Assembly (NCBI GenBank): GCA_016933365.1
Contig: JAFGBB010000032.1
Span: forward strand, 1-36,343
Source: Candidatus Wolfebacteria bacterium
Lineage (GTDB): Bacteria > Patescibacteriota > Minisyncoccia > UBA6257 > UBA9933
Reading direction: 5' to 3'
Length of the DNA: 36,343 nt
In this document: one piece after another, positions 1 through 36,343 of the stretch
Numbering within the stretch: position 1 is the stretch's first letter
Layout of the letters: the number at the start of each line of letters is the position of its first letter
Notes under the pieces: model-generated
Database searches by the model: none
What the model was told of the DNA's origin: nothing
The model's input: the letters and a program-made list of their open reading frames with translations, nothing else
Made by a program: the position numbers and the translations under genes

Positions 1-46
1 AAGTCGAGCGTATTGGTTTAGGAAGAAGCACAAGATATAGAAAATT

Positions 47-709
47 ATGAAAATAAAAGATCTTCCAAAAGTTGATAGGCCGCGAGAAAAACTGGAAAAA
101 TACGGACCCGAAAAATTATCTGACTCGGAGCTTTTGGCCATTCTTTTAAGAACTGGTAGTAAAGGCATAAATGTAGTTGAGTTGGCCAGAAAGATTTTAG
201 GTAAGTTCAGTGGAAGCGGCTTGGCCAAGGCCGGCTTTAATGATTTAAAGAATACTTTTGGCCTTGGTGCGGCTAAGGCCTGTGAGATTGTAGCTTGTTT
301 TGAATTAGGCCGCCGGCTTCTGCAAAATAAGAAAAGTCAGATTTATCTAACTCCCAAGGATGTTTGGAATGAATTAAAGGATATTCGGGACAATAAAAAG
401 GAACATTTCGTCATTTTCTTTTTAGATGCGCGTAATCAGGAAATAAAAAGAGAGATTATTTCAGTTGGCTCCCTCAATGCCAATCTGGTTCATCCACGAG
501 AAGTATTTGAGCCAGCCGTACGCCATTTGGCCGCACAAGTAATTCTGGCGCATAATCATCCAGCCGGGGACTTGAAGCCATCTGAACAGGATATCGAAAT
601 CACTAAACGGCTTGTTGAGGCCGGCGATGTTTTAGGAATAGATATTGTGGATCATATCATTGTGACTCAAAATAGATTTTTAAGTTTTAAGCAAAAGAAA
701 TTAATATAA
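47..709 (+). CDS. radC: RadC-family JAB/MPN (JAMM) domain protein, copy 1
   Basis: 220-aa ORF. N-terminal LSDSELLAILLRTG segment and C-terminal JAMM signature HNHPAGDLKPSEQD (starts nt 551) are typical of RadC/YeeS. The stop lies 5 nt before the next ATG. Confidence 0.85.
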   Translation: MKIKDLPKVDRPREKLEKYGPEKLSDSELLAILLRTGSKGINVVELARKILGKFSGSGLAKAGFNDLKNTFGLGAAKACEIVACFELGRRLLQNKKSQIYLTPKDVWNELKDIRDNKKEHFVIFFLDARNQEIKREIISVGSLNANLVHPREVFEPAVRHLAAQVILAHNHPAGDLKPSEQDIEITKRLVEAGDVLGIDIVDHIIVTQNRFLSFKQKKLI

Positions 710-714
710 TTTTT

Positions 715-2463
715 ATGTCAAAGCGATTATATAAATCAAAAAAAGAAGAAATCAAAACCCAGAAAACTGGCACTTATTTTAATGCTAAAAATTCAGATAA
801 AAAGTCCTATGAGACTTACACCAAAGAGGATTTAATTGCAGAGGTTGAGCAGTTAAAAAAGCGTAAGCAGTATGGTTTAGTTTGGGAGGAGCAGGAAGAG
901 AAATTTGACAAAGACACGATCGGCAAATTGCCTGTTTTAAGGGAAGTCAAAAACAAAGAGATTAAAAAAGATAAAGATGGGCCGGTAAATCTTCTAATTG
1001 AGGGCGACAACTATCATTCGCTTTCGGTTCTAAATTACACTCACGAAAAATCTATCGATGTTATTTATATCGATCCTCCCTATAACACAGGAGCAAAAGA
1101 TTGGAAATATAACAATCATTATGTTGATATCAATGATGCGTTTCGACATAGCAAGTGGCTATCAATGATGGAAAAGAGGCTGAAGCTCGCAAAAAACCTT
1201 TTGCGAAGTGACGGTGTTTTAATATGCACTATAGATGAAAACGAACAAGCACATTTGGGTGTTTTACTCGAAGAACTGTTCCCAGATCACGAGATACATT
1301 GCATAACAATCGTTCATAATCCAAGAGGTGTTCAGGGCGATAATTTTTCTTATATGCACGAGTATGCATATTTTGTATTTCGTAGGGGATTAAAGGTTAT
1401 TGGAAGCAAACAGCGCGACGAAGTATTGGAAGAAGAATTAAGAGATCATGGCGGCGAATCCTTAAGAACGAATGCCAAAAATTGCTTTTACCCAATTCTT
1501 GTAAAGAACGGTCGGATTATAGGTTTCGGCGATGTGCCACATAAAGATTTTCATCCTAAAACAAAAAATGTTTACCGAAAAAAAGATAAAATCATTGAAG
1601 TTTGGCCTGTTGATGTAAAAGGTATTGAGAGAAAATGGGTTTTTGCGCGAAATACCGTTGAAGAAATTAAAGATAAATTATTTGTCAGTACCAAGAAAAA
1701 TGGAGAGATCGATATTTTTAGAAGAAAAGATACCCAAAAACCCAGAACGGTTTGGATTGGTACGAGATATGATGCAAGCACCTTTGGTTCGAAAATTGTA
1801 AATGGTCTTACTGGCACTACATTCCCATTTCCTAAATCTTTATTTAACACAAAAGACTGCCTCGAATGTGTTGTGAAGCAACGCAAGAATGCGGTTGTTC
1901 TTGACTATTTTGCTGGATCTGGAACAACTGGTCACGCGGTAATGTTGCTGAACAAAGATGATGACGGACAACGACAATTTATCCTATGCACGAATAATGA
2001 AAATAATATCGCTGAAGATGTTTGTTATCCGCGGATAAAGAATGTAATCAAGGGTCATAAAGATTACCCAGATATTACTGGAATGCCCGGCAATCTTAAA
2101 TATTACAAAACAGCGTTTGTTGGCGCCACGCCGTCTGATGCAAACAAAAAGAAACTCACGGATCAATCCACTGAAATGCTTTGTATCCGCGAGAATACTT
2201 TTGAGAAAGTTTTAGAAAGAAAACATTTTAAGATTTTCAAGAATAATCAAAAACACACAGGCATTTTATACGACCAAGTAGCAATCCCTGATTTTAAAAA
2301 GGTCGCAAAAACTATCAAGGGCCCGATACACACTTACATTTTCTCATTGGAAGATGAGGATTTTTCGTCTGAGTTTGAAGATATGAATGGCCGCATTGTG
2401 GTGTCGCCAATACCCGAAGTAATTTTAAGAGTTTATCGTAGAATATTTGGCATAAAAATATGA
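715..2463 (+). CDS. mod: Type III restriction-modification methyltransferase (Mod), beta-class N6A/N4C MTase
   Basis: 582 aa. Motif IV IYIDPPYN (DPPYN at 1072-1086) precedes motif I DYFAGSGTTGHA (1909-1932), the beta-class order typical of Mod. The stop overlaps the next start (ATGA at 2460-2463). Confidence 0.8.
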   Translation: MSKRLYKSKKEEIKTQKTGTYFNAKNSDKKSYETYTKEDLIAEVEQLKKRKQYGLVWEEQEEKFDKDTIGKLPVLREVKNKEIKKDKDGPVNLLIEGDNYHSLSVLNYTHEKSIDVIYIDPPYNTGAKDWKYNNHYVDINDAFRHSKWLSMMEKRLKLAKNLLRSDGVLICTIDENEQAHLGVLLEELFPDHEIHCITIVHNPRGVQGDNFSYMHEYAYFVFRRGLKVIGSKQRDEVLEEELRDHGGESLRTNAKNCFYPILVKNGRIIGFGDVPHKDFHPKTKNVYRKKDKIIEVWPVDVKGIERKWVFARNTVEEIKDKLFVSTKKNGEIDIFRRKDTQKPRTVWIGTRYDASTFGSKIVNGLTGTTFPFPKSLFNTKDCLECVVKQRKNAVVLDYFAGSGTTGHAVMLLNKDDDGQRQFILCTNNENNIAEDVCYPRIKNVIKGHKDYPDITGMPGNLKYYKTAFVGATPSDANKKKLTDQSTEMLCIRENTFEKVLERKHFKIFKNNQKHTGILYDQVAIPDFKKVAKTIKGPIHTYIFSLEDEDFSSEFEDMNGRIVVSPIPEVILRVYRRIFGIKI

Positions 2464-4646
2464 TTATACTAAGAGATTATCAAAAAGAGGCAGTAGACGA
2501 ACTCAAAGAAAGAACAAATAAATTATTAGACAAACCAAACAATCCGATTTGTATTTTTAAGGCGCCTACTGGTTCGGGCAAGACTATAATGATGGCAGAG
2601 TTTTTGAAGGAATTTATTGAACATCGGGACGATCATCGTTCTTTTGCTTTTATTTGGGCGGCCCCCAGAAAATTACACATTCAAAGCAAAGAAAAACTGG
2701 AGCAGTATTATTCTGACAGCAAAGCACTTCGCTGTTCTTTTTTTGAAGATTTAATGGATAAGAAAATCAGCGAGAGCGAGATTTTATTTTTAAACTGGGA
2801 GAGCATTAATAAGAAAGACAATCTCATTATTCGTGAAAATGAGCAAGAGAATAATTTATCTAAAATTCTTGAAAACACTCGGGAAGACGGACAGGAAATT
2901 ATTTTAATTATTGATGAAAGTCATCATGCGGCGCAGACCGACACTTCACAAAATCTTATTCGGGACATTGACCCCAGAGTAACCATTGAAGTTTCAGCTA
3001 CTCCTCATTTGAGTAGTGATTATAGAGTATTGGTTGAATTTTCTGATGTTAAGCGAGAGGGGATGATTAAAAAAGAGGTAGCAATAAACCCAGAATTTCA
3101 AAACATTAAAGTTAGTGGTAAAAGTGCCGATGAAGTTGTGCTGGATGCCGCCATCGGTAAAAGAAAAGAATTAGTCAAAGCATATAAAGATGAAGGTTCA
3201 GAAATTAATCCCTTGGTCCTTATTCAATTGCCGGATAAAAGAGTCGGTTCTTCGGATAAGAAAGATGAGATTATCGCTTTACTCAAAAAGAAAGGCATTG
3301 CGGTCAATAATGGCAAACTGGCAATTTATCTGTCAGAGGATAAGGAAAATTTGGCCAATATTGCTAAAAGCAACAATGACGCAGAAGTAATGATTTTTAA
3401 ACAAGCGATTGCACTTGGCTGGGATTGTCCTCGGGCCTCCATTTTAGTTTTATTCCGTGATTGGCGAAGTATCATTTTTTCAATTCAAACCATCGGCAGA
3501 ATCATGAGGATGCCGGAATTAAAGCATTACGAGGATCATCAAGAATTGAATCTTGGTTATGTTTATACCAACTTAAGTGATATTAGCATCCATGAAGATT
3601 TGGCCAAAGATTACATCACGATATTTGAGTCTAAGCGCCGGCCGGATTATAAGCCGATAAACTTGGCTTCTTGTCACTCAAAGCGTTTTCGTGAAGAAAC
3701 CCGTTTGGCATCATTTTTTATTCCTATTTTTCTCGATGCCGCCAAAGAATTGCGTTTAAAAGACAAAATTAATTTTAAGGTAAAAACAAGTGTCAGCGAG
3801 CTTATCGCCGAGGGTAAAATAGAAGAATTAGACCATGTTGTCGAGCACATAGAAAAAGCTGGCACGATAGCGATTGACCAGACGGCACTTGAACGACAAA
3901 ACGCTTTCAGTTCATTCATTGCCGAGGCACTCTCGCCCTTATATCCCGAGCCTCGTTCTGTGGGCCGGATTAGAGATTCTATTTACCGCTTCTTTTTAGC
4001 GGCTTTCAAGATGAATTACGAAGACGAGCAGGAGAAAATAATGAACATTGTTTTAAATAAACAAAACAGAGAATTTTTTAGAAATGTAATTGATCGGGCT
4101 AAAGAGTTATATCTTGAGAAAGTTGGCCGGGGTAAAAAGGAATTAATCACTGATGAAGAATGGGATATTCCGATAAGACTTAATTATAATAGTTTTTTTG
4201 AAGAGAAGAAATACAAAAACTCAATCATGCAACCTTTCTTCTACGATACCCGGGAGAGTCGGCGCTGGAAGACGGAAGAAGATTTTATTAAACATCTTGA
4301 AAAAGCTGGCGGCATTGATTGGTGGTTCAAAAATGGAGATCGCGATGCTACCTATTTTGCCGTGTCCTATACCGAAGCTGGCATAGATATGCCCTTCTAT
4401 GTTGACTTCATTGTGAAAATGAAAGACGGCCGGATTGGCTTGTTTGATACTAAGTCGGGCATCACCGCTAAAGTCGCCGGGCCTAAGGCCGAGGGCTTAG
4501 CTAAATACATCAAAGAGCAGAATAGGAAGGGTAGGAAACTATTTGGCGGTATTGCGACTCAAAAAGACAGCAATTGGCTTTATAATGACAGCGAGAAATA
4601 CGATGAAACCGATCCAAAACAATGGCAAATTTTGGATTTAGATTAA
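2460..4646 (+). CDS. res: Type III restriction enzyme Res subunit (SF2 helicase plus C-terminal PD-(D/E)xK)
   Basis: 728 aa. Helicase motif I KAPTGSGKT (2559-2585), motif II IIDESHH (2913-2924) and motif VI-like QTIGRIMR. C-terminal FYVDFIVK...GLFDTKSG reads as a D...DxK nuclease motif. Translationally coupled to mod. Confidence 0.75.
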   Translation: MIILRDYQKEAVDELKERTNKLLDKPNNPICIFKAPTGSGKTIMMAEFLKEFIEHRDDHRSFAFIWAAPRKLHIQSKEKLEQYYSDSKALRCSFFEDLMDKKISESEILFLNWESINKKDNLIIRENEQENNLSKILENTREDGQEIILIIDESHHAAQTDTSQNLIRDIDPRVTIEVSATPHLSSDYRVLVEFSDVKREGMIKKEVAINPEFQNIKVSGKSADEVVLDAAIGKRKELVKAYKDEGSEINPLVLIQLPDKRVGSSDKKDEIIALLKKKGIAVNNGKLAIYLSEDKENLANIAKSNNDAEVMIFKQAIALGWDCPRASILVLFRDWRSIIFSIQTIGRIMRMPELKHYEDHQELNLGYVYTNLSDISIHEDLAKDYITIFESKRRPDYKPINLASCHSKRFREETRLASFFIPIFLDAAKELRLKDKINFKVKTSVSELIAEGKIEELDHVVEHIEKAGTIAIDQTALERQNAFSSFIAEALSPLYPEPRSVGRIRDSIYRFFLAAFKMNYEDEQEKIMNIVLNKQNREFFRNVIDRAKELYLEKVGRGKKELITDEEWDIPIRLNYNSFFEEKKYKNSIMQPFFYDTRESRRWKTEEDFIKHLEKAGGIDWWFKNGDRDATYFAVSYTEAGIDMPFYVDFIVKMKDGRIGLFDTKSGITAKVAGPKAEGLAKYIKEQNRKGRKLFGGIATQKDSNWLYNDSEKYDETDPKQWQILDLD

Positions 4647-4656
4647 ATAAATTTTC

Positions 4657-7600
4657 ATGACGAAATCTAAAAATAATAGAGTAAACGAATTGGTCGAAAT
4701 CAACTTCGACCAATTTAGGATAAAGAACCCAAATTTCAGAGAGTCTTTTGAACAACTTTGTTATTATTTATTTTGTAGAAGGTTCAAGATAACAAAAGGA
4801 ATACTCCGTCATAAAAATCAGATTGGCATAGAAACAGAACCAGTTAAGGTTGATAAGCAATATATTGGATTCGAGTGTAAATTTTTTGAGAATAAGATTG
4901 ATACGAATGAATTAGTTAAAAAAATCAAAAAAGCAAAAGAGAAAAACCCCAAAATTACTAAGATTATCTTCTATCTAAATCAAGATTTTTTATCAGAAAG
5001 CCAAAAGAAGGGGCAGAAAAAATCAACTAAAATGTTAGAGATCGAAAAGGTAGCGAGCGAACAGAAAGTTGAGATTGAATGGGTTGTAAAAAGTCATTTC
5101 GAAATTTTACTTAACCAACCGTCAAACCTAGATTTGGCGGAGTTGTTTTTTGATGTCGGCGATGAGTTGGGTTTTATTAAAAACTATGCAAATCCAGATA
5201 TTCTTACTTTCCTTCAGTCAAAAGAATATATTAATTTGCCACTTCTTCATCAGGGGAAATCCTTAAGGTTTCCATCAGCCAGCATCTTAAAAAGTTTAAA
5301 GACAACTTTTTTAATTACGGGATGCCCGGGCTCTGGAAAGACTATCTTGATGCACAAATTGTTTCAAGAATTTGGCGGGCTAAACAAAAATAAAAATGAA
5401 CAGATGATTCGGGTTCTTCAAAAAAATTCAGCCGTGCCAATGTTGGTGAATTTAAAGAATTGTATCAGTGATAGTTTAGAAAATATTTTAAGAAATAGAC
5501 AAAACGATAGCAGGGTAAGAGGGCGAACACTAGGCTTTGTTTATATTTTTGACGGTTTAGACGAATTAAGCGAAGAGAAGGCCGATAATATGCTTGCATA
5601 TATGCGAGAACTTGAACAGCAGGATAATACAAAGAGGATTATTATTTCGTGCCGATCTGGCAACTTAAACAGGATTAAATTAAAAGTCTATCTGCCAAAT
5701 ATTATTGAATATGCAATAGCTGATCTCGAGATAAAACATATTAATCAGTATTTTGATGCAAAGGAAAATACATTAAAAAAGAAATTGCTATTAAGGCTCC
5801 AGAAAAATAACCAAGAACTTTTAAGTGAAATAAAAGATATACTTATGACGCGGTTGCTTTGGGATACCATAGTCAACTTGGATTCGCAAAGTGGCATTAT
5901 AGATTTACTGGAGAAGAAAATAGAGCTTTTATTGAATGATCCAAATCATAAGAAAAATATCGCAGAGTTGAACCTATTGAATCCTAAGGGTGAAAATTTA
6001 ATCACATTAAATCAAGATATTGCCTTTGAATTTCAGAAAAAATTCCAATTCAGATACTCGCAGAAGGAATTATACAACATTATTTTGGCTAAATTTCCAC
6101 GCCTTGATTATAGATCGGCGAATGAGCTTTTAAACTATCTTGCCGATCTATTTTTTGAATCTGAGTATACCCCAACCGAACGAAATCGCAGTTTCGTTTA
6201 TCAACATCGCAGATATCAAGAATTTTTCTTTGTTCAGAAATTAAAATCAAAGTATGAAAACAATCCAAAATCTCTGAGAGAATTAAATGTTTTATCGAAT
6301 CGAGATTTTCTTGAGAAATTATTTTTACGATATATGCGTAAACAATATGGGTTAGCGAGAAATTTAATTGGGATGATTGAAATGAATTTAATAGATGTAT
6401 ATTTAGGAAAACATAGCGGATACGGAGTGGATGACGCTTATTATTTAAACTCCGCTGCATTTATACCCTCGCTTGCAAGCCAAGAGAACCAATTATTCAT
6501 CCAGTTATTTGAGGATAATAATCTGGCGCTATCAGAAAAGATTAAAGTTGATTTAAAAGTAGTCAGAGATTATTTTGCGAAGTGGAAAAAAGATAAAGAT
6601 AATTTTAGAACTACCAATTATTTAAAAAGCATTTGGGAAAATGGTATAGCCTCTTTACTAACTAATGCCGCAGTCTTTTGGAGGGCCGGGAAGAAAAATT
6701 TGGCCATCCACCTTCTTAATGATATGAGCTCTTTGCAAAAGTTATATTCCAATAATAAGTTTCGCAAAGGTCTTCGCAAAGAGGATCATTTAAGAGATCC
6801 TTTTTGGGAAAGATGGGAAGATTATTTATATATTCTTATAGTTATCGATAACAAGACTCCAAAGAAAATTTTGGATAATCTTGTTAGGAAAAATTACAAA
6901 ATATTTTCAAGTGATCGCCCCTTCTCGTCTCAAGAAGAAGGTAAAGAAAAGTTGTTAAAATCGTTCTTCAGAGTTTGTCTGCGTGATAAAGCGAACGCTT
7001 TATTTAGGCTTATCGATACTTTTGACGAATTTGAATTCTCATCTTTTTTAGATGTTTTACTATCTATTGAATTCTTGCCGGCATTCATCAAGAATAAATC
7101 AATACACAAAAAAATTGCTTCCTTTTTACAGGATTTACATTCAGATTTAAATGAGAAAAACTATTTTATGACTTTTTATAAAAATTATTTTGGCATCAAA
7201 TTATCTAAAAAAGAAAGAAAATATTTAGAAACCGAACTTTCAAAATTAAGAAATGAAAGGAAGGTCGATTGGCATTTTCATCAAGCACCATTCAAATTTG
7301 CTATCATTTCTTATGTTTTAGCCAAAAACACTTTTGATGAATTGTTAAAGGATGCATCTGAGAACTCACCGTTTCGATATTATGACGAGTTAGCTTTATA
7401 TTCGGCTTTGTTCGCAGATTTTATAAGCTTGCTTTCTGAGAAAAAGAATATTGAGACAATAACAAGGGACTATCTTGCTTATGTAAATATTCATGATCAA
7501 CGATTGGGATTATATTTAAAAGTAGATATTTCTTTTTTGTGGGCCTATATTTTAACATATAGCAAAACAACTAATGATCGATTAAGAAATATCAAAAATC

Positions 7601-8928
7601 GCCTTATGATTACCGATAATAATATTGTTCCTTTTAGTTTTTGTTTAAAATTAAATCAATTAAATCCGTTGTTGCTTTGTTCTCTGTATAATGAAAATGA
7701 GATATCAGAATTTGAGAGTGTGCTGAAAGACATCGATGATTATTATGAATACATTAATGATTGTTTTTATCTATCCTCGTTTTTTTCTAAATTAAACAAG
7801 GAAAAGGCACGATTTTATTTCGTAAAGGGTATAAATGATGGCATATTGCGGCATGGCTACAGAAAAGATGTTATTGTGAGTTATTTACTCGTTGATGCTT
7901 TAGAGATCCTGTGGCGTAATAATTGGGAATCAAAAGAAAAACTCAAAGAATACACAAAGGCGGTATTTAATTTAGCGATGCGTGTAACTAAAATTAGCGA
8001 CGGGGCGGAAACATGGAGGGGCCCCTATAATGTGATTGATTTGATCGCAAAATACGATATTACCTTGGCGGAAGAATACAAAAAAGAACTAATTGCCGCA
8101 AAGGGTCATTCAAATTTCTCGAATTCGGTTATAACCTCTATCTTAATCGGGAAAGCCGAGAATGGTTTTCCGATCGAGGACATTGAAAGTGGAATGCAAA
8201 AGTATAGAAAAGATTACGATTACGAAAATAAGCCGTATACTGATACATACGAGCAAAAATTCAAAGTCTATTTGGGAATAGCTAAAAGTGGTTTATATAC
8301 CGAACAGCAAAAAAAAGAGGCATTTCAAAAAGCCTTCGATCAGGTTGAAGAAATGAAGAAAGCCGGAGTTACTTATTATCTGAGAGATATGGATTTTAAA
8401 GAGGAAAAAAATGACTTTAAAAAACTATGTAAGCAATACAATAAAACTTGCAATGTCTCTTTTGATGAGAAAAAAGAAGAATATCATATAAAAAGCAAAA
8501 TGTCAGAAAAAGATTTTATTAACAATGTGAGGAAAGCGAAAACAAAGCCAGCGATAAGGGGGTTATACGCCAGATTAAAAAATTATAAAAATGGGATTGA
8601 ATTAAAAAAACAAGAATCTTGGAAAATATTGATTAAAAAAACAGCCGAAATCACTGGTAATATAAAATTATTTGTAGATTTAATTCGGGATAATAGTTTC
8701 CCGCATACTGATTTTATGACACAAAATTCTAAGCATTTCCATTTTGGAGTTGCGGCCGCACTTGAAGATATTGGCATTAAAAACGAAATTCTTAATTATC
8801 TTTTTAAGAATACGGGGCATGGCGGTTTTATCAATATAATGAAGTCCTATGAAGTTAATGAAGATAAGGAAATGTGCAGAAAGTTATTCAGGAGATATCT
8901 TTTGTTTTGCGATTTATTGGTTAACTAA
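4657..8928 (+). CDS. STAND/NACHT-type P-loop NTPase with N-terminal Mrr-like PD-(D/E)xK domain and a long helical C-terminal region (Avs/bNACHT-like)
   Basis: 1423 aa. N-terminal FEQLCYYLF...QIGIETEP...IGFECKFF (E59/E61, E73-x-K75) resembles Mrr-cat nucleases. Walker A ITGCPGSGKT (5320-5343). Walker B/NACHT-like FVYIFDGLDEL (D299, D302, E303). More than 1000 aa of helical sequence follow with no motif I recognise. Starts 10 nt after the res stop. Confidence 0.7.
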   Translation: MTKSKNNRVNELVEINFDQFRIKNPNFRESFEQLCYYLFCRRFKITKGILRHKNQIGIETEPVKVDKQYIGFECKFFENKIDTNELVKKIKKAKEKNPKITKIIFYLNQDFLSESQKKGQKKSTKMLEIEKVASEQKVEIEWVVKSHFEILLNQPSNLDLAELFFDVGDELGFIKNYANPDILTFLQSKEYINLPLLHQGKSLRFPSASILKSLKTTFLITGCPGSGKTILMHKLFQEFGGLNKNKNEQMIRVLQKNSAVPMLVNLKNCISDSLENILRNRQNDSRVRGRTLGFVYIFDGLDELSEEKADNMLAYMRELEQQDNTKRIIISCRSGNLNRIKLKVYLPNIIEYAIADLEIKHINQYFDAKENTLKKKLLLRLQKNNQELLSEIKDILMTRLLWDTIVNLDSQSGIIDLLEKKIELLLNDPNHKKNIAELNLLNPKGENLITLNQDIAFEFQKKFQFRYSQKELYNIILAKFPRLDYRSANELLNYLADLFFESEYTPTERNRSFVYQHRRYQEFFFVQKLKSKYENNPKSLRELNVLSNRDFLEKLFLRYMRKQYGLARNLIGMIEMNLIDVYLGKHSGYGVDDAYYLNSAAFIPSLASQENQLFIQLFEDNNLALSEKIKVDLKVVRDYFAKWKKDKDNFRTTNYLKSIWENGIASLLTNAAVFWRAGKKNLAIHLLNDMSSLQKLYSNNKFRKGLRKEDHLRDPFWERWEDYLYILIVIDNKTPKKILDNLVRKNYKIFSSDRPFSSQEEGKEKLLKSFFRVCLRDKANALFRLIDTFDEFEFSSFLDVLLSIEFLPAFIKNKSIHKKIASFLQDLHSDLNEKNYFMTFYKNYFGIKLSKKERKYLETELSKLRNERKVDWHFHQAPFKFAIISYVLAKNTFDELLKDASENSPFRYYDELALYSALFADFISLLSEKKNIETITRDYLAYVNIHDQRLGLYLKVDISFLWAYILTYSKTTNDRLRNIKNRLMITDNNIVPFSFCLKLNQLNPLLLCSLYNENEISEFESVLKDIDDYYEYINDCFYLSSFFSKLNKEKARFYFVKGINDGILRHGYRKDVIVSYLLVDALEILWRNNWESKEKLKEYTKAVFNLAMRVTKISDGAETWRGPYNVIDLIAKYDITLAEEYKKELIAAKGHSNFSNSVITSILIGKAENGFPIEDIESGMQKYRKDYDYENKPYTDTYEQKFKVYLGIAKSGLYTEQQKKEAFQKAFDQVEEMKKAGVTYYLRDMDFKEEKNDFKKLCKQYNKTCNVSFDEKKEEYHIKSKMSEKDFINNVRKAKTKPAIRGLYARLKNYKNGIELKKQESWKILIKKTAEITGNIKLFVDLIRDNSFPHTDFMTQNSKHFHFGVAAALEDIGIKNEILNYLFKNTGHGGFINIMKSYEVNEDKEMCRKLFRRYLLFCDLLVN

Positions 8929-8976
8929 TAGGATATCTCTCACTAAATGGGCGAATTTGGGGGTAGAATAGAGTGA

Positions 8977-9072
8977 TTACGGCCGGAGGGCGTATTCGCG
9001 GCGGGTGGCTTTAATCAGGTTCATTTTCTCTTTAAGCGAGGCAATATACATCCAATCTTCTAAGGTTTGCAT
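8977..9072 (-). pseudogene. 31-codon GC-rich ORF remnant (MQTLEDWMYIASLKEKMNLIKATRREYALRP)
   Basis: Small minus-strand ORF in the GC-rich patch gccacccgccgcgaatacgccctccggccg. No promoter or SD visible. Probably a fragment of a decayed gene. Confidence 0.2.
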
Positions 9073-9095
9073 AAAACTTGGGCTCGGGAGCTAAT

Positions 9096-9124
9096 AAAAA
9101 AAACCAACAAAAGTTGGTTTTTTT
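9096..9124. terminator. A/T-flanked hairpin, bidirectional intrinsic-terminator-like
   Basis: aaaaaaaaccaac-aaaa-gttggttttttt: 12-13 bp stem, 4-nt loop, A-tract on one side and T-tract on the other. Confidence 0.55.
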
Positions 9125-9489
9125 ATAAGGTATATACAAAAAAACAGAAAATTTTTCTGTTTTGCCTGTCCGCCGTATTGAAGGATGTTTCTCTTATTCA
9201 GAAAAAAGCGGAAACGCTTTATTTAAATTCGCAAAAGGGCAAAAAGGAAGGGGGTTGGGGGATGCCCCGAAGGAGTTACTCCGCGATCTTACGGGGTAAA
9301 AAATTTTTTGCCTGCCTGCTCTGCCTGCCGAAGGTGCGACTGGGTTGGTCGGACGGGAGATGGCTATAAGTACGACTACTGTTTTGTATTGAATAACCTT
9401 TTACCATCTGTTGAAAAATGTTATTATTTACACGAACCAAGAAACGAAAGGTTAAGCGATCACTCCGCTATTATTTTAAATTTAAATTT

Positions 9490-10050
9490 ATGAATATTGA
9501 AGTAGAAATAAAAATTGAGATAAATAATTTTGAGGATATTAAAACAAAAGTGGTTGCTATAGGAAAGTTGATAAAATCAATAAGACAAATTGATGATTAT
9601 TTTATCCCCAGCCACAGGGATTTTTTTGCTCAAAAACCATGTCCAACAGAATGGTTACGCATAAGAACTAATCCTGATAAAGTAATTTTTGAATATGATA
9701 AGGCTGTAAATATGACAACGAACGGTGATTACGACTATGCGGAGGAATATGAAACAGTAATTTTTGACGCAGATGAACTCAGAAAAATATTAAACTTTTT
9801 AGATTTTAAAAAAGTGGTGACAATTGATAAGCAAAGGGAATATTGGGACTGCGGATACGTAGAAGTCGCGCTAGATAAAATTAAAGGATTAGGTACTTTT
9901 ATTGAGGTAGAAGCAAAAGGAAATTTTAAGGACGCCACACAAGCCAAACATGCCTGCTTTAAATTTTTAAAAGAATTAGGAATTGAAAACGCCGAAAACA
10001 AGGAAATTAAAAAAGGCTACCCCGTTTTATTTTTAGAAAAAAATAATTAA
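9490..10050 (+). CDS. CYTH-domain protein (class IV adenylate cyclase / triphosphatase family)
   Basis: N-terminal MNIEVEIK (the ExExK CYTH signature), WLRIR, and VALDKIKGLGTFIEVEA near the C-terminus. I prefer the ATG at 9490 over the track start at 9418, whose 24-aa basic extension looks spurious. Confidence 0.7.
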   Translation: MNIEVEIKIEINNFEDIKTKVVAIGKLIKSIRQIDDYFIPSHRDFFAQKPCPTEWLRIRTNPDKVIFEYDKAVNMTTNGDYDYAEEYETVIFDADELRKILNFLDFKKVVTIDKQREYWDCGYVEVALDKIKGLGTFIEVEAKGNFKDATQAKHACFKFLKELGIENAENKEIKKGYPVLFLEKNN

Positions 10051-10062
10051 ACCGATATATTT

Positions 10063-10167
10063 ATGGCAACAATAAAGAAAAAAATCCGACCAGAGTATTT
10101 TGAACTTGTGTCTTCGGGCAAAAAGAAGTTTGAATTACGCTTGGCAGATTTTGATGTTCTGGATTAA
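10063..10167 (+). pseudogene. Truncated ASCH/DUF3850-like N-terminal fragment
   Basis: 34 codons MATIKKKIRPEYFELVSSGKKKFELRLADFDVLD then a stop. It resembles the start of ASCH-fold proteins (PEYFexvxsGkKtFElR). The downstream frames are broken. Confidence 0.3.
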
Positions 10168-10426
10168 ATTTGAATTTAAGATTAGACATCGTTTTTAATA
10201 ATTTACCGGGAATTTTTCTTTTAGCATATCTACGGCCGCGTCCATTTCGTAGGAGTGCCAATCGCTTAAAATAACGGTTCTAAATTCTCGTATAAGGGAT
10301 GAGCGTTGTTTAAAAATATCTTATTTATAAATATTTTGAGTATAATTTGAGTTTTTGTTTAAATATTAATAAAATTGTAATATTATCATTGTATAAAAAA
10401 TATTTTTATTTTTAATCTAAAATATT

Positions 10427-10798
10427 ATGAAAAAAATTAAGAAAAATAATAAAAATTTAACAATAAGAGAAATTCAAGATTGGGAAAAATCTTTTTTGGA
10501 AAAAAAGGGTGTTTTTGAAGACAAAGATAAAGAAAAAGCAATTAAAACTGCTATTTGTAAATTAGCAGAAGAAACAGGAGAAGTTGCTGAAGCGATATTA
10601 GAAGATAAATGGGATAAAATACAAGAAGAAGTTACCGATGTAATAGTTTTTGCTTGTAAGGTAGCTAACATAGCCGAAAAATTTTACGGTGCCGAGGATC
10701 TTTCTGACGCTATAAGAAAAAAGATAAAAATATGCGACGAAAGAGAATGGAACCCTGATAATAAAAAGCTTAATAAAACAAAAAATGAGAGAGCGTAG
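10427..10798 (+). CDS. MazG-like nucleoside triphosphate pyrophosphohydrolase
   Basis: 123 aa. The helical pair KLAEETGEVAEAILE ... QEEVTDVIVFACKVA matches the EExGE / EExxD metal-binding pattern of all-alpha NTP-PPases. Confidence 0.6.
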   Translation: MKKIKKNNKNLTIREIQDWEKSFLEKKGVFEDKDKEKAIKTAICKLAEETGEVAEAILEDKWDKIQEEVTDVIVFACKVANIAEKFYGAEDLSDAIRKKIKICDEREWNPDNKKLNKTKNERA

Positions 10799-10853
10799 TT
10801 TGTGTTTTAAAAATCGCGCCTTGTTTGTAAAGACATAAAAATAAAATAAAAAT

Positions 10854-11681
10854 ATGATTTTTGAAAATCAATCAAAAAATAAAAAGTTTTTACTTGTTAT
10901 TTTTTTTATTATTTTAATAATTGGTATTTTAACTTTTTTATATTCACCAATTATTTTTCAAGAAGGTAATCCTTGGCCGCAAATAAAAGGAATAGTTCAA
11001 TTGAATTTTACAAGTCAAGACATAGTAAAACTATCTATTGGAGAGAATAAGTATATAACTAAAAGCAAAAACGGTATTGAGATTGTTAAATCTTATATGA
11101 AAGATAGGGGATATGATTTTATTGAACAAATGGGGTCTGGTTATCTTTTTCAATCTATAACAGGAGAAAGCGCTATTGCTACGCATAGATATTACAGTAG
11201 ATTTTATTCGCTTTGGATAATAACAGAAAATACAAATAATATAGAAAGCGATAATAGTTTATGGGTGACAGCAATTGTTGACGATAATATAATTTTTCAA
11301 TACCCAAAAGAATTGCCAGTAAATTATATTAGTGAAGTAGAATGGCCGCCAAAGTTAAAAATAGAAGATAAATCGTTTGTTTGTAATCCGTCTGGCAATG
11401 AAATTCAACAAGGCGGAAAAACCGAATTGCGTTTGATAAATAACCAATCTTATTGCGTAACCAAAGAAAGTGAGGGAGCGGCTGGTAGCGTATATACTAC
11501 TTATACTTACGCTTTTTCAAAAGATAATAAAACAGGAATTATCGTTTTTACTTTGCGTTTTGTTCAGTGTCAAAATTATGACGAGCCAAAAGCGACTGAA
11601 TGCGAAAACGAACGTTCTGCTTTTGATATAGACATTATTGCGGATAAAATTATTCAAAGTATTAAAATTAAATCCGAATAA
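10854..11681 (+). CDS. Hypothetical membrane-anchored extracytoplasmic protein
   Basis: 275 aa with a single N-terminal TM segment (FLLVIFFIILIIGILTFLY). No recognisable catalytic motif. Confidence 0.5.
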   Translation: MIFENQSKNKKFLLVIFFIILIIGILTFLYSPIIFQEGNPWPQIKGIVQLNFTSQDIVKLSIGENKYITKSKNGIEIVKSYMKDRGYDFIEQMGSGYLFQSITGESAIATHRYYSRFYSLWIITENTNNIESDNSLWVTAIVDDNIIFQYPKELPVNYISEVEWPPKLKIEDKSFVCNPSGNEIQQGGKTELRLINNQSYCVTKESEGAAGSVYTTYTYAFSKDNKTGIIVFTLRFVQCQNYDEPKATECENERSAFDIDIIADKIIQSIKIKSE

Positions 11682-11812
11682 TTATTTATTGCTGAAAAAT
11701 TAAAAGATTGTTTGTAAAAAAAGTAGTGTTTTAATTTATGTTATTTTTGTATTTTTGATGTATAATAAATATATAAATAAAGGTCGTTAATTATTAAATT
11801 AATTATAAAAAT

Positions 11813-12484
11813 ATGAAAAACAAAATTTTGATAGCTGGTATTTTAACAATTGCTTTTGTTTTTGCGATTAATAATTATGCCGTAGGTCAAAATAATAATG
11901 CTGGAAATGACTATCAAGTTCAGCAACAGGCACAAACCGCTAATCAAGGTGAAGATTTTCAGATTCAGCTTCAACAACAACTTCAACAGCAACTTCAAAA
12001 CGCGACCGAAGAAGAAGTTCAGGCTCAAAATCAGAATCAAATACAGAATCAAGAAATGTTTCAAATTCCTGAACAACGAAGAAGTCAGGTGTCTAATGCC
12101 GTGCAAGAAATGTTGCAAGTGGCGGAAAGAAATGATGGAATTGGTCAACAAGTTAGAGTTATTGCTCAAGCGCAAAATCAGAATCAAGAAAAATTAGAAA
12201 ATAGCTTGCAGAAAGTTCAGAATAGAAGCGGTTTTGCTAAATTTTTAATAGGAGTAGATTATAACGAGATAAATAACGCTAAGAAGATATTGGAACAAAA
12301 TCGCCAGCAGGTTCAACAGTTAAATGAAATTAAAAACCAACTTATTAATCAAAGCGAACAACAGAATTTAGCGCAACAAGTTCAGATTCTTGAACAGGCG
12401 AATTTGGAAATTGAGAATTCTTTAAATGTTTCTCAAGACGGTTTTAGTTTGTTAGGTTGGATTTTTAAATTGATGGCTAAATAG
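11813..12484 (+). CDS. Secreted Gln/Asn-rich coiled-coil protein
   Basis: 223 aa. Signal/anchor ILIAGILTIAFVFAINNYA followed by low-complexity QQQLQQQLQ / QNQNQ runs. Confidence 0.5.
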   Translation: MKNKILIAGILTIAFVFAINNYAVGQNNNAGNDYQVQQQAQTANQGEDFQIQLQQQLQQQLQNATEEEVQAQNQNQIQNQEMFQIPEQRRSQVSNAVQEMLQVAERNDGIGQQVRVIAQAQNQNQEKLENSLQKVQNRSGFAKFLIGVDYNEINNAKKILEQNRQQVQQLNEIKNQLINQSEQQNLAQQVQILEQANLEIENSLNVSQDGFSLLGWIFKLMAK

Positions 12485-12569
12485 TTTAATTTATTTTTAT
12501 TATTAAAAATAAATATTATTTAATAAAATACTTGTGATAGTAGGTTTATTTTAATATTAATTAATAAAT

Positions 12570-12866
12570 ATGTTTGAAAAATATATTGAATATTTTAAAA
12601 ATAATCCTCGCGGTTATTGGTTTAAACGAAAGCTTTTTGGTTGGGGTTGGTTTCCCGTGAAATGGCAGGGTTGGCTTGTGGTATTTATTGGTCTTGTCTT
12701 TTTTTTCGCCGGTGTTTATGTCGGAGAAATTGATGACGCGCCCGGCGCGGCGTTTTTGGGATTTTTAATAATGATTGGACTTTTTCTTTTTTTTGGTTAT
12801 CGCAAAGGAGAAAAACCAAAATGGCAGTGGGGGTTGTCAAAAAAGAATAATTATAATAAAAAATAA
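12570..12866 (+). CDS. Small two-TM membrane protein
   Basis: 98 aa with two hydrophobic helices (WLVVFIGLVFFFAGVYV; FLGFLIMIGLFLFFG). Confidence 0.45.
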   Translation: MFEKYIEYFKNNPRGYWFKRKLFGWGWFPVKWQGWLVVFIGLVFFFAGVYVGEIDDAPGAAFLGFLIMIGLFLFFGYRKGEKPKWQWGLSKKNNYNKK

Positions 12867-12962
12867 ACCAAAATAGGAAAAACTTTAGCAAGATACAGTT
12901 TAATTAAATTAAATGGCTCAAGTTGTTGAGCCATTTAAAAAATAATTATTTAGATAAATAGA

Positions 12963-12990
12963 AATCGCCTTTTTTATGGGGCGGTTTTTT
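12963..12990 (+). terminator. Intrinsic terminator
   Basis: aaatcgcc-(10-nt loop)-ggcggtt stem followed by a T6 tract. A second hairpin with no U-tract (aaatggctcaa-gttg-ttgagccattt) lies at 12911-12936. Confidence 0.5.
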
Positions 12991-12998
12991 GATAAAAT

Positions 12999-14003
12999 GT
13001 GAATATGGATTTAACATTAATTCAAAAATTATTTGAAAAAGAACCGAAATATCGTTTTAAACAAATTAAAAAAGCGATTTTTCAAGATTTAATTCAAGAT
13101 TGGCAAGAGGCGGCGGCTTTGCCACTATCTTTAAGAAATAAATTAAATAAAGAATTTTCAATTAAAATATTTGCCAAAGCGTTTGTTTCTAAAGATAAAA
13201 AAACAATAAAAGCGATTATTGTTTTAAAAGATGGTTTTAAAATTGAAACTGTTTTAATGCGTCATAAAGATAAAAGAAATACTGTTTGTGTTTCTTCGCA
13301 AGTTGGTTGTCCGTTAAAATGTCTTTTTTGCGTTACGGGAAAAATGGGATTTAAAAGAAATCTTGATGCTTGGGAAATCATTGAACAGGTTTTGTTTTTT
13401 GCCCGTTATTTAAAAAAAGATAAAGAAAAAATTACCAATATTGTTTTTATGGGAATGGGAGAGCCTTTTTTAAATTATCAAAATGTAATTAAGGCAATAA
13501 AAATTTTAAACGATAAAGAAGGTTTTAGTTTGGGGGCAAGACATTTTTCAATTTCCACTGTTGGAATTATTGAAGGGATTGAAAATCTTATTAAAGAAAA
13601 ATTGCAAATTAATTTGGCTATTTCTCTTCACGCGCCCAATGACGAACTTCGTTTAAAATTAATGCCAATTAATGAAAAATATCCTCTTAAAAAAATTTTA
13701 AACGCGACTGAAAATTATGTTAAAAGAGTCGGGCGACGAGTAATGTTTGAGTATATAATGATAAAAGATTTAAATGATTTTGAAGAACACGCCAAACAAT
13801 TAGCAAAAATGATTAAAAAACCTCTTTATTTTGTTAATTTAATTCCTTGCAACCCAAATGGAATTTTTAAACCTTCATCTTCTTTAAAAATTAAAAAATT
13901 TAAAGAAATTTTGGAAAAACAAGGAATAAATGTTACTCAAAGATATAATTTTGGCAAAGATATTCAAGGCGCTTGCGGTCAATTAGTTGTTAAAGAATCT
14001 TAG
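12999..14003 (+). CDS. rlmN: 23S rRNA/tRNA adenine-C2 methyltransferase RlmN (radical SAM)
   Basis: CVSSQVGCPLKCLFCVTG radical-SAM CxxxCxxC, NIVFMGMGEPFLNY, ISTVG and LAISLHAPNDELR are all RlmN/Cfr hallmarks. The start is either GTG 12999 or ATG 13005. Confidence 0.88.
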   Translation: MNMDLTLIQKLFEKEPKYRFKQIKKAIFQDLIQDWQEAAALPLSLRNKLNKEFSIKIFAKAFVSKDKKTIKAIIVLKDGFKIETVLMRHKDKRNTVCVSSQVGCPLKCLFCVTGKMGFKRNLDAWEIIEQVLFFARYLKKDKEKITNIVFMGMGEPFLNYQNVIKAIKILNDKEGFSLGARHFSISTVGIIEGIENLIKEKLQINLAISLHAPNDELRLKLMPINEKYPLKKILNATENYVKRVGRRVMFEYIMIKDLNDFEEHAKQLAKMIKKPLYFVNLIPCNPNGIFKPSSSLKIKKFKEILEKQGINVTQRYNFGKDIQGACGQLVVKES

Positions 14004-14076
14004 TTTTATTTATATATTATGGTAAAAAAGGAGTATTTTTAGTATAATTAAAAAGTTGAAAATCAATATTTAAAAA

Positions 14077-15348
14077 ATGATTAAAAAAAATTTATTAATT
14101 ATTTTAATAATTATTTTATTTTTGGCTACGGCCGTTGCCGTGGGATTATTTATTTTTCCTTATCAGCCGGATAAACCGCCCCATGCGGAAGATGTTGGTT
14201 CAACTGTTCAAGGTATATCAGAGGTGGTTGACGCGAATAATAAATTCGCTTTTGATTTATATTCCGAGTTAAACAATTCCGAAAAAGGAAACATTTTTTA
14301 TTCTCCTTATAGTATTTTTTCCGCATTAGCAATGACTTATGAAGGAGCTAAAAATCAAACAGCCAGTGAAATGAAATCTGTTTTTCATTTTCCGGAAAAT
14401 GAAATTTTGCGTCCAAATTTTGCCAAAATTTATAATGATATAAATGAAAACGCTAATGATTACGATTTAAAAATCGGAAACGCTTTGTGGGCTCAACAAA
14501 ATTTTTATTTTCTTGAAGATTATATGGATAGAGTTGAAAAATATTACGGTGGAAAAGCGGTGAATGTGGATTTTGCAAACAAAACAGAAGAAACAAGGCA
14601 AACCATTAATAGTTTTATTGAAGAACAAACAAAAAATAAAATTAAAAATTTAATTCCCAAGGGAGCCCTTGATTTAACAACCAGACTTGTTTTAACTAAC
14701 GCGGTTTATTTTAAAGGGGATTGGGAATGGCAATTTGACATAAAAGAAACCTTTGAAAGCGATTTTAAGATAACTCCTGATAATATTATTAAAACCGAGA
14801 TGATGAATATGAAGCCCGGTATTGATGAAGCAAAATTTAATTATCTTGATAATGGAGATTTACAAGTTTTAGAATTGCCGTATAAAGGGGATAAAATTTC
14901 AATGTTAATATTATTGCCAACTGAAAATCTTGATGTTGTAGAATCTAATCTTACTTTTGAAAAAATAAATGAATATAAGTCTCAAATGAAAGAAACAAAA
15001 TTAGATTTAATTTCTCTTCCTAAATTTGAATTTGAAACTAAATATTTTATGAAAGAGACTTTAAGTAATTTAGGAATGTCTTCAGCTTTTTCTTTTCAAG
15101 ACGCTGATTTTTCCGGAATGACCGGAAAGAAAGATTTATTTATAGGATTTGTTATTCATCAGGCATATATAAAAGTTGACGAAAAAGGAACAGAAGCGGC
15201 GGCGGCAACCGCGGTAGGAATGAATCTTACGTCTATGCCTAATTTTAGAACTGTTTTTAAAGCTGACCATCCGTTTCTTTTTATGATTCAAGAAAAACAA
15301 ACGGGAAATATTCTATTTTTGGGCAAAGTGGTTAATCCGAACGAATAA
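14077..15348 (+). CDS. Serpin-family protease inhibitor with N-terminal membrane anchor
   Basis: 423 aa. NAVYFKGDWEWQF, the inhibitory-type hinge EKGTEAAAATAVGM, and the C-terminal FKADHPFLFMIQE...GNILFLGKVVNP serpin signature. N-terminal TM LLIILIIILFLATAVAVGLFIF. Confidence 0.85.
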   Translation: MIKKNLLIILIIILFLATAVAVGLFIFPYQPDKPPHAEDVGSTVQGISEVVDANNKFAFDLYSELNNSEKGNIFYSPYSIFSALAMTYEGAKNQTASEMKSVFHFPENEILRPNFAKIYNDINENANDYDLKIGNALWAQQNFYFLEDYMDRVEKYYGGKAVNVDFANKTEETRQTINSFIEEQTKNKIKNLIPKGALDLTTRLVLTNAVYFKGDWEWQFDIKETFESDFKITPDNIIKTEMMNMKPGIDEAKFNYLDNGDLQVLELPYKGDKISMLILLPTENLDVVESNLTFEKINEYKSQMKETKLDLISLPKFEFETKYFMKETLSNLGMSSAFSFQDADFSGMTGKKDLFIGFVIHQAYIKVDEKGTEAAAATAVGMNLTSMPNFRTVFKADHPFLFMIQEKQTGNILFLGKVVNPNE

Positions 15349-15374
15349 TTTTAATTTTTTAAGATTATTTACTC

Positions 15375-15404
15375 TTGACAAAATACCCTATGGGGGTATA
15401 TGCT
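15375..15404 (+). promoter_or_regulatory. Sigma70-type promoter overlapped by a CsoR/CstR-type operator
   Basis: TTGACA at 15375-15380. The palindrome ATACCC-tatgg-GGGTAT (15383-15399) fills the spacer. A -10-like TATATG/TATGCT lies around 15397-15404. The site resembles the known GC-tract CsoR-family operators (ATACCCnnnGGGGTAT type). Confidence 0.6.
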
Positions 15405-15427
15405 TTTATTATTAAATAATTAATAAT

Positions 15428-15676
15428 ATGAGAAAAAATACAATAACTCAAAGATTAAATATTGTTAAAGGACAAATAGACGGTTTAATTAATCTTATAG
15501 AAAAACAAGAAGATTGTCGCAAGGTAACGGAACAATTTTACGCGATAAACGCTGGTTTAAAAAAAGCGATTGAAAAATACTTTAAAGATAATTTATCTTC
15601 TTGTTTAAAATCTATTAATCTTAAAAAAAGAAAAACGGTCGAATTTTTTTTAAAAGAATTAGTTGAAAATAAATAA
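15428..15676 (+). CDS. CsoR/RcnR/FrmR-family metal- or persulfide-sensing repressor (C-N-C type, CstR-like)
   Basis: 82 aa, RLNIVKGQIDGL...EDCRKV...SSCLKS. Cys30 and Cys59 have the CsoR spacing, but the position of the Cu-ligand His (4 residues before Cys59) is Asn55. Confidence 0.8.
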   Translation: MRKNTITQRLNIVKGQIDGLINLIEKQEDCRKVTEQFYAINAGLKKAIEKYFKDNLSSCLKSINLKKRKTVEFFLKELVENK

Positions 15677-15681
15677 TATTT

Positions 15682-16008
15682 ATGTCTAATTTAATTTTAA
15701 CTGATGAAAATTTTTCAGAAAAAGTTTTAAAAAGCCAAAAGCCGATTTTGGTTGATTTTTGGGCGGAGTGGTGTATGCCCTGCCAAATGATAGCCCCAAT
15801 TCTTCAAGAAATCGCCGAAAAATTCAATGAAAAAATAATAATTGGCAAACTTGATGTTGATAAAAATCCTTCAATCTCCAATATGTTTTCAATAGATGCT
15901 ATTCCGGCTTTGTTTTTATTTAAAGACGGAAAAATAATACAAAAGTTTATAGGCGTTCAACCTAAACAAGTTATTGAGAAAGCTATTGAGGTCGCAATTG
16001 AAGATTAA
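15682..16008 (+). CDS. trxA: Thioredoxin
   Basis: 108 aa. VDFWAEWCMPCQMIAP active site (WCxPC) and a cis-Pro region IPALFLFKDG. Confidence 0.88.
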   Translation: MSNLILTDENFSEKVLKSQKPILVDFWAEWCMPCQMIAPILQEIAEKFNEKIIIGKLDVDKNPSISNMFSIDAIPALFLFKDGKIIQKFIGVQPKQVIEKAIEVAIED

Positions 16009-16017
16009 ATTAACTCT

Positions 16018-16821
16018 ATGAATAAAGAAATTACTAAAATTACAATTTTGCCGGGAATAAATAAGCTTGGAGAAAAGGAAAATTTTAAAAAAATTGACAT
16101 AAAAAAAGGAGAAGTTGTTGCTATTGTAGGTCATACAGGCGCTGGTAAAAGTCAGCTTCTTTATGATATTGAAAGACTTGCTCAAAAAGACACTAAAAGC
16201 AAAAGAAAAATCTTGGTAAATGATGAAATTCCTGATAAAGAATTAAGATTTAATCCTAAAAGAAAATTAATCGCTTCTTTGGCGCAAAGTATGAATTTTT
16301 TTACGGATATGGCTGTTGGAGATTTTCTTAAATTGCATTTAGAATCTCGTGGAAAAAAATCAAAAAAAGGATTAATTGAAGAAGTGATTAAAGAAGCGAA
16401 TAAAATCACCGGCGAAGCAATTTCTTCTAAAATGAATTTACTTAATTTATCCGGAGGGCAAAGCAGAGCTTTAATGGTTTCCGATGTGGCTAATATCAGT
16501 GTTTCTCCTATTGTTTTAATTGACGAAATAGAAAACGCGGGAATTAAAAAAGAAGAAGCGATTAAAATTTTAGTGGAAGAAGGAAAAATTATTTTAATTG
16601 TTACTCACGACCCTTCTTTAGCGTTAAATACCGATAAAAGAATTATTATTAAAAATGGAGGTATTGTTGATGTTTTAAATACTTCTTTAAAAGAAAAAGG
16701 TATCGCGCATTATCTTAATTGGATAGAAAGCTTTGGTTTGGATATAAGAGAAAAAATAAGAAAGGGCAAAAAGATTGAAAATGTTGAAATATATTGCGAA
16801 CCAATTAAATCTAAAAAATAA
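16018..16821 (+). CDS. Soluble ABC-type ATPase with no adjacent permease
   Basis: Walker A GHTGAGKS, signature LSGGQ, Walker B VLIDEIE, H-loop VTHD. No TM partner gene is adjacent. Confidence 0.7.
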   Translation: MNKEITKITILPGINKLGEKENFKKIDIKKGEVVAIVGHTGAGKSQLLYDIERLAQKDTKSKRKILVNDEIPDKELRFNPKRKLIASLAQSMNFFTDMAVGDFLKLHLESRGKKSKKGLIEEVIKEANKITGEAISSKMNLLNLSGGQSRALMVSDVANISVSPIVLIDEIENAGIKKEEAIKILVEEGKIILIVTHDPSLALNTDKRIIIKNGGIVDVLNTSLKEKGIAHYLNWIESFGLDIREKIRKGKKIENVEIYCEPIKSKK

Positions 16822-16825
16822 AAAT

Positions 16826-17620
16826 ATGAAATTTATAATTTTTGCGGGAACTCCCGGTTCAGGTAAAACAAGCATAATTAAAAGTATAATTCAAGAATTG
16901 AAAAATGATTTCAAATTATTTTTTGCAAAGTTTGATTGTTTGCAAACATTAGACGATGAAAAAATTGCTAAAGAATATAAAATTCCAGCCGTAAAAAAGC
17001 TTGCCGGAGAACTTTGTCCTGACCATTATACCGCTTTGGAAATACCAAAAATAATTAAAGAAAATAAAGATAAAGATATTATTATTTTAGAAACCGCGGG
17101 TTTGTGTCTTCGTTGTTCTCCTTATGTTGAAGAAGGATTAGGAATTAATGTTTTAGATATTACTTCAGGAGACCCTTCTCGTTACGGACCAATTTTAACA
17201 GAAGCGGATGTGGTAGCTATTAGCAAGGGAGATTTAATTTCTCAAGCGGAAAGAGAAATTTTTAGAGCAAAGGTTTTAAAGGTTAATCCTAAAGCAAAAA
17301 TAACAGAAGTAAACGGTCTTACGGGAGAAGGAGCTTTTGATATAGCGGAATTTATAAAAGAATCTTTAGCTGTAAAAAGTGAAAAATTAACATTAAAACA
17401 TTCTATGCCTTCGGCAATTTGCGGATATTGTTATGGAAATAGAATAATTGATGAAACAGAATCGCGAAAGAGATTTTTAGCTGGAAAAGAATTAAAAAGT
17501 TTGGTTCCTAATTTAAATTGTGGAAAATGCGGTTATAAATCTTGCAATGAATTTATAAGAGCAGTTTTAGATGGGAAGGCCCAAAAAGAAAAATGTCCTT
17601 TTATTAAAAAAGAAATTTAA
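16826..17620 (+). CDS. G3E-like P-loop NTPase (HypB/UreG/CobW-like) fused to a C-terminal RnfB-type 4Fe-4S domain
   Basis: MKFIIFAGTPGSGKTS Walker A, ILETAGLCLRCSPY (switch plus CxxC), AISKGD (NKxD-like). C-terminal CGKCGYKSCNEF...EKCPF shows a Cx2Cx4Cx16C pattern. I prefer ATG 16826, 4 nt after the upstream stop, over the track start at 16775. Confidence 0.55.
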   Translation: MKFIIFAGTPGSGKTSIIKSIIQELKNDFKLFFAKFDCLQTLDDEKIAKEYKIPAVKKLAGELCPDHYTALEIPKIIKENKDKDIIILETAGLCLRCSPYVEEGLGINVLDITSGDPSRYGPILTEADVVAISKGDLISQAEREIFRAKVLKVNPKAKITEVNGLTGEGAFDIAEFIKESLAVKSEKLTLKHSMPSAICGYCYGNRIIDETESRKRFLAGKELKSLVPNLNCGKCGYKSCNEFIRAVLDGKAQKEKCPFIKKEI

Positions 17621-17644
17621 ATTAATTTTTAAGATACATTTTTA

Positions 17645-17920
17645 ATGTTAAAAAAAGAAAAAGAGTTTAAGAGATTATTTAAAGAATCCGAAGATTTTGC
17701 GAAAAAAAACGGATTTCGTTTAAATCCCGATAAAAAAGCGGTCAATTATTTAATTGAAGCGTTGTTTGAAAAAGAAAATAAATACGGTAAAAAATATTGT
17801 CCTTGTCGTCGTCTTAAAGAAAATCAAAAAGAAAATAATAAAATTGTTTGTCCGTGCGTTTATTGTAAAGAAGAAATAAAAAAAGACGGACATTGTCATT
17901 GTTTTTTATTTGTAAAATAA
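17645..17920 (+). CDS. Ferredoxin:thioredoxin reductase catalytic-subunit-like protein (single subunit)
   Basis: 91 aa with CPCRR...CPCVYC...GHCHCFLF, the CPC/CPC/CHC cysteine pattern of FTR catalytic chains. Confidence 0.68.
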   Translation: MLKKEKEFKRLFKESEDFAKKNGFRLNPDKKAVNYLIEALFEKENKYGKKYCPCRRLKENQKENNKIVCPCVYCKEEIKKDGHCHCFLFVK

Positions 17921-17929
17921 TTTAATAAT

Positions 17930-18109
17930 ATGAGTAAATTTAAAATTGATAAATCAAAATGCGTTGGATGTGGAGCTTGTGTTAACACTTGTCTTTATGA
18001 AGCGATTGAAATTGGAAAAGATGATAAAGCAATTATAAATAAAGAAAAATGTAAAAATTGCGGTAAATGTAAAAAAATTTGTCCTTTTAACGCAATATTA
18101 GAAAAATAA
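17930..18109 (+). CDS. 2x[4Fe-4S] ferredoxin (59 aa, absent from the ORF track)
   Basis: MSKFKIDKSKCVGCGACVNTC...KEKCKNCGKCKKICP contains two CxxCxxCxxxC(P) motifs. Paralog of the ORF at 21893-22087. Confidence 0.75.
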   Translation: MSKFKIDKSKCVGCGACVNTCLYEAIEIGKDDKAIINKEKCKNCGKCKKICPFNAILEK

Positions 18110-18168
18110 TTTTTAGTTTTTTTAATGGTTTTATTTACGAATTTATTTGTAGTTTTTTTATATAATTT

Positions 18169-18897
18169 ATGATTAAAATAAAAAATCTGACCTTTACAAA
18201 AGACGGAAAAAAAATAATAAATAATTTGAATTTGGAAATAAAAAAAAACAACGTTTCTGTAATTGTTGGTTCTAATGGGTCTGGTAAATCCACTTTGGCT
18301 TATCTTTTAATGGGTTTGCAAGGATATGAAGATTATCAAGGGGATATAATTTATCGCGGAAAATCTTTAAAAAAAATGTCGGTTTTTAAAAGAGCTTCTT
18401 TAGGTATTACTTTGGCCTGGCAAGAACCGGTGAGGTTTGAGGGTTTAACGGTAAAAAAATATTTAGAAAACTCAGGAAATAAAGTCAATCAAAAAGAAAT
18501 TGAAATTGCTTTAGAAAAAGTTGGTTTAAAACCTGAAAATTATTTGGAAAGATTTGTTGATTCTTCTTTAAGCGGAGGAGAAAGAAAAAAAATTGAATTA
18601 GCTTCTATTTATTTAATGAAACCCAAATTAGTAATTCTTGATGAACCTGATTCGGGAATAGACATTGATTCATTAAAATATATCAATAAAATAATTAAAG
18701 AATTTAAAAGCAATGGTTCTTCAGTGATTTTAATAACGCATAATTTGTCCGCCTTACGACAGGGCGATGTATTCTTTTTAATGTGTAAGGGAAATCTTTT
18801 AAAAATTAATTCCTTAAAAGAAATAAAATCCTATTTTAGAAAAAAATGCGTAAATTGTCAGCTTAAAAGCAATTTTGACATACAATTAAAAAAATGA
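18169..18897 (+). CDS. sufC: Fe-S cluster assembly ATPase SufC (SmsC-like)
   Basis: GSNGSGKSTL, GITLAWQEP, LSGGERKKIELASIY, ILDEPDSGIDIDSL. The DSGLDIDAL-type D-loop is characteristic of SufC. Confidence 0.8.
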   Translation: MIKIKNLTFTKDGKKIINNLNLEIKKNNVSVIVGSNGSGKSTLAYLLMGLQGYEDYQGDIIYRGKSLKKMSVFKRASLGITLAWQEPVRFEGLTVKKYLENSGNKVNQKEIEIALEKVGLKPENYLERFVDSSLSGGERKKIELASIYLMKPKLVILDEPDSGIDIDSLKYINKIIKEFKSNGSSVILITHNLSALRQGDVFFLMCKGNLLKINSLKEIKSYFRKKCVNCQLKSNFDIQLKK

Positions 18898-19823
18898 ACG
18901 ATGAAAAAAGAATTTTAAAACTTGCGGAAATTAATAAGCAAGACGGTTCCGCTAAAATAGTTATTTCCGGCAATGATATTTTAAGCGAAGAATCGGATGA
19001 CGGAATAATTTTAAAAACTTTTAAAAAAAACGGCTCTGTTTTTGTTAATTTGGAAATTCCTCAAGGCGTTAAGTTTAGCAAACCAATTCATATTTGTTTG
19101 GGCGCTTTATACGGTAAAATAAAGCAAAGAATTAATTTTACGGTGGTTTTTAATAAATATTCCAAGGCAAGTATTTTTTCTCATTGCTTGCTTGTTTCGG
19201 AAAACGAAATTACTCATAATTCAAATTATAAAATTAAATTGGAACAAGGAGCTGAATGTTTTTATTTTGAAAAACATATTCATAATAATTCCGGAAATTT
19301 AACTTTTAATCCTTCAATTAAGGTTGAAGTTGGAAAAGACGCTTTGTTTAAATCTTATTTTGAATTATTAAAAGGAAGAGCCGGCAATAGTCATCTTAAT
19401 TATGATTTATTATGCGCTGAAAGAGGCGTTGTTAAAATGGAGAGCAGATTTAAAACTTCTGGAGAAGACTTTATTTCTTTAACTGAAAGCGTTGCGTTAA
19501 AAGGTAAAAATTCCAGGGCGTTGCTTAAATCAAGAGTGGCGGCTAAAGAGAAATCAAGTATTGAAATATATAATAATGTTAAGGCTATTGGAGATTATTC
19601 AAAAGGACACATTGATTGTCAGGAAATTTTATTAAATAAAGGACGAGTTAAAGCTTATCCTTGCATAGAGGTTTTGAATCCTAAATCAAAAATTACCCAT
19701 GAAGCCAGTTTAGGGGGGATTGATAATAAAAAAATGGAAACATTGATGGCTAGAGGAAACTCTTCAAAAAAAGCCGAAGAAATTATTTTAGAAGGATTAT
19801 TGTCGGAATATCGTCCGAATTAA
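18894..19823 (+). CDS. SufB/SufD-family Fe-S assembly scaffold, short form (SmsB-like)
   Basis: 309 aa. C-terminal ITHEASLGGIDNKKMETLMARGNSSKKAEEIILEGLL matches the SufBD conserved C-terminus. 4-nt overlap with sufC. Confidence 0.68.
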   Translation: MNDEKRILKLAEINKQDGSAKIVISGNDILSEESDDGIILKTFKKNGSVFVNLEIPQGVKFSKPIHICLGALYGKIKQRINFTVVFNKYSKASIFSHCLLVSENEITHNSNYKIKLEQGAECFYFEKHIHNNSGNLTFNPSIKVEVGKDALFKSYFELLKGRAGNSHLNYDLLCAERGVVKMESRFKTSGEDFISLTESVALKGKNSRALLKSRVAAKEKSSIEIYNNVKAIGDYSKGHIDCQEILLNKGRVKAYPCIEVLNPKSKITHEASLGGIDNKKMETLMARGNSSKKAEEIILEGLLSEYRPN

Positions 19824-19850
19824 ATTTTTAATTATTTATTTTTTAAAATA

Positions 19851-20405
19851 ATGAAGACCTTTATTATTCCTGGATTTTTTACGGGAAAAAAATTTTACAA
19901 TAAATTAATTAATAATTTTGAAAAAAAAGGATTAACAATAGAATGTATTGATTTGGGTTTAAATTTCAAAAGTCTTAAAAACGCGGCAGAAAAAACCGCT
20001 TGTCGTTTAAAAAAATTTAATGGTGATTTTAATGTAATTGCTTACAGTTTTGGAGGTCTTATTTTTAAAGAGGTTATTTTTAAAAATCCGGACATTTTTC
20101 AACGAGTAAAAAGTTTAAATTTTGTCGCAGTGCCTCATTATGGCACATGGGGAGCGGTGATAATACCTTTTTTCCCGGCGACTTTGGATATGTTGCCAAT
20201 AAGAAAACATATTAATCAATTATTAAAAATTCCTTTACCTGAAAAAACCGTTAATTTTATTTCTCAAAACGATATTGTAATTTTGCCGAAAAAGTTTTCT
20301 TTATTGAAAGATTGCGTCAATATTACAATACCGAACGTAAATCACAAAAGTATTATAAGAAGCGCGGAATTATTTTCTCAAATTGAAAAAAATTTAACTT
20401 TGTAA
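19851..20405 (+). CDS. Alpha/beta-hydrolase-fold esterase/lipase-like protein
   Basis: 184 aa. The nucleophile elbow VIAYSFGG is GxSxG-like and there is a late His (NVNHKS). Family assignment is tentative. Confidence 0.45.
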   Translation: MKTFIIPGFFTGKKFYNKLINNFEKKGLTIECIDLGLNFKSLKNAAEKTACRLKKFNGDFNVIAYSFGGLIFKEVIFKNPDIFQRVKSLNFVAVPHYGTWGAVIIPFFPATLDMLPIRKHINQLLKIPLPEKTVNFISQNDIVILPKKFSLLKDCVNITIPNVNHKSIIRSAELFSQIEKNLTL

Positions 20406-20419
20406 TTTATAAAGTTTAT

Positions 20420-21058
20420 TTAATTTTTATTTTTAAGTAATTTGGGGTTGTCTTGAATAAATAATTTTATTAATCTGGAAAAATAAAAAGGTTTAACGCC
20501 TTTTATATACGCGTATCCGGCAAAAGAAGATAAGCCGGCGCCGGCGCAATTAGTTATTAAATCCCATATAGTGTCGCGCAAGCCGGATTTTTGCATATTA
20601 AGCCCAAAGGTTTGGTCCATAAAATATTCAAATAATTCCCATAAAACTCCTATTGTTACGGAAAAACAAAACGAAAAAACAGCGATTAAAAAGGGACTGC
20701 TTTTTATTTTATTTGTTTGAAAAAGAAGAAAAAGAATAATAAATCCAATAAGAGCAAAAGCAATAGCGTAAATAAAGTGAAGCAAAACATCCCACCACCA
20801 AAAGCGAATATAAAAACTTCTTATTTCTCCTAAATAAAGACTTGCGTATATTAAAATTATACCGGCAAACTCAAGGTCAAGAGGAATATATATATTGTAT
20901 TTTTTTTTAAACCACGAAGGCAAAAAAGTGAGAAGTAAATTTAAAGAAGCAATGGCTAAGTTAGACCAATTGCCGTAAAAAATAGAAGTAATAATGGCGA
21001 TTGCCAAAGTTATTCTTAGAAAGTTTATTATGATTGCGAATTTTTTCTTTAATTCCAT
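20420..21058 (-). CDS. Polytopic membrane protein (possibly YjdF/DUF2238-like)
   Basis: 212 aa with about 6 hydrophobic helices and a conserved-looking WWWDVLLHF segment. The only clear minus-strand gene in the window. Confidence 0.5.
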   Translation of the reverse strand: MELKKKFAIIINFLRITLAIAIITSIFYGNWSNLAIASLNLLLTFLPSWFKKKYNIYIPLDLEFAGIILIYASLYLGEIRSFYIRFWWWDVLLHFIYAIAFALIGFIILFLLFQTNKIKSSPFLIAVFSFCFSVTIGVLWELFEYFMDQTFGLNMQKSGLRDTIWDLITNCAGAGLSSFAGYAYIKGVKPFYFSRLIKLFIQDNPKLLKNKN

Positions 21059-21168
21059 ATTTTGTTTATTATACTGGAAACAATAAATTTAATTAATAGC
21101 TTTTATAAATAATCTTTTTAAATTATAATAAACTAAAGGTCTAAAATTATATTAAAATAAATAAAAAT

Positions 21169-21339
21169 ATGAAAAATCATGGCGGAGGGTCGGCTGTTTA
21201 CGGTTTAGGAATTATTGGCGCGGCTGTTTATTTTATTGGTAATGCCGCAACTTTTTGGCTTGGAGTAATTGGATTTTTAAAGGCTTTAGTTTGGCCCGCG
21301 TTTCTTATTTATTACGCGTTTGAATTTTTACTTAAATAA
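21169..21339 (+). CDS. Small (56 aa) two-helix membrane protein, absent from the ORF track
   Basis: ATG at 21169. MKNHGGGSAVYGLGIIGAAVYFIGNAATFWLGVIGFLKALVWPAFLIYYAFEFLLK, stop at 21337-21339. Gly-rich TM helices and an A-rich upstream region. Confidence 0.4.
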   Translation: MKNHGGGSAVYGLGIIGAAVYFIGNAATFWLGVIGFLKALVWPAFLIYYAFEFLLK

Positions 21340-21381
21340 AATTATTTAAAAGCGATTTTATTTATTGTTGGATGTTTACTC

Positions 21382-21410
21382 TTGACAAGAAAGGGTTATG
21401 GGTATATACT
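21382..21410 (+). promoter_or_regulatory. Sigma70-type promoter
   Basis: TTGACA (21382-21387), 17-nt spacer, TATACT (21405-21410). It shares the 14-mer tttactcttgacaa with the promoter at 15367-15380. Confidence 0.55.
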
Positions 21411-21414
21411 CATA

Positions 21415-21457
21415 ACAATCGTTGATTAACGATTGTAATGGTTATGTCGAGCCATTA
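21415..21457 (+). promoter_or_regulatory. Two tandem inverted repeats in the leader (operator or structured 5' UTR)
   Basis: Perfect IR ACAATCGTT-gatt-AACGATTGT (21415-21436), immediately followed by the hairpin taatggtt-(6 nt)-aagccatta (21436-21457). Both lie between the -10 and the ATG at 21479. Confidence 0.45.
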
Positions 21458-21478
21458 AATTAAATAAATTATAAAAAT

Positions 21479-21745
21479 ATGCCAAGACATGATGGAACAG
21501 GCCCTTTAGGTTATGGTCCTGGAACTGGTAGAGGATTAGGTCCTTGTGGTGGCGGAAGAGCTAGAGGAAGAGGATTTGGTCGCGGTTTAGGTTTTGGTTT
21601 AAGAAGAAACGGGAATTTTAATTCCGTTCCTAATTTAACCAAAGAAGAAGAAGCTCAAGCTCTTTCTCAAGAAGCTTCTTTACTGGAAGAAGACCTTAAA
21701 GCAATTAACGACCGTTTAACCGAACTTAAAAAAGAGGAAAACTAA
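21479..21745 (+). CDS. DUF5320-family protein (Gly/Arg-rich N-terminus, coiled-coil C-terminus)
   Basis: MPRHDGTGPLGYGPGTGRGLGPCGGG is the characteristic DUF5320 opening. The C-terminus is the helix EEDLKAINDRLTELKKEE. Confidence 0.7.
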   Translation: MPRHDGTGPLGYGPGTGRGLGPCGGGRARGRGFGRGLGFGLRRNGNFNSVPNLTKEEEAQALSQEASLLEEDLKAINDRLTELKKEEN

Positions 21746-21758
21746 AAACCTAAAATAA

Positions 21759-21848
21759 AACCGGTGATAAATATTGCGTTTACTTAATGCCTTATTTTTT
21801 GTTATTATTAATATTAATTAGCGAATAAATCAATAATTATCACCGGTT
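21759..21848. repeat. 12-bp perfect inverted repeat pair separated by 66 nt
   Basis: AACCGGTGATAA (21759-21770) and TTATCACCGGTT (21837-21848) bracket the whole DUF5320-ferredoxin intergenic region. Confidence 0.6.
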
Positions 21849-21892
21849 GGGTAAAAAATATAAAATTAATTTGAATTTTAATCAATAAAAAT

Positions 21893-22087
21893 ATGAAAAA
21901 ATATGAAGTTGATAAATCAATATGCGCCGGTTGCGGAGCTTGTATAAACGCTTGTCCTTATGGCGCTATTAAAATTGGAAAAGATGGTAAGGCGGTTATA
22001 GATATGAATAAATGTCAACAATGCGGGGCTTGCGTAAAAATATGCCCTTTTAATAGCATTAAAGAGGTTGACGATGAAATAAATTAA
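21893..22087 (+). CDS. 2x[4Fe-4S] ferredoxin
   Basis: CAGCGACINACP and CQQCGACVKICP motifs, 64 aa. Confidence 0.8.
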   Translation: MKKYEVDKSICAGCGACINACPYGAIKIGKDGKAVIDMNKCQQCGACVKICPFNSIKEVDDEIN

Positions 22088-22089
22088 TA

Positions 22090-23202
22090 TTGATAAGCAA
22101 ACAGAAGTTTGTTGAAATTAGTTTTTGTTATATAAGACAGACTCTTAATAATGTGAAAGAAAAAGTCGCGATTACTTCAATATTTGTTAATTTTTTCTTA
22201 GCGGCCGGAAAATTGGCCGTGGGTTTTGTAAGTGGTTCTAGCGCTATTTTTGCCGAAGGTCTTCATTCAGGAACGGATATTTTATCTTCAGCCATAAGTT
22301 TTGTTGGTATTAAAATAGCTAAAAAACCCGAAGATGAAAAACATCCTTACGGTTATTACAAATTTGAAGTTTTAGCCGGAGTTTTAATTACCTTAATTTT
22401 ATTTTTAAGCGGATTATTTATTGTGGGTGAAGCAATAAGAGAATTAATTAATCCTTCGCCGACTGATATTGGTTATTTGGCTTTGGGCGTAATGTTAATT
22501 TCAGCTATTGTTAATGAAATAATGGCTAGACTTAAAATTTATTATGGTAAAAAAGAAAATTCAGTTTCTTTGCTTTCAGACGGATTTCATTCTCGGATAG
22601 ATGTTTATATTTCTTTAGGAATTTTAGGAGGATTATTTTTAACGGGATATTGGATTTACGCGGACGCTGTTTTAGCCCTGTTTATCGGTTTATATATTGT
22701 TAAAGAATCTTTTTCCTTAGGAAAAGAAGCAATGGATTCTTTGCTTGATGTTTCAGCTGGAAAAGAAATTGAAGAAAAAATAAAAGAAATTGCTAAAAAA
22801 CAAAATATTGAAGTTTTGTCGTTAAAAACTCAAAAAAAGGGTTTGGCAATAACCGCCAATTTTGGAATAAAGCTTTCAAGCGGTTTAAGCGTTGAAGAAG
22901 CTGTTAAAATCTCAAATAACTTAAGAGATGTTTTAATAAACGAAATAGATGTTTTGCAATATGTTGCCATTGAAATTATTAGTCATGAAACTCAAACAGG
23001 ATTTTATAAGCCTGTTTTAGGTAGAGGATTTGGCTGGCAAAAAAAGGGAAAATTTAAGGAAGAGGTTGAAGAAGCTAAAGGAATTGGTCCTGATGGTTAT
23101 TGTGTTTGTCCAAAATGCGGATATAAAATTCTTCATAAAAGCGGGGTTCCTTGTTCAACTCTTGAATGTCCTGATTGCAAAAATAAATTAATTAGAGAAT
23201 AA
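22090..23202 (+). CDS. Cation diffusion facilitator (CDF) metal efflux transporter with an extra C-terminal Cys4 zinc-ribbon
   Basis: HSGTDILSS...EDEKHPYGYYKFEVLAG is the CDF signature, with six TM helices and a cytoplasmic domain, then GPDGYCVCPKCGYK...CSTLECPDCKNK. The start is TTG 22090 or GTG 22153. Confidence 0.78.
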   Translation: MISKQKFVEISFCYIRQTLNNVKEKVAITSIFVNFFLAAGKLAVGFVSGSSAIFAEGLHSGTDILSSAISFVGIKIAKKPEDEKHPYGYYKFEVLAGVLITLILFLSGLFIVGEAIRELINPSPTDIGYLALGVMLISAIVNEIMARLKIYYGKKENSVSLLSDGFHSRIDVYISLGILGGLFLTGYWIYADAVLALFIGLYIVKESFSLGKEAMDSLLDVSAGKEIEEKIKEIAKKQNIEVLSLKTQKKGLAITANFGIKLSSGLSVEEAVKISNNLRDVLINEIDVLQYVAIEIISHETQTGFYKPVLGRGFGWQKKGKFKEEVEEAKGIGPDGYCVCPKCGYKILHKSGVPCSTLECPDCKNKLIRE

Positions 23203-23204
23203 TT

Positions 23205-23483
23205 ATGGCAAGACCTATAAAGCCAAGAAAAATAATGTTTGACCCGGACGCGGTTTATTTTAAGCCAAGAGCAATACCTCTTTCGGTTTTAAAAGAAGTT
23301 AATTTAAGCATAGACGAATTAGAAACTTTACGACTTTGCGATTTGGAAGATTTTAAACAAGAAGAGGCGTCAAAAAAAATGAAAATTTCTCAAAGCACTC
23401 TTCAAAGAATTTTAACTTCCGCTCGCAAAAAAGTTGCTGAAGCGTTGGTAAATGGCAAGGCCATAAAAATTACAAAAGAATAA
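23205..23483 (+). CDS. DUF134 (UPF0251) HTH protein, putative transcription regulator
   Basis: MARPIKPRK...YFKPRAIP...LSIDELETLRLCDLEDFKQEEASKKMKISQSTLQRILTSARKKVAEALVNGKAI is the typical DUF134 sigma-region-4-like HTH. Confidence 0.72.
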   Translation: MARPIKPRKIMFDPDAVYFKPRAIPLSVLKEVNLSIDELETLRLCDLEDFKQEEASKKMKISQSTLQRILTSARKKVAEALVNGKAIKITKE

Positions 23484-23497
23484 TAATTATTAATAAA

Positions 23498-24442
23498 ATG
23501 GACGAACAAAATAAAGAAATTTTAAAAATAGAACGAAAAAAGAATAAAAGCTTTTTTTGGAGTTTAGTTTCAACAATAATTGTTTTTTTAATTTTAGGAG
23601 GAGTATTTACTTATGGATTTTTGGAAATTCTTTCTTTAAAAAAAGACCTTAATTATACAAAAGATATTTTATCGCAGAATTCGGATAGTTTTTCTAAAAA
23701 TATCACAAGCTTATTTTCGCGAGCCGATGGTCTTTCCGATTCTCTTTTAAATACCCAACAAAACATTGATAATGTAAAAACGCAAATTGGCAATATTGAA
23801 GGAAATATTGGTTCAATCTCCGGCGCCGTAGGCACGCTTGAAAAACTTGCCAAAATAGACCCGGAATTGCTGAAAAAATATTCCAAAGTTTATTTTTTAA
23901 ACGAAAATTATACTCCGACTCATTTAATTGATATACCGGAATATTATTTATATTGGTCTTCGCGGCCGGAAATGTTTTTAACGGAAGCTTGGCCATTTTT
24001 AAAGAGTTTACTTGATTCAGCCAAAGCGAGCGGAGTTGAAATTTATGTTGCGTCCGCTTATCGTTCTTTTGCCGAACAACAATCGCTTAAATCTTATTAT
24101 ACGGTTGTTTATGGGCCTGATACTGCTAATTCTTTTTCCGCTGACCAGGGTTATTCAGAACATCAACTTGGAATAACTGTTGATTTTTTGACTACGGGAA
24201 TTGAAGGCAAACTTGATGAAAGATTTGATAAAACAGACGCTTTTAAATGGCTTGCTTCCAATGCTTATCGTTTTGGATTTTCTCTTTCTTATCCGGAAAA
24301 TAATAGTCATTATGTTTATGAACCATGGCATTGGCGTTTTGTAGGGGTAAAACTTGCCGCTTATCTTCATGATAATAATTTAAATTTTTATGATATGGAC
24401 CAGAGAGATATTGATAATTACCTTGTTTATATTTTTGATTAA
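23498..24442 (+). CDS. Membrane-anchored D-alanyl-D-alanine carboxypeptidase (peptidase M15B, VanY-like)
   Basis: SAYRSFAEQQ, SEHQLGITVD and EPWHWRF motifs. N-terminal TM segment. Confidence 0.8.
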   Translation: MDEQNKEILKIERKKNKSFFWSLVSTIIVFLILGGVFTYGFLEILSLKKDLNYTKDILSQNSDSFSKNITSLFSRADGLSDSLLNTQQNIDNVKTQIGNIEGNIGSISGAVGTLEKLAKIDPELLKKYSKVYFLNENYTPTHLIDIPEYYLYWSSRPEMFLTEAWPFLKSLLDSAKASGVEIYVASAYRSFAEQQSLKSYYTVVYGPDTANSFSADQGYSEHQLGITVDFLTTGIEGKLDERFDKTDAFKWLASNAYRFGFSLSYPENNSHYVYEPWHWRFVGVKLAAYLHDNNLNFYDMDQRDIDNYLVYIFD

Positions 24443-24490
24443 AATTAAAATCCGTGGTCGGCGGATAATATTTATTAACGTTTAAAAATT

Positions 24491-25435
24491 ATGAAGAAAA
24501 AAATTATTATCGCGGTTTTAGTAGTTATTATTTTGGGCGTTGGAGGTTATTTTCTTTTCCAGTTTTTGTCGGATAAAAATAACGCTTCTGAAAAAGAGAA
24601 TTTAAAAACAGAAGAAATTTTATCGCAAGAAAATGAACAGAACGAAGAATTAACAGAAGAAGAAAAAGAAAATCAAGAACCGGAAAAAAATAAAGAAAAA
24701 TCAATTATTGGAAAATCAGTGGAGGGTCGCGATATTTTCGCTTATCATTATGGTTCCGGAGATACGGAAATTTTATTCATAGGCGGGATACACGGCGGTT
24801 ATTCTTGGAATACTTCGCTTGTCGCTTATGAGGCAATAGATTATTTTAAAGTAAATTCAAATATCATTCCCGCAAATTTAAAAATTACAATTATTCCGGT
24901 TTTAAATCCGGATGGTCTTTATAAAGTCGTTGGCACAACTGAAAAATTTAGTTCGGTAAATGTCGCGTCATCTCAAGTTGTTCAGGTGTCTGGTCGTTTT
25001 AACGCCAATGAAGTTGATTTAAACCGAAACTTTGATTGTGATTGGCAATCAAGCGCTAAATGGCAAGACAAAATCGTAAGCGGAGGGGATTCTGTTTTTT
25101 CCGAACCGGAAAGTCTTGCTGTTAAAAATTATATTGAAACACAAAAACCAAAAGCGGTGATTGTTTGGTATAGCGCCGCGGGTGGAGTATTTTCGTCAAG
25201 TTGTCATAATGGCGTTTTGCCGGAAACAGAAATAATCACTCAAAAATTTGCGGATGCTTCAGGTTATCCCGCTTATAAAAGTTTTGATTTCTATGCCACT
25301 ACCGGAGATATGGTGAATTGGCTTGCTAAAATAAATATTCCGGCAATAAGCGTGCTTCTTAGCAATCATACCGATATTGAATGGGAAAAAAATAAAGCGG
25401 GAATTGAAGCCTTGTTAGAATATTATACTGAATAA
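24491..25435 (+). CDS. Membrane-anchored M14-like zinc carboxypeptidase domain protein, paralog A
   Basis: GKSVEGRDI, GGIHGGYSWN, VDLNRNFDC and FSEPES (M14 DxNRNF-type motif). N-terminal TM. Tandem paralog of the next gene. Confidence 0.55.
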   Translation: MKKKIIIAVLVVIILGVGGYFLFQFLSDKNNASEKENLKTEEILSQENEQNEELTEEEKENQEPEKNKEKSIIGKSVEGRDIFAYHYGSGDTEILFIGGIHGGYSWNTSLVAYEAIDYFKVNSNIIPANLKITIIPVLNPDGLYKVVGTTEKFSSVNVASSQVVQVSGRFNANEVDLNRNFDCDWQSSAKWQDKIVSGGDSVFSEPESLAVKNYIETQKPKAVIVWYSAAGGVFSSSCHNGVLPETEIITQKFADASGYPAYKSFDFYATTGDMVNWLAKINIPAISVLLSNHTDIEWEKNKAGIEALLEYYTE

Positions 25436-25441
25436 TTTGTA

Positions 25442-26326
25442 ATGGTTGATTTAATTAAACGAAATAAAAAGCTCTTTGTTATTTTTATCATCGCGATTAT
25501 CGCGGCGGGATTTTGTTTCTTTTTATGGCGGATAAATTTATCAGAACCGGAATTGAAAGAAGAATTGGCGGAAGTTGAAAATTATTTTCCTAAACATAAA
25601 ATAATAGGACAATCAGTTGAAGGTCGTGAAATAGAAGCGTTTATTTTTGGACAGGGTGAAAAATTTTTACTTTTTGTTGGTGGCATACACGGTGGCTATG
25701 AATGGAATAGTTCTCTTTTAGCTTATGAATTTATTGATTATTTTAATATAAATTCTGAAATTATTCCTGAAAATGTTTCTGTGGCTATAATTCCTTGCGC
25801 CAATCCTGACGGACTTTATAAAGCGACCGGTAAAGAAGGGCGTTTTATTTTAACAGATATTCCAAGCGGAGTTTCTTTGGATAATTATCGTTTTAACGCC
25901 AATAATGTTGATTTAAACCGAAACTTTGATTGTAAATGGAAGCCTGAGAGTACTTGGAGAAATAAAATTGTTAGCGCCGGAACAGCGCCTTTTTCCGAGC
26001 CTGAAGCTTTAGTTATCAGGGATTTTGTTTTAGAAAATAATCCGCTTGCTGTTGTTTTTTGGCATAGTCAGGCAAATGCTGTTTATGCTTCAGAATGTGA
26101 AAATGGCGTTTTGCCGGAAACACTTAAGATTATGAGAAAATATTCTTTAGCTTCCGGATATCCGGCAATTGCTTCTTTTGACGCTTATGAAGTTACCGGA
26201 GATGCCGAGGGTTGGCTTGCTTCAATCGGTATTCCGGCTCTTACTGTTGAACTTAAAACCCATGAAGACATTGAATGGGGAAAAAATTTAGCAGGCGTAA
26301 AAGCGTTGTTGGAATATTATAAATAA
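25442..26326 (+). CDS. Membrane-anchored M14-like zinc carboxypeptidase domain protein, paralog B
   Basis: GQSVEGREI, GGIHGGYEWN, VDLNRNFDC and FSEPEA. Collinear with paralog A. Confidence 0.55.
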   Translation: MVDLIKRNKKLFVIFIIAIIAAGFCFFLWRINLSEPELKEELAEVENYFPKHKIIGQSVEGREIEAFIFGQGEKFLLFVGGIHGGYEWNSSLLAYEFIDYFNINSEIIPENVSVAIIPCANPDGLYKATGKEGRFILTDIPSGVSLDNYRFNANNVDLNRNFDCKWKPESTWRNKIVSAGTAPFSEPEALVIRDFVLENNPLAVVFWHSQANAVYASECENGVLPETLKIMRKYSLASGYPAIASFDAYEVTGDAEGWLASIGIPALTVELKTHEDIEWGKNLAGVKALLEYYK

Positions 26327-26375
26327 AAGTATAAAATAAAAATAAAGTCGTTATGTTTAATAAATCAATAAAATT

Positions 26376-26684
26376 ATGAAAAAATTTTTACATTGGTTTC
26401 CTCGTGTTTTTTCAATTCTTTTTATTTTGTTTATGAGTATGTTTGCTTTGGATGTTTTTGGACAACCGCAATGGTTTTTAGCGCTTATAATGCATTTAAT
26501 TCCCAGTTTTATTTTAATTATTTTAACTGTTATCGCTTGGAAAAAAGAAAAAATTGGCGGGTGGCTTTTTACGATTGCGGGATTGTTTGCGATAGTTTTT
26601 TTTGGATTGGAATCATTTATTGTTTATATTCCGATTTTAATTATAGCCGCGGCTTTATTGTATAAAAGCTATTTTTTAAAATAA
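26376..26684 (+). CDS. Small polytopic membrane protein
   Basis: 102 aa with three hydrophobic helices. Confidence 0.5.
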   Translation: MKKFLHWFPRVFSILFILFMSMFALDVFGQPQWFLALIMHLIPSFILIILTVIAWKKEKIGGWLFTIAGLFAIVFFGLESFIVYIPILIIAAALLYKSYFLK

Positions 26685-26703
26685 AAATAATAAAGGGGTT
26701 GTT

Positions 26704-28134
26704 ATGAAAACTATTTGTAAAAGAAATGAAAATTATTCGCAATGGTATCAGGACGTTATTGCGAGCGCTGATTTAGCCGAGCATTCAGTTGTGCGAGGAT
26801 GTATGATAATTAAGCCGTATGGTTATGCTATTTGGGAGAGAATAGTTTCTGTTTTAGATTCAATGCTTAAGAATAAAAAAATCAAAAATGCTTATTTTCC
26901 AATTTTTATTCCTCAAAGTTTTTTAGAGAAAGAAAAACAGCATATAGAGGGGTTTTCTCCTGAATTAGCCGTAGTAACGCATGGTGGAGGTAAAAAACTT
27001 GAAGAACCCTTAATTATTCGTCCAACGTCTGAAACAATAATTTATGAATCTTTTTCTAAATGGATTCAATCTTATCGTGATCTGCCTTTTGTGATAAATC
27101 AGTGGGCGAATGTAGTTAGATGGGAAATGCGTCCGAGATTATTTTTAAGAACAACAGAGTTTTTGTGGCAGGAGGGTCATACCGCGCATACTTCTCTTAA
27201 TGAAGCTGAAGATTACTCGTTAATGATACTTAATGAAGTATACGCGAAGTTCGCCGAGGAATATTTAGCTATGCCCGTGTACAAAGGTCAGAAGTCGGAT
27301 GGTGAAAAATTTGCCGGAGCTTTAAAAACTTTTTGTATTGAAGCTTTAATGCAGGATGGAAAATCCTTACAAGCCGGAACTTCTCATAATTTATCTGATA
27401 ATTTTTCTAAATCTTTTAATGTTACTTTTTTAGATAAAGATGAAAAAAGAAAAAATGTTTTTCAGACAAGTTGGGGCGTGAGTACAAGATTGATAGGTGG
27501 ATTAATTATGATTCATAGCGATGATAAAGGATTGGTTTTGCCGCCTAAAATTGCTCCTATACAAGTCGTGATTATTCCAATTATCAAAACCGGAGAAAAA
27601 AAAATTATTTCAAAAGCTCAATCTATTGCTAAGCAACTAACGGAATTTTCAGTGGAAGTTGATTTACGAGAAGATTTGCGACCGGGACAAAAATTTTATG
27701 AGTGGGAAAAAAAGGGTGTACCCGTAAGAATTGAGATTGGCCCCAAAGATTTGGAAAAGGGCGTTGTTATTCTTGTACGTCGTGATACGGGTAAAAAAGA
27801 AGAATGTTTAATAAACCAGCTTCCAAAACGCGTTGATAAACTTTTACGGGATATTCAGTTAAATATCTTTACAATAGCATTAAAGCATAGAGAGGAAAGT
27901 AATAAAATCGCTGATTCTTGGAAAGAATTTGAGGAACTTCTTAAACAGGGAGGATATGTATTTTCTTATTTTTGCGGAGAAAAAAAATGTGAAGCTGAAA
28001 TTAAAAATAAAACAAAAGCAGTAAGTAGATTTTTACCATTAGATATAGAAGAGGAAGAAGGTGATCATTATTGTATTCATTGCGGTAAAAAAACTTTTTA
28101 TAATAAACGTTGGGCATTTGCGCTATCATATTAG
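26704..28134 (+). CDS. proS: Prolyl-tRNA synthetase, archaeal/eukaryote-like type
   Basis: 476 aa. Class II motifs (IRPTSET, FLWQEGHTAH, LQAGTSHNL), an anticodon-binding domain, and the C-terminal Zn-binding domain ending in the conserved terminal Tyr (ALSY). Confidence 0.9.
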   Translation: MKTICKRNENYSQWYQDVIASADLAEHSVVRGCMIIKPYGYAIWERIVSVLDSMLKNKKIKNAYFPIFIPQSFLEKEKQHIEGFSPELAVVTHGGGKKLEEPLIIRPTSETIIYESFSKWIQSYRDLPFVINQWANVVRWEMRPRLFLRTTEFLWQEGHTAHTSLNEAEDYSLMILNEVYAKFAEEYLAMPVYKGQKSDGEKFAGALKTFCIEALMQDGKSLQAGTSHNLSDNFSKSFNVTFLDKDEKRKNVFQTSWGVSTRLIGGLIMIHSDDKGLVLPPKIAPIQVVIIPIIKTGEKKIISKAQSIAKQLTEFSVEVDLREDLRPGQKFYEWEKKGVPVRIEIGPKDLEKGVVILVRRDTGKKEECLINQLPKRVDKLLRDIQLNIFTIALKHREESNKIADSWKEFEELLKQGGYVFSYFCGEKKCEAEIKNKTKAVSRFLPLDIEEEEGDHYCIHCGKKTFYNKRWAFALSY

Positions 28135-28149
28135 ATAAGGAGGTGAAAA

Positions 28150-28272
28150 ATGTTTGAATCAGTAAGACTTGAGCTAACTGGGAGATGTGATATGAGATGT
28201 CTTTATTGTCATGCAGGTGAAAAAAATACTAGTTGTTATAATAAAGACGAACTTTCTCAAATTAATAAATAA
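28150..28272 (+). pseudogene. Truncated radical-SAM gene fragment (40 codons)
   Basis: MFESVRLELTGRCDMRCLYCHAGEK carries an intact CxxxCxxC start of a radical-SAM domain, but a stop follows after 40 codons. SD-like aaggaggtg upstream. Confidence 0.4.
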
Positions 28273-28279
28273 TAAAAAT

Positions 28280-29206
28280 ATGAAAAAAATATTTATTGTT
28301 CTAATAATCTTAGTTGTTTTAATCGCAATTTTGCTTGCTTGGTTTTTTATAATTAATAATTCTGAAAATAACGAAAAGCCAATTGTTTGCGCGATGGATG
28401 TAAAAATTTGTTCAGATGGGTCTTATGTGAGTCGGTTTGGTCCTGATTGCGAATTTGCGCCTTGCCCTAAAGAAGACTTAATTCAGATAGAAAATTTACA
28501 AGTTAATCAAGTTATTAATAGTCCGCTTTTTATTGAAGGTAAAGCCAGGGGTTATTGGTTTTTTGAAGCAAATTTTCCAATTAAACTTTTTGACGCGGAA
28601 GGAAAACTTTTAGGGATTGCCATTGCTCAAGCGCAAAATGAAAATGGGGTAGGTTGGATGACTGAAGACTTTGTACCTTTTAAGGCGAATTTGGAATTTG
28701 AGCTTCCAAAGACTGAAATGGGAATTCTTGTTTTTGAAAAAGATAATCCTTCCGGTCTTTTGGAAAACGCTGATGAATTAAGAATGCCAGTTTCTTTTCT
28801 TACGGAAAGTAGAAAAGTAAATCTTTATTATTATAATCCTGAATTAGATAAAGATTCTTTTGATAATATCCAGTGTAGTCAAAATGGTTTAGTGGCGGTT
28901 TCAAGGCAAATTCCTATAAGTCAAACTCCAATTCAAGATACAATTAAGCTTTTACTTTTAGGCAATCTTACTCAGGAAGAAAAATCACAGGGAATTGAAA
29001 CAGAATATCCTTTAGACGGATTTTCTCTTAAAAGCGCTTCTTTAAATAATGAAGTTTTAACACTTGAATTTAACGATTCTTTAAATAAAACAATAGGCGG
29101 TTCTTGTCGCACCGGTATTCTTTGGTTCCAAATTGAAGCAACGGCCAAACAATTTCCTGAGGTTCAAGAAGTTCGTTTTTTACCTGAAGACATTTTTCAA
29201 CCCTAA
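28280..29206 (+). CDS. Membrane-anchored Gmad2 (Ig-like) plus GerMN domain protein
   Basis: I prefer the start MKKIFIVLIILVVLIAILLAWFFI (ATG 28280) over the track start at 28211. INSPLFIEGKARGYWFFEANFPIKLFD is Gmad2-like, and the C-terminal half is GerMN-like (IQDTIKLLLLG...). Confidence 0.5.
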   Translation: MKKIFIVLIILVVLIAILLAWFFIINNSENNEKPIVCAMDVKICSDGSYVSRFGPDCEFAPCPKEDLIQIENLQVNQVINSPLFIEGKARGYWFFEANFPIKLFDAEGKLLGIAIAQAQNENGVGWMTEDFVPFKANLEFELPKTEMGILVFEKDNPSGLLENADELRMPVSFLTESRKVNLYYYNPELDKDSFDNIQCSQNGLVAVSRQIPISQTPIQDTIKLLLLGNLTQEEKSQGIETEYPLDGFSLKSASLNNEVLTLEFNDSLNKTIGGSCRTGILWFQIEATAKQFPEVQEVRFLPEDIFQP

Positions 29207-29242
29207 AATTGAAATTATAACTTTTAAAAATCGAATATTTTT

Positions 29243-29271
29243 AATATATTGACGTCGGACGTCAATATATT
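29243..29271. repeat. Perfect 14-bp-arm palindrome
   Basis: AATATATTGACGTC-g-GACGTCAATATATT, 37 nt after the stop at 29206. The core contains two AatII-type GACGTC sites. Confidence 0.7.
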
Positions 29272-29307
29272 GGTTTAGATAATTGTTTTGAGTGTAAGGT
29301 TGTTTTT

Positions 29308-29336
29308 TTGACAAAATAAATTTGTTATGTTATATT
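29308..29336 (+). promoter_or_regulatory. Sigma70-type promoter
   Basis: TTGACA (29308-29313), 17 nt, TATATT (29331-29336), upstream of a strong SD (aaaggaggag) and the ATG at 29378. Confidence 0.5.
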
Positions 29337-29377
29337 TATTTTAGTAAATTACTAATTTTATAAAGGAGGAGAAAATA

Positions 29378-29569
29378 ATGTATTTTTTTAAAAAACTTCA
29401 AACAGCAGATATTCTTGAAATAAGGTCAGAGGATGGTTCCTTGGTTGGGGTAATTTTACCAACTAATAAAGGAATTAAAATTGTCAGCAAGGAGATTGCT
29501 GACAGTGTAGATAAAAACATTAAAATTGATCGGTCGCCTCCAGCGCCGACAATTATAATCAATTTTTAA
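29378..29569 (+). CDS. Small hypothetical protein (63 aa)
   Basis: Strong SD, its own promoter and its own terminator. No recognisable motif. Confidence 0.5.
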   Translation: MYFFKKLQTADILEIRSEDGSLVGVILPTNKGIKIVSKEIADSVDKNIKIDRSPPAPTIIINF

Positions 29570-29590
29570 AATCCTTTTTAAAAATTGATT

Positions 29591-29620
29591 AAGAGCTAAC
29601 AAAAGTTGGCTCTTTTTTTT
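29591..29620 (+). terminator. Intrinsic terminator
   Basis: aagagctaac-aaaa-gttggctctt stem (10 bp including one G-U) followed by T8. Confidence 0.7.
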
Positions 29621-29665
29621 ATGTATTTTTTAATAACTTAATTTGATATTTTTAAAGTTTATTAA

Positions 29666-29694
29666 TTGAAATACTTTAAATAAAAAGTTAAAAT
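29666..29694 (+). promoter_or_regulatory. Candidate promoter of the radC2 operon
   Basis: TTGAAA (29666-29671), 17 nt, TAAAAT (29689-29694). It lies only about 8 nt before the ATG at 29703, which would give a near-leaderless mRNA. Confidence 0.35.
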
Positions 29695-29702
29695 AATAAA
29701 AT

Positions 29703-30365
29703 ATGAAAATAAAAGATTTTCCAAAAGTGGATAGACCTAGAGAAAAATTGGAAAAATACGGGCCGGAAAAATTATCTAATTCGGAACTTTTGGCAATTTT
29801 ATTAAGAACCGGAGGTAAGGGTGTTAATGTTGTTGAATTAGCTAAAAAGATTTTAGCTAAATTTAGCGGAGTTGGTTTGGCTAAAGCAAGTTTTAAGGAT
29901 TTAAAAAATACTTTTGGCTTGGGCGCGGCCAAGACTTGCGAAATTGTTGCTTGTTTTGAACTTGGTCGCCGGTTTTTAAAAAACAAGAAATCAATTTTAT
30001 TGCTTTCTCCACAAGATGTTTGGAATGAATTAAAAGATATTCGGGATAATAAAAAAGAACATTTTGTTATTTTCTTTTTAGACGCGCGTAATCAAGAAAT
30101 TAGGCGGGAAATTATTTCGGTTGGTTCGCTTAATGCCAATCTTGTTCATCCGCGCGAAGTTTTTGAGCCGGCAGTTGCCAGTTTGGCGGCGCAAATCATA
30201 ATAGCTCATAATCATCCATCTGGTAATCCAGAGGCGTCTGAAGAGGATTTAAAAATAACAAAAAGGTTGGTTGAAGCCGGTAAAATTCTTGGAATAGATG
30301 TTATCGACCACGTGGTAGTGTCTGAAGGGGAATATTTCAGTTTTAAAGAGAAAAAGTTAATATAA
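29703..30365 (+). CDS. radC: RadC-family JAB/MPN (JAMM) domain protein, copy 2
   Basis: 220 aa, collinear with copy 1. JAMM motif HNHPSGNPEASEED starts at nt 30207, the same codon position as in copy 1. The stop lies 4 nt before the next ATG. Confidence 0.85.
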   Translation: MKIKDFPKVDRPREKLEKYGPEKLSNSELLAILLRTGGKGVNVVELAKKILAKFSGVGLAKASFKDLKNTFGLGAAKTCEIVACFELGRRFLKNKKSILLLSPQDVWNELKDIRDNKKEHFVIFFLDARNQEIRREIISVGSLNANLVHPREVFEPAVASLAAQIIIAHNHPSGNPEASEEDLKITKRLVEAGKILGIDVIDHVVVSEGEYFSFKEKKLI

Positions 30366-30369
30366 AATT

Positions 30370-31080
30370 ATGGATATTTCACAGGATATTTTGAATAAAT
30401 TTTTTACGAGAGAAGATTATTTAGAGTGGATAAGGCAAGAGATGGCGATTTTTGCGTATTTAGACCTGACTAATATGTTCCACTGGCAAGATATTTTGGG
30501 TTGGAAATTTAGAGTAGAAGATGTTATTAAACAACTTTTTACTTTTCCAAATATTAAAGAAGTTAAGGTGTATTATGGATTAAATCCGCGGGACAGAAAA
30601 AATTCCGAAGCTTTTTTAAATCGTATAAAGAAAGCAGGGGCGAGTTTAAGGCCAAATCTGCCAAAGGAAATGAAATTTATTAGAAAAGATATTAATGAAG
30701 CCTTCTTTTTTCAGAGGAGAACGATGGATTTATTTGATGGTGGAACTAAAGAAAAAATTCATAAATTTATAGAAGAATTGGAAAAGTCGGGGATTATTAT
30801 TGAAGAGCCAAAATGTAATTTTGATGTTGAAATGACGATGGATATGCTGGATGACACGGAAAAATTGACCGCGGTGATGCTTTTTTCCGGGGATTCCGAT
30901 ATGCGCGCTCCATTAGAGCGTTTAAGGGTTAAGGGCAAGAAAATTGGTGTTGTTGGCGTAAGGGGAATAGTAGCGGGAGAATTACACACATTAGAAGATA
31001 AATATATTGATTTTGGCAAGTTTTATACGGGAAAAAGGACTTATAAAAGCGAAAATCCCGCCAGAGGCGGGACCGCGTGA
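30370..31080 (+). CDS. NYN/LabA-like (PIN-fold) ribonuclease-domain protein 1
   Basis: 236 aa. AIFAYLDLTNMF (first Asp), CNFDVEMTMDMLD, and MLFSGDSDMRAPLERLRVKGKKIGVVG (SGDSD at 30886-30900) follow the LabA/NYN acidic-residue pattern. Confidence 0.7.
   Translation: MDISQDILNKFFTREDYLEWIRQEMAIFAYLDLTNMFHWQDILGWKFRVEDVIKQLFTFPNIKEVKVYYGLNPRDRKNSEAFLNRIKKAGASLRPNLPKEMKFIRKDINEAFFFQRRTMDLFDGGTKEKIHKFIEELEKSGIIIEEPKCNFDVEMTMDMLDDTEKLTAVMLFSGDSDMRAPLERLRVKGKKIGVVGVRGIVAGELHTLEDKYIDFGKFYTGKRTYKSENPARGGTA
31057..31071 (+). other. GC-rich hairpin inside the last codons of NYN gene 1
   Basis: cccgcc-aga-ggcggg: a 6-bp all-G/C stem in an otherwise AT-rich context, 7 nt before the TGA stop. Confidence 0.6.
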
Positions 31081-31148
31081 TTAGTAGAATTACTCCTACA
31101 AAATCAATATAACAAACAAACGGCTCAATCGTCAATCCCAATCTGGGG

Positions 31149-31190
31149 ATAACTCGATTTCATTGAATTTGGGCCTCAAGAGGCGAAAAT
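31149..31190 (+). repeat. Junction repeat, copy A (left flank of the TA cassette)
   Basis: ataactcgatttcattgaatttgggcctcaagaggcgaaaat. By my hand alignment it matches 31803-31845 at 34 of 43 positions. Confidence 0.6.
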
Positions 31191-31196
31191 AGACTC

Positions 31197-31231
31197 TTGA
31201 CAGTTTATTTGTTTGTACGTTATTATGTACA
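31197..31231 (+). promoter_or_regulatory. TA-module promoter with a possible autoregulatory palindrome
   Basis: TTGACA (31197-31202), then 18 nt, then TATTAT (31221-31226). TGTAC-N8-GTACA (31214-31231) straddles the -10. Confidence 0.5.
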
Positions 31232-31256
31232 TATGAATATAAACACAAAAACAACA

Positions 31257-31601
31257 ATGTCTATTTCCGAGGCGAGGAAAAGAATTTTTGAAATCGCCAA
31301 AGAGGTTCAAAAACCGGGTAATTTTTATACCTTGACTGAAAAAGGCCGTCAAAAAGCCGTGATTATGTCTGCCGAGGAATTTGAATCTTGGGCGGAAACT
31401 TTGGAAGTGATGAAGGAATTTCCTAATTTAAAAAAAGAAATAAAAGAAACCAATAAAGCTATTAAAAGCGGGGAATACAAAAAATGGACAACTCTTGAGG
31501 AAATTTTAGCGAAAGAAGGATTTGTCTTTGCCGATAAGTCCTCAAAAAAATATGGAGTATCAGCTAAGGTTAAAACCAAGAGCCGAAAAAGAGTTAAATA
31601 G
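31257..31601 (+). CDS. Phd/YefM-family type II antitoxin
   Basis: MSISEARKRIFEIAKEV...AVIMSAEEFESWAETLEVM is the classic Phd/YefM N-terminal domain. The start is ATG 31257 or 31233. The track start at 31197 is the promoter -35 and is rejected. The 3' end overlaps the toxin gene by 50 nt. Confidence 0.75.
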   Translation: MSISEARKRIFEIAKEVQKPGNFYTLTEKGRQKAVIMSAEEFESWAETLEVMKEFPNLKKEIKETNKAIKSGEYKKWTTLEEILAKEGFVFADKSSKKYGVSAKVKTKSRKRVK

Positions 31602-31806
31602 TCTTTCGCGAAAAGATTATTATAAAATTCTAACGGTTTTAACGGGATTGGCAAAAAACCCCTTTTCCGGGAAAAAACTGGAAGGGGAATATAGGGGTTA
31701 TTATTCAACTCGCGCCTGGCCGTACAGAATCATTTATCAGGCGTTTAAAAAGGAACTTATCGTTCTTATTATTTATATTGGCCACAGACAAGGAGTTTAT
31801 AAATAA
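31552..31806 (+). CDS. RelE/ParE-family type II toxin
   Basis: MEYQLRLKPRAEKELNSL...LAKNPFSGKKLEGEYRGYYSTRAWPYRIIYQ...IGHRQGVY matches the RelE/ParE consensus. I prefer ATG 31552 over the track start at 31522. Confidence 0.8.
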   Translation: MEYQLRLKPRAEKELNSLSRKDYYKILTVLTGLAKNPFSGKKLEGEYRGYYSTRAWPYRIIYQAFKKELIVLIIYIGHRQGVYK

Positions 31807-31845
31807 CTCAGTTTTATTGAATTTAGGTCCAAAAAGGCGTAAAAT
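31803..31845 (+). repeat. Junction repeat, copy B (right flank of the TA cassette)
   Basis: ataactcagttttattgaatttaggtccaaaaaggcgtaaaat. It begins inside the relE stop codon and sits 20 nt upstream of the methylase ATG. Confidence 0.6.
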
Positions 31846-31865
31846 TATAGTAAATTTATGATTTT

Positions 31866-33938
31866 ATGAAAAATATCTCAAATATTATCAAAGATTCAAA
31901 TTACGGTTTTTCGATTTTTGATCAGAAGTTAGTTGAAGAATTAGAAGATAAAATTACTATTAAAGACGGCAAGCCATATATTGTTTGTATTATTCGTAAT
32001 AAAGAAATTATTTTAAAGCCCGAAGAAGTTGTTCGTCAACTTTATGCGATGAAATTAATTAAAGAATATGGCTATTCAAAACAGAGGATTAAGTTTGAAC
32101 ACGCAATTCATTTTGGTCGCGAGGTAAAATCTGCCGATATTGTTATTTTTGATAAAGATCGGCCGATGGTTGAGTATATTATAATTGAAATTAAGAAACC
32201 AAAACTTCAAGACGGAAAAAATCAGCTTCGTTCTTATACTAATGCTACCGGCGCGCCGATTGCTGTTTGGACTAATGGCGGACAGATTTCGCATTATAAT
32301 CGCAAAGATCCAAACTATTTTGAGGATATTACTGATATTCCTAAATCTGATCAAACACTCGAAGATATTTTAAAAGAAAGGTTTACCCTTAAAGATTTAA
32401 TTATTAAAGATAAAATACCAAACGAAGGAAAATCACTTAAAACTATTATTCAGGAAATGGAAGATGAGGTTTTGGCAAACGCTGGAGTGGATGTTTTTGA
32501 AGAAGTTTTTAAACTTATTTTTACAAAATTATATGATGAACGTAAAAGCGCTAAAGATAAGGAAATTATTAATTATTTTTTGAATCAAAAAGATTTCCCG
32601 ATGGTTATTGCGGATAAACCGTACGTTAAATATGGCGAAAGCAAAGAAAAATCATATGATGAATTAAAAGAGATTATCAGTGAGATTGACGATAGTAAAT
32701 TCAGAGTGCTTGAATTTAGAAATACCGGACAATCTGAAAGCGAGCTAAAAAAGAAAATCCAAAAACTTTTTGACGAAGCCAAAGTCAAATGGCCGGGCGT
32801 TTTTGACGAAACTAGCCAAATTCAGCTTTCGCCCTCCCATCTTTCAATTAGTGTTTCTAGCTTGCAAGACATTAAACTATTCAATTCCAATCTACAAATT
32901 ATTGATGAAGCATTTGAGTATTTGGTCAATAAATCATCAAAAGGAGAAAAAGGCCAATATTTCACGCCTCGTCACGTGATTGATATGTGCGTTAAAATGC
33001 TTAATCCTAAAGCGGGTGAATATATGGTAGATACCGCCGCCGGCTCTTGCGGATTTACAGTGCACACAATTTTTCAAATCACAGGACACTTATTTCAAAA
33101 TACTGATATTTCCGAAGAAGAAAAAGAAAATGTGCTTAAAGTTTTTGGTATAGATTTTGACGAAAAAGTCGTGCGCGTAGCTCGCACTTTAAACTTAATC
33201 GCCGGAGACGGAAATACCAATGTTTTACACTTGAACAACTTGGATTATGAACGTTGGAATGAATCAATCCAAAATCGCGATTGGTTAGAAGTGTATGGAG
33301 CAGGTTTAAAAAGACTTGAAGCTTTGCAAAAAGATAAAAGTTCTTACAAAGAATTTAATTTTGATATTCTTATGGCGAATCCGCCGTTTGCTGGAGATAT
33401 TAAGGAATCTCGCATAATTCATAAATATGATCTTGGTTACAACGACAAAAATAAACCAAAGTCAAAAGTCGGCCGCGATATTTTATTTATTGAAAGAAAC
33501 TTAAACTTTTTGAAGCCAGGCGGAAGAATGGCGATTGTGTTGCCGCAAGGCCGTTTTAACAATACATCGGACAAAAATATTCGCGAGTATATTTCTGAAA
33601 AAGCCAGAATTTTGGCAGTAGTCGGGCTGAATGTAAACACTTTCAAACCACACACGGGAACCAAAACCAGCGTGCTTTTTGTACAAAAATGGGACGATAA
33701 ACTTTGTCCGAAAGTTGAAGATTATCCGATTTTCTTTACTGTGTCCGAGAAACCCGGCAAGGATAATTCCGGCGAGTATGTTTTCTTGAAAAACGGCGGC
33801 GGTCAGTCGAAATTGGATAAAAATGGACACTTTATAATTAATCACGACTTACACAATCAAGACGGCGAATTGCCCGACGGCGTGGCGGAAAAGTTTATTG
33901 AATGGGCAAAAAAAGAGAAATTAAGTTTTTGGAAATAA
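31866..33938 (+). CDS. hsdM: N6-adenine DNA methyltransferase, HsdM-like (gamma class), with N-terminal HSDR_N-type domain
   Basis: 690 aa. N-terminal PEEVVRQLY...SADIVIFD...IIIEIKKP is HSDR_N-like. GQYFTPRHV, motif I VDTAAGSCGF (33027-33056) and motif IV MANPPFAG (NPPF 33378-33389). Confidence 0.8.
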   Translation: MKNISNIIKDSNYGFSIFDQKLVEELEDKITIKDGKPYIVCIIRNKEIILKPEEVVRQLYAMKLIKEYGYSKQRIKFEHAIHFGREVKSADIVIFDKDRPMVEYIIIEIKKPKLQDGKNQLRSYTNATGAPIAVWTNGGQISHYNRKDPNYFEDITDIPKSDQTLEDILKERFTLKDLIIKDKIPNEGKSLKTIIQEMEDEVLANAGVDVFEEVFKLIFTKLYDERKSAKDKEIINYFLNQKDFPMVIADKPYVKYGESKEKSYDELKEIISEIDDSKFRVLEFRNTGQSESELKKKIQKLFDEAKVKWPGVFDETSQIQLSPSHLSISVSSLQDIKLFNSNLQIIDEAFEYLVNKSSKGEKGQYFTPRHVIDMCVKMLNPKAGEYMVDTAAGSCGFTVHTIFQITGHLFQNTDISEEEKENVLKVFGIDFDEKVVRVARTLNLIAGDGNTNVLHLNNLDYERWNESIQNRDWLEVYGAGLKRLEALQKDKSSYKEFNFDILMANPPFAGDIKESRIIHKYDLGYNDKNKPKSKVGRDILFIERNLNFLKPGGRMAIVLPQGRFNNTSDKNIREYISEKARILAVVGLNVNTFKPHTGTKTSVLFVQKWDDKLCPKVEDYPIFFTVSEKPGKDNSGEYVFLKNGGGQSKLDKNGHFIINHDLHNQDGELPDGVAEKFIEWAKKEKLSFWK
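33861..33938 (+). repeat. 78-bp direct repeat, copy 1 (the 3' end of the methylase gene)
   Basis: gacggCgaattgcccgacggcgtggcggaaaag...tttttggaaataa, identical to 34656-34733 except for one base (position 6). Confidence 0.9.
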
Positions 33939-33939
33939 T

Positions 33940-34545
33940 ATGTTAAACAAAAACACAACTTTCATTTTTATAGATGCTTCAAATTTATGGGAAGCTCAGA
34001 AGGCTAAAGGTAAACTCTTTGATTTTGAAAAACTAAAAAAATTTCTTAAAGAAAAGTTTGATGCCACAGCTATAGAGTTTTTCTATTATTCCGCTTATCC
34101 AGCCGAAGGAACCAGGGATTACAGCACAGACGACAAGCATAAATTCTTCACTTTTCTTAAAAAGGGACTCGGATTTATTGTGCGTAAAAAAGAATTAAAA
34201 AGAATTAATGTTATTACAGAAGTCGGTCAATCAGTTGAAGAAAAGGGTAATATGGATGTGGAGATTACCATTGACTCTCTGCATCATATAAAAAAATATG
34301 ACACGGCCGTTTTTTTCTCGGGCGATTCTGATTTTTTGGCGTTAGTCGCTTATTTGCGTCGAAGAGGAAAGAAAGTTTTTATCTTTTCTTCTGAAAACAA
34401 TATTTCCAGAGAATTGCGAACCGGCGCCAACGGTTATTTTGACATATTAAAAATTGAGAATAATGTCTGGGGGAAAGACTTAAAACACCGAACAGATAAG
34501 TCCACCCGAAAACAAAGCAGCCCTCCGCAAGGAGGACTGCCCTAG
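33940..34545 (+). CDS. NYN/LabA-like (PIN-fold) ribonuclease-domain protein 2
   Basis: 201 aa. FIFIDASNLW, KGNMDVEITIDSL, and AVFFSGDSDFLALVAYLRRRGKKVFIFS (SGDSD at 34318-34332). The ATG lies 1 nt after the methylase stop. Confidence 0.75.
   Translation: MLNKNTTFIFIDASNLWEAQKAKGKLFDFEKLKKFLKEKFDATAIEFFYYSAYPAEGTRDYSTDDKHKFFTFLKKGLGFIVRKKELKRINVITEVGQSVEEKGNMDVEITIDSLHHIKKYDTAVFFSGDSDFLALVAYLRRRGKKVFIFSSENNISRELRTGANGYFDILKIENNVWGKDLKHRTDKSTRKQSSPPQGGLP
34517..34540 (+). other. GC-rich hairpin with GNRA loop inside the last codons of NYN gene 2
   Basis: gcag-cc-ctcc-GCAA-ggag-ga-ctgc, ending 2 nt before the TAG stop. Confidence 0.55.
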
Positions 34546-34556
34546 GATGTAATACC

Positions 34557-34580
34557 CTTTCAGTTATGGATAACCGAAAG
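34557..34580 (+). other. Hairpin in the NYN2 3' flank
   Basis: ctttcagttat-gg-ataaccgaaag: 11-bp arms with one mismatch. Confidence 0.5.
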
Positions 34581-34610
34581 ACATTATTAATGTAGCAAAA
34601 TCATAAACCT

Positions 34611-34733
34611 ATGTCAATAACGATATTAACAATTCTTGATAAATTAAATAACCATGACGGAGAATTGCCCGACGGCGTGGCGGAAAAGTTTATTGAATGG
34701 GCAAAAAAAGAGAAATTAAGTTTTTGGAAATAA
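34611..34733 (+). pseudogene. Remnant of a second HsdM-like C-terminus (open as a 40-codon ORF)
   Basis: MSITILTILDKLNNHDGELPDGVAEKFIEWAKKEKLSFWK. The last 26 residues are identical to the methylase C-terminus, and ILDKLNNHD resembles KLDKNGHFIINHDLHNQD of the full-length gene. Confidence 0.6.
34656..34733 (+). repeat. 78-bp direct repeat, copy 2
   Basis: 77/78 identical to 33861-33938. It is followed 4 nt later by the ATG at 34738. Confidence 0.9.
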
Positions 34734-34737
34734 AGTT

Positions 34738-36222
34738 ATGACCACAGACGATAAAGTATATTTTTCAGACATATTCGGCGTTAAACATACAGTGATTGAA
34801 AAGTATGGTGCTTTGGATATTTCTCTCGTTTGTGATAATCCCGCTTTTGTTGACCCATTTCTTATTTTTGCAAACTCAAAGTATAAAAATTTACATGACT
34901 TTATTATTGATTATCTTAAATTTTTAAAAGATTTATCGTTCAAAGAAGAAAAATTAAGTTCCGGAAACTTTAAACACTATTATAAATTCCCCGAAGTAAA
35001 ACAAGCGTGGTTAGGGTATTCAGTTGGTGGTAATGTGGGTTTAGGATTAGGAAAAGATTTTGCTGAATCACTTTACAAAAATTTACATAAAATATTTTCG
35101 CAGTTTGGTAACGAGAAAATTACTGAGTCTTCTCATCTTGAAAAATTATGCTTAGTTGAAGAAGGTGTAGGAGTAGACAAGATAAGCGATTTCACAATAA
35201 ATTTAGTTAAAAGATACTTACTAGATTACACACAAACATTTGCAAAAAAATATATTAACCAAAAATATCTAGCAAAATTTTCCATACGAAAAGTAAATTT
35301 TGATTTTAAAAAAGGTATTTGGACCGATGAACAATTTATATTGCCAAAGCTCGAAAGAAAAAACAAAAAGGAGTTTGTGCTATTGATACCGCAAGAGATA
35401 TTAACAAAAGAAGATACATGGATTTCAAAAAATGACTTCTTGAACAATGACACGGCTATTTTTAATACAATCGCAAATGATGAATTAAGAACAAAAATCA
35501 ATAAATTCTTTTTTGACAATTTAGCCGTAAAGCTAAATAAGAAAAAACAGTCGGAAAAAGATTATTCCAAAAAAAGCAAAAAAAATGCCTTAGTCAAAAC
35601 AGTCTGGGAATTTCCAGAGGTTCTGGATTATTACATAAAATATAAAGAGCTAAACAAAGATAATGCTCTAAAATATCACATTGCTGAACCGGAGTTTATA
35701 AATTTCTTTTCTGATGCTAGTGCTTTAAAAAATGAACTTAAAAAAGAGAAGTTTGATAAATTAACTTCTTTTGATGACTGCATTTCCAGAATTTTATTTT
35801 TTAAACAAAAACTTGAATCAAATAGTAATGATTTATATTTCAAAGACAAATCACTACAAGAAAAACATCTACGCTTGATGTTTAAAAATGTAACTTACGG
35901 AGCCTTATTTGACTATAATTCAGAAGTTAATAACGGGAGGGGACCAATTGATTTTCTTGTGTCTTATGGAAGCCAAGATAAAATTGGCTTAGAGTTAAAA
36001 CTAGCCTCTAACCCTAAACTAAAACACAATCTATTAAACCAAGGGGAAATTTGTCAAGAAGATAGTAATTTAAAGCATGTAATCAAAATAATATTCTATT
36101 TCTCAGATCAAGAATTGAGTAGGATAAATGATATTTTGAGAGAAATAAACAAATCGATTGACAATAAAGAAATTTTTGCCATTGATTGCCGAAAAAAAGT
36201 ATCCGCTTCTAATCAAAAATAA
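34738..36222 (+). CDS. Uncharacterised 494-aa protein with a C-terminal PD-(D/E)xK-like nuclease motif
   Basis: C-terminal GRGPIDFLVSYGSQDKIGLELKLAS (D405 at 35950, E419-x-K421 at 35992-36000) fits the PD...ExK pattern. The N-terminal ~380 aa contain no motif I can name. Confidence 0.5.
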   Translation: MTTDDKVYFSDIFGVKHTVIEKYGALDISLVCDNPAFVDPFLIFANSKYKNLHDFIIDYLKFLKDLSFKEEKLSSGNFKHYYKFPEVKQAWLGYSVGGNVGLGLGKDFAESLYKNLHKIFSQFGNEKITESSHLEKLCLVEEGVGVDKISDFTINLVKRYLLDYTQTFAKKYINQKYLAKFSIRKVNFDFKKGIWTDEQFILPKLERKNKKEFVLLIPQEILTKEDTWISKNDFLNNDTAIFNTIANDELRTKINKFFFDNLAVKLNKKKQSEKDYSKKSKKNALVKTVWEFPEVLDYYIKYKELNKDNALKYHIAEPEFINFFSDASALKNELKKEKFDKLTSFDDCISRILFFKQKLESNSNDLYFKDKSLQEKHLRLMFKNVTYGALFDYNSEVNNGRGPIDFLVSYGSQDKIGLELKLASNPKLKHNLLNQGEICQEDSNLKHVIKIIFYFSDQELSRINDILREINKSIDNKEIFAIDCRKKVSASNQK

Positions 36223-36224
36223 TT

Positions 36225-36343
36225 ATGCAATATTCAGTTGTAAAATTTAATGAGGTAAAAGATGTATTCAGATTTGACGCTGAATATTTTCACCCTACCG
36301 CTTTAAAATATGAAAACATCATCAGCTTACATAATGGAAAAAC
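36225..36343 (+). CDS. hsdS: Type I R-M specificity subunit (HsdS)-like, 5' partial
   Basis: MQYSVVKFNEVKDVFRFDAEYFHPTALKYENII. The FRFDAEYF(H/Q)P opening is typical of HsdS target-recognition domains. It starts 2 nt after the previous stop and runs off the window. Confidence 0.55.
   Translation, partial: MQYSVVKFNEVKDVFRFDAEYFHPTALKYENIISLHNGK

Follow-up and report, generated by a model that had tools for sequence, protein, structure and literature searches.

The gene at positions 4657..8928 of the window (the whole stretch of 36,343 nucleotides analysed here) probably encodes a single-polypeptide antiviral STAND protein, that is, a bacterial NLR-like protein of the NACHT clade that would cut DNA after trigger-induced oligomerisation. 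We assign this reading a probability of about 0.75. What was observed is the identity of the three modules that make up the protein, how conserved they are, the constancy of their arrangement, and the position of the family among defence and mobile-element genes. The gene and its modules are:

4657..8928, + strand: complete open reading frame of 1423 aa with an ATG start, arranged as nuclease, NACHT module and alpha-solenoid sensor
4693..5094, + strand: Mrr-type PD-(D/E)xK nuclease domain (aa 13-146), a homolog of the effector of EcAvs4
5095..5286, + strand: conserved linker, aa 147-210, consensus LxQPSNLDLAQLYFGxGDExGFIKNS...TFLQSxEYLxLP
5287..6516, + strand: NACHT NTPase module, aa ~211-620 (nucleotide-binding domain, helical domain 1, winged helix, helical domain 2)
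6517..8925, + strand: family-specific all-alpha solenoid, the putative sensor, aa 621-1423 (AF2 model, profile search)

Full-length homologs of the open reading frame shared 39-57% identity with it, and more distant ones were found down to 25%. Conservation was analysed in an alignment of 71 homologs (identity down to 25%), with a closer subset of 45 sequences. Residues E59, K75, G222, K228, D299-G-L-D-E303, R333 and H517 were invariant across the 71 homologs. The open reading frame and every motif quoted in the original prediction were located at their positions by sequence, alignment numbering and regular expression, and the conservation of these motifs in 71 homologs places them far beyond chance. 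The predicted layout of effector, STAND NTPase and sensor was borne out, as a nuclease, a NACHT module and a solenoid of ~800 aa were all identified. This tripartite arrangement, with a sensor of at least 400 aa, is one of the features of Avs sensu Lee et al. 2026, and the Mrr nuclease common to Avs4 provides the defence-type effector expected of Avs in the broad sense. PADLOC contained no full-length model for the family, and no family member was found in the searchable text of the literature.

The N-terminal nuclease and linker are homologous to those of Avs4

Homology to the solved EcAvs4 nuclease domain supported the proposal that the N-terminus is an Mrr/PD-(D/E)xK nuclease. The domain aligned to residues 2-141 of 8dgf_A with E=9.5e-22 (phmmer) and a family profile matched EcAvs4 (8DGF) with E=2.6e-36 (hmmsearch). 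Comparison with hhalign gave a probability of 99.8%, pairing aa 12-234 with Avs4 1-248 at ~34% identity, so that the linker (aa 147-210) still aligned to Avs4. The PADLOC run suggested with the prediction returned the Avs4 model through the N-terminus only (E=4e-50, model positions 2-232 of 1570), and the NCBIfam Avs4 model (NF041815) matched aa 16-239 with E=2e-51 over model positions 1-229 of 1579.

4831..4881, + strand: E59 and E73-x-K75, the predicted catalytic residues, which align with E49, Q63 and K65 of EcAvs4

The motifs read in the open reading frame were G57-I-E59-T-E61-P62 and I70-G-F-E73-C-K75-F-F. The catalytic assignment made from them was only partly upheld: E59 and K75 are the invariant residues, whereas E61 is not conserved (the equivalent EcAvs4 position is N) and 97% of the 71 homologs, like EcAvs4 (Q63), carry Q at position 73, where the window copy exceptionally has E73. 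What the family conserves as its catalytic signature is thus E59...(Q/E)73-x-K75. Glutamate at position 73 is the canonical residue for PD-(D/E)xK enzymes, while the family otherwise carries Q. That the window copy departs from its family at this position is a point against the main reading.

The NTPase is a NACHT module closest in predicted structure to animal NLRs

5320..5343, + strand: Walker A, G222-C-P-G-S-G-K228-T, with G222, G227 and K228 invariant
5545..5565, + strand: Walker B with the NACHT signature, I-F-D299-G-L-D-E303, invariant in 71 homologs
6199..6228, + strand: winged-helix motif, Y515-Q-H517-R-R-Y-Q521-E-F-F524, with H517 and F524 invariant (n=71)

Pfam NACHT (PF05729) scored 30.5 bits over aa 217-366 (E=3.9e-7), above its gathering threshold of 26.7. 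The AF2 model of the module had a pLDDT of 85.9, and Foldseek searches with the model of aa 170-620 gave NLRC4 and NLRP3 as best matches (E=2e-10, TMq ~0.6). Autoinhibited NLRC4 (4KXF) and NLRP3 were matched with E=2e-10 to 1e-7, and NLRC4, NLRP3, NAIP and NLRP9 headed the matches, with ORC/Cdc6 next. In the AF2 model, the Y515-F524 motif comes immediately after a beta-strand in the winged-helix region, and its Q521 was invariant among the 45 closer homologs. We take this motif to resemble the ADP-contacting histidine motif 'hxHxxhQEF' of NLRs. The Walker B of the family conforms to D[GAS]hDE, described as the NACHT Walker B signature by Kibby et al. Sequence signature, Pfam threshold and predicted structure thus agree with the NACHT assignment made earlier, and by these measures the NTPase is a true NACHT module. 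Because this module reaches ~aa 620, the putative sensor is ~800 aa long rather than ~1000 aa.

The putative sensor is a family-specific alpha-solenoid with conserved polar motifs

The original prediction had described the C-terminal part as ~1000 aa of sequence resembling no known repeat family. The absence of a known repeat family or solved sensor held for the searches made here, but the length was overestimated and the region is not featureless: it was modelled with confidence as an irregular all-alpha solenoid (AF2 pLDDT 89.5, pTM 0.79). Whereas the Foldseek search with the NTPase model was led by NLRC4 and NLRP3, the one with the sensor model gave no specific PDB match, only generic HEAT solenoids (best E=3e-3). 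Zero structural matches to the sensor model were found in BFVD, and a sensor profile searched against 1.84 billion representative proteins recovered only proteins of the same architecture. Effector swapping was not seen in the family.

7849..7869, + strand: most conserved sensor motif, R1065-H-G-Y-R-K1070-D1071, with R1065 and D1071 invariant and K1070 present in 97% of 71 homologs

The sensor was the most variable part of the protein, with a conservation of 0.35-0.42 in aa 640-1000 against 0.58 for the NACHT module (71 homologs). Its most conserved motif, R1065-D1071, also served as a search pattern for homologs. Other invariant polar motifs were D1115-G-x-x-T-x-x-G-P1123 and G1387-H-G-G-F. 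For a protein-recognition surface that evolves rapidly, polar motifs as strongly conserved as those of the C-terminal sensor half are unusual, which weighs against the main reading; they could reflect a different kind of ligand, or an intramolecular docking surface.

Homologs are patchily distributed and occur among defence and mobile-element genes

The family is rare and was found in CPR phyla, Bacillota, Bacteroidota, Acidobacteriota, Gammaproteobacteria and one archaeon, a patchy cross-phylum distribution as expected for a horizontally transferred gene. The family gene was also carried on islands and viral contigs. Bacillaceae homologs lay inside satellite-like islands with integrase, RepA_N and capsid genes, and some of the satellite-like elements carrying homologs encode portal and capsid proteins. 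Homologs also adjoined HEPN_Apea and HigB or lay near integrases and RelB/YafQ. Type I/II/III R-M, McrBC, AbiEi, HEPN_LA2681, nSTAND3 and recombinases were present among the 147 nearest neighbour ORFs of homologs. AbiE, toxin-antitoxin genes and integrases also flank family members. Inspection of the neighbourhoods therefore placed homologs among defence and mobile-element genes, as anticipated, the association being judged by counts of families without a matched background control; several neighbourhoods were plainly housekeeping.

In the window, the gene follows a Type III R-M system:

715-2463, + strand: Type III R-M Mod, a neighbour and not part of the system
2460-4646, + strand: Type III R-M Res, a neighbour and not part of the system, ending 10 nt before the open reading frame starts
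9097..9125, + strand: AT-rich hairpin followed by a T-run, a possible terminator seen in the sequence, ~170 nt after the stop codon

A consensus terminator scan missed the hairpin at 9097..9125, reported terminator-like sites at 9205-9220 and 9276-9299, and gave no such site between Res and the open reading frame. The Mod/Res adjacency was not conserved in the homolog neighbourhoods, and no conserved partner gene was found among those examined.

None of the three observations named in advance as speaking against a defence role was made: the N-terminus did not lack a nuclease fold, the NTPase did not group with non-defence families, and defence neighbours were not missing.

A proposed model for trigger-induced DNA cleavage and its alternatives

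Avs3, Avs4 and Avs7 carry Cap4 or Mrr nucleases that are activated by tetramerisation (10.64898/2026.08.25.746987). By analogy with Avs4, Avs3, Avs7 and NLRs, we infer closed-to-open switching, oligomerisation-dependent nuclease activation and abortive infection for the window protein, as well as the nature of its trigger. The resting protein would be a closed, ADP-bound monomer, and its nuclease would be inactive because it is monomeric. During infection, the alpha-solenoid (aa ~621-1423) would engage a trigger, most likely a conserved phage protein. Binding would free the NACHT module for nucleotide-dependent oligomerisation, and the oligomer would gather the N-terminal Avs4-type Mrr nucleases into active dimers or tetramers. 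These may then cut double-stranded DNA indiscriminately, so that the infection is aborted.

The alternative that survives best, although it seems unlikely, keeps the same architecture and output and assumes indirect (guard-type) sensing, the solenoid monitoring a host factor or an infection-caused perturbation instead of a phage structural protein. There are precedents in bNACHT25 with DnaJ and in Avs7, which incorporates EF-Tu (Lee et al. 2026). The polar patches of the sensor persist from CPR bacteria to Bacillota and an archaeon, which is more in keeping with a conserved ligand, either cellular or a small molecule, than with phage surfaces that evolve fast. In addition, the satellite-like hosts of some homologs encode portal and capsid, so a direct sensor of these proteins would risk self-activation there. 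On the other hand, direct binding of phage proteins by helical sensors is found in most of the Avs families characterised, aa 640-1000 are as variable as an arms-race surface would be, and only a very conserved host factor could be common to CPR bacteria, Firmicutes and archaea. A related and equally tentative idea is that the solenoid uses its invariant polar motifs to recognise a trigger of a class so far assigned to no Avs/bNACHT family, for example a non-protein ligand (nucleotide, nucleic acid) or a universally conserved host factor. Such a trigger would explain why one fixed architecture, without effector swapping, occurs across CPR bacteria, Firmicutes, Bacteroidota and an archaeon, and why it is carried by satellite-like elements with their own portal and capsid.

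It is very improbable, and already largely refuted, that the protein is a divergent Avs4 family member recognising the phage portal protein as EcAvs4 does. The only named matches were indeed Avs4 models and 8DGF, and tblastn of aa 1-240 against plasmids gave genes annotated as avs4 by PGAP. However, NF041815 scored 174.4 bits, through the N-terminus only, against a curated cut-off of 1500. Neither hmmsearch nor hhalign gave an alignment past Walker A, and the best BLASTP match past the P-loop had an E-value of 1.5. The Walker B of Avs4, VVDSAEK, does not have the D[GAS]hDE that is invariant in the window family. No Avs structure was present among the 50 Foldseek matches listed for the NTPase model, and 8DGF, with its portal-binding TPR sensor, was absent among the 50 matches listed for the sensor model.

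Equally little probability attaches to the protein belonging to the neighbouring Type III R-M operon as its third component, such as a back-up nuclease coupled to Mod/Res. The open reading frame lies on the same strand as Res and begins 10 nt past its stop, the gap holding no terminator-like site, and the nearest neighbours of homologs include two ORFs matching Type III MTase models and two matching ResIII; yet most homologs have no R-M neighbour, no partner gene is conserved, and tripartite effector-NTPase-sensor proteins are self-sufficient in every characterised relative. Least probable of all is a non-defence STAND protein acting as a regulator or housekeeping NTPase: defence and non-defence STAND clades are interspersed and some homolog neighbourhoods are housekeeping, but the catalytic residues of the N-terminal nuclease are conserved and the domain is shared with a proven defence effector, a Pfam scan detected no DNA-binding HTH output domain, and the patchy distribution is linked to horizontal transfer, with carriage on satellites, islands and viral contigs.

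Significance

If confirmed as a defence protein, the NACHT-clade nuclease proposed here would extend the known set of bacterial pattern-recognition receptors by one more sensor, with a trigger that could be found by existing phage-gene co-expression screens. The family illustrates clearly how effectors are shuffled in nature between STAND clades, with an Avs4-type nuclease and linker on a NACHT-clade switch, and this bears on the evolutionary assembly of bacterial and animal NLR-like proteins. Its occurrence in small-genome CPR bacteria and in Bacillaceae satellite-like elements may offer an entry to immunity in lineages with few characterised defences. Current annotation mislabels or misses the family, as its N-terminus alone matches Avs4 and databases name its members 'NACHT domain-containing' or 'hypothetical'. 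Defence annotation would benefit from an HMM dedicated to it.

Comparison with known systems

The window family shares the N-terminal Mrr-type nuclease, linker, P-loop, layout and size class of Avs4 (AVAST type 4; EcAvs4, PDB 8DGF). The similarity ends after Walker A: the Walker B of Avs4 is not of the NACHT type, the NTPase fold of the window protein is nearest to animal NLRs and not to Avs structures, and its sensor is unrelated to the portal-binding TPR of 8DGF. The label 'Avs/bNACHT-like' is thus appropriate for a NACHT-clade protein with an Avs4-type effector, but not as a claim of Avs4 membership.

For the NACHT module only, NLRC4, NLRP3 and NAIP were matched with E=2e-10 and TMq 0.5-0.6, and Walker A/B and the winged-helix histidine motif are common to both. 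Unlike these animal NLRs, with which sequence identity was only 13-15%, the window protein has a nuclease effector in place of CARD/PYD and an alpha-solenoid sensor in place of LRR.

Lee et al. 2026 list 589 STAND clades and 684 sensor structural clusters. With the Avs7-24 families described there, including NACHT-clade Avs10/bNACHT64, the window family has in common the concept of a STAND whose helical sensor is specific to its family and whose Mrr/Cap4 nuclease can be swapped; those Avs are activated by a core phage protein. Many Avs families swap effectors, unlike the window family. The motifs of the family were absent from the 656 seed NTPase sequences in Table S1 of that study, and no sequence link was found among these sequences.

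Proteins of the bNACHT group (Kibby et al.) have the same Pfam NACHT match and D[GAS]hDE. None of the accessions of the window family is in Table S1 of Kibby et al., and, as far as could be determined, no experimentally tested bNACHT belongs to it. Similarly to WP_157567192.1, PKN68616.1 and WP_125728006.1 of bNACHT clade 2 ('Mrr_cat+NACHT' / 'REase+NACHT'), the window protein has its nuclease at aa ~15-135 and its NACHT beginning at aa ~215-240. The listed proteins of that clade have no annotated C-terminal domain in the table, whereas the window family has a solenoid of ~800 aa. The Mrr_cat+NACHT architecture is already catalogued in bNACHT clade 2, which limits the suggestion of an undescribed clade; the window protein is a putative new member of this known kind.

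The nuclease-NACHT protein is built from three conserved modules

The gene analysed here encodes a protein with an Mrr-type nuclease, a NACHT NTPase and a helical sensor:

4657..8928, + strand: nuclease-NACHT gene, ATG start, 1423 aa

The reading frame of the original prediction and all of its motifs were present at the expected residues (GIE59TE61P, IGFE73CK75FF, GCPGSGK228T and IFD299GLDE303L). Full-length homologs (~1360-1480 aa, 39-57% identity) numbered at least 120 in a search of 5.8 billion clustered proteins, and further full-length relatives, with identities as low as ~25%, came from 185,579 species-representative genomes. Comparison of 71 sequences of this family identified invariant residues in the nuclease region (E59, K75, R41 and P62), the NTPase region (G222, G227, K228, D299-G-L-D-E303, R333, H517 and R541) and the sensor (R1065 and D1071). 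The nuclease core, predicted around E59/E61 and E73-x-K75, was retained in part: E59 and K75 are invariant, E61 is not conserved in the family, and 97% of members have Q at position 73, making E73 of the window protein an exception. These alignments support E...(Q/E)xK as the putative catalytic signature of the family. The sensor measured about 800 aa rather than the ~1000 aa first proposed, because the NACHT module reaches about aa 620 in the AF2 model.

An Avs4-type nuclease is joined to a NACHT-clade switch

Matches from PADLOC, NCBIfam and the PDB, all to the N-terminus of Avs4, confirmed an N-terminal nuclease of the Mrr type. The PADLOC Avs4 model covered aa 13-239 (E=4e-50) with its positions 2-232 of 1570 only, and the NCBIfam Avs4 equivalog, aligned over positions 1-229 of 1579, scored 174 bits, below its cut-off of 1500. 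The sole phmmer match in the PDB was E. coli Avs4 (EcAvs4; 8DGF, the EcAvs4-Mrr-portal complex, chain A residues 2-141, E=9.5e-22), and the family profile lengthened this match to residues 1-248 (E=2.6e-36). E59, E73 and K75 aligned with E49, Q63 and K65 of EcAvs4, and it is on this alignment that E73/K75 are taken as the probable equivalents of Q63/K65. The EcAvs4 mutant names Q63A/K65A gave no match in the literature searched.

The protein was then compared with a full-length, PGAP-annotated Avs4 of 1587 aa encoded by plasmid NZ_CP141737.1. Using hhalign, aa 12-234 of the family profile aligned to Avs4 1-248, with no alignment past the P-loop; BLASTP of the regions past the P-loop against the same protein gave a best E value of 1.5. 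The Walker B of this Avs4 is VVDSAEK and the whole protein contains no D[GAS]hDE, whereas the window protein has D-G-L-D-E, which fits D[GAS]hDE, the signature setting NACHT apart from other STAND proteins (Kibby et al.). Avs4 membership was rejected on the NCBIfam score and on the confinement of the likeness to aa 12-234. Since this likeness ends at the P-loop and the Avs4 Walker B is not of the NACHT type, the sequence comparisons indicate that the protein is not an Avs4, and that it combines a NACHT-clade switch with an effector and linker of the Avs4 type.

The NACHT-like NTPase was likewise confirmed by the Walker B signature, by a Pfam NACHT score exceeding the gathering threshold and by structural comparison. 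The best PDB match of an AF2 model of aa 170-620 (pLDDT 85.9) was autoinhibited NLRC4 (4KXF, E=2e-10, TMq ~0.6), followed by NLRP3, NAIP and NLRP9, then ORC/Cdc6; the 50 matches listed included no Avs structure.

The putative sensor is a predicted helical solenoid found in a single architecture

The proposal that the sensor differs from the known repeat types held. Residues 620-1423 had no Pfam, NCBIfam or PADLOC match. The AF2 model of aa 561-1423 (pLDDT 89.5, pTM 0.79) is all alpha-helical, with about 48 helices, and Foldseek found no PDB match for it at E<=0.001. The best PDB matches were the generic HEAT solenoids CRM1, importin-beta and SF3B1 (E>=3e-3, TM ~0.18), with no Avs or NLR sensor among the matches listed, and a search of BFVD gave nothing meaningful (best E=0.05).

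A sensor-only profile matched 174 proteins among 1.84 billion representative proteins. All near-full-length matches were 1220-1490 aa long with the sensor at the same C-terminal position, the remainder being fragments. The same nuclease domain at the start and the D[GAS]hDE motif were kept in each of the 15 most distant members examined, indicating that the architecture is fixed. In contrast to many Avs families, in which effector swapping is typical, none was seen here. Two distant members, P0245 (1367 aa) and P0253 (1368 aa), have an additional C-terminal ~150 aa past the sensor end; this extension (EEWA[VI][KR][HY][PS]D...VDGGRA[LT][IL]P[MI]P) is common to both and absent from other members.

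Across the 71 sequences, conservation was lowest at aa 640-1000 (0.35-0.42, versus 0.58 for the NACHT module) and climbed again near aa 1040-1130 and 1320-1423, two regions that hold invariant polar motifs. We infer that the conserved C-terminal patches would either dock within the molecule onto the NACHT module, which is equally conserved, or line a pocket that binds a conserved ligand. The variable stretch is more likely to represent an arms-race surface.

Homologs are rare and patchy, and some are carried by probable mobile elements

About 50 loci were found in the 185,579 species representatives, a rare and patchy spread as expected of a horizontally transferred defence gene. Full-length homologs occur in CPR genomes (Saccharibacteria, Kaiser-, Magasanik-, Gracili- and Peribacteria, Paceibacterota), in Bacteroidota, Bacilli, Clostridia, Acidobacteriota, Gammaproteobacteria, Kapaibacteria, Ignavibacteria and Oligoflexia, and in one archaeal MAG (Methanomassiliicoccales); the closest are from CPR and Kapaibacteria MAGs. 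At five loci (L019, L028, L042, L049 and L055) the frame from the start of the tblastn match meets an early stop codon, the match nonetheless covering nearly the whole protein; these stops could reflect a frameshift or pseudogene, an assembly error, or a frame offset of the simple extension.

Several homologs lie in compact elements:

L001 7226-9267; L003 1740-9325; L074 147-8272: compact elements of Neobacillus, Priestia and an IMG/VR contig

The Neobacillus novalis and Priestia megaterium homologs each lie within a small island bounded by a second integrase; besides the first integrase, the island encodes RepA_N, a fused prohead protease-capsid and a tail-tube-like protein. The IMG/VR contig reads integrase, helicase, portal, major head and major tail, then the homolog. 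The overall content of these elements (integrase, RepA_N or helicase, portal, (protease-)capsid and a small tail-tube-like gene) suggests capsid-forming phage satellites or defective prophages with the homolog as cargo.

The nearest ORFs of 43 homologs, 147 in all, included no gene that was conserved as a partner. Defence families recurred (Type I/II/III R-M, McrBC, AbiEi, HEPN_LA2681, mad2, PDC-S02 and nSTAND3), as did recombinases and phage capsid, protease and tail genes; these family counts come without a matched background, so the defence context is supportive, not quantitative. The Lacibacter homolog adjoins HEPN_Apea and HigB/HTH with integrases close by, and a further locus has RelB/YafQ and two recombinases. 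The expected proximity to defence genes was seen for some homologs; some loci resemble housekeeping regions.

The window carries two clusters of defence-type genes

Within the window, the gene is part of the first of two clusters:

47-709, + strand: RadC1 (JAB-domain), then Type III Mod, Type III Res and the nuclease-NACHT gene
8929-9417: non-coding stretch of about 490 nt, with AT-rich hairpins at 9097-9125 and ~9140-9165, and hairpins from a terminator scan at 9205-9220 and 9276-9299
9418-10050: CYTH/class IV adenylate-cyclase-like (CyaB-like) gene (TIGR00318, E=9e-22)
10427-10798: small MazG-like pyrophosphohydrolase gene
29703-30365, + strand: RadC2 (JAB-domain), heading the second cluster, then an NYN-like gene
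31866-33938, + strand: Type I-like MTase with HSDR_N_2 domain, RadC2 cluster
33940-34545, + strand: NYN/HEC-09-like gene, RadC2 cluster
34738-36222, + strand: PDC-M36A-like gene, RadC2 cluster

The upstream Type III R-M genes are on the same strand, the gap to Res being 10 nt, and the products of the downstream CYTH-like and MazG-like genes act on nucleotides and could be defence-related. Functional coupling to either pair was rejected because neither neighbourhood is conserved around homologs; the CYTH-like and MazG-like genes are absent from the recurrent neighbour families. The non-coding stretch had no Rfam match, and scans of the whole window gave no Rfam family and no tRNA. A 100-aa TTG ORF at 9067-9369, without a family match, is probably spurious.

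RadC1 and RadC2 share 80% identity across 220 aa. Each opens its own + strand cluster at the 5' end, and RadC may be a component of these cassettes or the marker of a hotspot for recurrent insertion. Between the clusters, 12999-29206 (GC content about 26-36%) holds housekeeping genes, including a radical SAM gene, a serpin, thioredoxin, SUF genes, a CDF transporter, VanY, two M14 peptidases, ProRS with a ProRS-C_1 C-terminal domain and a Gmad2/Germane gene. Taken with the CPR and Kapaibacteria origin of the closest homologs, this points to an uncultivated bacterium with a small genome, possibly one of the Patescibacteria.

A proposed mechanism and comparison with known systems

A non-defence STAND protein was considered and rejected. 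The model with the best support is that of a single-protein antiviral STAND, whose three modules and their conservation were observed in this analysis. The predicted phage sensor with a nuclease output is supported, refined as NACHT-clade and not Avs4. In this model, the solenoid would detect a trigger, the NACHT module would then switch and oligomerise, and the Mrr nuclease domains so gathered would degrade DNA and abort the infection. Switching, oligomerisation-dependent activation and the type of trigger are modelled on Avs3, Avs4, Avs7 and NLR precedents; the Cap4 or Mrr nucleases of Avs3, Avs4 and Avs7 are activated by tetramerisation (10.64898/2026.08.25.746987).

The layout of effector, NACHT and helical sensor is already well established. 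Clade 2 in Table S1 of Kibby et al. includes both Mrr_cat+NACHT and REase+NACHT entries whose domain coordinates match those of the window protein. In Lee et al. 2026, STAND proteins fall into 589 clades; at least 90 Avs families and 684 structural clusters of sensors are also described, with triggers assigned to Avs7, Avs8 and Avs10-21, mostly with Enterobacteriaceae representatives. Family members are in NCBI nr as 'NACHT domain-containing protein', and were therefore probably included in such datasets. In the searchable literature full text and the Lee and Kibby supplements, WP_066083879, WP_108674370, WP_098927350, WP_144884962, WP_221780319 and PIZ96144 were absent. Within the searchable Table S1 of Lee et al., the seed NTPases gave no true match to ISCRSGN, FDGLDELS, LLWDT, HGWRKD, QHRRYQ or other family motifs, and the Kibby clade-2 Mrr_cat+NACHT accessions were absent. 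As far as these sources extend, this is an uncharacterised family of known layout.

Collectively, the features that set the family apart are the cross-clade chimera of an Avs4 nuclease with NACHT, an architecture-exclusive sensor that lacks a structural neighbour, and the occurrence of the gene in CPR genomes as well as in satellite-like elements of Bacillaceae. The finding is solid and testable, and unsurprising given the many Avs and bNACHT families already catalogued.

Follow-up and report, generated by a model that had tools for sequence, protein, structure and literature searches.

A Repeated Methylase Tail Brackets a Putative Nuclease and Antisense-RNA Module in a Type-I-Like Restriction Operon of a Candidatus Wolfebacteria Bacterium

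A restriction-modification operon of a Candidatus Wolfebacteria bacterium carries, directly behind its methylase gene hsdM, a cassette that encodes a predicted NYN nuclease and a convergent small RNA, and the end of the methylase gene is repeated on the far side of this cassette. The repeated tail is most likely the scar of the cassette's arrival by recombination rather than the work of a transposase. Taken as a whole, the locus is best explained, and we say so with moderate confidence, as an RNA-controlled NYN module that was joined behind hsdM by one-sided homologous (insertion-duplication) recombination. All positions refer to the stretch of DNA that was analyzed, 36,343 nucleotides of contig JAFGBB010000032.1, which is called the window below.

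Organization of the Locus

The gene order is hsdM, the NYN2 gene with its small RNA, a relic of the hsdM tail, a 494-aa DUF8370/DUF8371 cargo gene, and hsdS. The features are as follows.

31866..33938, plus strand: hsdM-type N6-adenine DNA methyltransferase gene, 690 aa, with N-terminal HSDR_N_2 (Pfam N6_Mtase 3e-34, HSDR_N_2 2e-26)
33861..33938, plus strand: repeat copy 1, the last 25 codons and stop of hsdM, with weak homology back to 33849
33940..34545, plus strand: NYN2, encoding a predicted 201-aa LabA-like NYN (PIN-like) nuclease, without its own promoter (Pfam NYN 1.6e-23)
34509..34617, minus strand: predicted small-RNA gene convergent with NYN2 (promoter scan, fold, covariation, covariance model)
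34633..34643, plus strand: filler that separates the relic from the last cassette homology, and a candidate illegitimate joint
34656..34733, plus strand: repeat copy 2, the hsdM-tail relic, 77/78 identical, with weak homology from 34644, directly before the 494-aa gene
34738..36222, plus strand: gene for the 494-aa DUF8370/DUF8371 protein (precomputed PF28130/PF28123; PADLOC PDC-M36A 1e-15)
36225..36343, plus strand: start of hsdS (MQYSVVKFNEVKDVFRFDAEYFHP...), which runs off the window (sequence; N-terminus match to the ~470-aa partner protein of relatives)

Reading of the sequence and a repeat finder both recovered the 78-nt direct repeat that a first-pass annotation of this DNA had described, with 33861-33938 recurring at 34656-34733 (identity 77/78, start-to-start distance 795 nt) and bracketing NYN2. 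The sole mismatch is synonymous (GGC/GGA), with C at 33866 and A at 34661. The junctions are also as annotated: the NYN2 ATG (33940) lies 1 nt past copy 1, and the ATG of the 494-aa ORF (34738) lies 4 nt past copy 2 with the spacer AGTT. When the 150 nt before the NYN2 ATG were aligned with the 660 nt starting 60 nt before the NYN2 stop, the local alignment score was 77.5, which is ~56 sd over 30 shuffles of the upstream segment, and 400 mismatched locus pairs gave a mean score of 10.4 and a maximum of 22. The repeat is far above chance. A proposed extension of the homology at lower identity upstream of the exact repeat proved weak, in that the adjacent 12 nt match at 8/12 positions (P ~0.01 by hand estimate, in A+T-rich sequence) and the 'ILDK' match requires a 27-nt gap. 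DNA homology of the window cassette to other cassettes stops at 34594-34632, and the repeat alignment begins at 34644. An ORF with its ATG at 34611 does run into copy 2, reading MSITILTILDKLNNHDGELPDG..., and we share the earlier doubt about its expression; this 40-codon relic ORF is not regarded as a gene because its start codon falls within the -35 box of the small RNA.

The gene that hosts the landing site, hsdM (PADLOC MTase_I, 945 bits), has 80 relatives at 65-94% aa identity spread over many phyla. With hsdM and hsdS on the same strand and an extra gene between them, the operon has the layout of a type I restriction-modification operon with an embedded gene. No L081-type HsdR was found in the window or within ~5 kb of the 80 hsdM relatives, and the methylase has an N-terminal HSDR_N_2 instead; the operon is therefore called a type-I-like M-S pair. 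The empty-site relatives described below carry hsdS in full, and the L176 gene at the hsdS position gives a weak Methylase_S match. The 494-aa ORF is itself an older embedded cargo of the operon, a point that the first-pass annotation missed, and the DUF8370/DUF8371 gene also occurs in other restriction-modification contexts. Among the 80 relatives, the gene or genes between hsdM and the conserved ~470-aa hsdS differ (AAA ATPase, Fic, DUF1016, AlbA_2, others), and the hsdM-hsdS gap is best explained as a landing pad for accessory (defense or toxin-like) genes.

The NYN2 protein belongs to the NYN family by profile (PF01936, E = 1.6e-23, 84 bits versus a cut-off of 24) and matches PDB 2qip at 1e-5. 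Eight residues, D12, N15, D106, E108, D112, D129, S130, and D131, are invariant in 33 NYN family members including NYN1, and conservation of the acidic active-site residues among them (D12, D106, E108, D112, D129, D131) predicts a nuclease. There are 2253 NYN2 homologues, with identities of 64-82% among the 120 matches listed, and NYN2 also gives a weak match to HEC-09 and to the PADLOC NYN model. The window holds a second NYN type, NYN1.

A Predicted Antisense Small-RNA Gene Within the Cassette

The first-pass reading of the cassette overlooked a gene, as the supposedly noncoding part holds a conserved antisense small-RNA gene. The predicted RNA is ~74 nt long, would start at ~34582 and end at ~34509 on the minus strand, and is antisense to the final ~35 nt of NYN2. 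Its promoter reads TTGACA-N17-TACATT (-35 box 34617-34612, -10 box 34594-34589), and the RNA would comprise hairpin 1 (34580-34557), a conserved single strand, GGGUAUUACAUCC, and an intrinsic terminator with its stem at 34540-34517 and U-tract at 34516-34509. By alignment the small RNA is found at 67/67 distinct NYN2-family loci. The fold has z = -2.4; 13 of 24 pairs are compensatory and 98.1% are paired (0/500 shuffles as high), and the alignment has 240 G-U pairs when read as minus-strand RNA but 5 when read as plus-strand RNA. A covariance model matches 34503-34625 on the minus strand at 114 bits (E = 8e-23), the only strong match in 880 kb. Rfam 15 gave no small-RNA match at gathering score over the window, the best sub-threshold match being 23S-methyl (17.9 bits versus 50, E = 6.2), and three metatranscriptomes of the same study yielded no small-RNA transcript.

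Promoter, terminator, covariation, and strand asymmetry together predict a cis-encoded antisense RNA that overlaps the mRNA of a putative toxin, the arrangement of type I toxin-antitoxin systems. Bacillus subtilis has type I pairs of this convergent kind, for example txpA/RatA and bsrG/SR4, in which the antisense RNA overlaps the 3' end of its partner gene. As in these pairs, the RNA of the window module is short, with a near-consensus promoter and intrinsic terminator; it converges on the protein gene, is complementary to the 3' end of that gene, and is strictly co-inherited with it. Unlike them, its protein is a 201-aa NYN/PIN-like, putatively toxic nuclease and not a small membrane peptide. 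The soluble nuclease fold sets NYN2 apart from type I systems whose toxin is a small hydrophobic peptide. Type III (ToxIN-like) systems, which carry a tandem-repeat RNA upstream on the same strand, do not match either, as the RNA here is single-copy, downstream, and on the opposite strand. For PIN-like nucleases that are coupled to type I restriction-modification, an antitoxin is sometimes not visible (PMC5499597), and the small RNA is a candidate for this missing antitoxin, being strictly linked, structurally conserved, and absent from Rfam. It stands beside every member examined of the NYN2 family, which has >2000 proteins. If the RNA controls the nuclease, the module would be a toxin-antitoxin-like design that pairs a large enzymatic toxin with a cis-antisense RNA, in a bacterial group with almost nothing tested experimentally.

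Insertion Behind hsdM and the Origin of the Two Tails

A survey of related hsdM loci found variants without the NYN insert and so upheld the earlier view that NYN2 is an insertion. In the relatives L176-L180, hsdM is followed after 3 nt by the 494-aa gene (88-92% aa identity to that of the window) and then by hsdS, and the hsdM-NNN-ATG junction at these empty sites corresponds to the relic-AGTT-ATG junction of the window. An NYN gene lies behind hsdM in 0/80 relatives of the window's hsdM subfamily, and no donor hsdM-NYN junction of that subfamily was found. NYN genes do lie directly behind hsdM at many loci of a second hsdM subfamily.

The suggestion that the locus is a recombinant of two alleles held only in part. 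The relic plausibly derives from another allele, its LNNHD resembling the HNHD of other hsdM alleles, but the allele-origin test for the window alone is not significant. In-frame differences between repeat copies, counted as synonymous:non-synonymous, are 9:0 in L098, 6:6 in L169, 4:6 in L008, and 3:2 in the window. The pooled 22:14 departs from the 80% non-synonymous expected under neutrality (P = 7e-8) and from a conservative null (P = 5e-4), under which the synonymous bias of the window alone gives P = 0.14. Such a bias could also stem from later allelic exchange after an in-situ duplication. The hsdM-tail codons have a mean of ~73% DNA identity across 29 family members; beside this, the 77/78 of the window has the look of a recent in-situ duplication, unless the donor and the recipient had near-identical tails or gene conversion homogenized the two copies. 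Contrary to the first-pass description of a conserved 3' end, the tail DNA of hsdM is not more conserved across the family than the rest of the gene.

Recurrence of the Scars

Second hsdM tails behind the first cargo occur in L008 (76 nt), L001 (50), L007 (40, ATG included), L022 (39), L013 (37), and L004 (32). At these six hsdM loci besides that of the window, the hsdM-tail relics follow other cargo (Fic, RhuM/Fic, DUF1016, AlbA_2), which supports the 3' end of hsdM as a recurring recombination route. The homology-driven shuffling proposed for this tail is supported to that extent, but the tail is not the whole explanation, because NYN cassettes at non-hsdM sites carry repeats of local sequence. 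Relics in other loci vary widely in length (20-90 nt), and two have 1-nt deletions. Across the NYN2 family, flanking repeats of 17-137 nt, above the 99th percentile of the mismatched-pair null, were found at 13/58 cassettes, and the other 45/58 (78%) have none. Cassette ends are ragged with variable filler on the right side, and leftovers of earlier flanks persist as an hsdR-tail relic in L098 and as hsdM-tail relics at non-hsdM sites in L149, L159, and L162. Local repeats also occur at non-homologous first-time insertion sites, namely L159 at ligA and L098 at an AbrB-like gene. As read from sequence, this footprint suggests recombination in which only one side was homologous.

Proposed Mechanism and Competing Explanations

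In the explanation that we favor, the older arrangement would have been hsdM, the 494-aa DUF8370/71 gene, and hsdS, and a two-gene module of ~0.7 kb would then have been added directly behind hsdM. In this module the NYN nuclease gene, which lacks a promoter, would be transcribed as part of the operon, and the convergent small RNA of ~74 nt would have a strong promoter and a terminator to itself. It may have arrived on a DNA segment that still bore the tail of another hsdM allele and integrated by homology on the tail side only, either by Campbell-type insertion-duplication of a circularized fragment or by homology-facilitated illegitimate recombination. Either route would leave hsdM intact (copy 1) and the other tail copy as a relic before the displaced 494-aa gene (copy 2), where it would preserve the original stop-spacer-ATG junction of that gene. 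NYN2 may act as an RNase-type toxin or abortive-infection effector, and the antisense RNA, which is complementary to the NYN2 mRNA at its 3' end, may restrain it as an RNA antitoxin would. Several observations count against this explanation: besides the near-identity of the two window copies, the non-significant test for the window alone, the lack of a donor junction, the metatranscriptomes without a small-RNA transcript, and the negative phage-defense result for the NYN protein HEC-09, one-sided homology does not account for the L159 and L098 repeats at non-homologous sites, and most cassettes (45/58) are repeat-free.

In a competing idea that we consider unlikely, the NYN-plus-RNA module is an autonomous mobile element and the 78-nt repeat is an in-situ target duplication, produced for example by staggered NYN nicks with fill-in or by replicative template switching. 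Near-perfect repeat pairs (77/78 in the window, 27/27 in L099, 48/49 in L168, 52/54 in L113) and repeats of local sequence at unrelated sites (ligA start, AbrB-like gene start, a terminator, gene tails) would suit such an element, as would the great abundance of the family, often on short contigs, and module boundaries, at the ATG and shortly beyond the RNA promoter, that recur across contexts. However, NYN is not needed for tail repeats, since the non-NYN cargo (Fic, RhuM/Fic, DUF1016, AlbA_2) shows them too. The repeat-free majority of cassettes, the ragged ends with hitch-hiking relics, and the 9 synonymous and 0 non-synonymous changes between the L098 copies also argue against it. To our knowledge, repeat lengths of 17-137 nt match no known transposition chemistry. 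The earlier judgment that the duplication is not of a transposase type stands, as neither transposase, integrase, nor terminal inverted repeats were found; Pfam found no transposase among 28 window proteins, and the only ORF of the cassette is NYN. An insertion sequence or transposon was rejected, the cassette ends having no inverted repeat and the flanking repeats being 17-137 nt long or absent instead of fixed and short.

Less probable still is a site-specific recombinase encoded elsewhere, with the hsdM tail as its attachment site and the cassette bringing a replacement tail, as integrative elements do when they restore the 3' end of their target. Insertion exactly at a gene 3' end with the reading frame restored is what such an enzyme would give; the relic begins near the same codon (G-E-L-P) in the window and L008, and the extreme tail ...AGTTTTTGGAAATAA is common to two hsdM subfamilies that are only ~40% identical. 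Yet relic lengths range from 20 to 90 nt between loci, the junctions have no conserved core site, and the same cassette stands behind hsdR, N6_N4 methylases, RadC, and housekeeping genes. No integrase or other recombinase gene was found among the window proteins scanned, in line with the first-pass annotation.

It is very improbable that the contig is a false join of two strains or loci at the conserved hsdM tail, in which case no single genome would contain the duplicated tail with NYN between its copies. The assembly was checked on Logan contigs (k = 31 unitigs) of run X1. These break at the 78-nt repeat, as expected for k = 31. In favor of a false join, alternative continuations are seen at 33856 and 33911, other hsdM alleles in the sample share exact tail stretches, the repeat unitigs have depths of 35-80 versus 18 in the flanks, and the NYN interior was uncovered in the 56% of contigs read. 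Against a false join, run X1 contains 97% of the words sampled from 33400-35200, depth is equal on the hsdM side (18.1) and the 494-aa side (18.0), the repeat should be shorter than an ordinary read, and the architecture recurs in independent assemblies (L008, L001, L007, L098, L169, others). Further, the left edge of the relic adjoins NYN-cassette sequence and not the hsdM body, and therefore at least the junction of NYN, RNA, relic, and 494-aa gene is real DNA. The artefact check proposed in the first pass is addressed in part by the equally deep unitig flanks.

That NYN2 is instead an old native member of the operon, with the second tail from an unrelated local tandem duplication or slippage, is scarcely credible: NYN stands directly behind hsdM at many loci of the second subfamily but in none of the 80 relatives of the window's own, NYN is missing from the closest loci that share the 494-aa gene, and the nearest NYN2 relative among the matches listed (82% aa) sits in a different operon with the order hsdR-NYN-hsdM.

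Relation to Known Systems

Embedded genes are already known from type I restriction-modification, BREX, DISARM, and Hma systems, and among them is the NYN protein HEC-09, the tested NYN representative, which showed no phage defense in the assay (bioRxiv 10.1101/2024.01.29.577857). A text search of that paper (Payne et al.) turned up neither a partner RNA nor a route of embedding, and the literature searchable here gave no description of how genes become nested in restriction-modification operons. As with PrrC in EcoprrI and the HEC/PDC 'guilt-by-embedding' candidates of Payne et al., a small nuclease gene is nested here on the same strand between hsdM and hsdS, and the 494-aa gene matches PDC-M36A, a PADLOC embedded candidate. 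Unlike the HEC/PDC candidates, the window module has a conserved antisense RNA gene, and its insertion left a duplicated hsdM tail. The displaced 'orphan' modules of polymorphic toxin loci (CDI, Rhs; PMC3482391) resemble the window in that a new module brings a piece of a conserved gene, recombines there, shifts the old end and its cargo downstream, and leaves a truncated repeat; here, however, a methyltransferase gene supplies the conserved piece, its 3' end, and the cargo genes stand free rather than being fused toxin tips.

The module also invites comparison with integron gene cassettes, which likewise lack promoters, contain roughly one ORF each, line up behind a fixed point, and depend on upstream signals for their expression. 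It differs in having no integrase among the proteins scanned and no attC (searched without a dedicated attC model), in hairpins that belong to an RNA with its own promoter, and in flanking repeats that are host sequence; an integron cassette was rejected accordingly. As for the recombination routes invoked above, insertion-duplication (Campbell-type) and homology-facilitated illegitimate recombination in naturally transformable bacteria were reportedly described by de Vries and Wackernagel in 2002 and by Prudhomme et al. in 2002. In those routes, too, one-sided homology suffices, the homologous segment is duplicated on both sides of the insert, and an illegitimate joint forms at one edge, whereas here the proposed process is read from sequence footprints in uncultivated bacteria.

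Nested genes in restriction-modification operons now serve the discovery of new defense systems, and the window locus, its empty-site relatives, and >20 analogous loci offer a searchable footprint made up of a duplicated flanking-gene end, ragged cassette ends, and allele-like differences between copies. More tentatively, and at less than even odds in our estimation, NYN-plus-antisense-RNA modules of the NYN2 and NYN1 types may form an undescribed class of RNA-controlled nuclease toxins or abortive-infection systems abundant in Patescibacteria. Their control RNA, often preceded by the DnaA-box-like TTATCCACA, and their nuclease would spread as promoterless cassettes behind transcribed genes, especially restriction-modification methylases, by insertion-duplication, and duplicated tails would be a general footprint of embedding in defense operons. 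The NYN2 family is often nested in restriction-modification operons: upstream neighbors include N6_N4_Mtase (6/50), N6_Mtase (6/50), and RadC (4/50), downstream neighbors include ResIII (7/47), Mrr_cat_2 and Mrr_cat (3 + 2 of 47), and Methylase_S (3/47), and one locus has the order hsdR-NYN-hsdM.

The methylase operon and its repeat

The genes at the end of the window lie in the order hsdM, NYN2, relic, DUF8370/71, hsdS:

31866-33938, 690-aa ORF (hsdM), ending in copy 1 of the repeat (33861-33938)
33940-34545, plus strand, NYN2
34656-34733, copy 2 of the repeat (relic)
34738 onward, 494-aa ORF (DUF8370/71)
final 119 bases of the window, start of hsdS

The 690-aa protein has HSDR_N_2 and N6_Mtase domains (Pfam) and scores 945 bits against the PADLOC type I methyltransferase model. 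NYN2 is a LabA-like NYN nuclease by profile (Pfam, E = 1.6e-23). Eight of its residues do not vary among 33 family members: D12, N15, D106, E108, D112, D129, S130, and D131. The 494-aa protein had no match in the Pfam copy searched; the newer families DUF8370 and DUF8371 are present in it, and it matches the PADLOC candidate PDC-M36A. Translation of the last 119 bases gives MQYSVVKFNEVKDVFRFDAEYFHP..., which is the N-terminus of the ~470-aa HsdS partner found in relatives. Exact-protein look-ups with NYN2 and hsdM returned nothing. An HsdR of the type present at the NYN2-family locus L081 was found neither in the window nor within ~5 kb in 80 hsdM relatives, and we therefore call the locus a type-I-like M-S pair.

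The first-pass annotation had reported a 78-bp repeat around an NYN2 cassette at the hsdM stop codon, and this observation is confirmed by reading 33600-34900 and by a repeat finder. The last 25 codons plus TAA of the 690-aa ORF recur downstream save for C33866/A34661, with the NYN2 ATG (33940) 1 nt past copy 1 and the 494-aa ORF ATG (34738) 4 nt past copy 2. Local alignment of the sequences upstream and downstream of NYN2 scores 77.5, ~56 sd above the mean of 30 shuffles of the upstream segment, while mismatched locus pairs average 10.4 and reach 22 at most. A diverged extension of the homology beyond the exact repeat is weakly supported: the adjoining upstream 12 nt match at 8 of 12 positions, but any match farther out needs a 27-nt gap. 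An ORF with its ATG at 34611 does run into copy 2, as had been described. This 40-codon relic ORF was rejected as a gene because its ATG lies inside the -35 box of a small-RNA promoter and because relics at other loci vary in length, two of them with 1-nt deletions.

Cargo between hsdM and hsdS

A scan with one genome per species yielded 80 methylase relatives at 65-94% amino acid identity, from Patescibacteria, Poribacteria, Nitrospirota, the archaeon Methanoperedens, and others. Identity of this order across such distant phyla, including an archaeon, points to frequent horizontal transfer of the M-S pair. In the relatives, a conserved ~470-aa hsdS stands either immediately behind hsdM or after one to three intervening genes of variable kind; the latter include Fic, RhuM/Fic, DUF1016/YhcG, SLFN_AlbA_2+HATPase_c_4, and AAA_15 ATPase. 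Neither NYN2 nor the 494-aa gene occurs in any of the 80. The closest homologues of the 494-aa protein are 88% identical in four loci (L176-L179) and 92% identical in a fifth (L180). In the four, a 3-nt gap separates hsdM from the 494-aa gene, behind which comes hsdS; this is the empty site. L180 has the same hsdM, 3 nt, and 494-aa gene and stops just past that gene. These five loci bear out the claim that NYN2 is an insertion at hsdM, and by sequence comparison the relic-AGTT-ATG junction of the window corresponds to their hsdM/494-aa junction. Gene order marks the hsdM locus as a hotspot for cargo, with NYN2 as an insertion there.

The 494-aa (DUF8370/71) gene also has a place in unrelated restriction-modification operons (L172-L175), where it is flanked by a BsaWI-type endonuclease and an N4/N6 methylase or comes behind an EcoRI-type methylase, each time with a spacer of only 3-5 nt from the preceding stop codon.

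A predicted small-RNA gene within the cassette

The first hint of a conserved element came from contigs of a different, groundwater metagenome (X2), which cover ~34514-34589 at high depth with unrelated flanks. Motif GGATGTAATACCCTT lies at ~+600 after the NYN gene in all NYN2-relative loci collected but one, and that one is cut off at a contig end. We aligned 67 distinct NYN2-family loci in the minus-strand reading. Their consensus is a TTGACA-N17-TATACT promoter followed by a 10-bp hairpin, an invariant single strand GGGUAUUACAUCC, and finally a 10-12-bp G+C-rich hairpin with a U-tract. RNAalifold and pair counting gave 24 pairs, 13 of them backed by compensatory substitutions, with pairing in 98.1% of cells. 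These values were attained in 0 of 500 column shuffles, and in slid controls pairing fell to 43-64%. The minus strand is settled by 240 G-U cells against 5 on the plus strand, where pairing is 83.5%. The same two plus-strand values exclude the hairpins as a plus-strand structure or an attC-like site. The NYN ORFs of relatives end at different places, inside or before the element, so its conservation is not protein-coding.

Small-RNA gene in the window
34617-34589, minus strand, promoter (promoter scan)
~34582, minus strand, inferred start
34540-34517, minus strand, terminator stem
34516-34509, U-tract

At these coordinates the predicted RNA overlaps the final ~35 nt of the NYN2 ORF in antisense. 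A covariance model trained on the alignment scores the window copy at 114 bits (E = 8e-23) and has no other convincing match in 880 kb of hsdM and 494-aa loci without NYN2. Rfam contains no credible family for it at the gathering or E-value threshold, a search for tRNA found none, and three metatranscriptomes from the same study as X1, the sequencing run used for the assembly checks below, gave no signal on the region. A DnaA-box-like sequence, TTATCCACA (at most 1 mismatch), occurs in 33/62 NYN2-family loci at a distance of 2-22 nt past the -35 box of the small-RNA promoter, 17 times in one orientation and 16 times in the other, with 0 matches in 31 kb of control sequence; the window's copy is without this box.

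Several X2 contigs span the small-RNA element alone, at depths up to 46-90 and with differing flanks, so the RNA family is abundant in that metagenome. The terminator tetraloop (34527-34530 in the window) alternates among the aligned loci between UCGC/UUGC and the reverse complement GCGA/GCAA, as if flipped.

Cassette extent and neighbours

The DNA similarity that cassettes share across different contexts starts near the ATG and gives out at about +680 to +745, just beyond the RNA promoter; in the window, this comparison gives 33909/33940 to 34594-34632. Variable filler lies between the RNA promoter and the downstream repeat, and the NYN gene has no promoter of its own in the module. Cassette neighbours are enriched in restriction-modification genes: N6_N4_Mtase (6/50), N6_Mtase (6/50), and RadC (4/50) upstream, and ResIII (7/47), Mrr_cat_2 plus Mrr_cat (3 + 2/47), and Methylase_S (3/47) downstream. 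One locus reads hsdR-NYN-hsdM, and housekeeping genes are also among the neighbours. NYN2 relatives were absent from IMG/VR and from phage records, and plasmid collections held distant matches alone (<40% identity, about half coverage); no vehicle is thus identified.

Duplicated tails in other loci

A tail repeat peculiar to NYN is excluded by six other hsdM loci, in which another hsdM tail comes behind the first cargo; Fic, DUF1016, and AlbA_2 are among the cargo involved.

Second hsdM tails in hsdM relatives
L008: 76 nt, 88% identical, behind Fic
L001: 50 nt, behind RhuM/Fic
L007: 40 nt including the next ATG, behind AlbA_2
L022: 39 nt, behind DUF1016
L013: 37 nt, behind DUF1016
L004: 32 nt, in front of DUF3800

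Of 58 NYN2-family loci whose flanks were long enough, 13 exceed the 99th percentile of mismatched pairs for a repeat shared between the upstream and downstream sides, against an expectation of 0.6. Flanking repeats are not an obligatory footprint, being absent in 78%. The repeated segment is local sequence in each of the repeat loci.

Repeated segments in NYN2-family loci
L111, L094, L151, L119: hsdM tails
L169: another gene's tail, 120 nt
L098: promoter plus first 21 codons of an AbrB-like gene, 137 nt
L159: ligA start, 26 nt
L099: -10 box plus ATG, 27 nt
L113: terminator, 54 nt

At new sites, cassettes bring along remnants of former neighbours: the L098 cassette has an hsdR-tail relic resembling the L081 junction, and the cassettes of L149, L159, and L162 contain hsdM-tail relics. 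Against a dedicated transposase or site-specific recombinase stand the ragged cassette ends, the range of repeat lengths, and the loci without repeats, in line with the earlier reading that the duplication is not of the transposase type. The conserved 3′ end of hsdM invoked in that reading is not a peak of DNA conservation, with nucleotide identity of 0.73 in the tail versus 0.72 overall; same-codon use is 0.53 in the tail versus 0.47 overall.

Origin of the two copies

Differences between copies in L098, L169, L008, and the window preserve the reading frame and favour synonymous sites.

Synonymous and non-synonymous differences between repeat copies
L098: 9 and 0
L169: 6 and 6
L008: 4 and 6
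window (90 nt): 3 and 2

The pooled ratio of 22:14 departs from the 80% non-synonymous changes predicted by neutrality (P = 7e-8), and also from a conservative null in which one copy is under selection and the relic decays (P = 5e-4). The signal is driven by L098, and the window alone is not significant (P = 0.14). The codon pattern shows that in at least some loci the two copies had separate histories as functional coding sequence, recombination between lineages having put a breakpoint between them. The origin of the first duplication is not proved by this pattern. The window's own relic fits a foreign tail, since its LNNHD resembles HNHD of other alleles and not the resident HNQD. On the other hand, the 72 identical bases to the right of the sole mismatch at 34661 exceed the average likeness of hsdM tails (~73% nucleotide identity, 29 family members), and a closely related donor or later gene conversion would be required. 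The two-allele origin proposed in the first-pass annotation thus has the pooled bias and LNNHD in its favour and the window's own P value and near-identity against it, and the overall interpretation of homology-driven cassette shuffling is partly supported.

Proposed mechanism

We propose that a segment consisting of a foreign hsdM tail, NYN, and the RNA gene, linear or circularised and coming from another genome, would pair with the resident hsdM tail and integrate with homology on the hsdM-tail side only, the second joint near 34633-34655 being illegitimate. The product would retain an intact hsdM, with NYN2 coupled to hsdM translation (TAA-T-ATG). The displaced 494-aa gene would be preceded by the other tail copy, which keeps the original stop-spacer-ATG junction. 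The same one-sided route could account for the tail relics behind other cargo, and a tail-flanked cassette could then move between hsdM loci by ordinary homologous recombination. The main rival is a mechanism that makes a long duplication in situ. We retain it because first-time insertions at non-homologous sites still have local repeats, which one-sided homology leaves unexplained. An assembly chimera is unlikely: Logan unitigs (k = 31) from run X1 break at the repeat and the NYN interior is missing from the 56% of X1 contigs read, but depth in the Logan contigs is equal on both flanks (18.1 and 18.0) and the run contains 97% of the sampled words of 33400-35200.

Proposed function

NYN2 would be a nuclease with a PIN-like active site, intact as far as sequence can tell, that depends on upstream transcription and is always paired with a strongly promoted, terminator-bearing predicted antisense RNA overlapping its 3′ end. 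We infer an arrangement of the kind seen in RNA-antitoxin systems and in abortive-infection back-ups nested in restriction-modification operons. Genes embedded in Hma, BREX, DISARM, and type I restriction-modification systems were described by Payne et al., in whose assay the NYN protein HEC-09 showed no defence (bioRxiv 10.1101/2024.01.29.577857). Matelska et al. reported PIN-like nucleases coupled to type I restriction-modification without a visible antitoxin (PMC5499597), for which the small RNA is a candidate missing partner. The locus is an embedded accessory gene in a restriction-modification operon, a known kind; the antisense RNA linked to it and the duplicated tail as a footprint of embedding both appear to be undescribed.

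Other observations in the window

A second NYN gene, NYN1 (236 aa, 30370-31135 region), begins 4 nt after RadC and is 34% identical to NYN2 over a 116-residue local alignment. It has the design of NYN2, with a minus-strand promoter (31135-31106) and terminator (31074-31054) overlapping its 3′ end, preceded by a TTATCCCCAG box; a 78%-identical homologue at the NYN2-family locus L130 keeps this design, with compensatory changes in the first hairpin. A Phd/YefM-ParE pair (~31257-31806) lies between ~42-nt direct repeats (31149-31190 and 31803-31845, ~80% identical) that contain a promoter-like TTGAAT-N17-(G/T)AAAAT. The pair could be a further cassette whose insertion duplicated an expression signal; the significance of the repeat is modest (score 23.5 versus a shuffle maximum of 22.5). 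Two RadC paralogues with 80% amino acid identity each head a defence cluster (47-8928 and 29703-30365), the first comprising RadC, an N6_N4 methylase, a ResIII helicase, and a 1423-aa NACHT protein and the second RadC, NYN1, Phd/ParE, and the hsd operon. A 168-nt direct repeat (17923-18090 and 21886-22053, 76% identical, 3963 nt apart) has a SufC-like ABC ATPase gene downstream of one copy and a cation-efflux gene downstream of the other.

What the first reader, a model, noticed from the sequence alone, without database searches (positions are those of the whole stretch)
31866..36343. Type I-like R-M locus with an NYN RNase and a PD-(D/E)xK protein wedged between hsdM and hsdS (PrrC/Rlo-like position)
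Seen: the gene order is HsdM-like methylase (NPPF, VDTAAGSCGF), NYN gene, 494-aa PD-(D/E)xK-motif protein, then an HsdS-like start (FRFDAEYFHP). Apart from the NYN2 3' flank the spacing is minimal (1 nt, 4 nt, 2 nt). hsdR, if present, lies beyond the window. Established: type I R-M loci are known insertion points for backup defence genes. The anticodon nuclease PrrC sits between hsdM/hsdS/hsdR genes of EcoprrI and is held inactive by the R-M complex, and Rlo genes occupy similar positions. Inference: the NYN RNase, the 494-aa nuclease-like protein, or both may be R-M-guarded abortive-infection effectors, released when a phage anti-restriction protein disables the type I enzyme. I do not know of a described NYN-based version of this arrangement.
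Basis: partly seen in the sequence, partly recalled or inferred. Interest (0 to 1): 0.7.

Follow-up and report, generated by a model that had tools for sequence, protein, structure and literature searches.

The report
Restriction locus carrying two hitch-hiker genes
A two-gene restriction-modification system has two unrelated passengers wedged between its genes: a nuclease-like protein that often sits inside such systems, and a small, apparently undescribed mobile cassette made of an RNase gene and a tightly linked antisense small RNA.

Summary
The gene order is real: HsdM-like methylase, NYN, a 494-aa protein with an invariant PD..ExK motif, then the start of HsdS.

The interpretation needs revision in four ways.

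1. The R-M system is most likely a two-gene RM+S unit. HsdM carries an N-terminal HSDR_N_2 nuclease domain, its best PDB relative is RM.BsaXI, and 80 relatives show no conserved hsdR.
2. In relatives, the hsdM|hsdS junction is a cargo hotspot holding Fic, RhuM, Bro-N, OLD-like and Schlafen-like genes, among others.
3. The 494-aa protein (DUF8370/DUF8371, related to PADLOC PDC-M36A) lies inside R-M operons of three architectures in 6 of 9 contexts. This supports an embedded defence candidate but not a guard mechanism.
4. NYN2 is not an R-M part. It belongs to a 716-nt cassette inserted at the hsdM stop codon, flanked by a 79-nt duplication of the hsdM 3' end.
   - A relative keeps the empty site.
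   - The cassette carries a convergent ~75-nt sRNA with a sigma70-type promoter, a terminator, covarying helices and no Rfam match.
   - The sRNA occurs in 80 of 80 NYN loci and in none of 856 kb of NYN-free DNA.
   - About 90% of cassettes lie outside R-M loci.

I infer a toxin-antitoxin-like module; this is untested.

The parts
31866..33938 (+). RM/HsdM subunit, 690 aa. It has an N-terminal HSDR_N_2 PD-(D/E)xK-like domain (residues 52-159, D..EIK) and a gamma-class N6-adenine methyltransferase domain (VDTAAGSCGF, NPPF).
   Evidence: Pfam and PADLOC matches. The best PDB hit is RM.BsaXI, 8w0p, E 6e-17. Eighty relatives of 60-91% identity were found.
33860..33938 (+). Direct repeat, copy 1. 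This is the last 79 nt of hsdM, including the stop codon, and it abuts the NYN2 start codon.
   Evidence: the repeat finder family D1, alignment and blastn at 98.7% over 78 nt.
33940..34545 (+). NYN2, a LabA-like NYN (PIN-like) RNase gene. Its last ~12 codons (..SSPPQGGLP) read into the sRNA terminator hairpin.
   Evidence: Pfam NYN, 84 bits. D12, N15, N104, D106, D129 and D131 are invariant. More than 2,000 homologues of 60-82% identity, mostly from Patescibacteria. In relatives the ORF usually stops just before the hairpin.
34510..34588 (-). Small RNA gene of about 75 nt, convergent with NYN2 and overlapping its 3' end. Layout: 5' hairpin, a conserved single-stranded linker GGGUAUUACAUCC(A/U)AGG, then a terminator hairpin and a U-run.
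   Evidence: Covariance model hit, 90.3 bits, E 4e-22. In 73 sequences, 12 of 22 pairs show compensatory changes and 97.4% of cells are paired; 0 of 500 shuffles match this. Pairing drops to 82.7% if read on the + strand. MFE -33.6 kcal/mol, z -5.6. No Rfam match at E<=1.
34589..34617 (-). Sigma70-type promoter of the sRNA: TTGACA, 17 nt, TG-n-TACATT.
   Evidence: Promoter scan, 10 of 12 with an extended -10. TTG of the -35 and TA..T of the -10 are invariant in the 78-sequence alignment.
34655..34733 (+). Direct repeat, copy 2. This is a non-coding copy of the hsdM 3' end, lying directly upstream of the 494-aa gene. It is the ancestral hsdM/494-aa junction.
   Evidence: Window 34631-36262 is colinear with the uninterrupted hsdM-494aa-hsdS locus L168 at 78.5% nt identity.
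34738..36222 (+). DUF8370/DUF8371 protein, 494 aa, with a C-terminal PD-(D/E)xK motif (PID405...E419LK421). It is a candidate accessory nuclease that is recurrently embedded in R-M operons.
   Evidence: Precomputed PF28123/PF28130 annotations. PADLOC PDC-M36A, 1e-15, N-terminal half only. AF2 model, pLDDT 83.8. Weak fold hits to PspGI, EcoO109I, EndoMS and Can2. Genomic contexts.
36225..36343 (+). 5' end of hsdS (specificity subunit), cut off by the window end.
   Evidence: 95.8% nt identity to the start of the 478-aa ORF in L116. That ORF matches PADLOC Specificity_I at 6e-45. An HsdS cluster of ~473 aa is present in 67 of 80 relatives.
30370..31080 (+). NYN1, a second and divergent NYN gene (26% identical to NYN2), directly after radC. 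It lies outside the finding's coordinates but has the same module type.
   Evidence: Pfam NYN, 52 bits. The family has 671 hits of 73-84% identity.
31048..31135 (-). NYN1-associated convergent sRNA candidate (~31048-31100) with its promoter (31135 to 31106) and terminator (31074 to 31054). A DnaA-box-like TGGGGATAA sits at 31144-31152.
   Evidence: Promoter and terminator scan. Fold z-score -4.15. The same RNA with a sigma70-type promoter is conserved in L181, L191 and L201; TGTGGATAA lies upstream of the -35 in L181 and L191, and L201 has only a TTATTAACA variant.

Best explanation
The locus is a two-gene restriction-modification unit. One gene encodes an RM polypeptide with an N-terminal PD-(D/E)xK domain and an N6-adenine methylase domain. 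The other encodes a separate specificity subunit. This is the BcgI/BsaXI-like layout, so no hsdR is needed. In this R-M family the hsdM|hsdS junction is a cargo hotspot, and in this genome it holds two independent passengers.

**Passenger A: the 494-aa DUF8370/DUF8371 protein.** This is the older resident. The same hsdM-494aa-hsdS arrangement occurs in an actinomycetotal MAG. The protein is probably a stand-alone accessory defence nuclease that is co-transcribed with R-M genes.

**Passenger B: a 716-nt NYN-sRNA cassette.** It inserted exactly at the hsdM stop codon and duplicated 79 nt of the hsdM 3' end.
- It consists of a promoterless NYN RNase gene, read through from the host operon.
- It also carries a convergent, strongly promoted ~75-nt sRNA whose terminator abuts or overlaps the NYN 3' end, usually with a DnaA-box-like site upstream of the sRNA promoter.
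- I infer that it works as a toxin-antitoxin-like pair. The sRNA would hold the RNase in check, either by antisense pairing with the NYN mRNA 3' end (the geometry of the Bacillus txpA/RatA class) or by direct binding.
- I further infer that the cassette spreads as a selfish or defence module by recombination into operon ends. The R-M hotspot is a favoured landing site, not a functional requirement.

**Shown:** anatomy, insertion, sRNA structure, co-occurrence and context statistics.
**Inferred:** RNase toxicity, the antitoxin role, the mechanism of mobility and any defence function.
For: **R-M layout**
- HsdM contains HSDR_N_2 plus N6_Mtase, and its best PDB hit is RM.BsaXI.
- HsdS was verified by proxy.
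- No HsdR-type families appear among the families listed for 30 large ORFs in 80 related loci.

**Hotspot**
- Of the 67 related loci with HsdS, about half have hsdM directly followed by hsdS. The rest carry Fic, RhuM, Bro-N, PDC-S45, AriAB/OLD-like or Schlafen-like cargo.

**Insertion**
- A 79-nt repeat, 78 of 79 identical, flanks NYN2 plus the sRNA.
- The empty site is present in L168/L169.
- None of 80 close hsdM relatives has NYN.
- Decayed hsdM-3' repeats flank the cassette in L010 and L039.
- Long flanking repeats of 97-147 nt occur in L054, L066 and L067. Control positions never exceed 37 matches.
- Two contigs of one MAG share only a 746-nt block that equals the cassette.

**sRNA**
- Promoter and terminator are present, helices covary and pairing is strand-asymmetric.
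- The covariance model hits 80 of 80 NYN loci and nothing in 856 kb of NYN-free loci.
- The same architecture appears next to three other divergent NYN genes: NYN1, L029b and L168.
- The NYN catalytic residues are invariant.

**Autonomy**
- Upstream neighbours of 74 cassettes span 132 Pfam families, including DnaX and FBP aldolase. Only 7 are hsdM.

**494-aa protein**
- It lies inside R-M operons of three architectures in 6 of 9 contexts.
Against: - No expression, toxicity or phage data exist.
- The sRNA could be a substrate or regulator rather than an antitoxin.
- Type I toxins are small peptides and type III antitoxins are tandem repeats. Neither definition fits.
- The cassette has no recombinase and no terminal repeats, and only 4 of about 82 copies have long flanking repeats. 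The mobility mechanism is therefore unknown.
- About 10% of cassettes, and 2 of the 4 NYN1-type contexts sampled besides the window's own, sit next to DNA methylase genes. This is far above chance and could reflect a functional link rather than a hotspot.
- The Pfam survey lists only the top 25 families, so a rare HsdR could have been missed.
- The duplication comes from a metagenome assembly. A circular cassette sharing the 79 nt could be mis-threaded into the contig.
Confidence: 0.6

Rival explanations
1. NYN and/or the 494-aa protein are R-M-guarded abortive-infection effectors. Like PrrC with EcoprrI, they would be held inactive by the R-M complex and released when a phage anti-restriction protein disables it.
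For: - Both genes sit inside the R-M operon with 1-4 nt spacing.
- The 494-aa family is embedded in type I-like, canonical type I and type II operons, often with overlapping stop and start codons.
- NYN cassettes follow hsdM in 7-9 of 80 species, and NYN1-type genes precede methylases in L181 and L191.
- PrrC is almost exclusively embedded in type I systems.
Against: - NYN2 is a recent insertion with its own sRNA partner, and about 90% of its relatives are unlinked to R-M.
- The 494-aa family also occurs without R-M, in L170, L177, L004 and on plasmids.
- Its R-M partners belong to three unrelated architectures, which argues against a specific protein-protein guard interface.
- No ATPase or anticodon-nuclease domain is present.
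Confidence: 0.15
2. The NYN-sRNA pair is a regulatory or housekeeping RNA-processing unit, not a toxin-antitoxin. NYN would process or stabilise the sRNA, which would then act in trans through its invariant 16-nt linker, perhaps under DnaA control.
For: - The single-stranded linker GGGUAUUACAUCC.AGG is almost invariant while the helices covary.
- A DnaA-box motif is enriched next to the sRNA promoter: exact match in 16 of 78 loci against 4 of 780 background windows.
- The family is very widespread in Patescibacteria.
Against: - Cassette locations are highly variable, and identity is 60-80% across deep CPR lineages.
- One MAG carries two copies, and several copies have insertion-type flanking repeats. 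All of this fits an accessory or mobile element rather than a core function.
- No trans target was identified.
Confidence: 0.15
3. NYN plus the sRNA is an RNA-guided or structure-specific nuclease that drives the cassette's own mobility, by analogy with TnpB/omegaRNA or IS110 bridge RNA.
For: - The cassette is mobile yet encodes no other enzyme.
- An RNA is strictly linked to the nuclease gene.
- PIN-like folds include DNA flap nucleases (my own background knowledge).
Against: - The sRNA has no variable guide-like segment that matches the flanks, and its single-stranded part is invariant.
- There are no terminal inverted repeats and no conserved ends.
- Flanking repeats vary in length from 25 to 147 nt and are usually absent.
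- LabA-type NYN domains are RNases in the cases studied, for example MARF1 as cited.
Confidence: 0.06
4. The 79-nt duplication, and hence the 'insertion', is an assembly artefact or a chance repeat.
For: The window is apparently a metagenome contig. De Bruijn assemblers can thread a circular or repeated element through a shared repeat.
Against: - A 78-of-79 match is far beyond chance; control positions give at most 37 matches.
- The same topology, in decayed form, appears in independent assemblies L010 and L039.
- Long repeats flank the cassette in L054, L066 and L067.
- Even the artefact scenario requires a cassette that carries an hsdM 3' segment.
Confidence: 0.04

Closest known systems
PrrC / EcoprrI (also RloC): an anticodon nuclease embedded in a type I R-M locus
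   Same: An RNase-type gene sits between R-M genes in the same orientation. Embedding in type I loci is the family's hallmark.
   Different: - PrrC has an ABC-ATPase N-domain and an anticodon-nuclease C-domain, and it binds EcoprrI.
- NYN2 is a bare NYN domain with its own sRNA partner and is mostly found outside R-M loci.
- The host R-M here lacks HsdR.
Type I toxin-antitoxin systems of the convergent, 3'-overlapping class (B. subtilis txpA/RatA, bsrG/SR4)
   Same: The protein gene and the sRNA gene are convergent and overlap at their 3' ends. The sRNA has its own strong promoter and terminator. The unit is small, self-contained and often island-borne.
   Different: - Type I toxins are membrane peptides of fewer than 60 aa. 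Here the putative toxin is a 190-236 aa NYN RNase.
- The overlap is often only the terminator.
- Function is untested.
Type III toxin-antitoxin systems (ToxIN, CptIN, TenpIN)
   Same: An endoribonuclease is paired with a non-coding RNA, and these systems have a role in phage defence.
   Different: The ToxI-type antitoxin is a tandem-repeat array upstream on the same strand and is processed by the toxin. Here there is a single convergent sRNA, and the nuclease fold differs (NYN/PIN-like rather than ToxN/Kid-like).
HEC-09 (PADLOC; Payne et al. 2024, doi 10.1101/2024.01.29.577857)
   Same: It is a NYN-domain protein discovered because it is embedded in a DNA-modification defence system (Hma). NYN2 hits its model at 1.6e-7.
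   Different: - The match covers only ~77 aa.
- HEC-09 has an extra N-terminal HTH-like domain.
- No sRNA partner is described.
- It gave no protection against the phages tested.
PDC-M36 (PADLOC phage-defence candidate from BREX/DISARM/type I RM embedding)
   Same: The N-terminal half of the 494-aa protein matches PDC-M36A at 1e-15. It shares the same 'guilt-by-embedding' context.
   Different: Only residues 31-274 match. PDC-M36 is a multi-gene candidate, and its partner genes were not identified here. It is uncharacterised.
Type IIB R-M enzymes (BcgI, BsaXI)
   Same: An RM polypeptide with nuclease and methylase domains works with a separate HsdS-like subunit. RM.BsaXI is the best PDB match, with the methylase region at the same position.
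   Different: Similarity was detected only in the methylase domain. PADLOC and REBASE-type models label the protein a type I MTase. The cleavage mode is unknown.
DarTG2 and TgvAB embedded in type I R-M (PMC12255303; doi 10.1101/2024.04.04.588119)
   Same: Independent defence or TA modules sit between hsd genes, and the site has been proposed as a recombination hotspot.
   Different: The protein families differ, and those examples sit between hsdS and hsdR of canonical type I systems.

Membership tests
Type I restriction-modification system | HsdM: gamma-class N6-adenine methyltransferase | tested here: met
   Pfam N6_Mtase at 3e-34. PADLOC MTase_I, 945 bits. Motifs VDTAAGSCGF and NPPF are present.
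Type I restriction-modification system | HsdS: specificity subunit with two target-recognition domains | tested here: inconclusive
   Only 39 aa lie in the window. The proxy L116 ORF (95.8% nt identity over the shared 118 nt) matches PADLOC Specificity_I over its full length at 6e-45. Pfam Methylase_S does not hit it.
Type I restriction-modification system | HsdR: SF2 helicase/translocase plus nuclease subunit | tested here: not met
   There is none in the window. ResIII, HSDR_N and EcoR124_C are absent from the families listed for 30 ORFs of 550 aa or more in 80 related loci. DNA downstream of the window end could not be read.
Type IIB (BcgI/BsaXI-like) RM+S system | Nuclease and methylase in one polypeptide, plus a separate S subunit | tested here: met
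   HSDR_N_2 (residues 52-159, D..EIK) and N6_Mtase are in one 690-aa protein. The best PDB hit is RM.BsaXI. hsdS is adjacent.
Type IIB (BcgI/BsaXI-like) RM+S system | Cleavage on both sides of a bipartite site | not testable with these tools
   This requires biochemistry.
PrrC/RloC-type R-M-guarded anticodon nuclease | ABC-ATPase N-domain plus anticodon-nuclease C-domain | tested here: not met
   NYN2 matches only NYN. The 494-aa protein has no ATPase or PrrC match in Pfam, NCBIfam or PADLOC.
PrrC/RloC-type R-M-guarded anticodon nuclease | Near-exclusive embedding in type I R-M loci | tested here: not met
   For NYN2-type genes, 7 of 74 upstream neighbours are hsdM and the rest span 132 Pfam families. 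The 494-aa family is embedded in 6 of 9 contexts, across three R-M architectures.
PrrC/RloC-type R-M-guarded anticodon nuclease | Physical inhibition by the R-M complex and release by an anti-restriction factor | not testable with these tools
   This requires genetics or biochemistry.
NYN (PF01936, LabA-like) RNase | NYN domain with conserved acidic active-site residues | tested here: met
   Pfam NYN, 84 bits, above the 24.2-bit cut-off. D12, N15, N104, D106, D129 and D131 are invariant in 29 sequences, including NYN1.
Type I toxin-antitoxin | Antisense sRNA that overlaps the toxin transcript | tested here: met
   The sRNA (34510-34588, minus strand) overlaps the NYN2 3' end at 34545. It has a promoter and a terminator on the minus strand. 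Transcription itself was not observed.
Type I toxin-antitoxin | Small hydrophobic toxic peptide | tested here: not met
   The partner is a soluble NYN RNase of 190-236 aa.
Type III toxin-antitoxin (ToxIN-like) | Tandem-repeat RNA antitoxin upstream of the toxin on the same strand | tested here: not met
   Each locus has a single-copy, convergent, downstream sRNA: one hit per locus in 80 loci. The repeat analysis of 29000-36343 shows no tandem array.
PD-(D/E)xK nuclease superfamily (494-aa protein, C-terminal domain) | The D...(D/E)xK motif on the characteristic alpha/beta core | tested here: inconclusive
   The motif PID405..E419LK421 is invariant. Strands 406-409, 415-422 and 447-454 are in the model. 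Foldseek hits to PspGI, EcoO109I, EndoMS and Can2 reach only E 0.06-0.3. Profile search against PDB sequences finds nothing.
PADLOC PDC-M36 | Match to PDC-M36A and presence of its partner gene(s) | tested here: inconclusive
   The A-model matches residues 31-274 at 1e-15. The partner genes are not known to me. The term does not appear in the searchable literature.

The most novel reading that the evidence does not exclude
The NYN-sRNA cassette would be a new class of RNA-antitoxin toxin-antitoxin or abortive-infection module.
- A NYN (PIN-like) RNase would be held in check by a convergent, 3'-overlapping sRNA.
- The sRNA promoter would be wired to DnaA through an adjacent DnaA box.
- The ~0.72-kb unit would be mobile without any recombinase of its own. 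It would spread through Patescibacteria by inserting at operon ends with long target duplications.
- The hsdM|hsdS hotspot would be a favoured site.

Two NYN subfamilies only 26% identical share this tripartite design.
Probability: 0.35. Interest if true: 0.8.

Novelty: new variant of a known kind. Interest (0 to 1): 0.62.

Why it matters
**For the finding as stated.** It adds a clean comparative example of an R-M operon acting as a cargo slot. It also flags DUF8370/DUF8371 as a strong 'guilt-by-embedding' candidate that crosses three R-M architectures.

**For the unexpected part.**
- The NYN-sRNA module is strictly coupled and has covariation support.
- It has no Rfam family and no literature match.
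- It is present in at least 172 species-level genomes, mostly annotated as Patescibacteria. These organisms have tiny genomes and poorly known RNA biology and defence.

If the module is a TA or Abi system, it would extend RNA-antitoxin systems to a PIN-like enzymatic toxin. It would also give an experimentally tractable 0.7-kb unit.

If its spread really is recombinase-free, it would be a useful model for how cassettes move between operon ends.

Tried and rejected
- **Extending the contig.** An exact look-up of the 494-aa protein found nothing, so hsdR and hsdS had to be judged from relatives.
- **Rfam.** There was no match for the sRNA in the window at E<=1, or in four loci at gathering score.
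- **PDB sequence and profile searches for the 494-aa protein.** Nothing was found. Foldseek against the PDB and BFVD gave only weak hits.
- **Viral contigs.** No NYN2 relatives were found, so there is no evidence the cassette is phage-borne.
- **Short flanking repeats as insertion scars.** Repeats of 25-47 nt occur at similar rates at control positions. Only the repeats of 78 nt or more are counted.
- **An hsdM-3'-like leader as an integral part of every cassette.** Only L010, L039 and L069 show it.
- **The 108-nt extent of the repeat.** The 5' ~29 nt of copy 2 is only ~59% identical. It partly matches the cassette's own right end as seen in L052. I therefore report 79 nt.
- **NYN pseudogenisation with a retained sRNA as TA evidence.** Only L031 has an internal stop, which is too few cases.
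- **Literature searches.** Searches for NYN with Patescibacteria, NYN with RNA antitoxin, and PDC-M36 found nothing relevant.

Full report
**1. Observation**

All ORFs in 28000-36343 lie on the + strand.
- HsdM is at 31866-33938 and has 690 aa.
- NYN2 is at 33940-34545 and has 201 aa.
- A 192-nt gap follows NYN2.
- The 494-aa ORF is at 34738-36222.
- An ORF starting at 36225 runs off the window: MQYSVVKFNEVKDVFRFDAEYFHP....

Domain searches support the assignments.
- HsdM matches Pfam N6_Mtase and also an N-terminal HSDR_N_2 domain. It scores 945 bits on PADLOC MTase_I PDLC03034.
- NYN2 matches Pfam NYN at 84 bits.
- The 494-aa protein has no hit in the local Pfam copy. Its homologues carry precomputed PF28123/PF28130, named DUF8370 and DUF8371. 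Its N-terminal half matches PADLOC PDC-M36A at 1e-15.

**2. The R-M system**

I fetched 80 metagenomic loci that encode HsdM relatives of 60-91% identity.
- Sixty-seven contain a ~473-aa protein cluster downstream of hsdM.
- Its member in L116 is 95.8% identical at the nucleotide level to the window's truncated ORF. It matches PADLOC Specificity_I over its full length at 6e-45.
- The downstream ORF is therefore HsdS.

No HsdR is conserved. Among 30 ORFs of 550 aa or more in these loci, the recurrent families are GmrSD, OLD-like AAA_15-TOPRIM and HerA. ResIII and HSDR_N are not among them.

HsdM itself carries a PD-(D/E)xK-type HSDR_N_2 domain (D..EIK). Its best solved relative is RM.BsaXI, a type IIB RM subunit that works with a separate S subunit.

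The system is best read as an RM+S unit. An hsdR beyond the window is unlikely, though I could not read past the window end.

**3. The hsdM|hsdS junction is a cargo hotspot**

In about half of the 67 loci hsdS follows hsdM directly. In the rest, one or two variable genes intervene:
- RhuM/Fic (8 loci)
- Bro-N (5)
- Fic_N-Fic (3)
- trypsin-like PDC-S45 (3)
- AAA_15/AriAB-like (2)
- Schlafen/AlbA_2 (2 in the slot)
- several genes of unknown function

This matches the published 'guilt-by-embedding' picture for Hma, BREX, DISARM and type I systems (Payne et al.). It also matches examples such as DarTG2 and TgvAB inside type I loci.

**4. The 494-aa protein**

The family has more than 2,000 members. 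I sampled nine distinct contexts:
- The window itself.
- L168/169: HSDR_N_2-type hsdM, then the 494-aa gene, then hsdS, in a Humimicrobiaceae (Actinomycetota) MAG.
- L172/173, L178 and L179/180: between hsdS and hsdR of canonical type I systems, with overlapping stop and start codons in L179/180.
- L002: between a BsaWI-like endonuclease and an N4/N6 methylase.
- L177, L170 and L004: three non-R-M contexts rich in defence genes.

Distant plasmid homologues sit near transposases, AAA ATPases or a methylase-helicase-GIY-YIG cluster.

The AlphaFold2 model is confident, with pLDDT 83.8, but it has no significant structural neighbour. The best PDB hits are PD-(D/E)xK nucleases (PspGI, EcoO109I, EndoMS, Can2) at E of 0.06 or worse. 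PID405...E419-x-K421 is invariant.

Reading: this is an accessory nuclease candidate that travels into R-M operons of several kinds. The variety of partners argues against a specific guard interface.

**5. NYN2 is an insertion**

The last 79 nt of hsdM (33860-33938) recur at 34655-34733, with one mismatch, directly upstream of the 494-aa gene. Window 34631-36262 is colinear with the uninterrupted hsdM-494aa-hsdS junction of L168. None of the 80 close hsdM relatives has NYN.

The 716 nt at 33939-34654 are therefore an insertion at the hsdM stop codon, with a target duplication.

**6. The cassette carries a small RNA gene**

I fetched 80 NYN2 relatives from species-representative genomes. They are 58-75% identical and most come from MAGs annotated as Patescibacteria/CPR lineages. 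Every one has a conserved block 3' of the ORF. Read on the minus strand, the block contains, in order:
- a TTGACA-17-TATACT promoter
- a 10-bp hairpin
- an almost invariant linker, GGGUAUUACAUCCAAGG
- a 12-bp terminator hairpin
- a U-run

Evidence that this is a structured RNA linked to NYN:
- RNAalifold and pair counting on 73 sequences show that 12 of 22 pairs have compensatory changes. In all, 97.4% of cells are paired; 0 of 500 shuffles match this, and slid controls reach 65% at most.
- 241 G-U cells make the structure strand-specific: 97.4% paired on the minus strand against 82.7% on the plus strand.
- A covariance model finds exactly one copy in each of the 80 NYN loci (67-100 bits). It finds the window copy at 34510-34588 (90 bits). 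It finds nothing in 856 kb of NYN-free loci.
- Rfam has no match.

In the window the NYN2 ORF reads into the terminator hairpin. This explains its odd ..SSPPQGGLP tail.

A DnaA-box motif (TTATCCACA) is enriched next to the -35. The exact motif occurs in 16 of 78 loci against 4 of 780 background windows. With one mismatch allowed, the counts are 31 of 78 against 33 of 780.

**7. The design is general**

NYN1 (30370-31080) is 26% identical to NYN2. It has its own convergent promoter (31135 to 31106) and terminator (31074 to 31054). Its sRNA and a sigma70-type promoter are conserved in three other contexts. TGTGGATAA lies upstream of the -35 in L181 and L191, while L201 has only a TTATTAACA variant. 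Two further divergent NYN genes have convergent consensus promoters, and L168 also has a terminator. The NYN catalytic residues are invariant throughout.

**8. Mobility and context**

- Upstream neighbours of 74 cassettes span 132 Pfam families, including DnaX and FBP aldolase. The only recurrent neighbour is the HSDR_N_2-type hsdM, in 7 loci.
- In those loci the order is hsdM-NYN-sRNA-small ORF(s)-hsdS, and the HsdM lineages are only 40-53% identical.
- L010 and L039 keep short remnants of the hsdM 3' end downstream of the sRNA promoter. These are decayed versions of the window's repeat.
- L069 carries a window-type hsdM 3' remnant upstream of NYN with no hsdM present.
- L054, L066 and L067 have flanking repeats of 147, 103 and 97 nt. 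Control positions never exceed 37 matches.
- Two contigs of one MAG share only a 746-nt block at 91% identity, and that block equals the cassette.
- Sixty-five of 79 upstream neighbours are co-oriented, with a median gap of 40 nt. NYN is therefore probably transcribed by read-through.
- I saw no recombinase, no terminal inverted repeats and no phage copies.

One mechanism would reproduce the window's topology: excision by recombination between the flanking repeats, followed by Campbell-type re-integration through the retained copy. This is inference only.

**9. Function**

The geometry is that of 3'-overlapping type I TA loci: a convergent sRNA with a strong promoter and a terminator at the end of the protein gene. 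The protein, however, is an RNase, as in type III systems. Neither definition is met (see the membership tests).

I rate a TA-like or regulated-toxin function at roughly 0.4. The structural claims (autonomous cassette, insertion, sRNA) I rate above 0.85.

HEC-09 shows that a NYN protein embedded in a modification system has already been described. It gave no protection against the phages tested.

**10. Verdict**

- The embedding observation is correct and belongs to a known kind of architecture.
- The DUF8370/DUF8371 protein is a good but uncharacterised embedded candidate.
- The new element is the NYN-sRNA(-DnaA box) cassette.

Interest is 0.62. Novelty: a new variant of a known kind.

Noticed in passing
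window 30370-31152: A second NYN gene (NYN1, 236 aa) follows radC by 4 nt. It has its own convergent sRNA candidate, promoter, terminator and a DnaA-box-like TGGGGATAA. The same RNA is conserved in L181, L191 and L201, where NYN1-type genes lie between radC and an N6_N4 methylase, or between an SNase island and PBP2.
   Followed up: partly
window 31149-31189 and 31803-31843: A 41-nt imperfect direct repeat (78% identical) flanks the Phd/YefM-ParE toxin-antitoxin pair (31197-31806). This suggests the pair is also an inserted cassette. Repeats of this length occur at background rates, so the repeat alone is not significant.
   Followed up: partly
NYN loci L008-L087, just beyond the sRNA -35 (for example L019, L021, L022, L054, L066): The DnaA-box consensus TTATCCACA/TGTGGATAA, in either orientation, is enriched 10- to 40-fold next to the sRNA promoter. 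The window's NYN2 copy has only a degenerate version (ATATTAACA, 34623-34631).
   Followed up: partly
sRNA terminator hairpin, alignment A4 columns 61-74: The top of the terminator stem (CCUCC/GGAGG) is nearly invariant while the lower stem covaries. The tetraloop appears in two mirror forms: GCGA/GCAA, and UCGC/UUGC, which is the reverse complement. A GNRA loop therefore forms on one strand in some loci and on the other strand in others.
   Followed up: no
window 36224-36341 compared with L116 and L095: The hsdS 5' end is 91-96% identical at the nucleotide level to loci whose hsdM is only 75-80% identical and whose cargo differs. This is consistent with recombination at the junction, or with hsdS exchange.
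   Followed up: no
L168 10617-11208: In the Humimicrobiaceae MAG that keeps the empty hsdM-494aa-hsdS site, a different 164-aa NYN gene lies downstream of a Shedu-like SduA_C gene. It has its own convergent promoter (11 of 12) and a terminator 6 nt after the stop codon.
   Followed up: partly
L031 4001-4591: This NYN copy has an in-frame TAG in the FIDASNL(W) motif, while its sRNA is intact (94 bits). It is the only disrupted NYN among the 80 loci.
   Followed up: partly
window 4683-4768 (minus strand): A weak hit of the sRNA covariance model (17.9 bits, E 0.005) falls inside a 1423-aa ORF. It is probably just a hairpin with chance similarity.
   Followed up: no
window 29556-29591: A perfect 16-nt inverted repeat with a 4-nt spacer (TAATCAATTTTTAAAA / TTTTAAAAATTGATTA) lies upstream of radC.
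   Followed up: no
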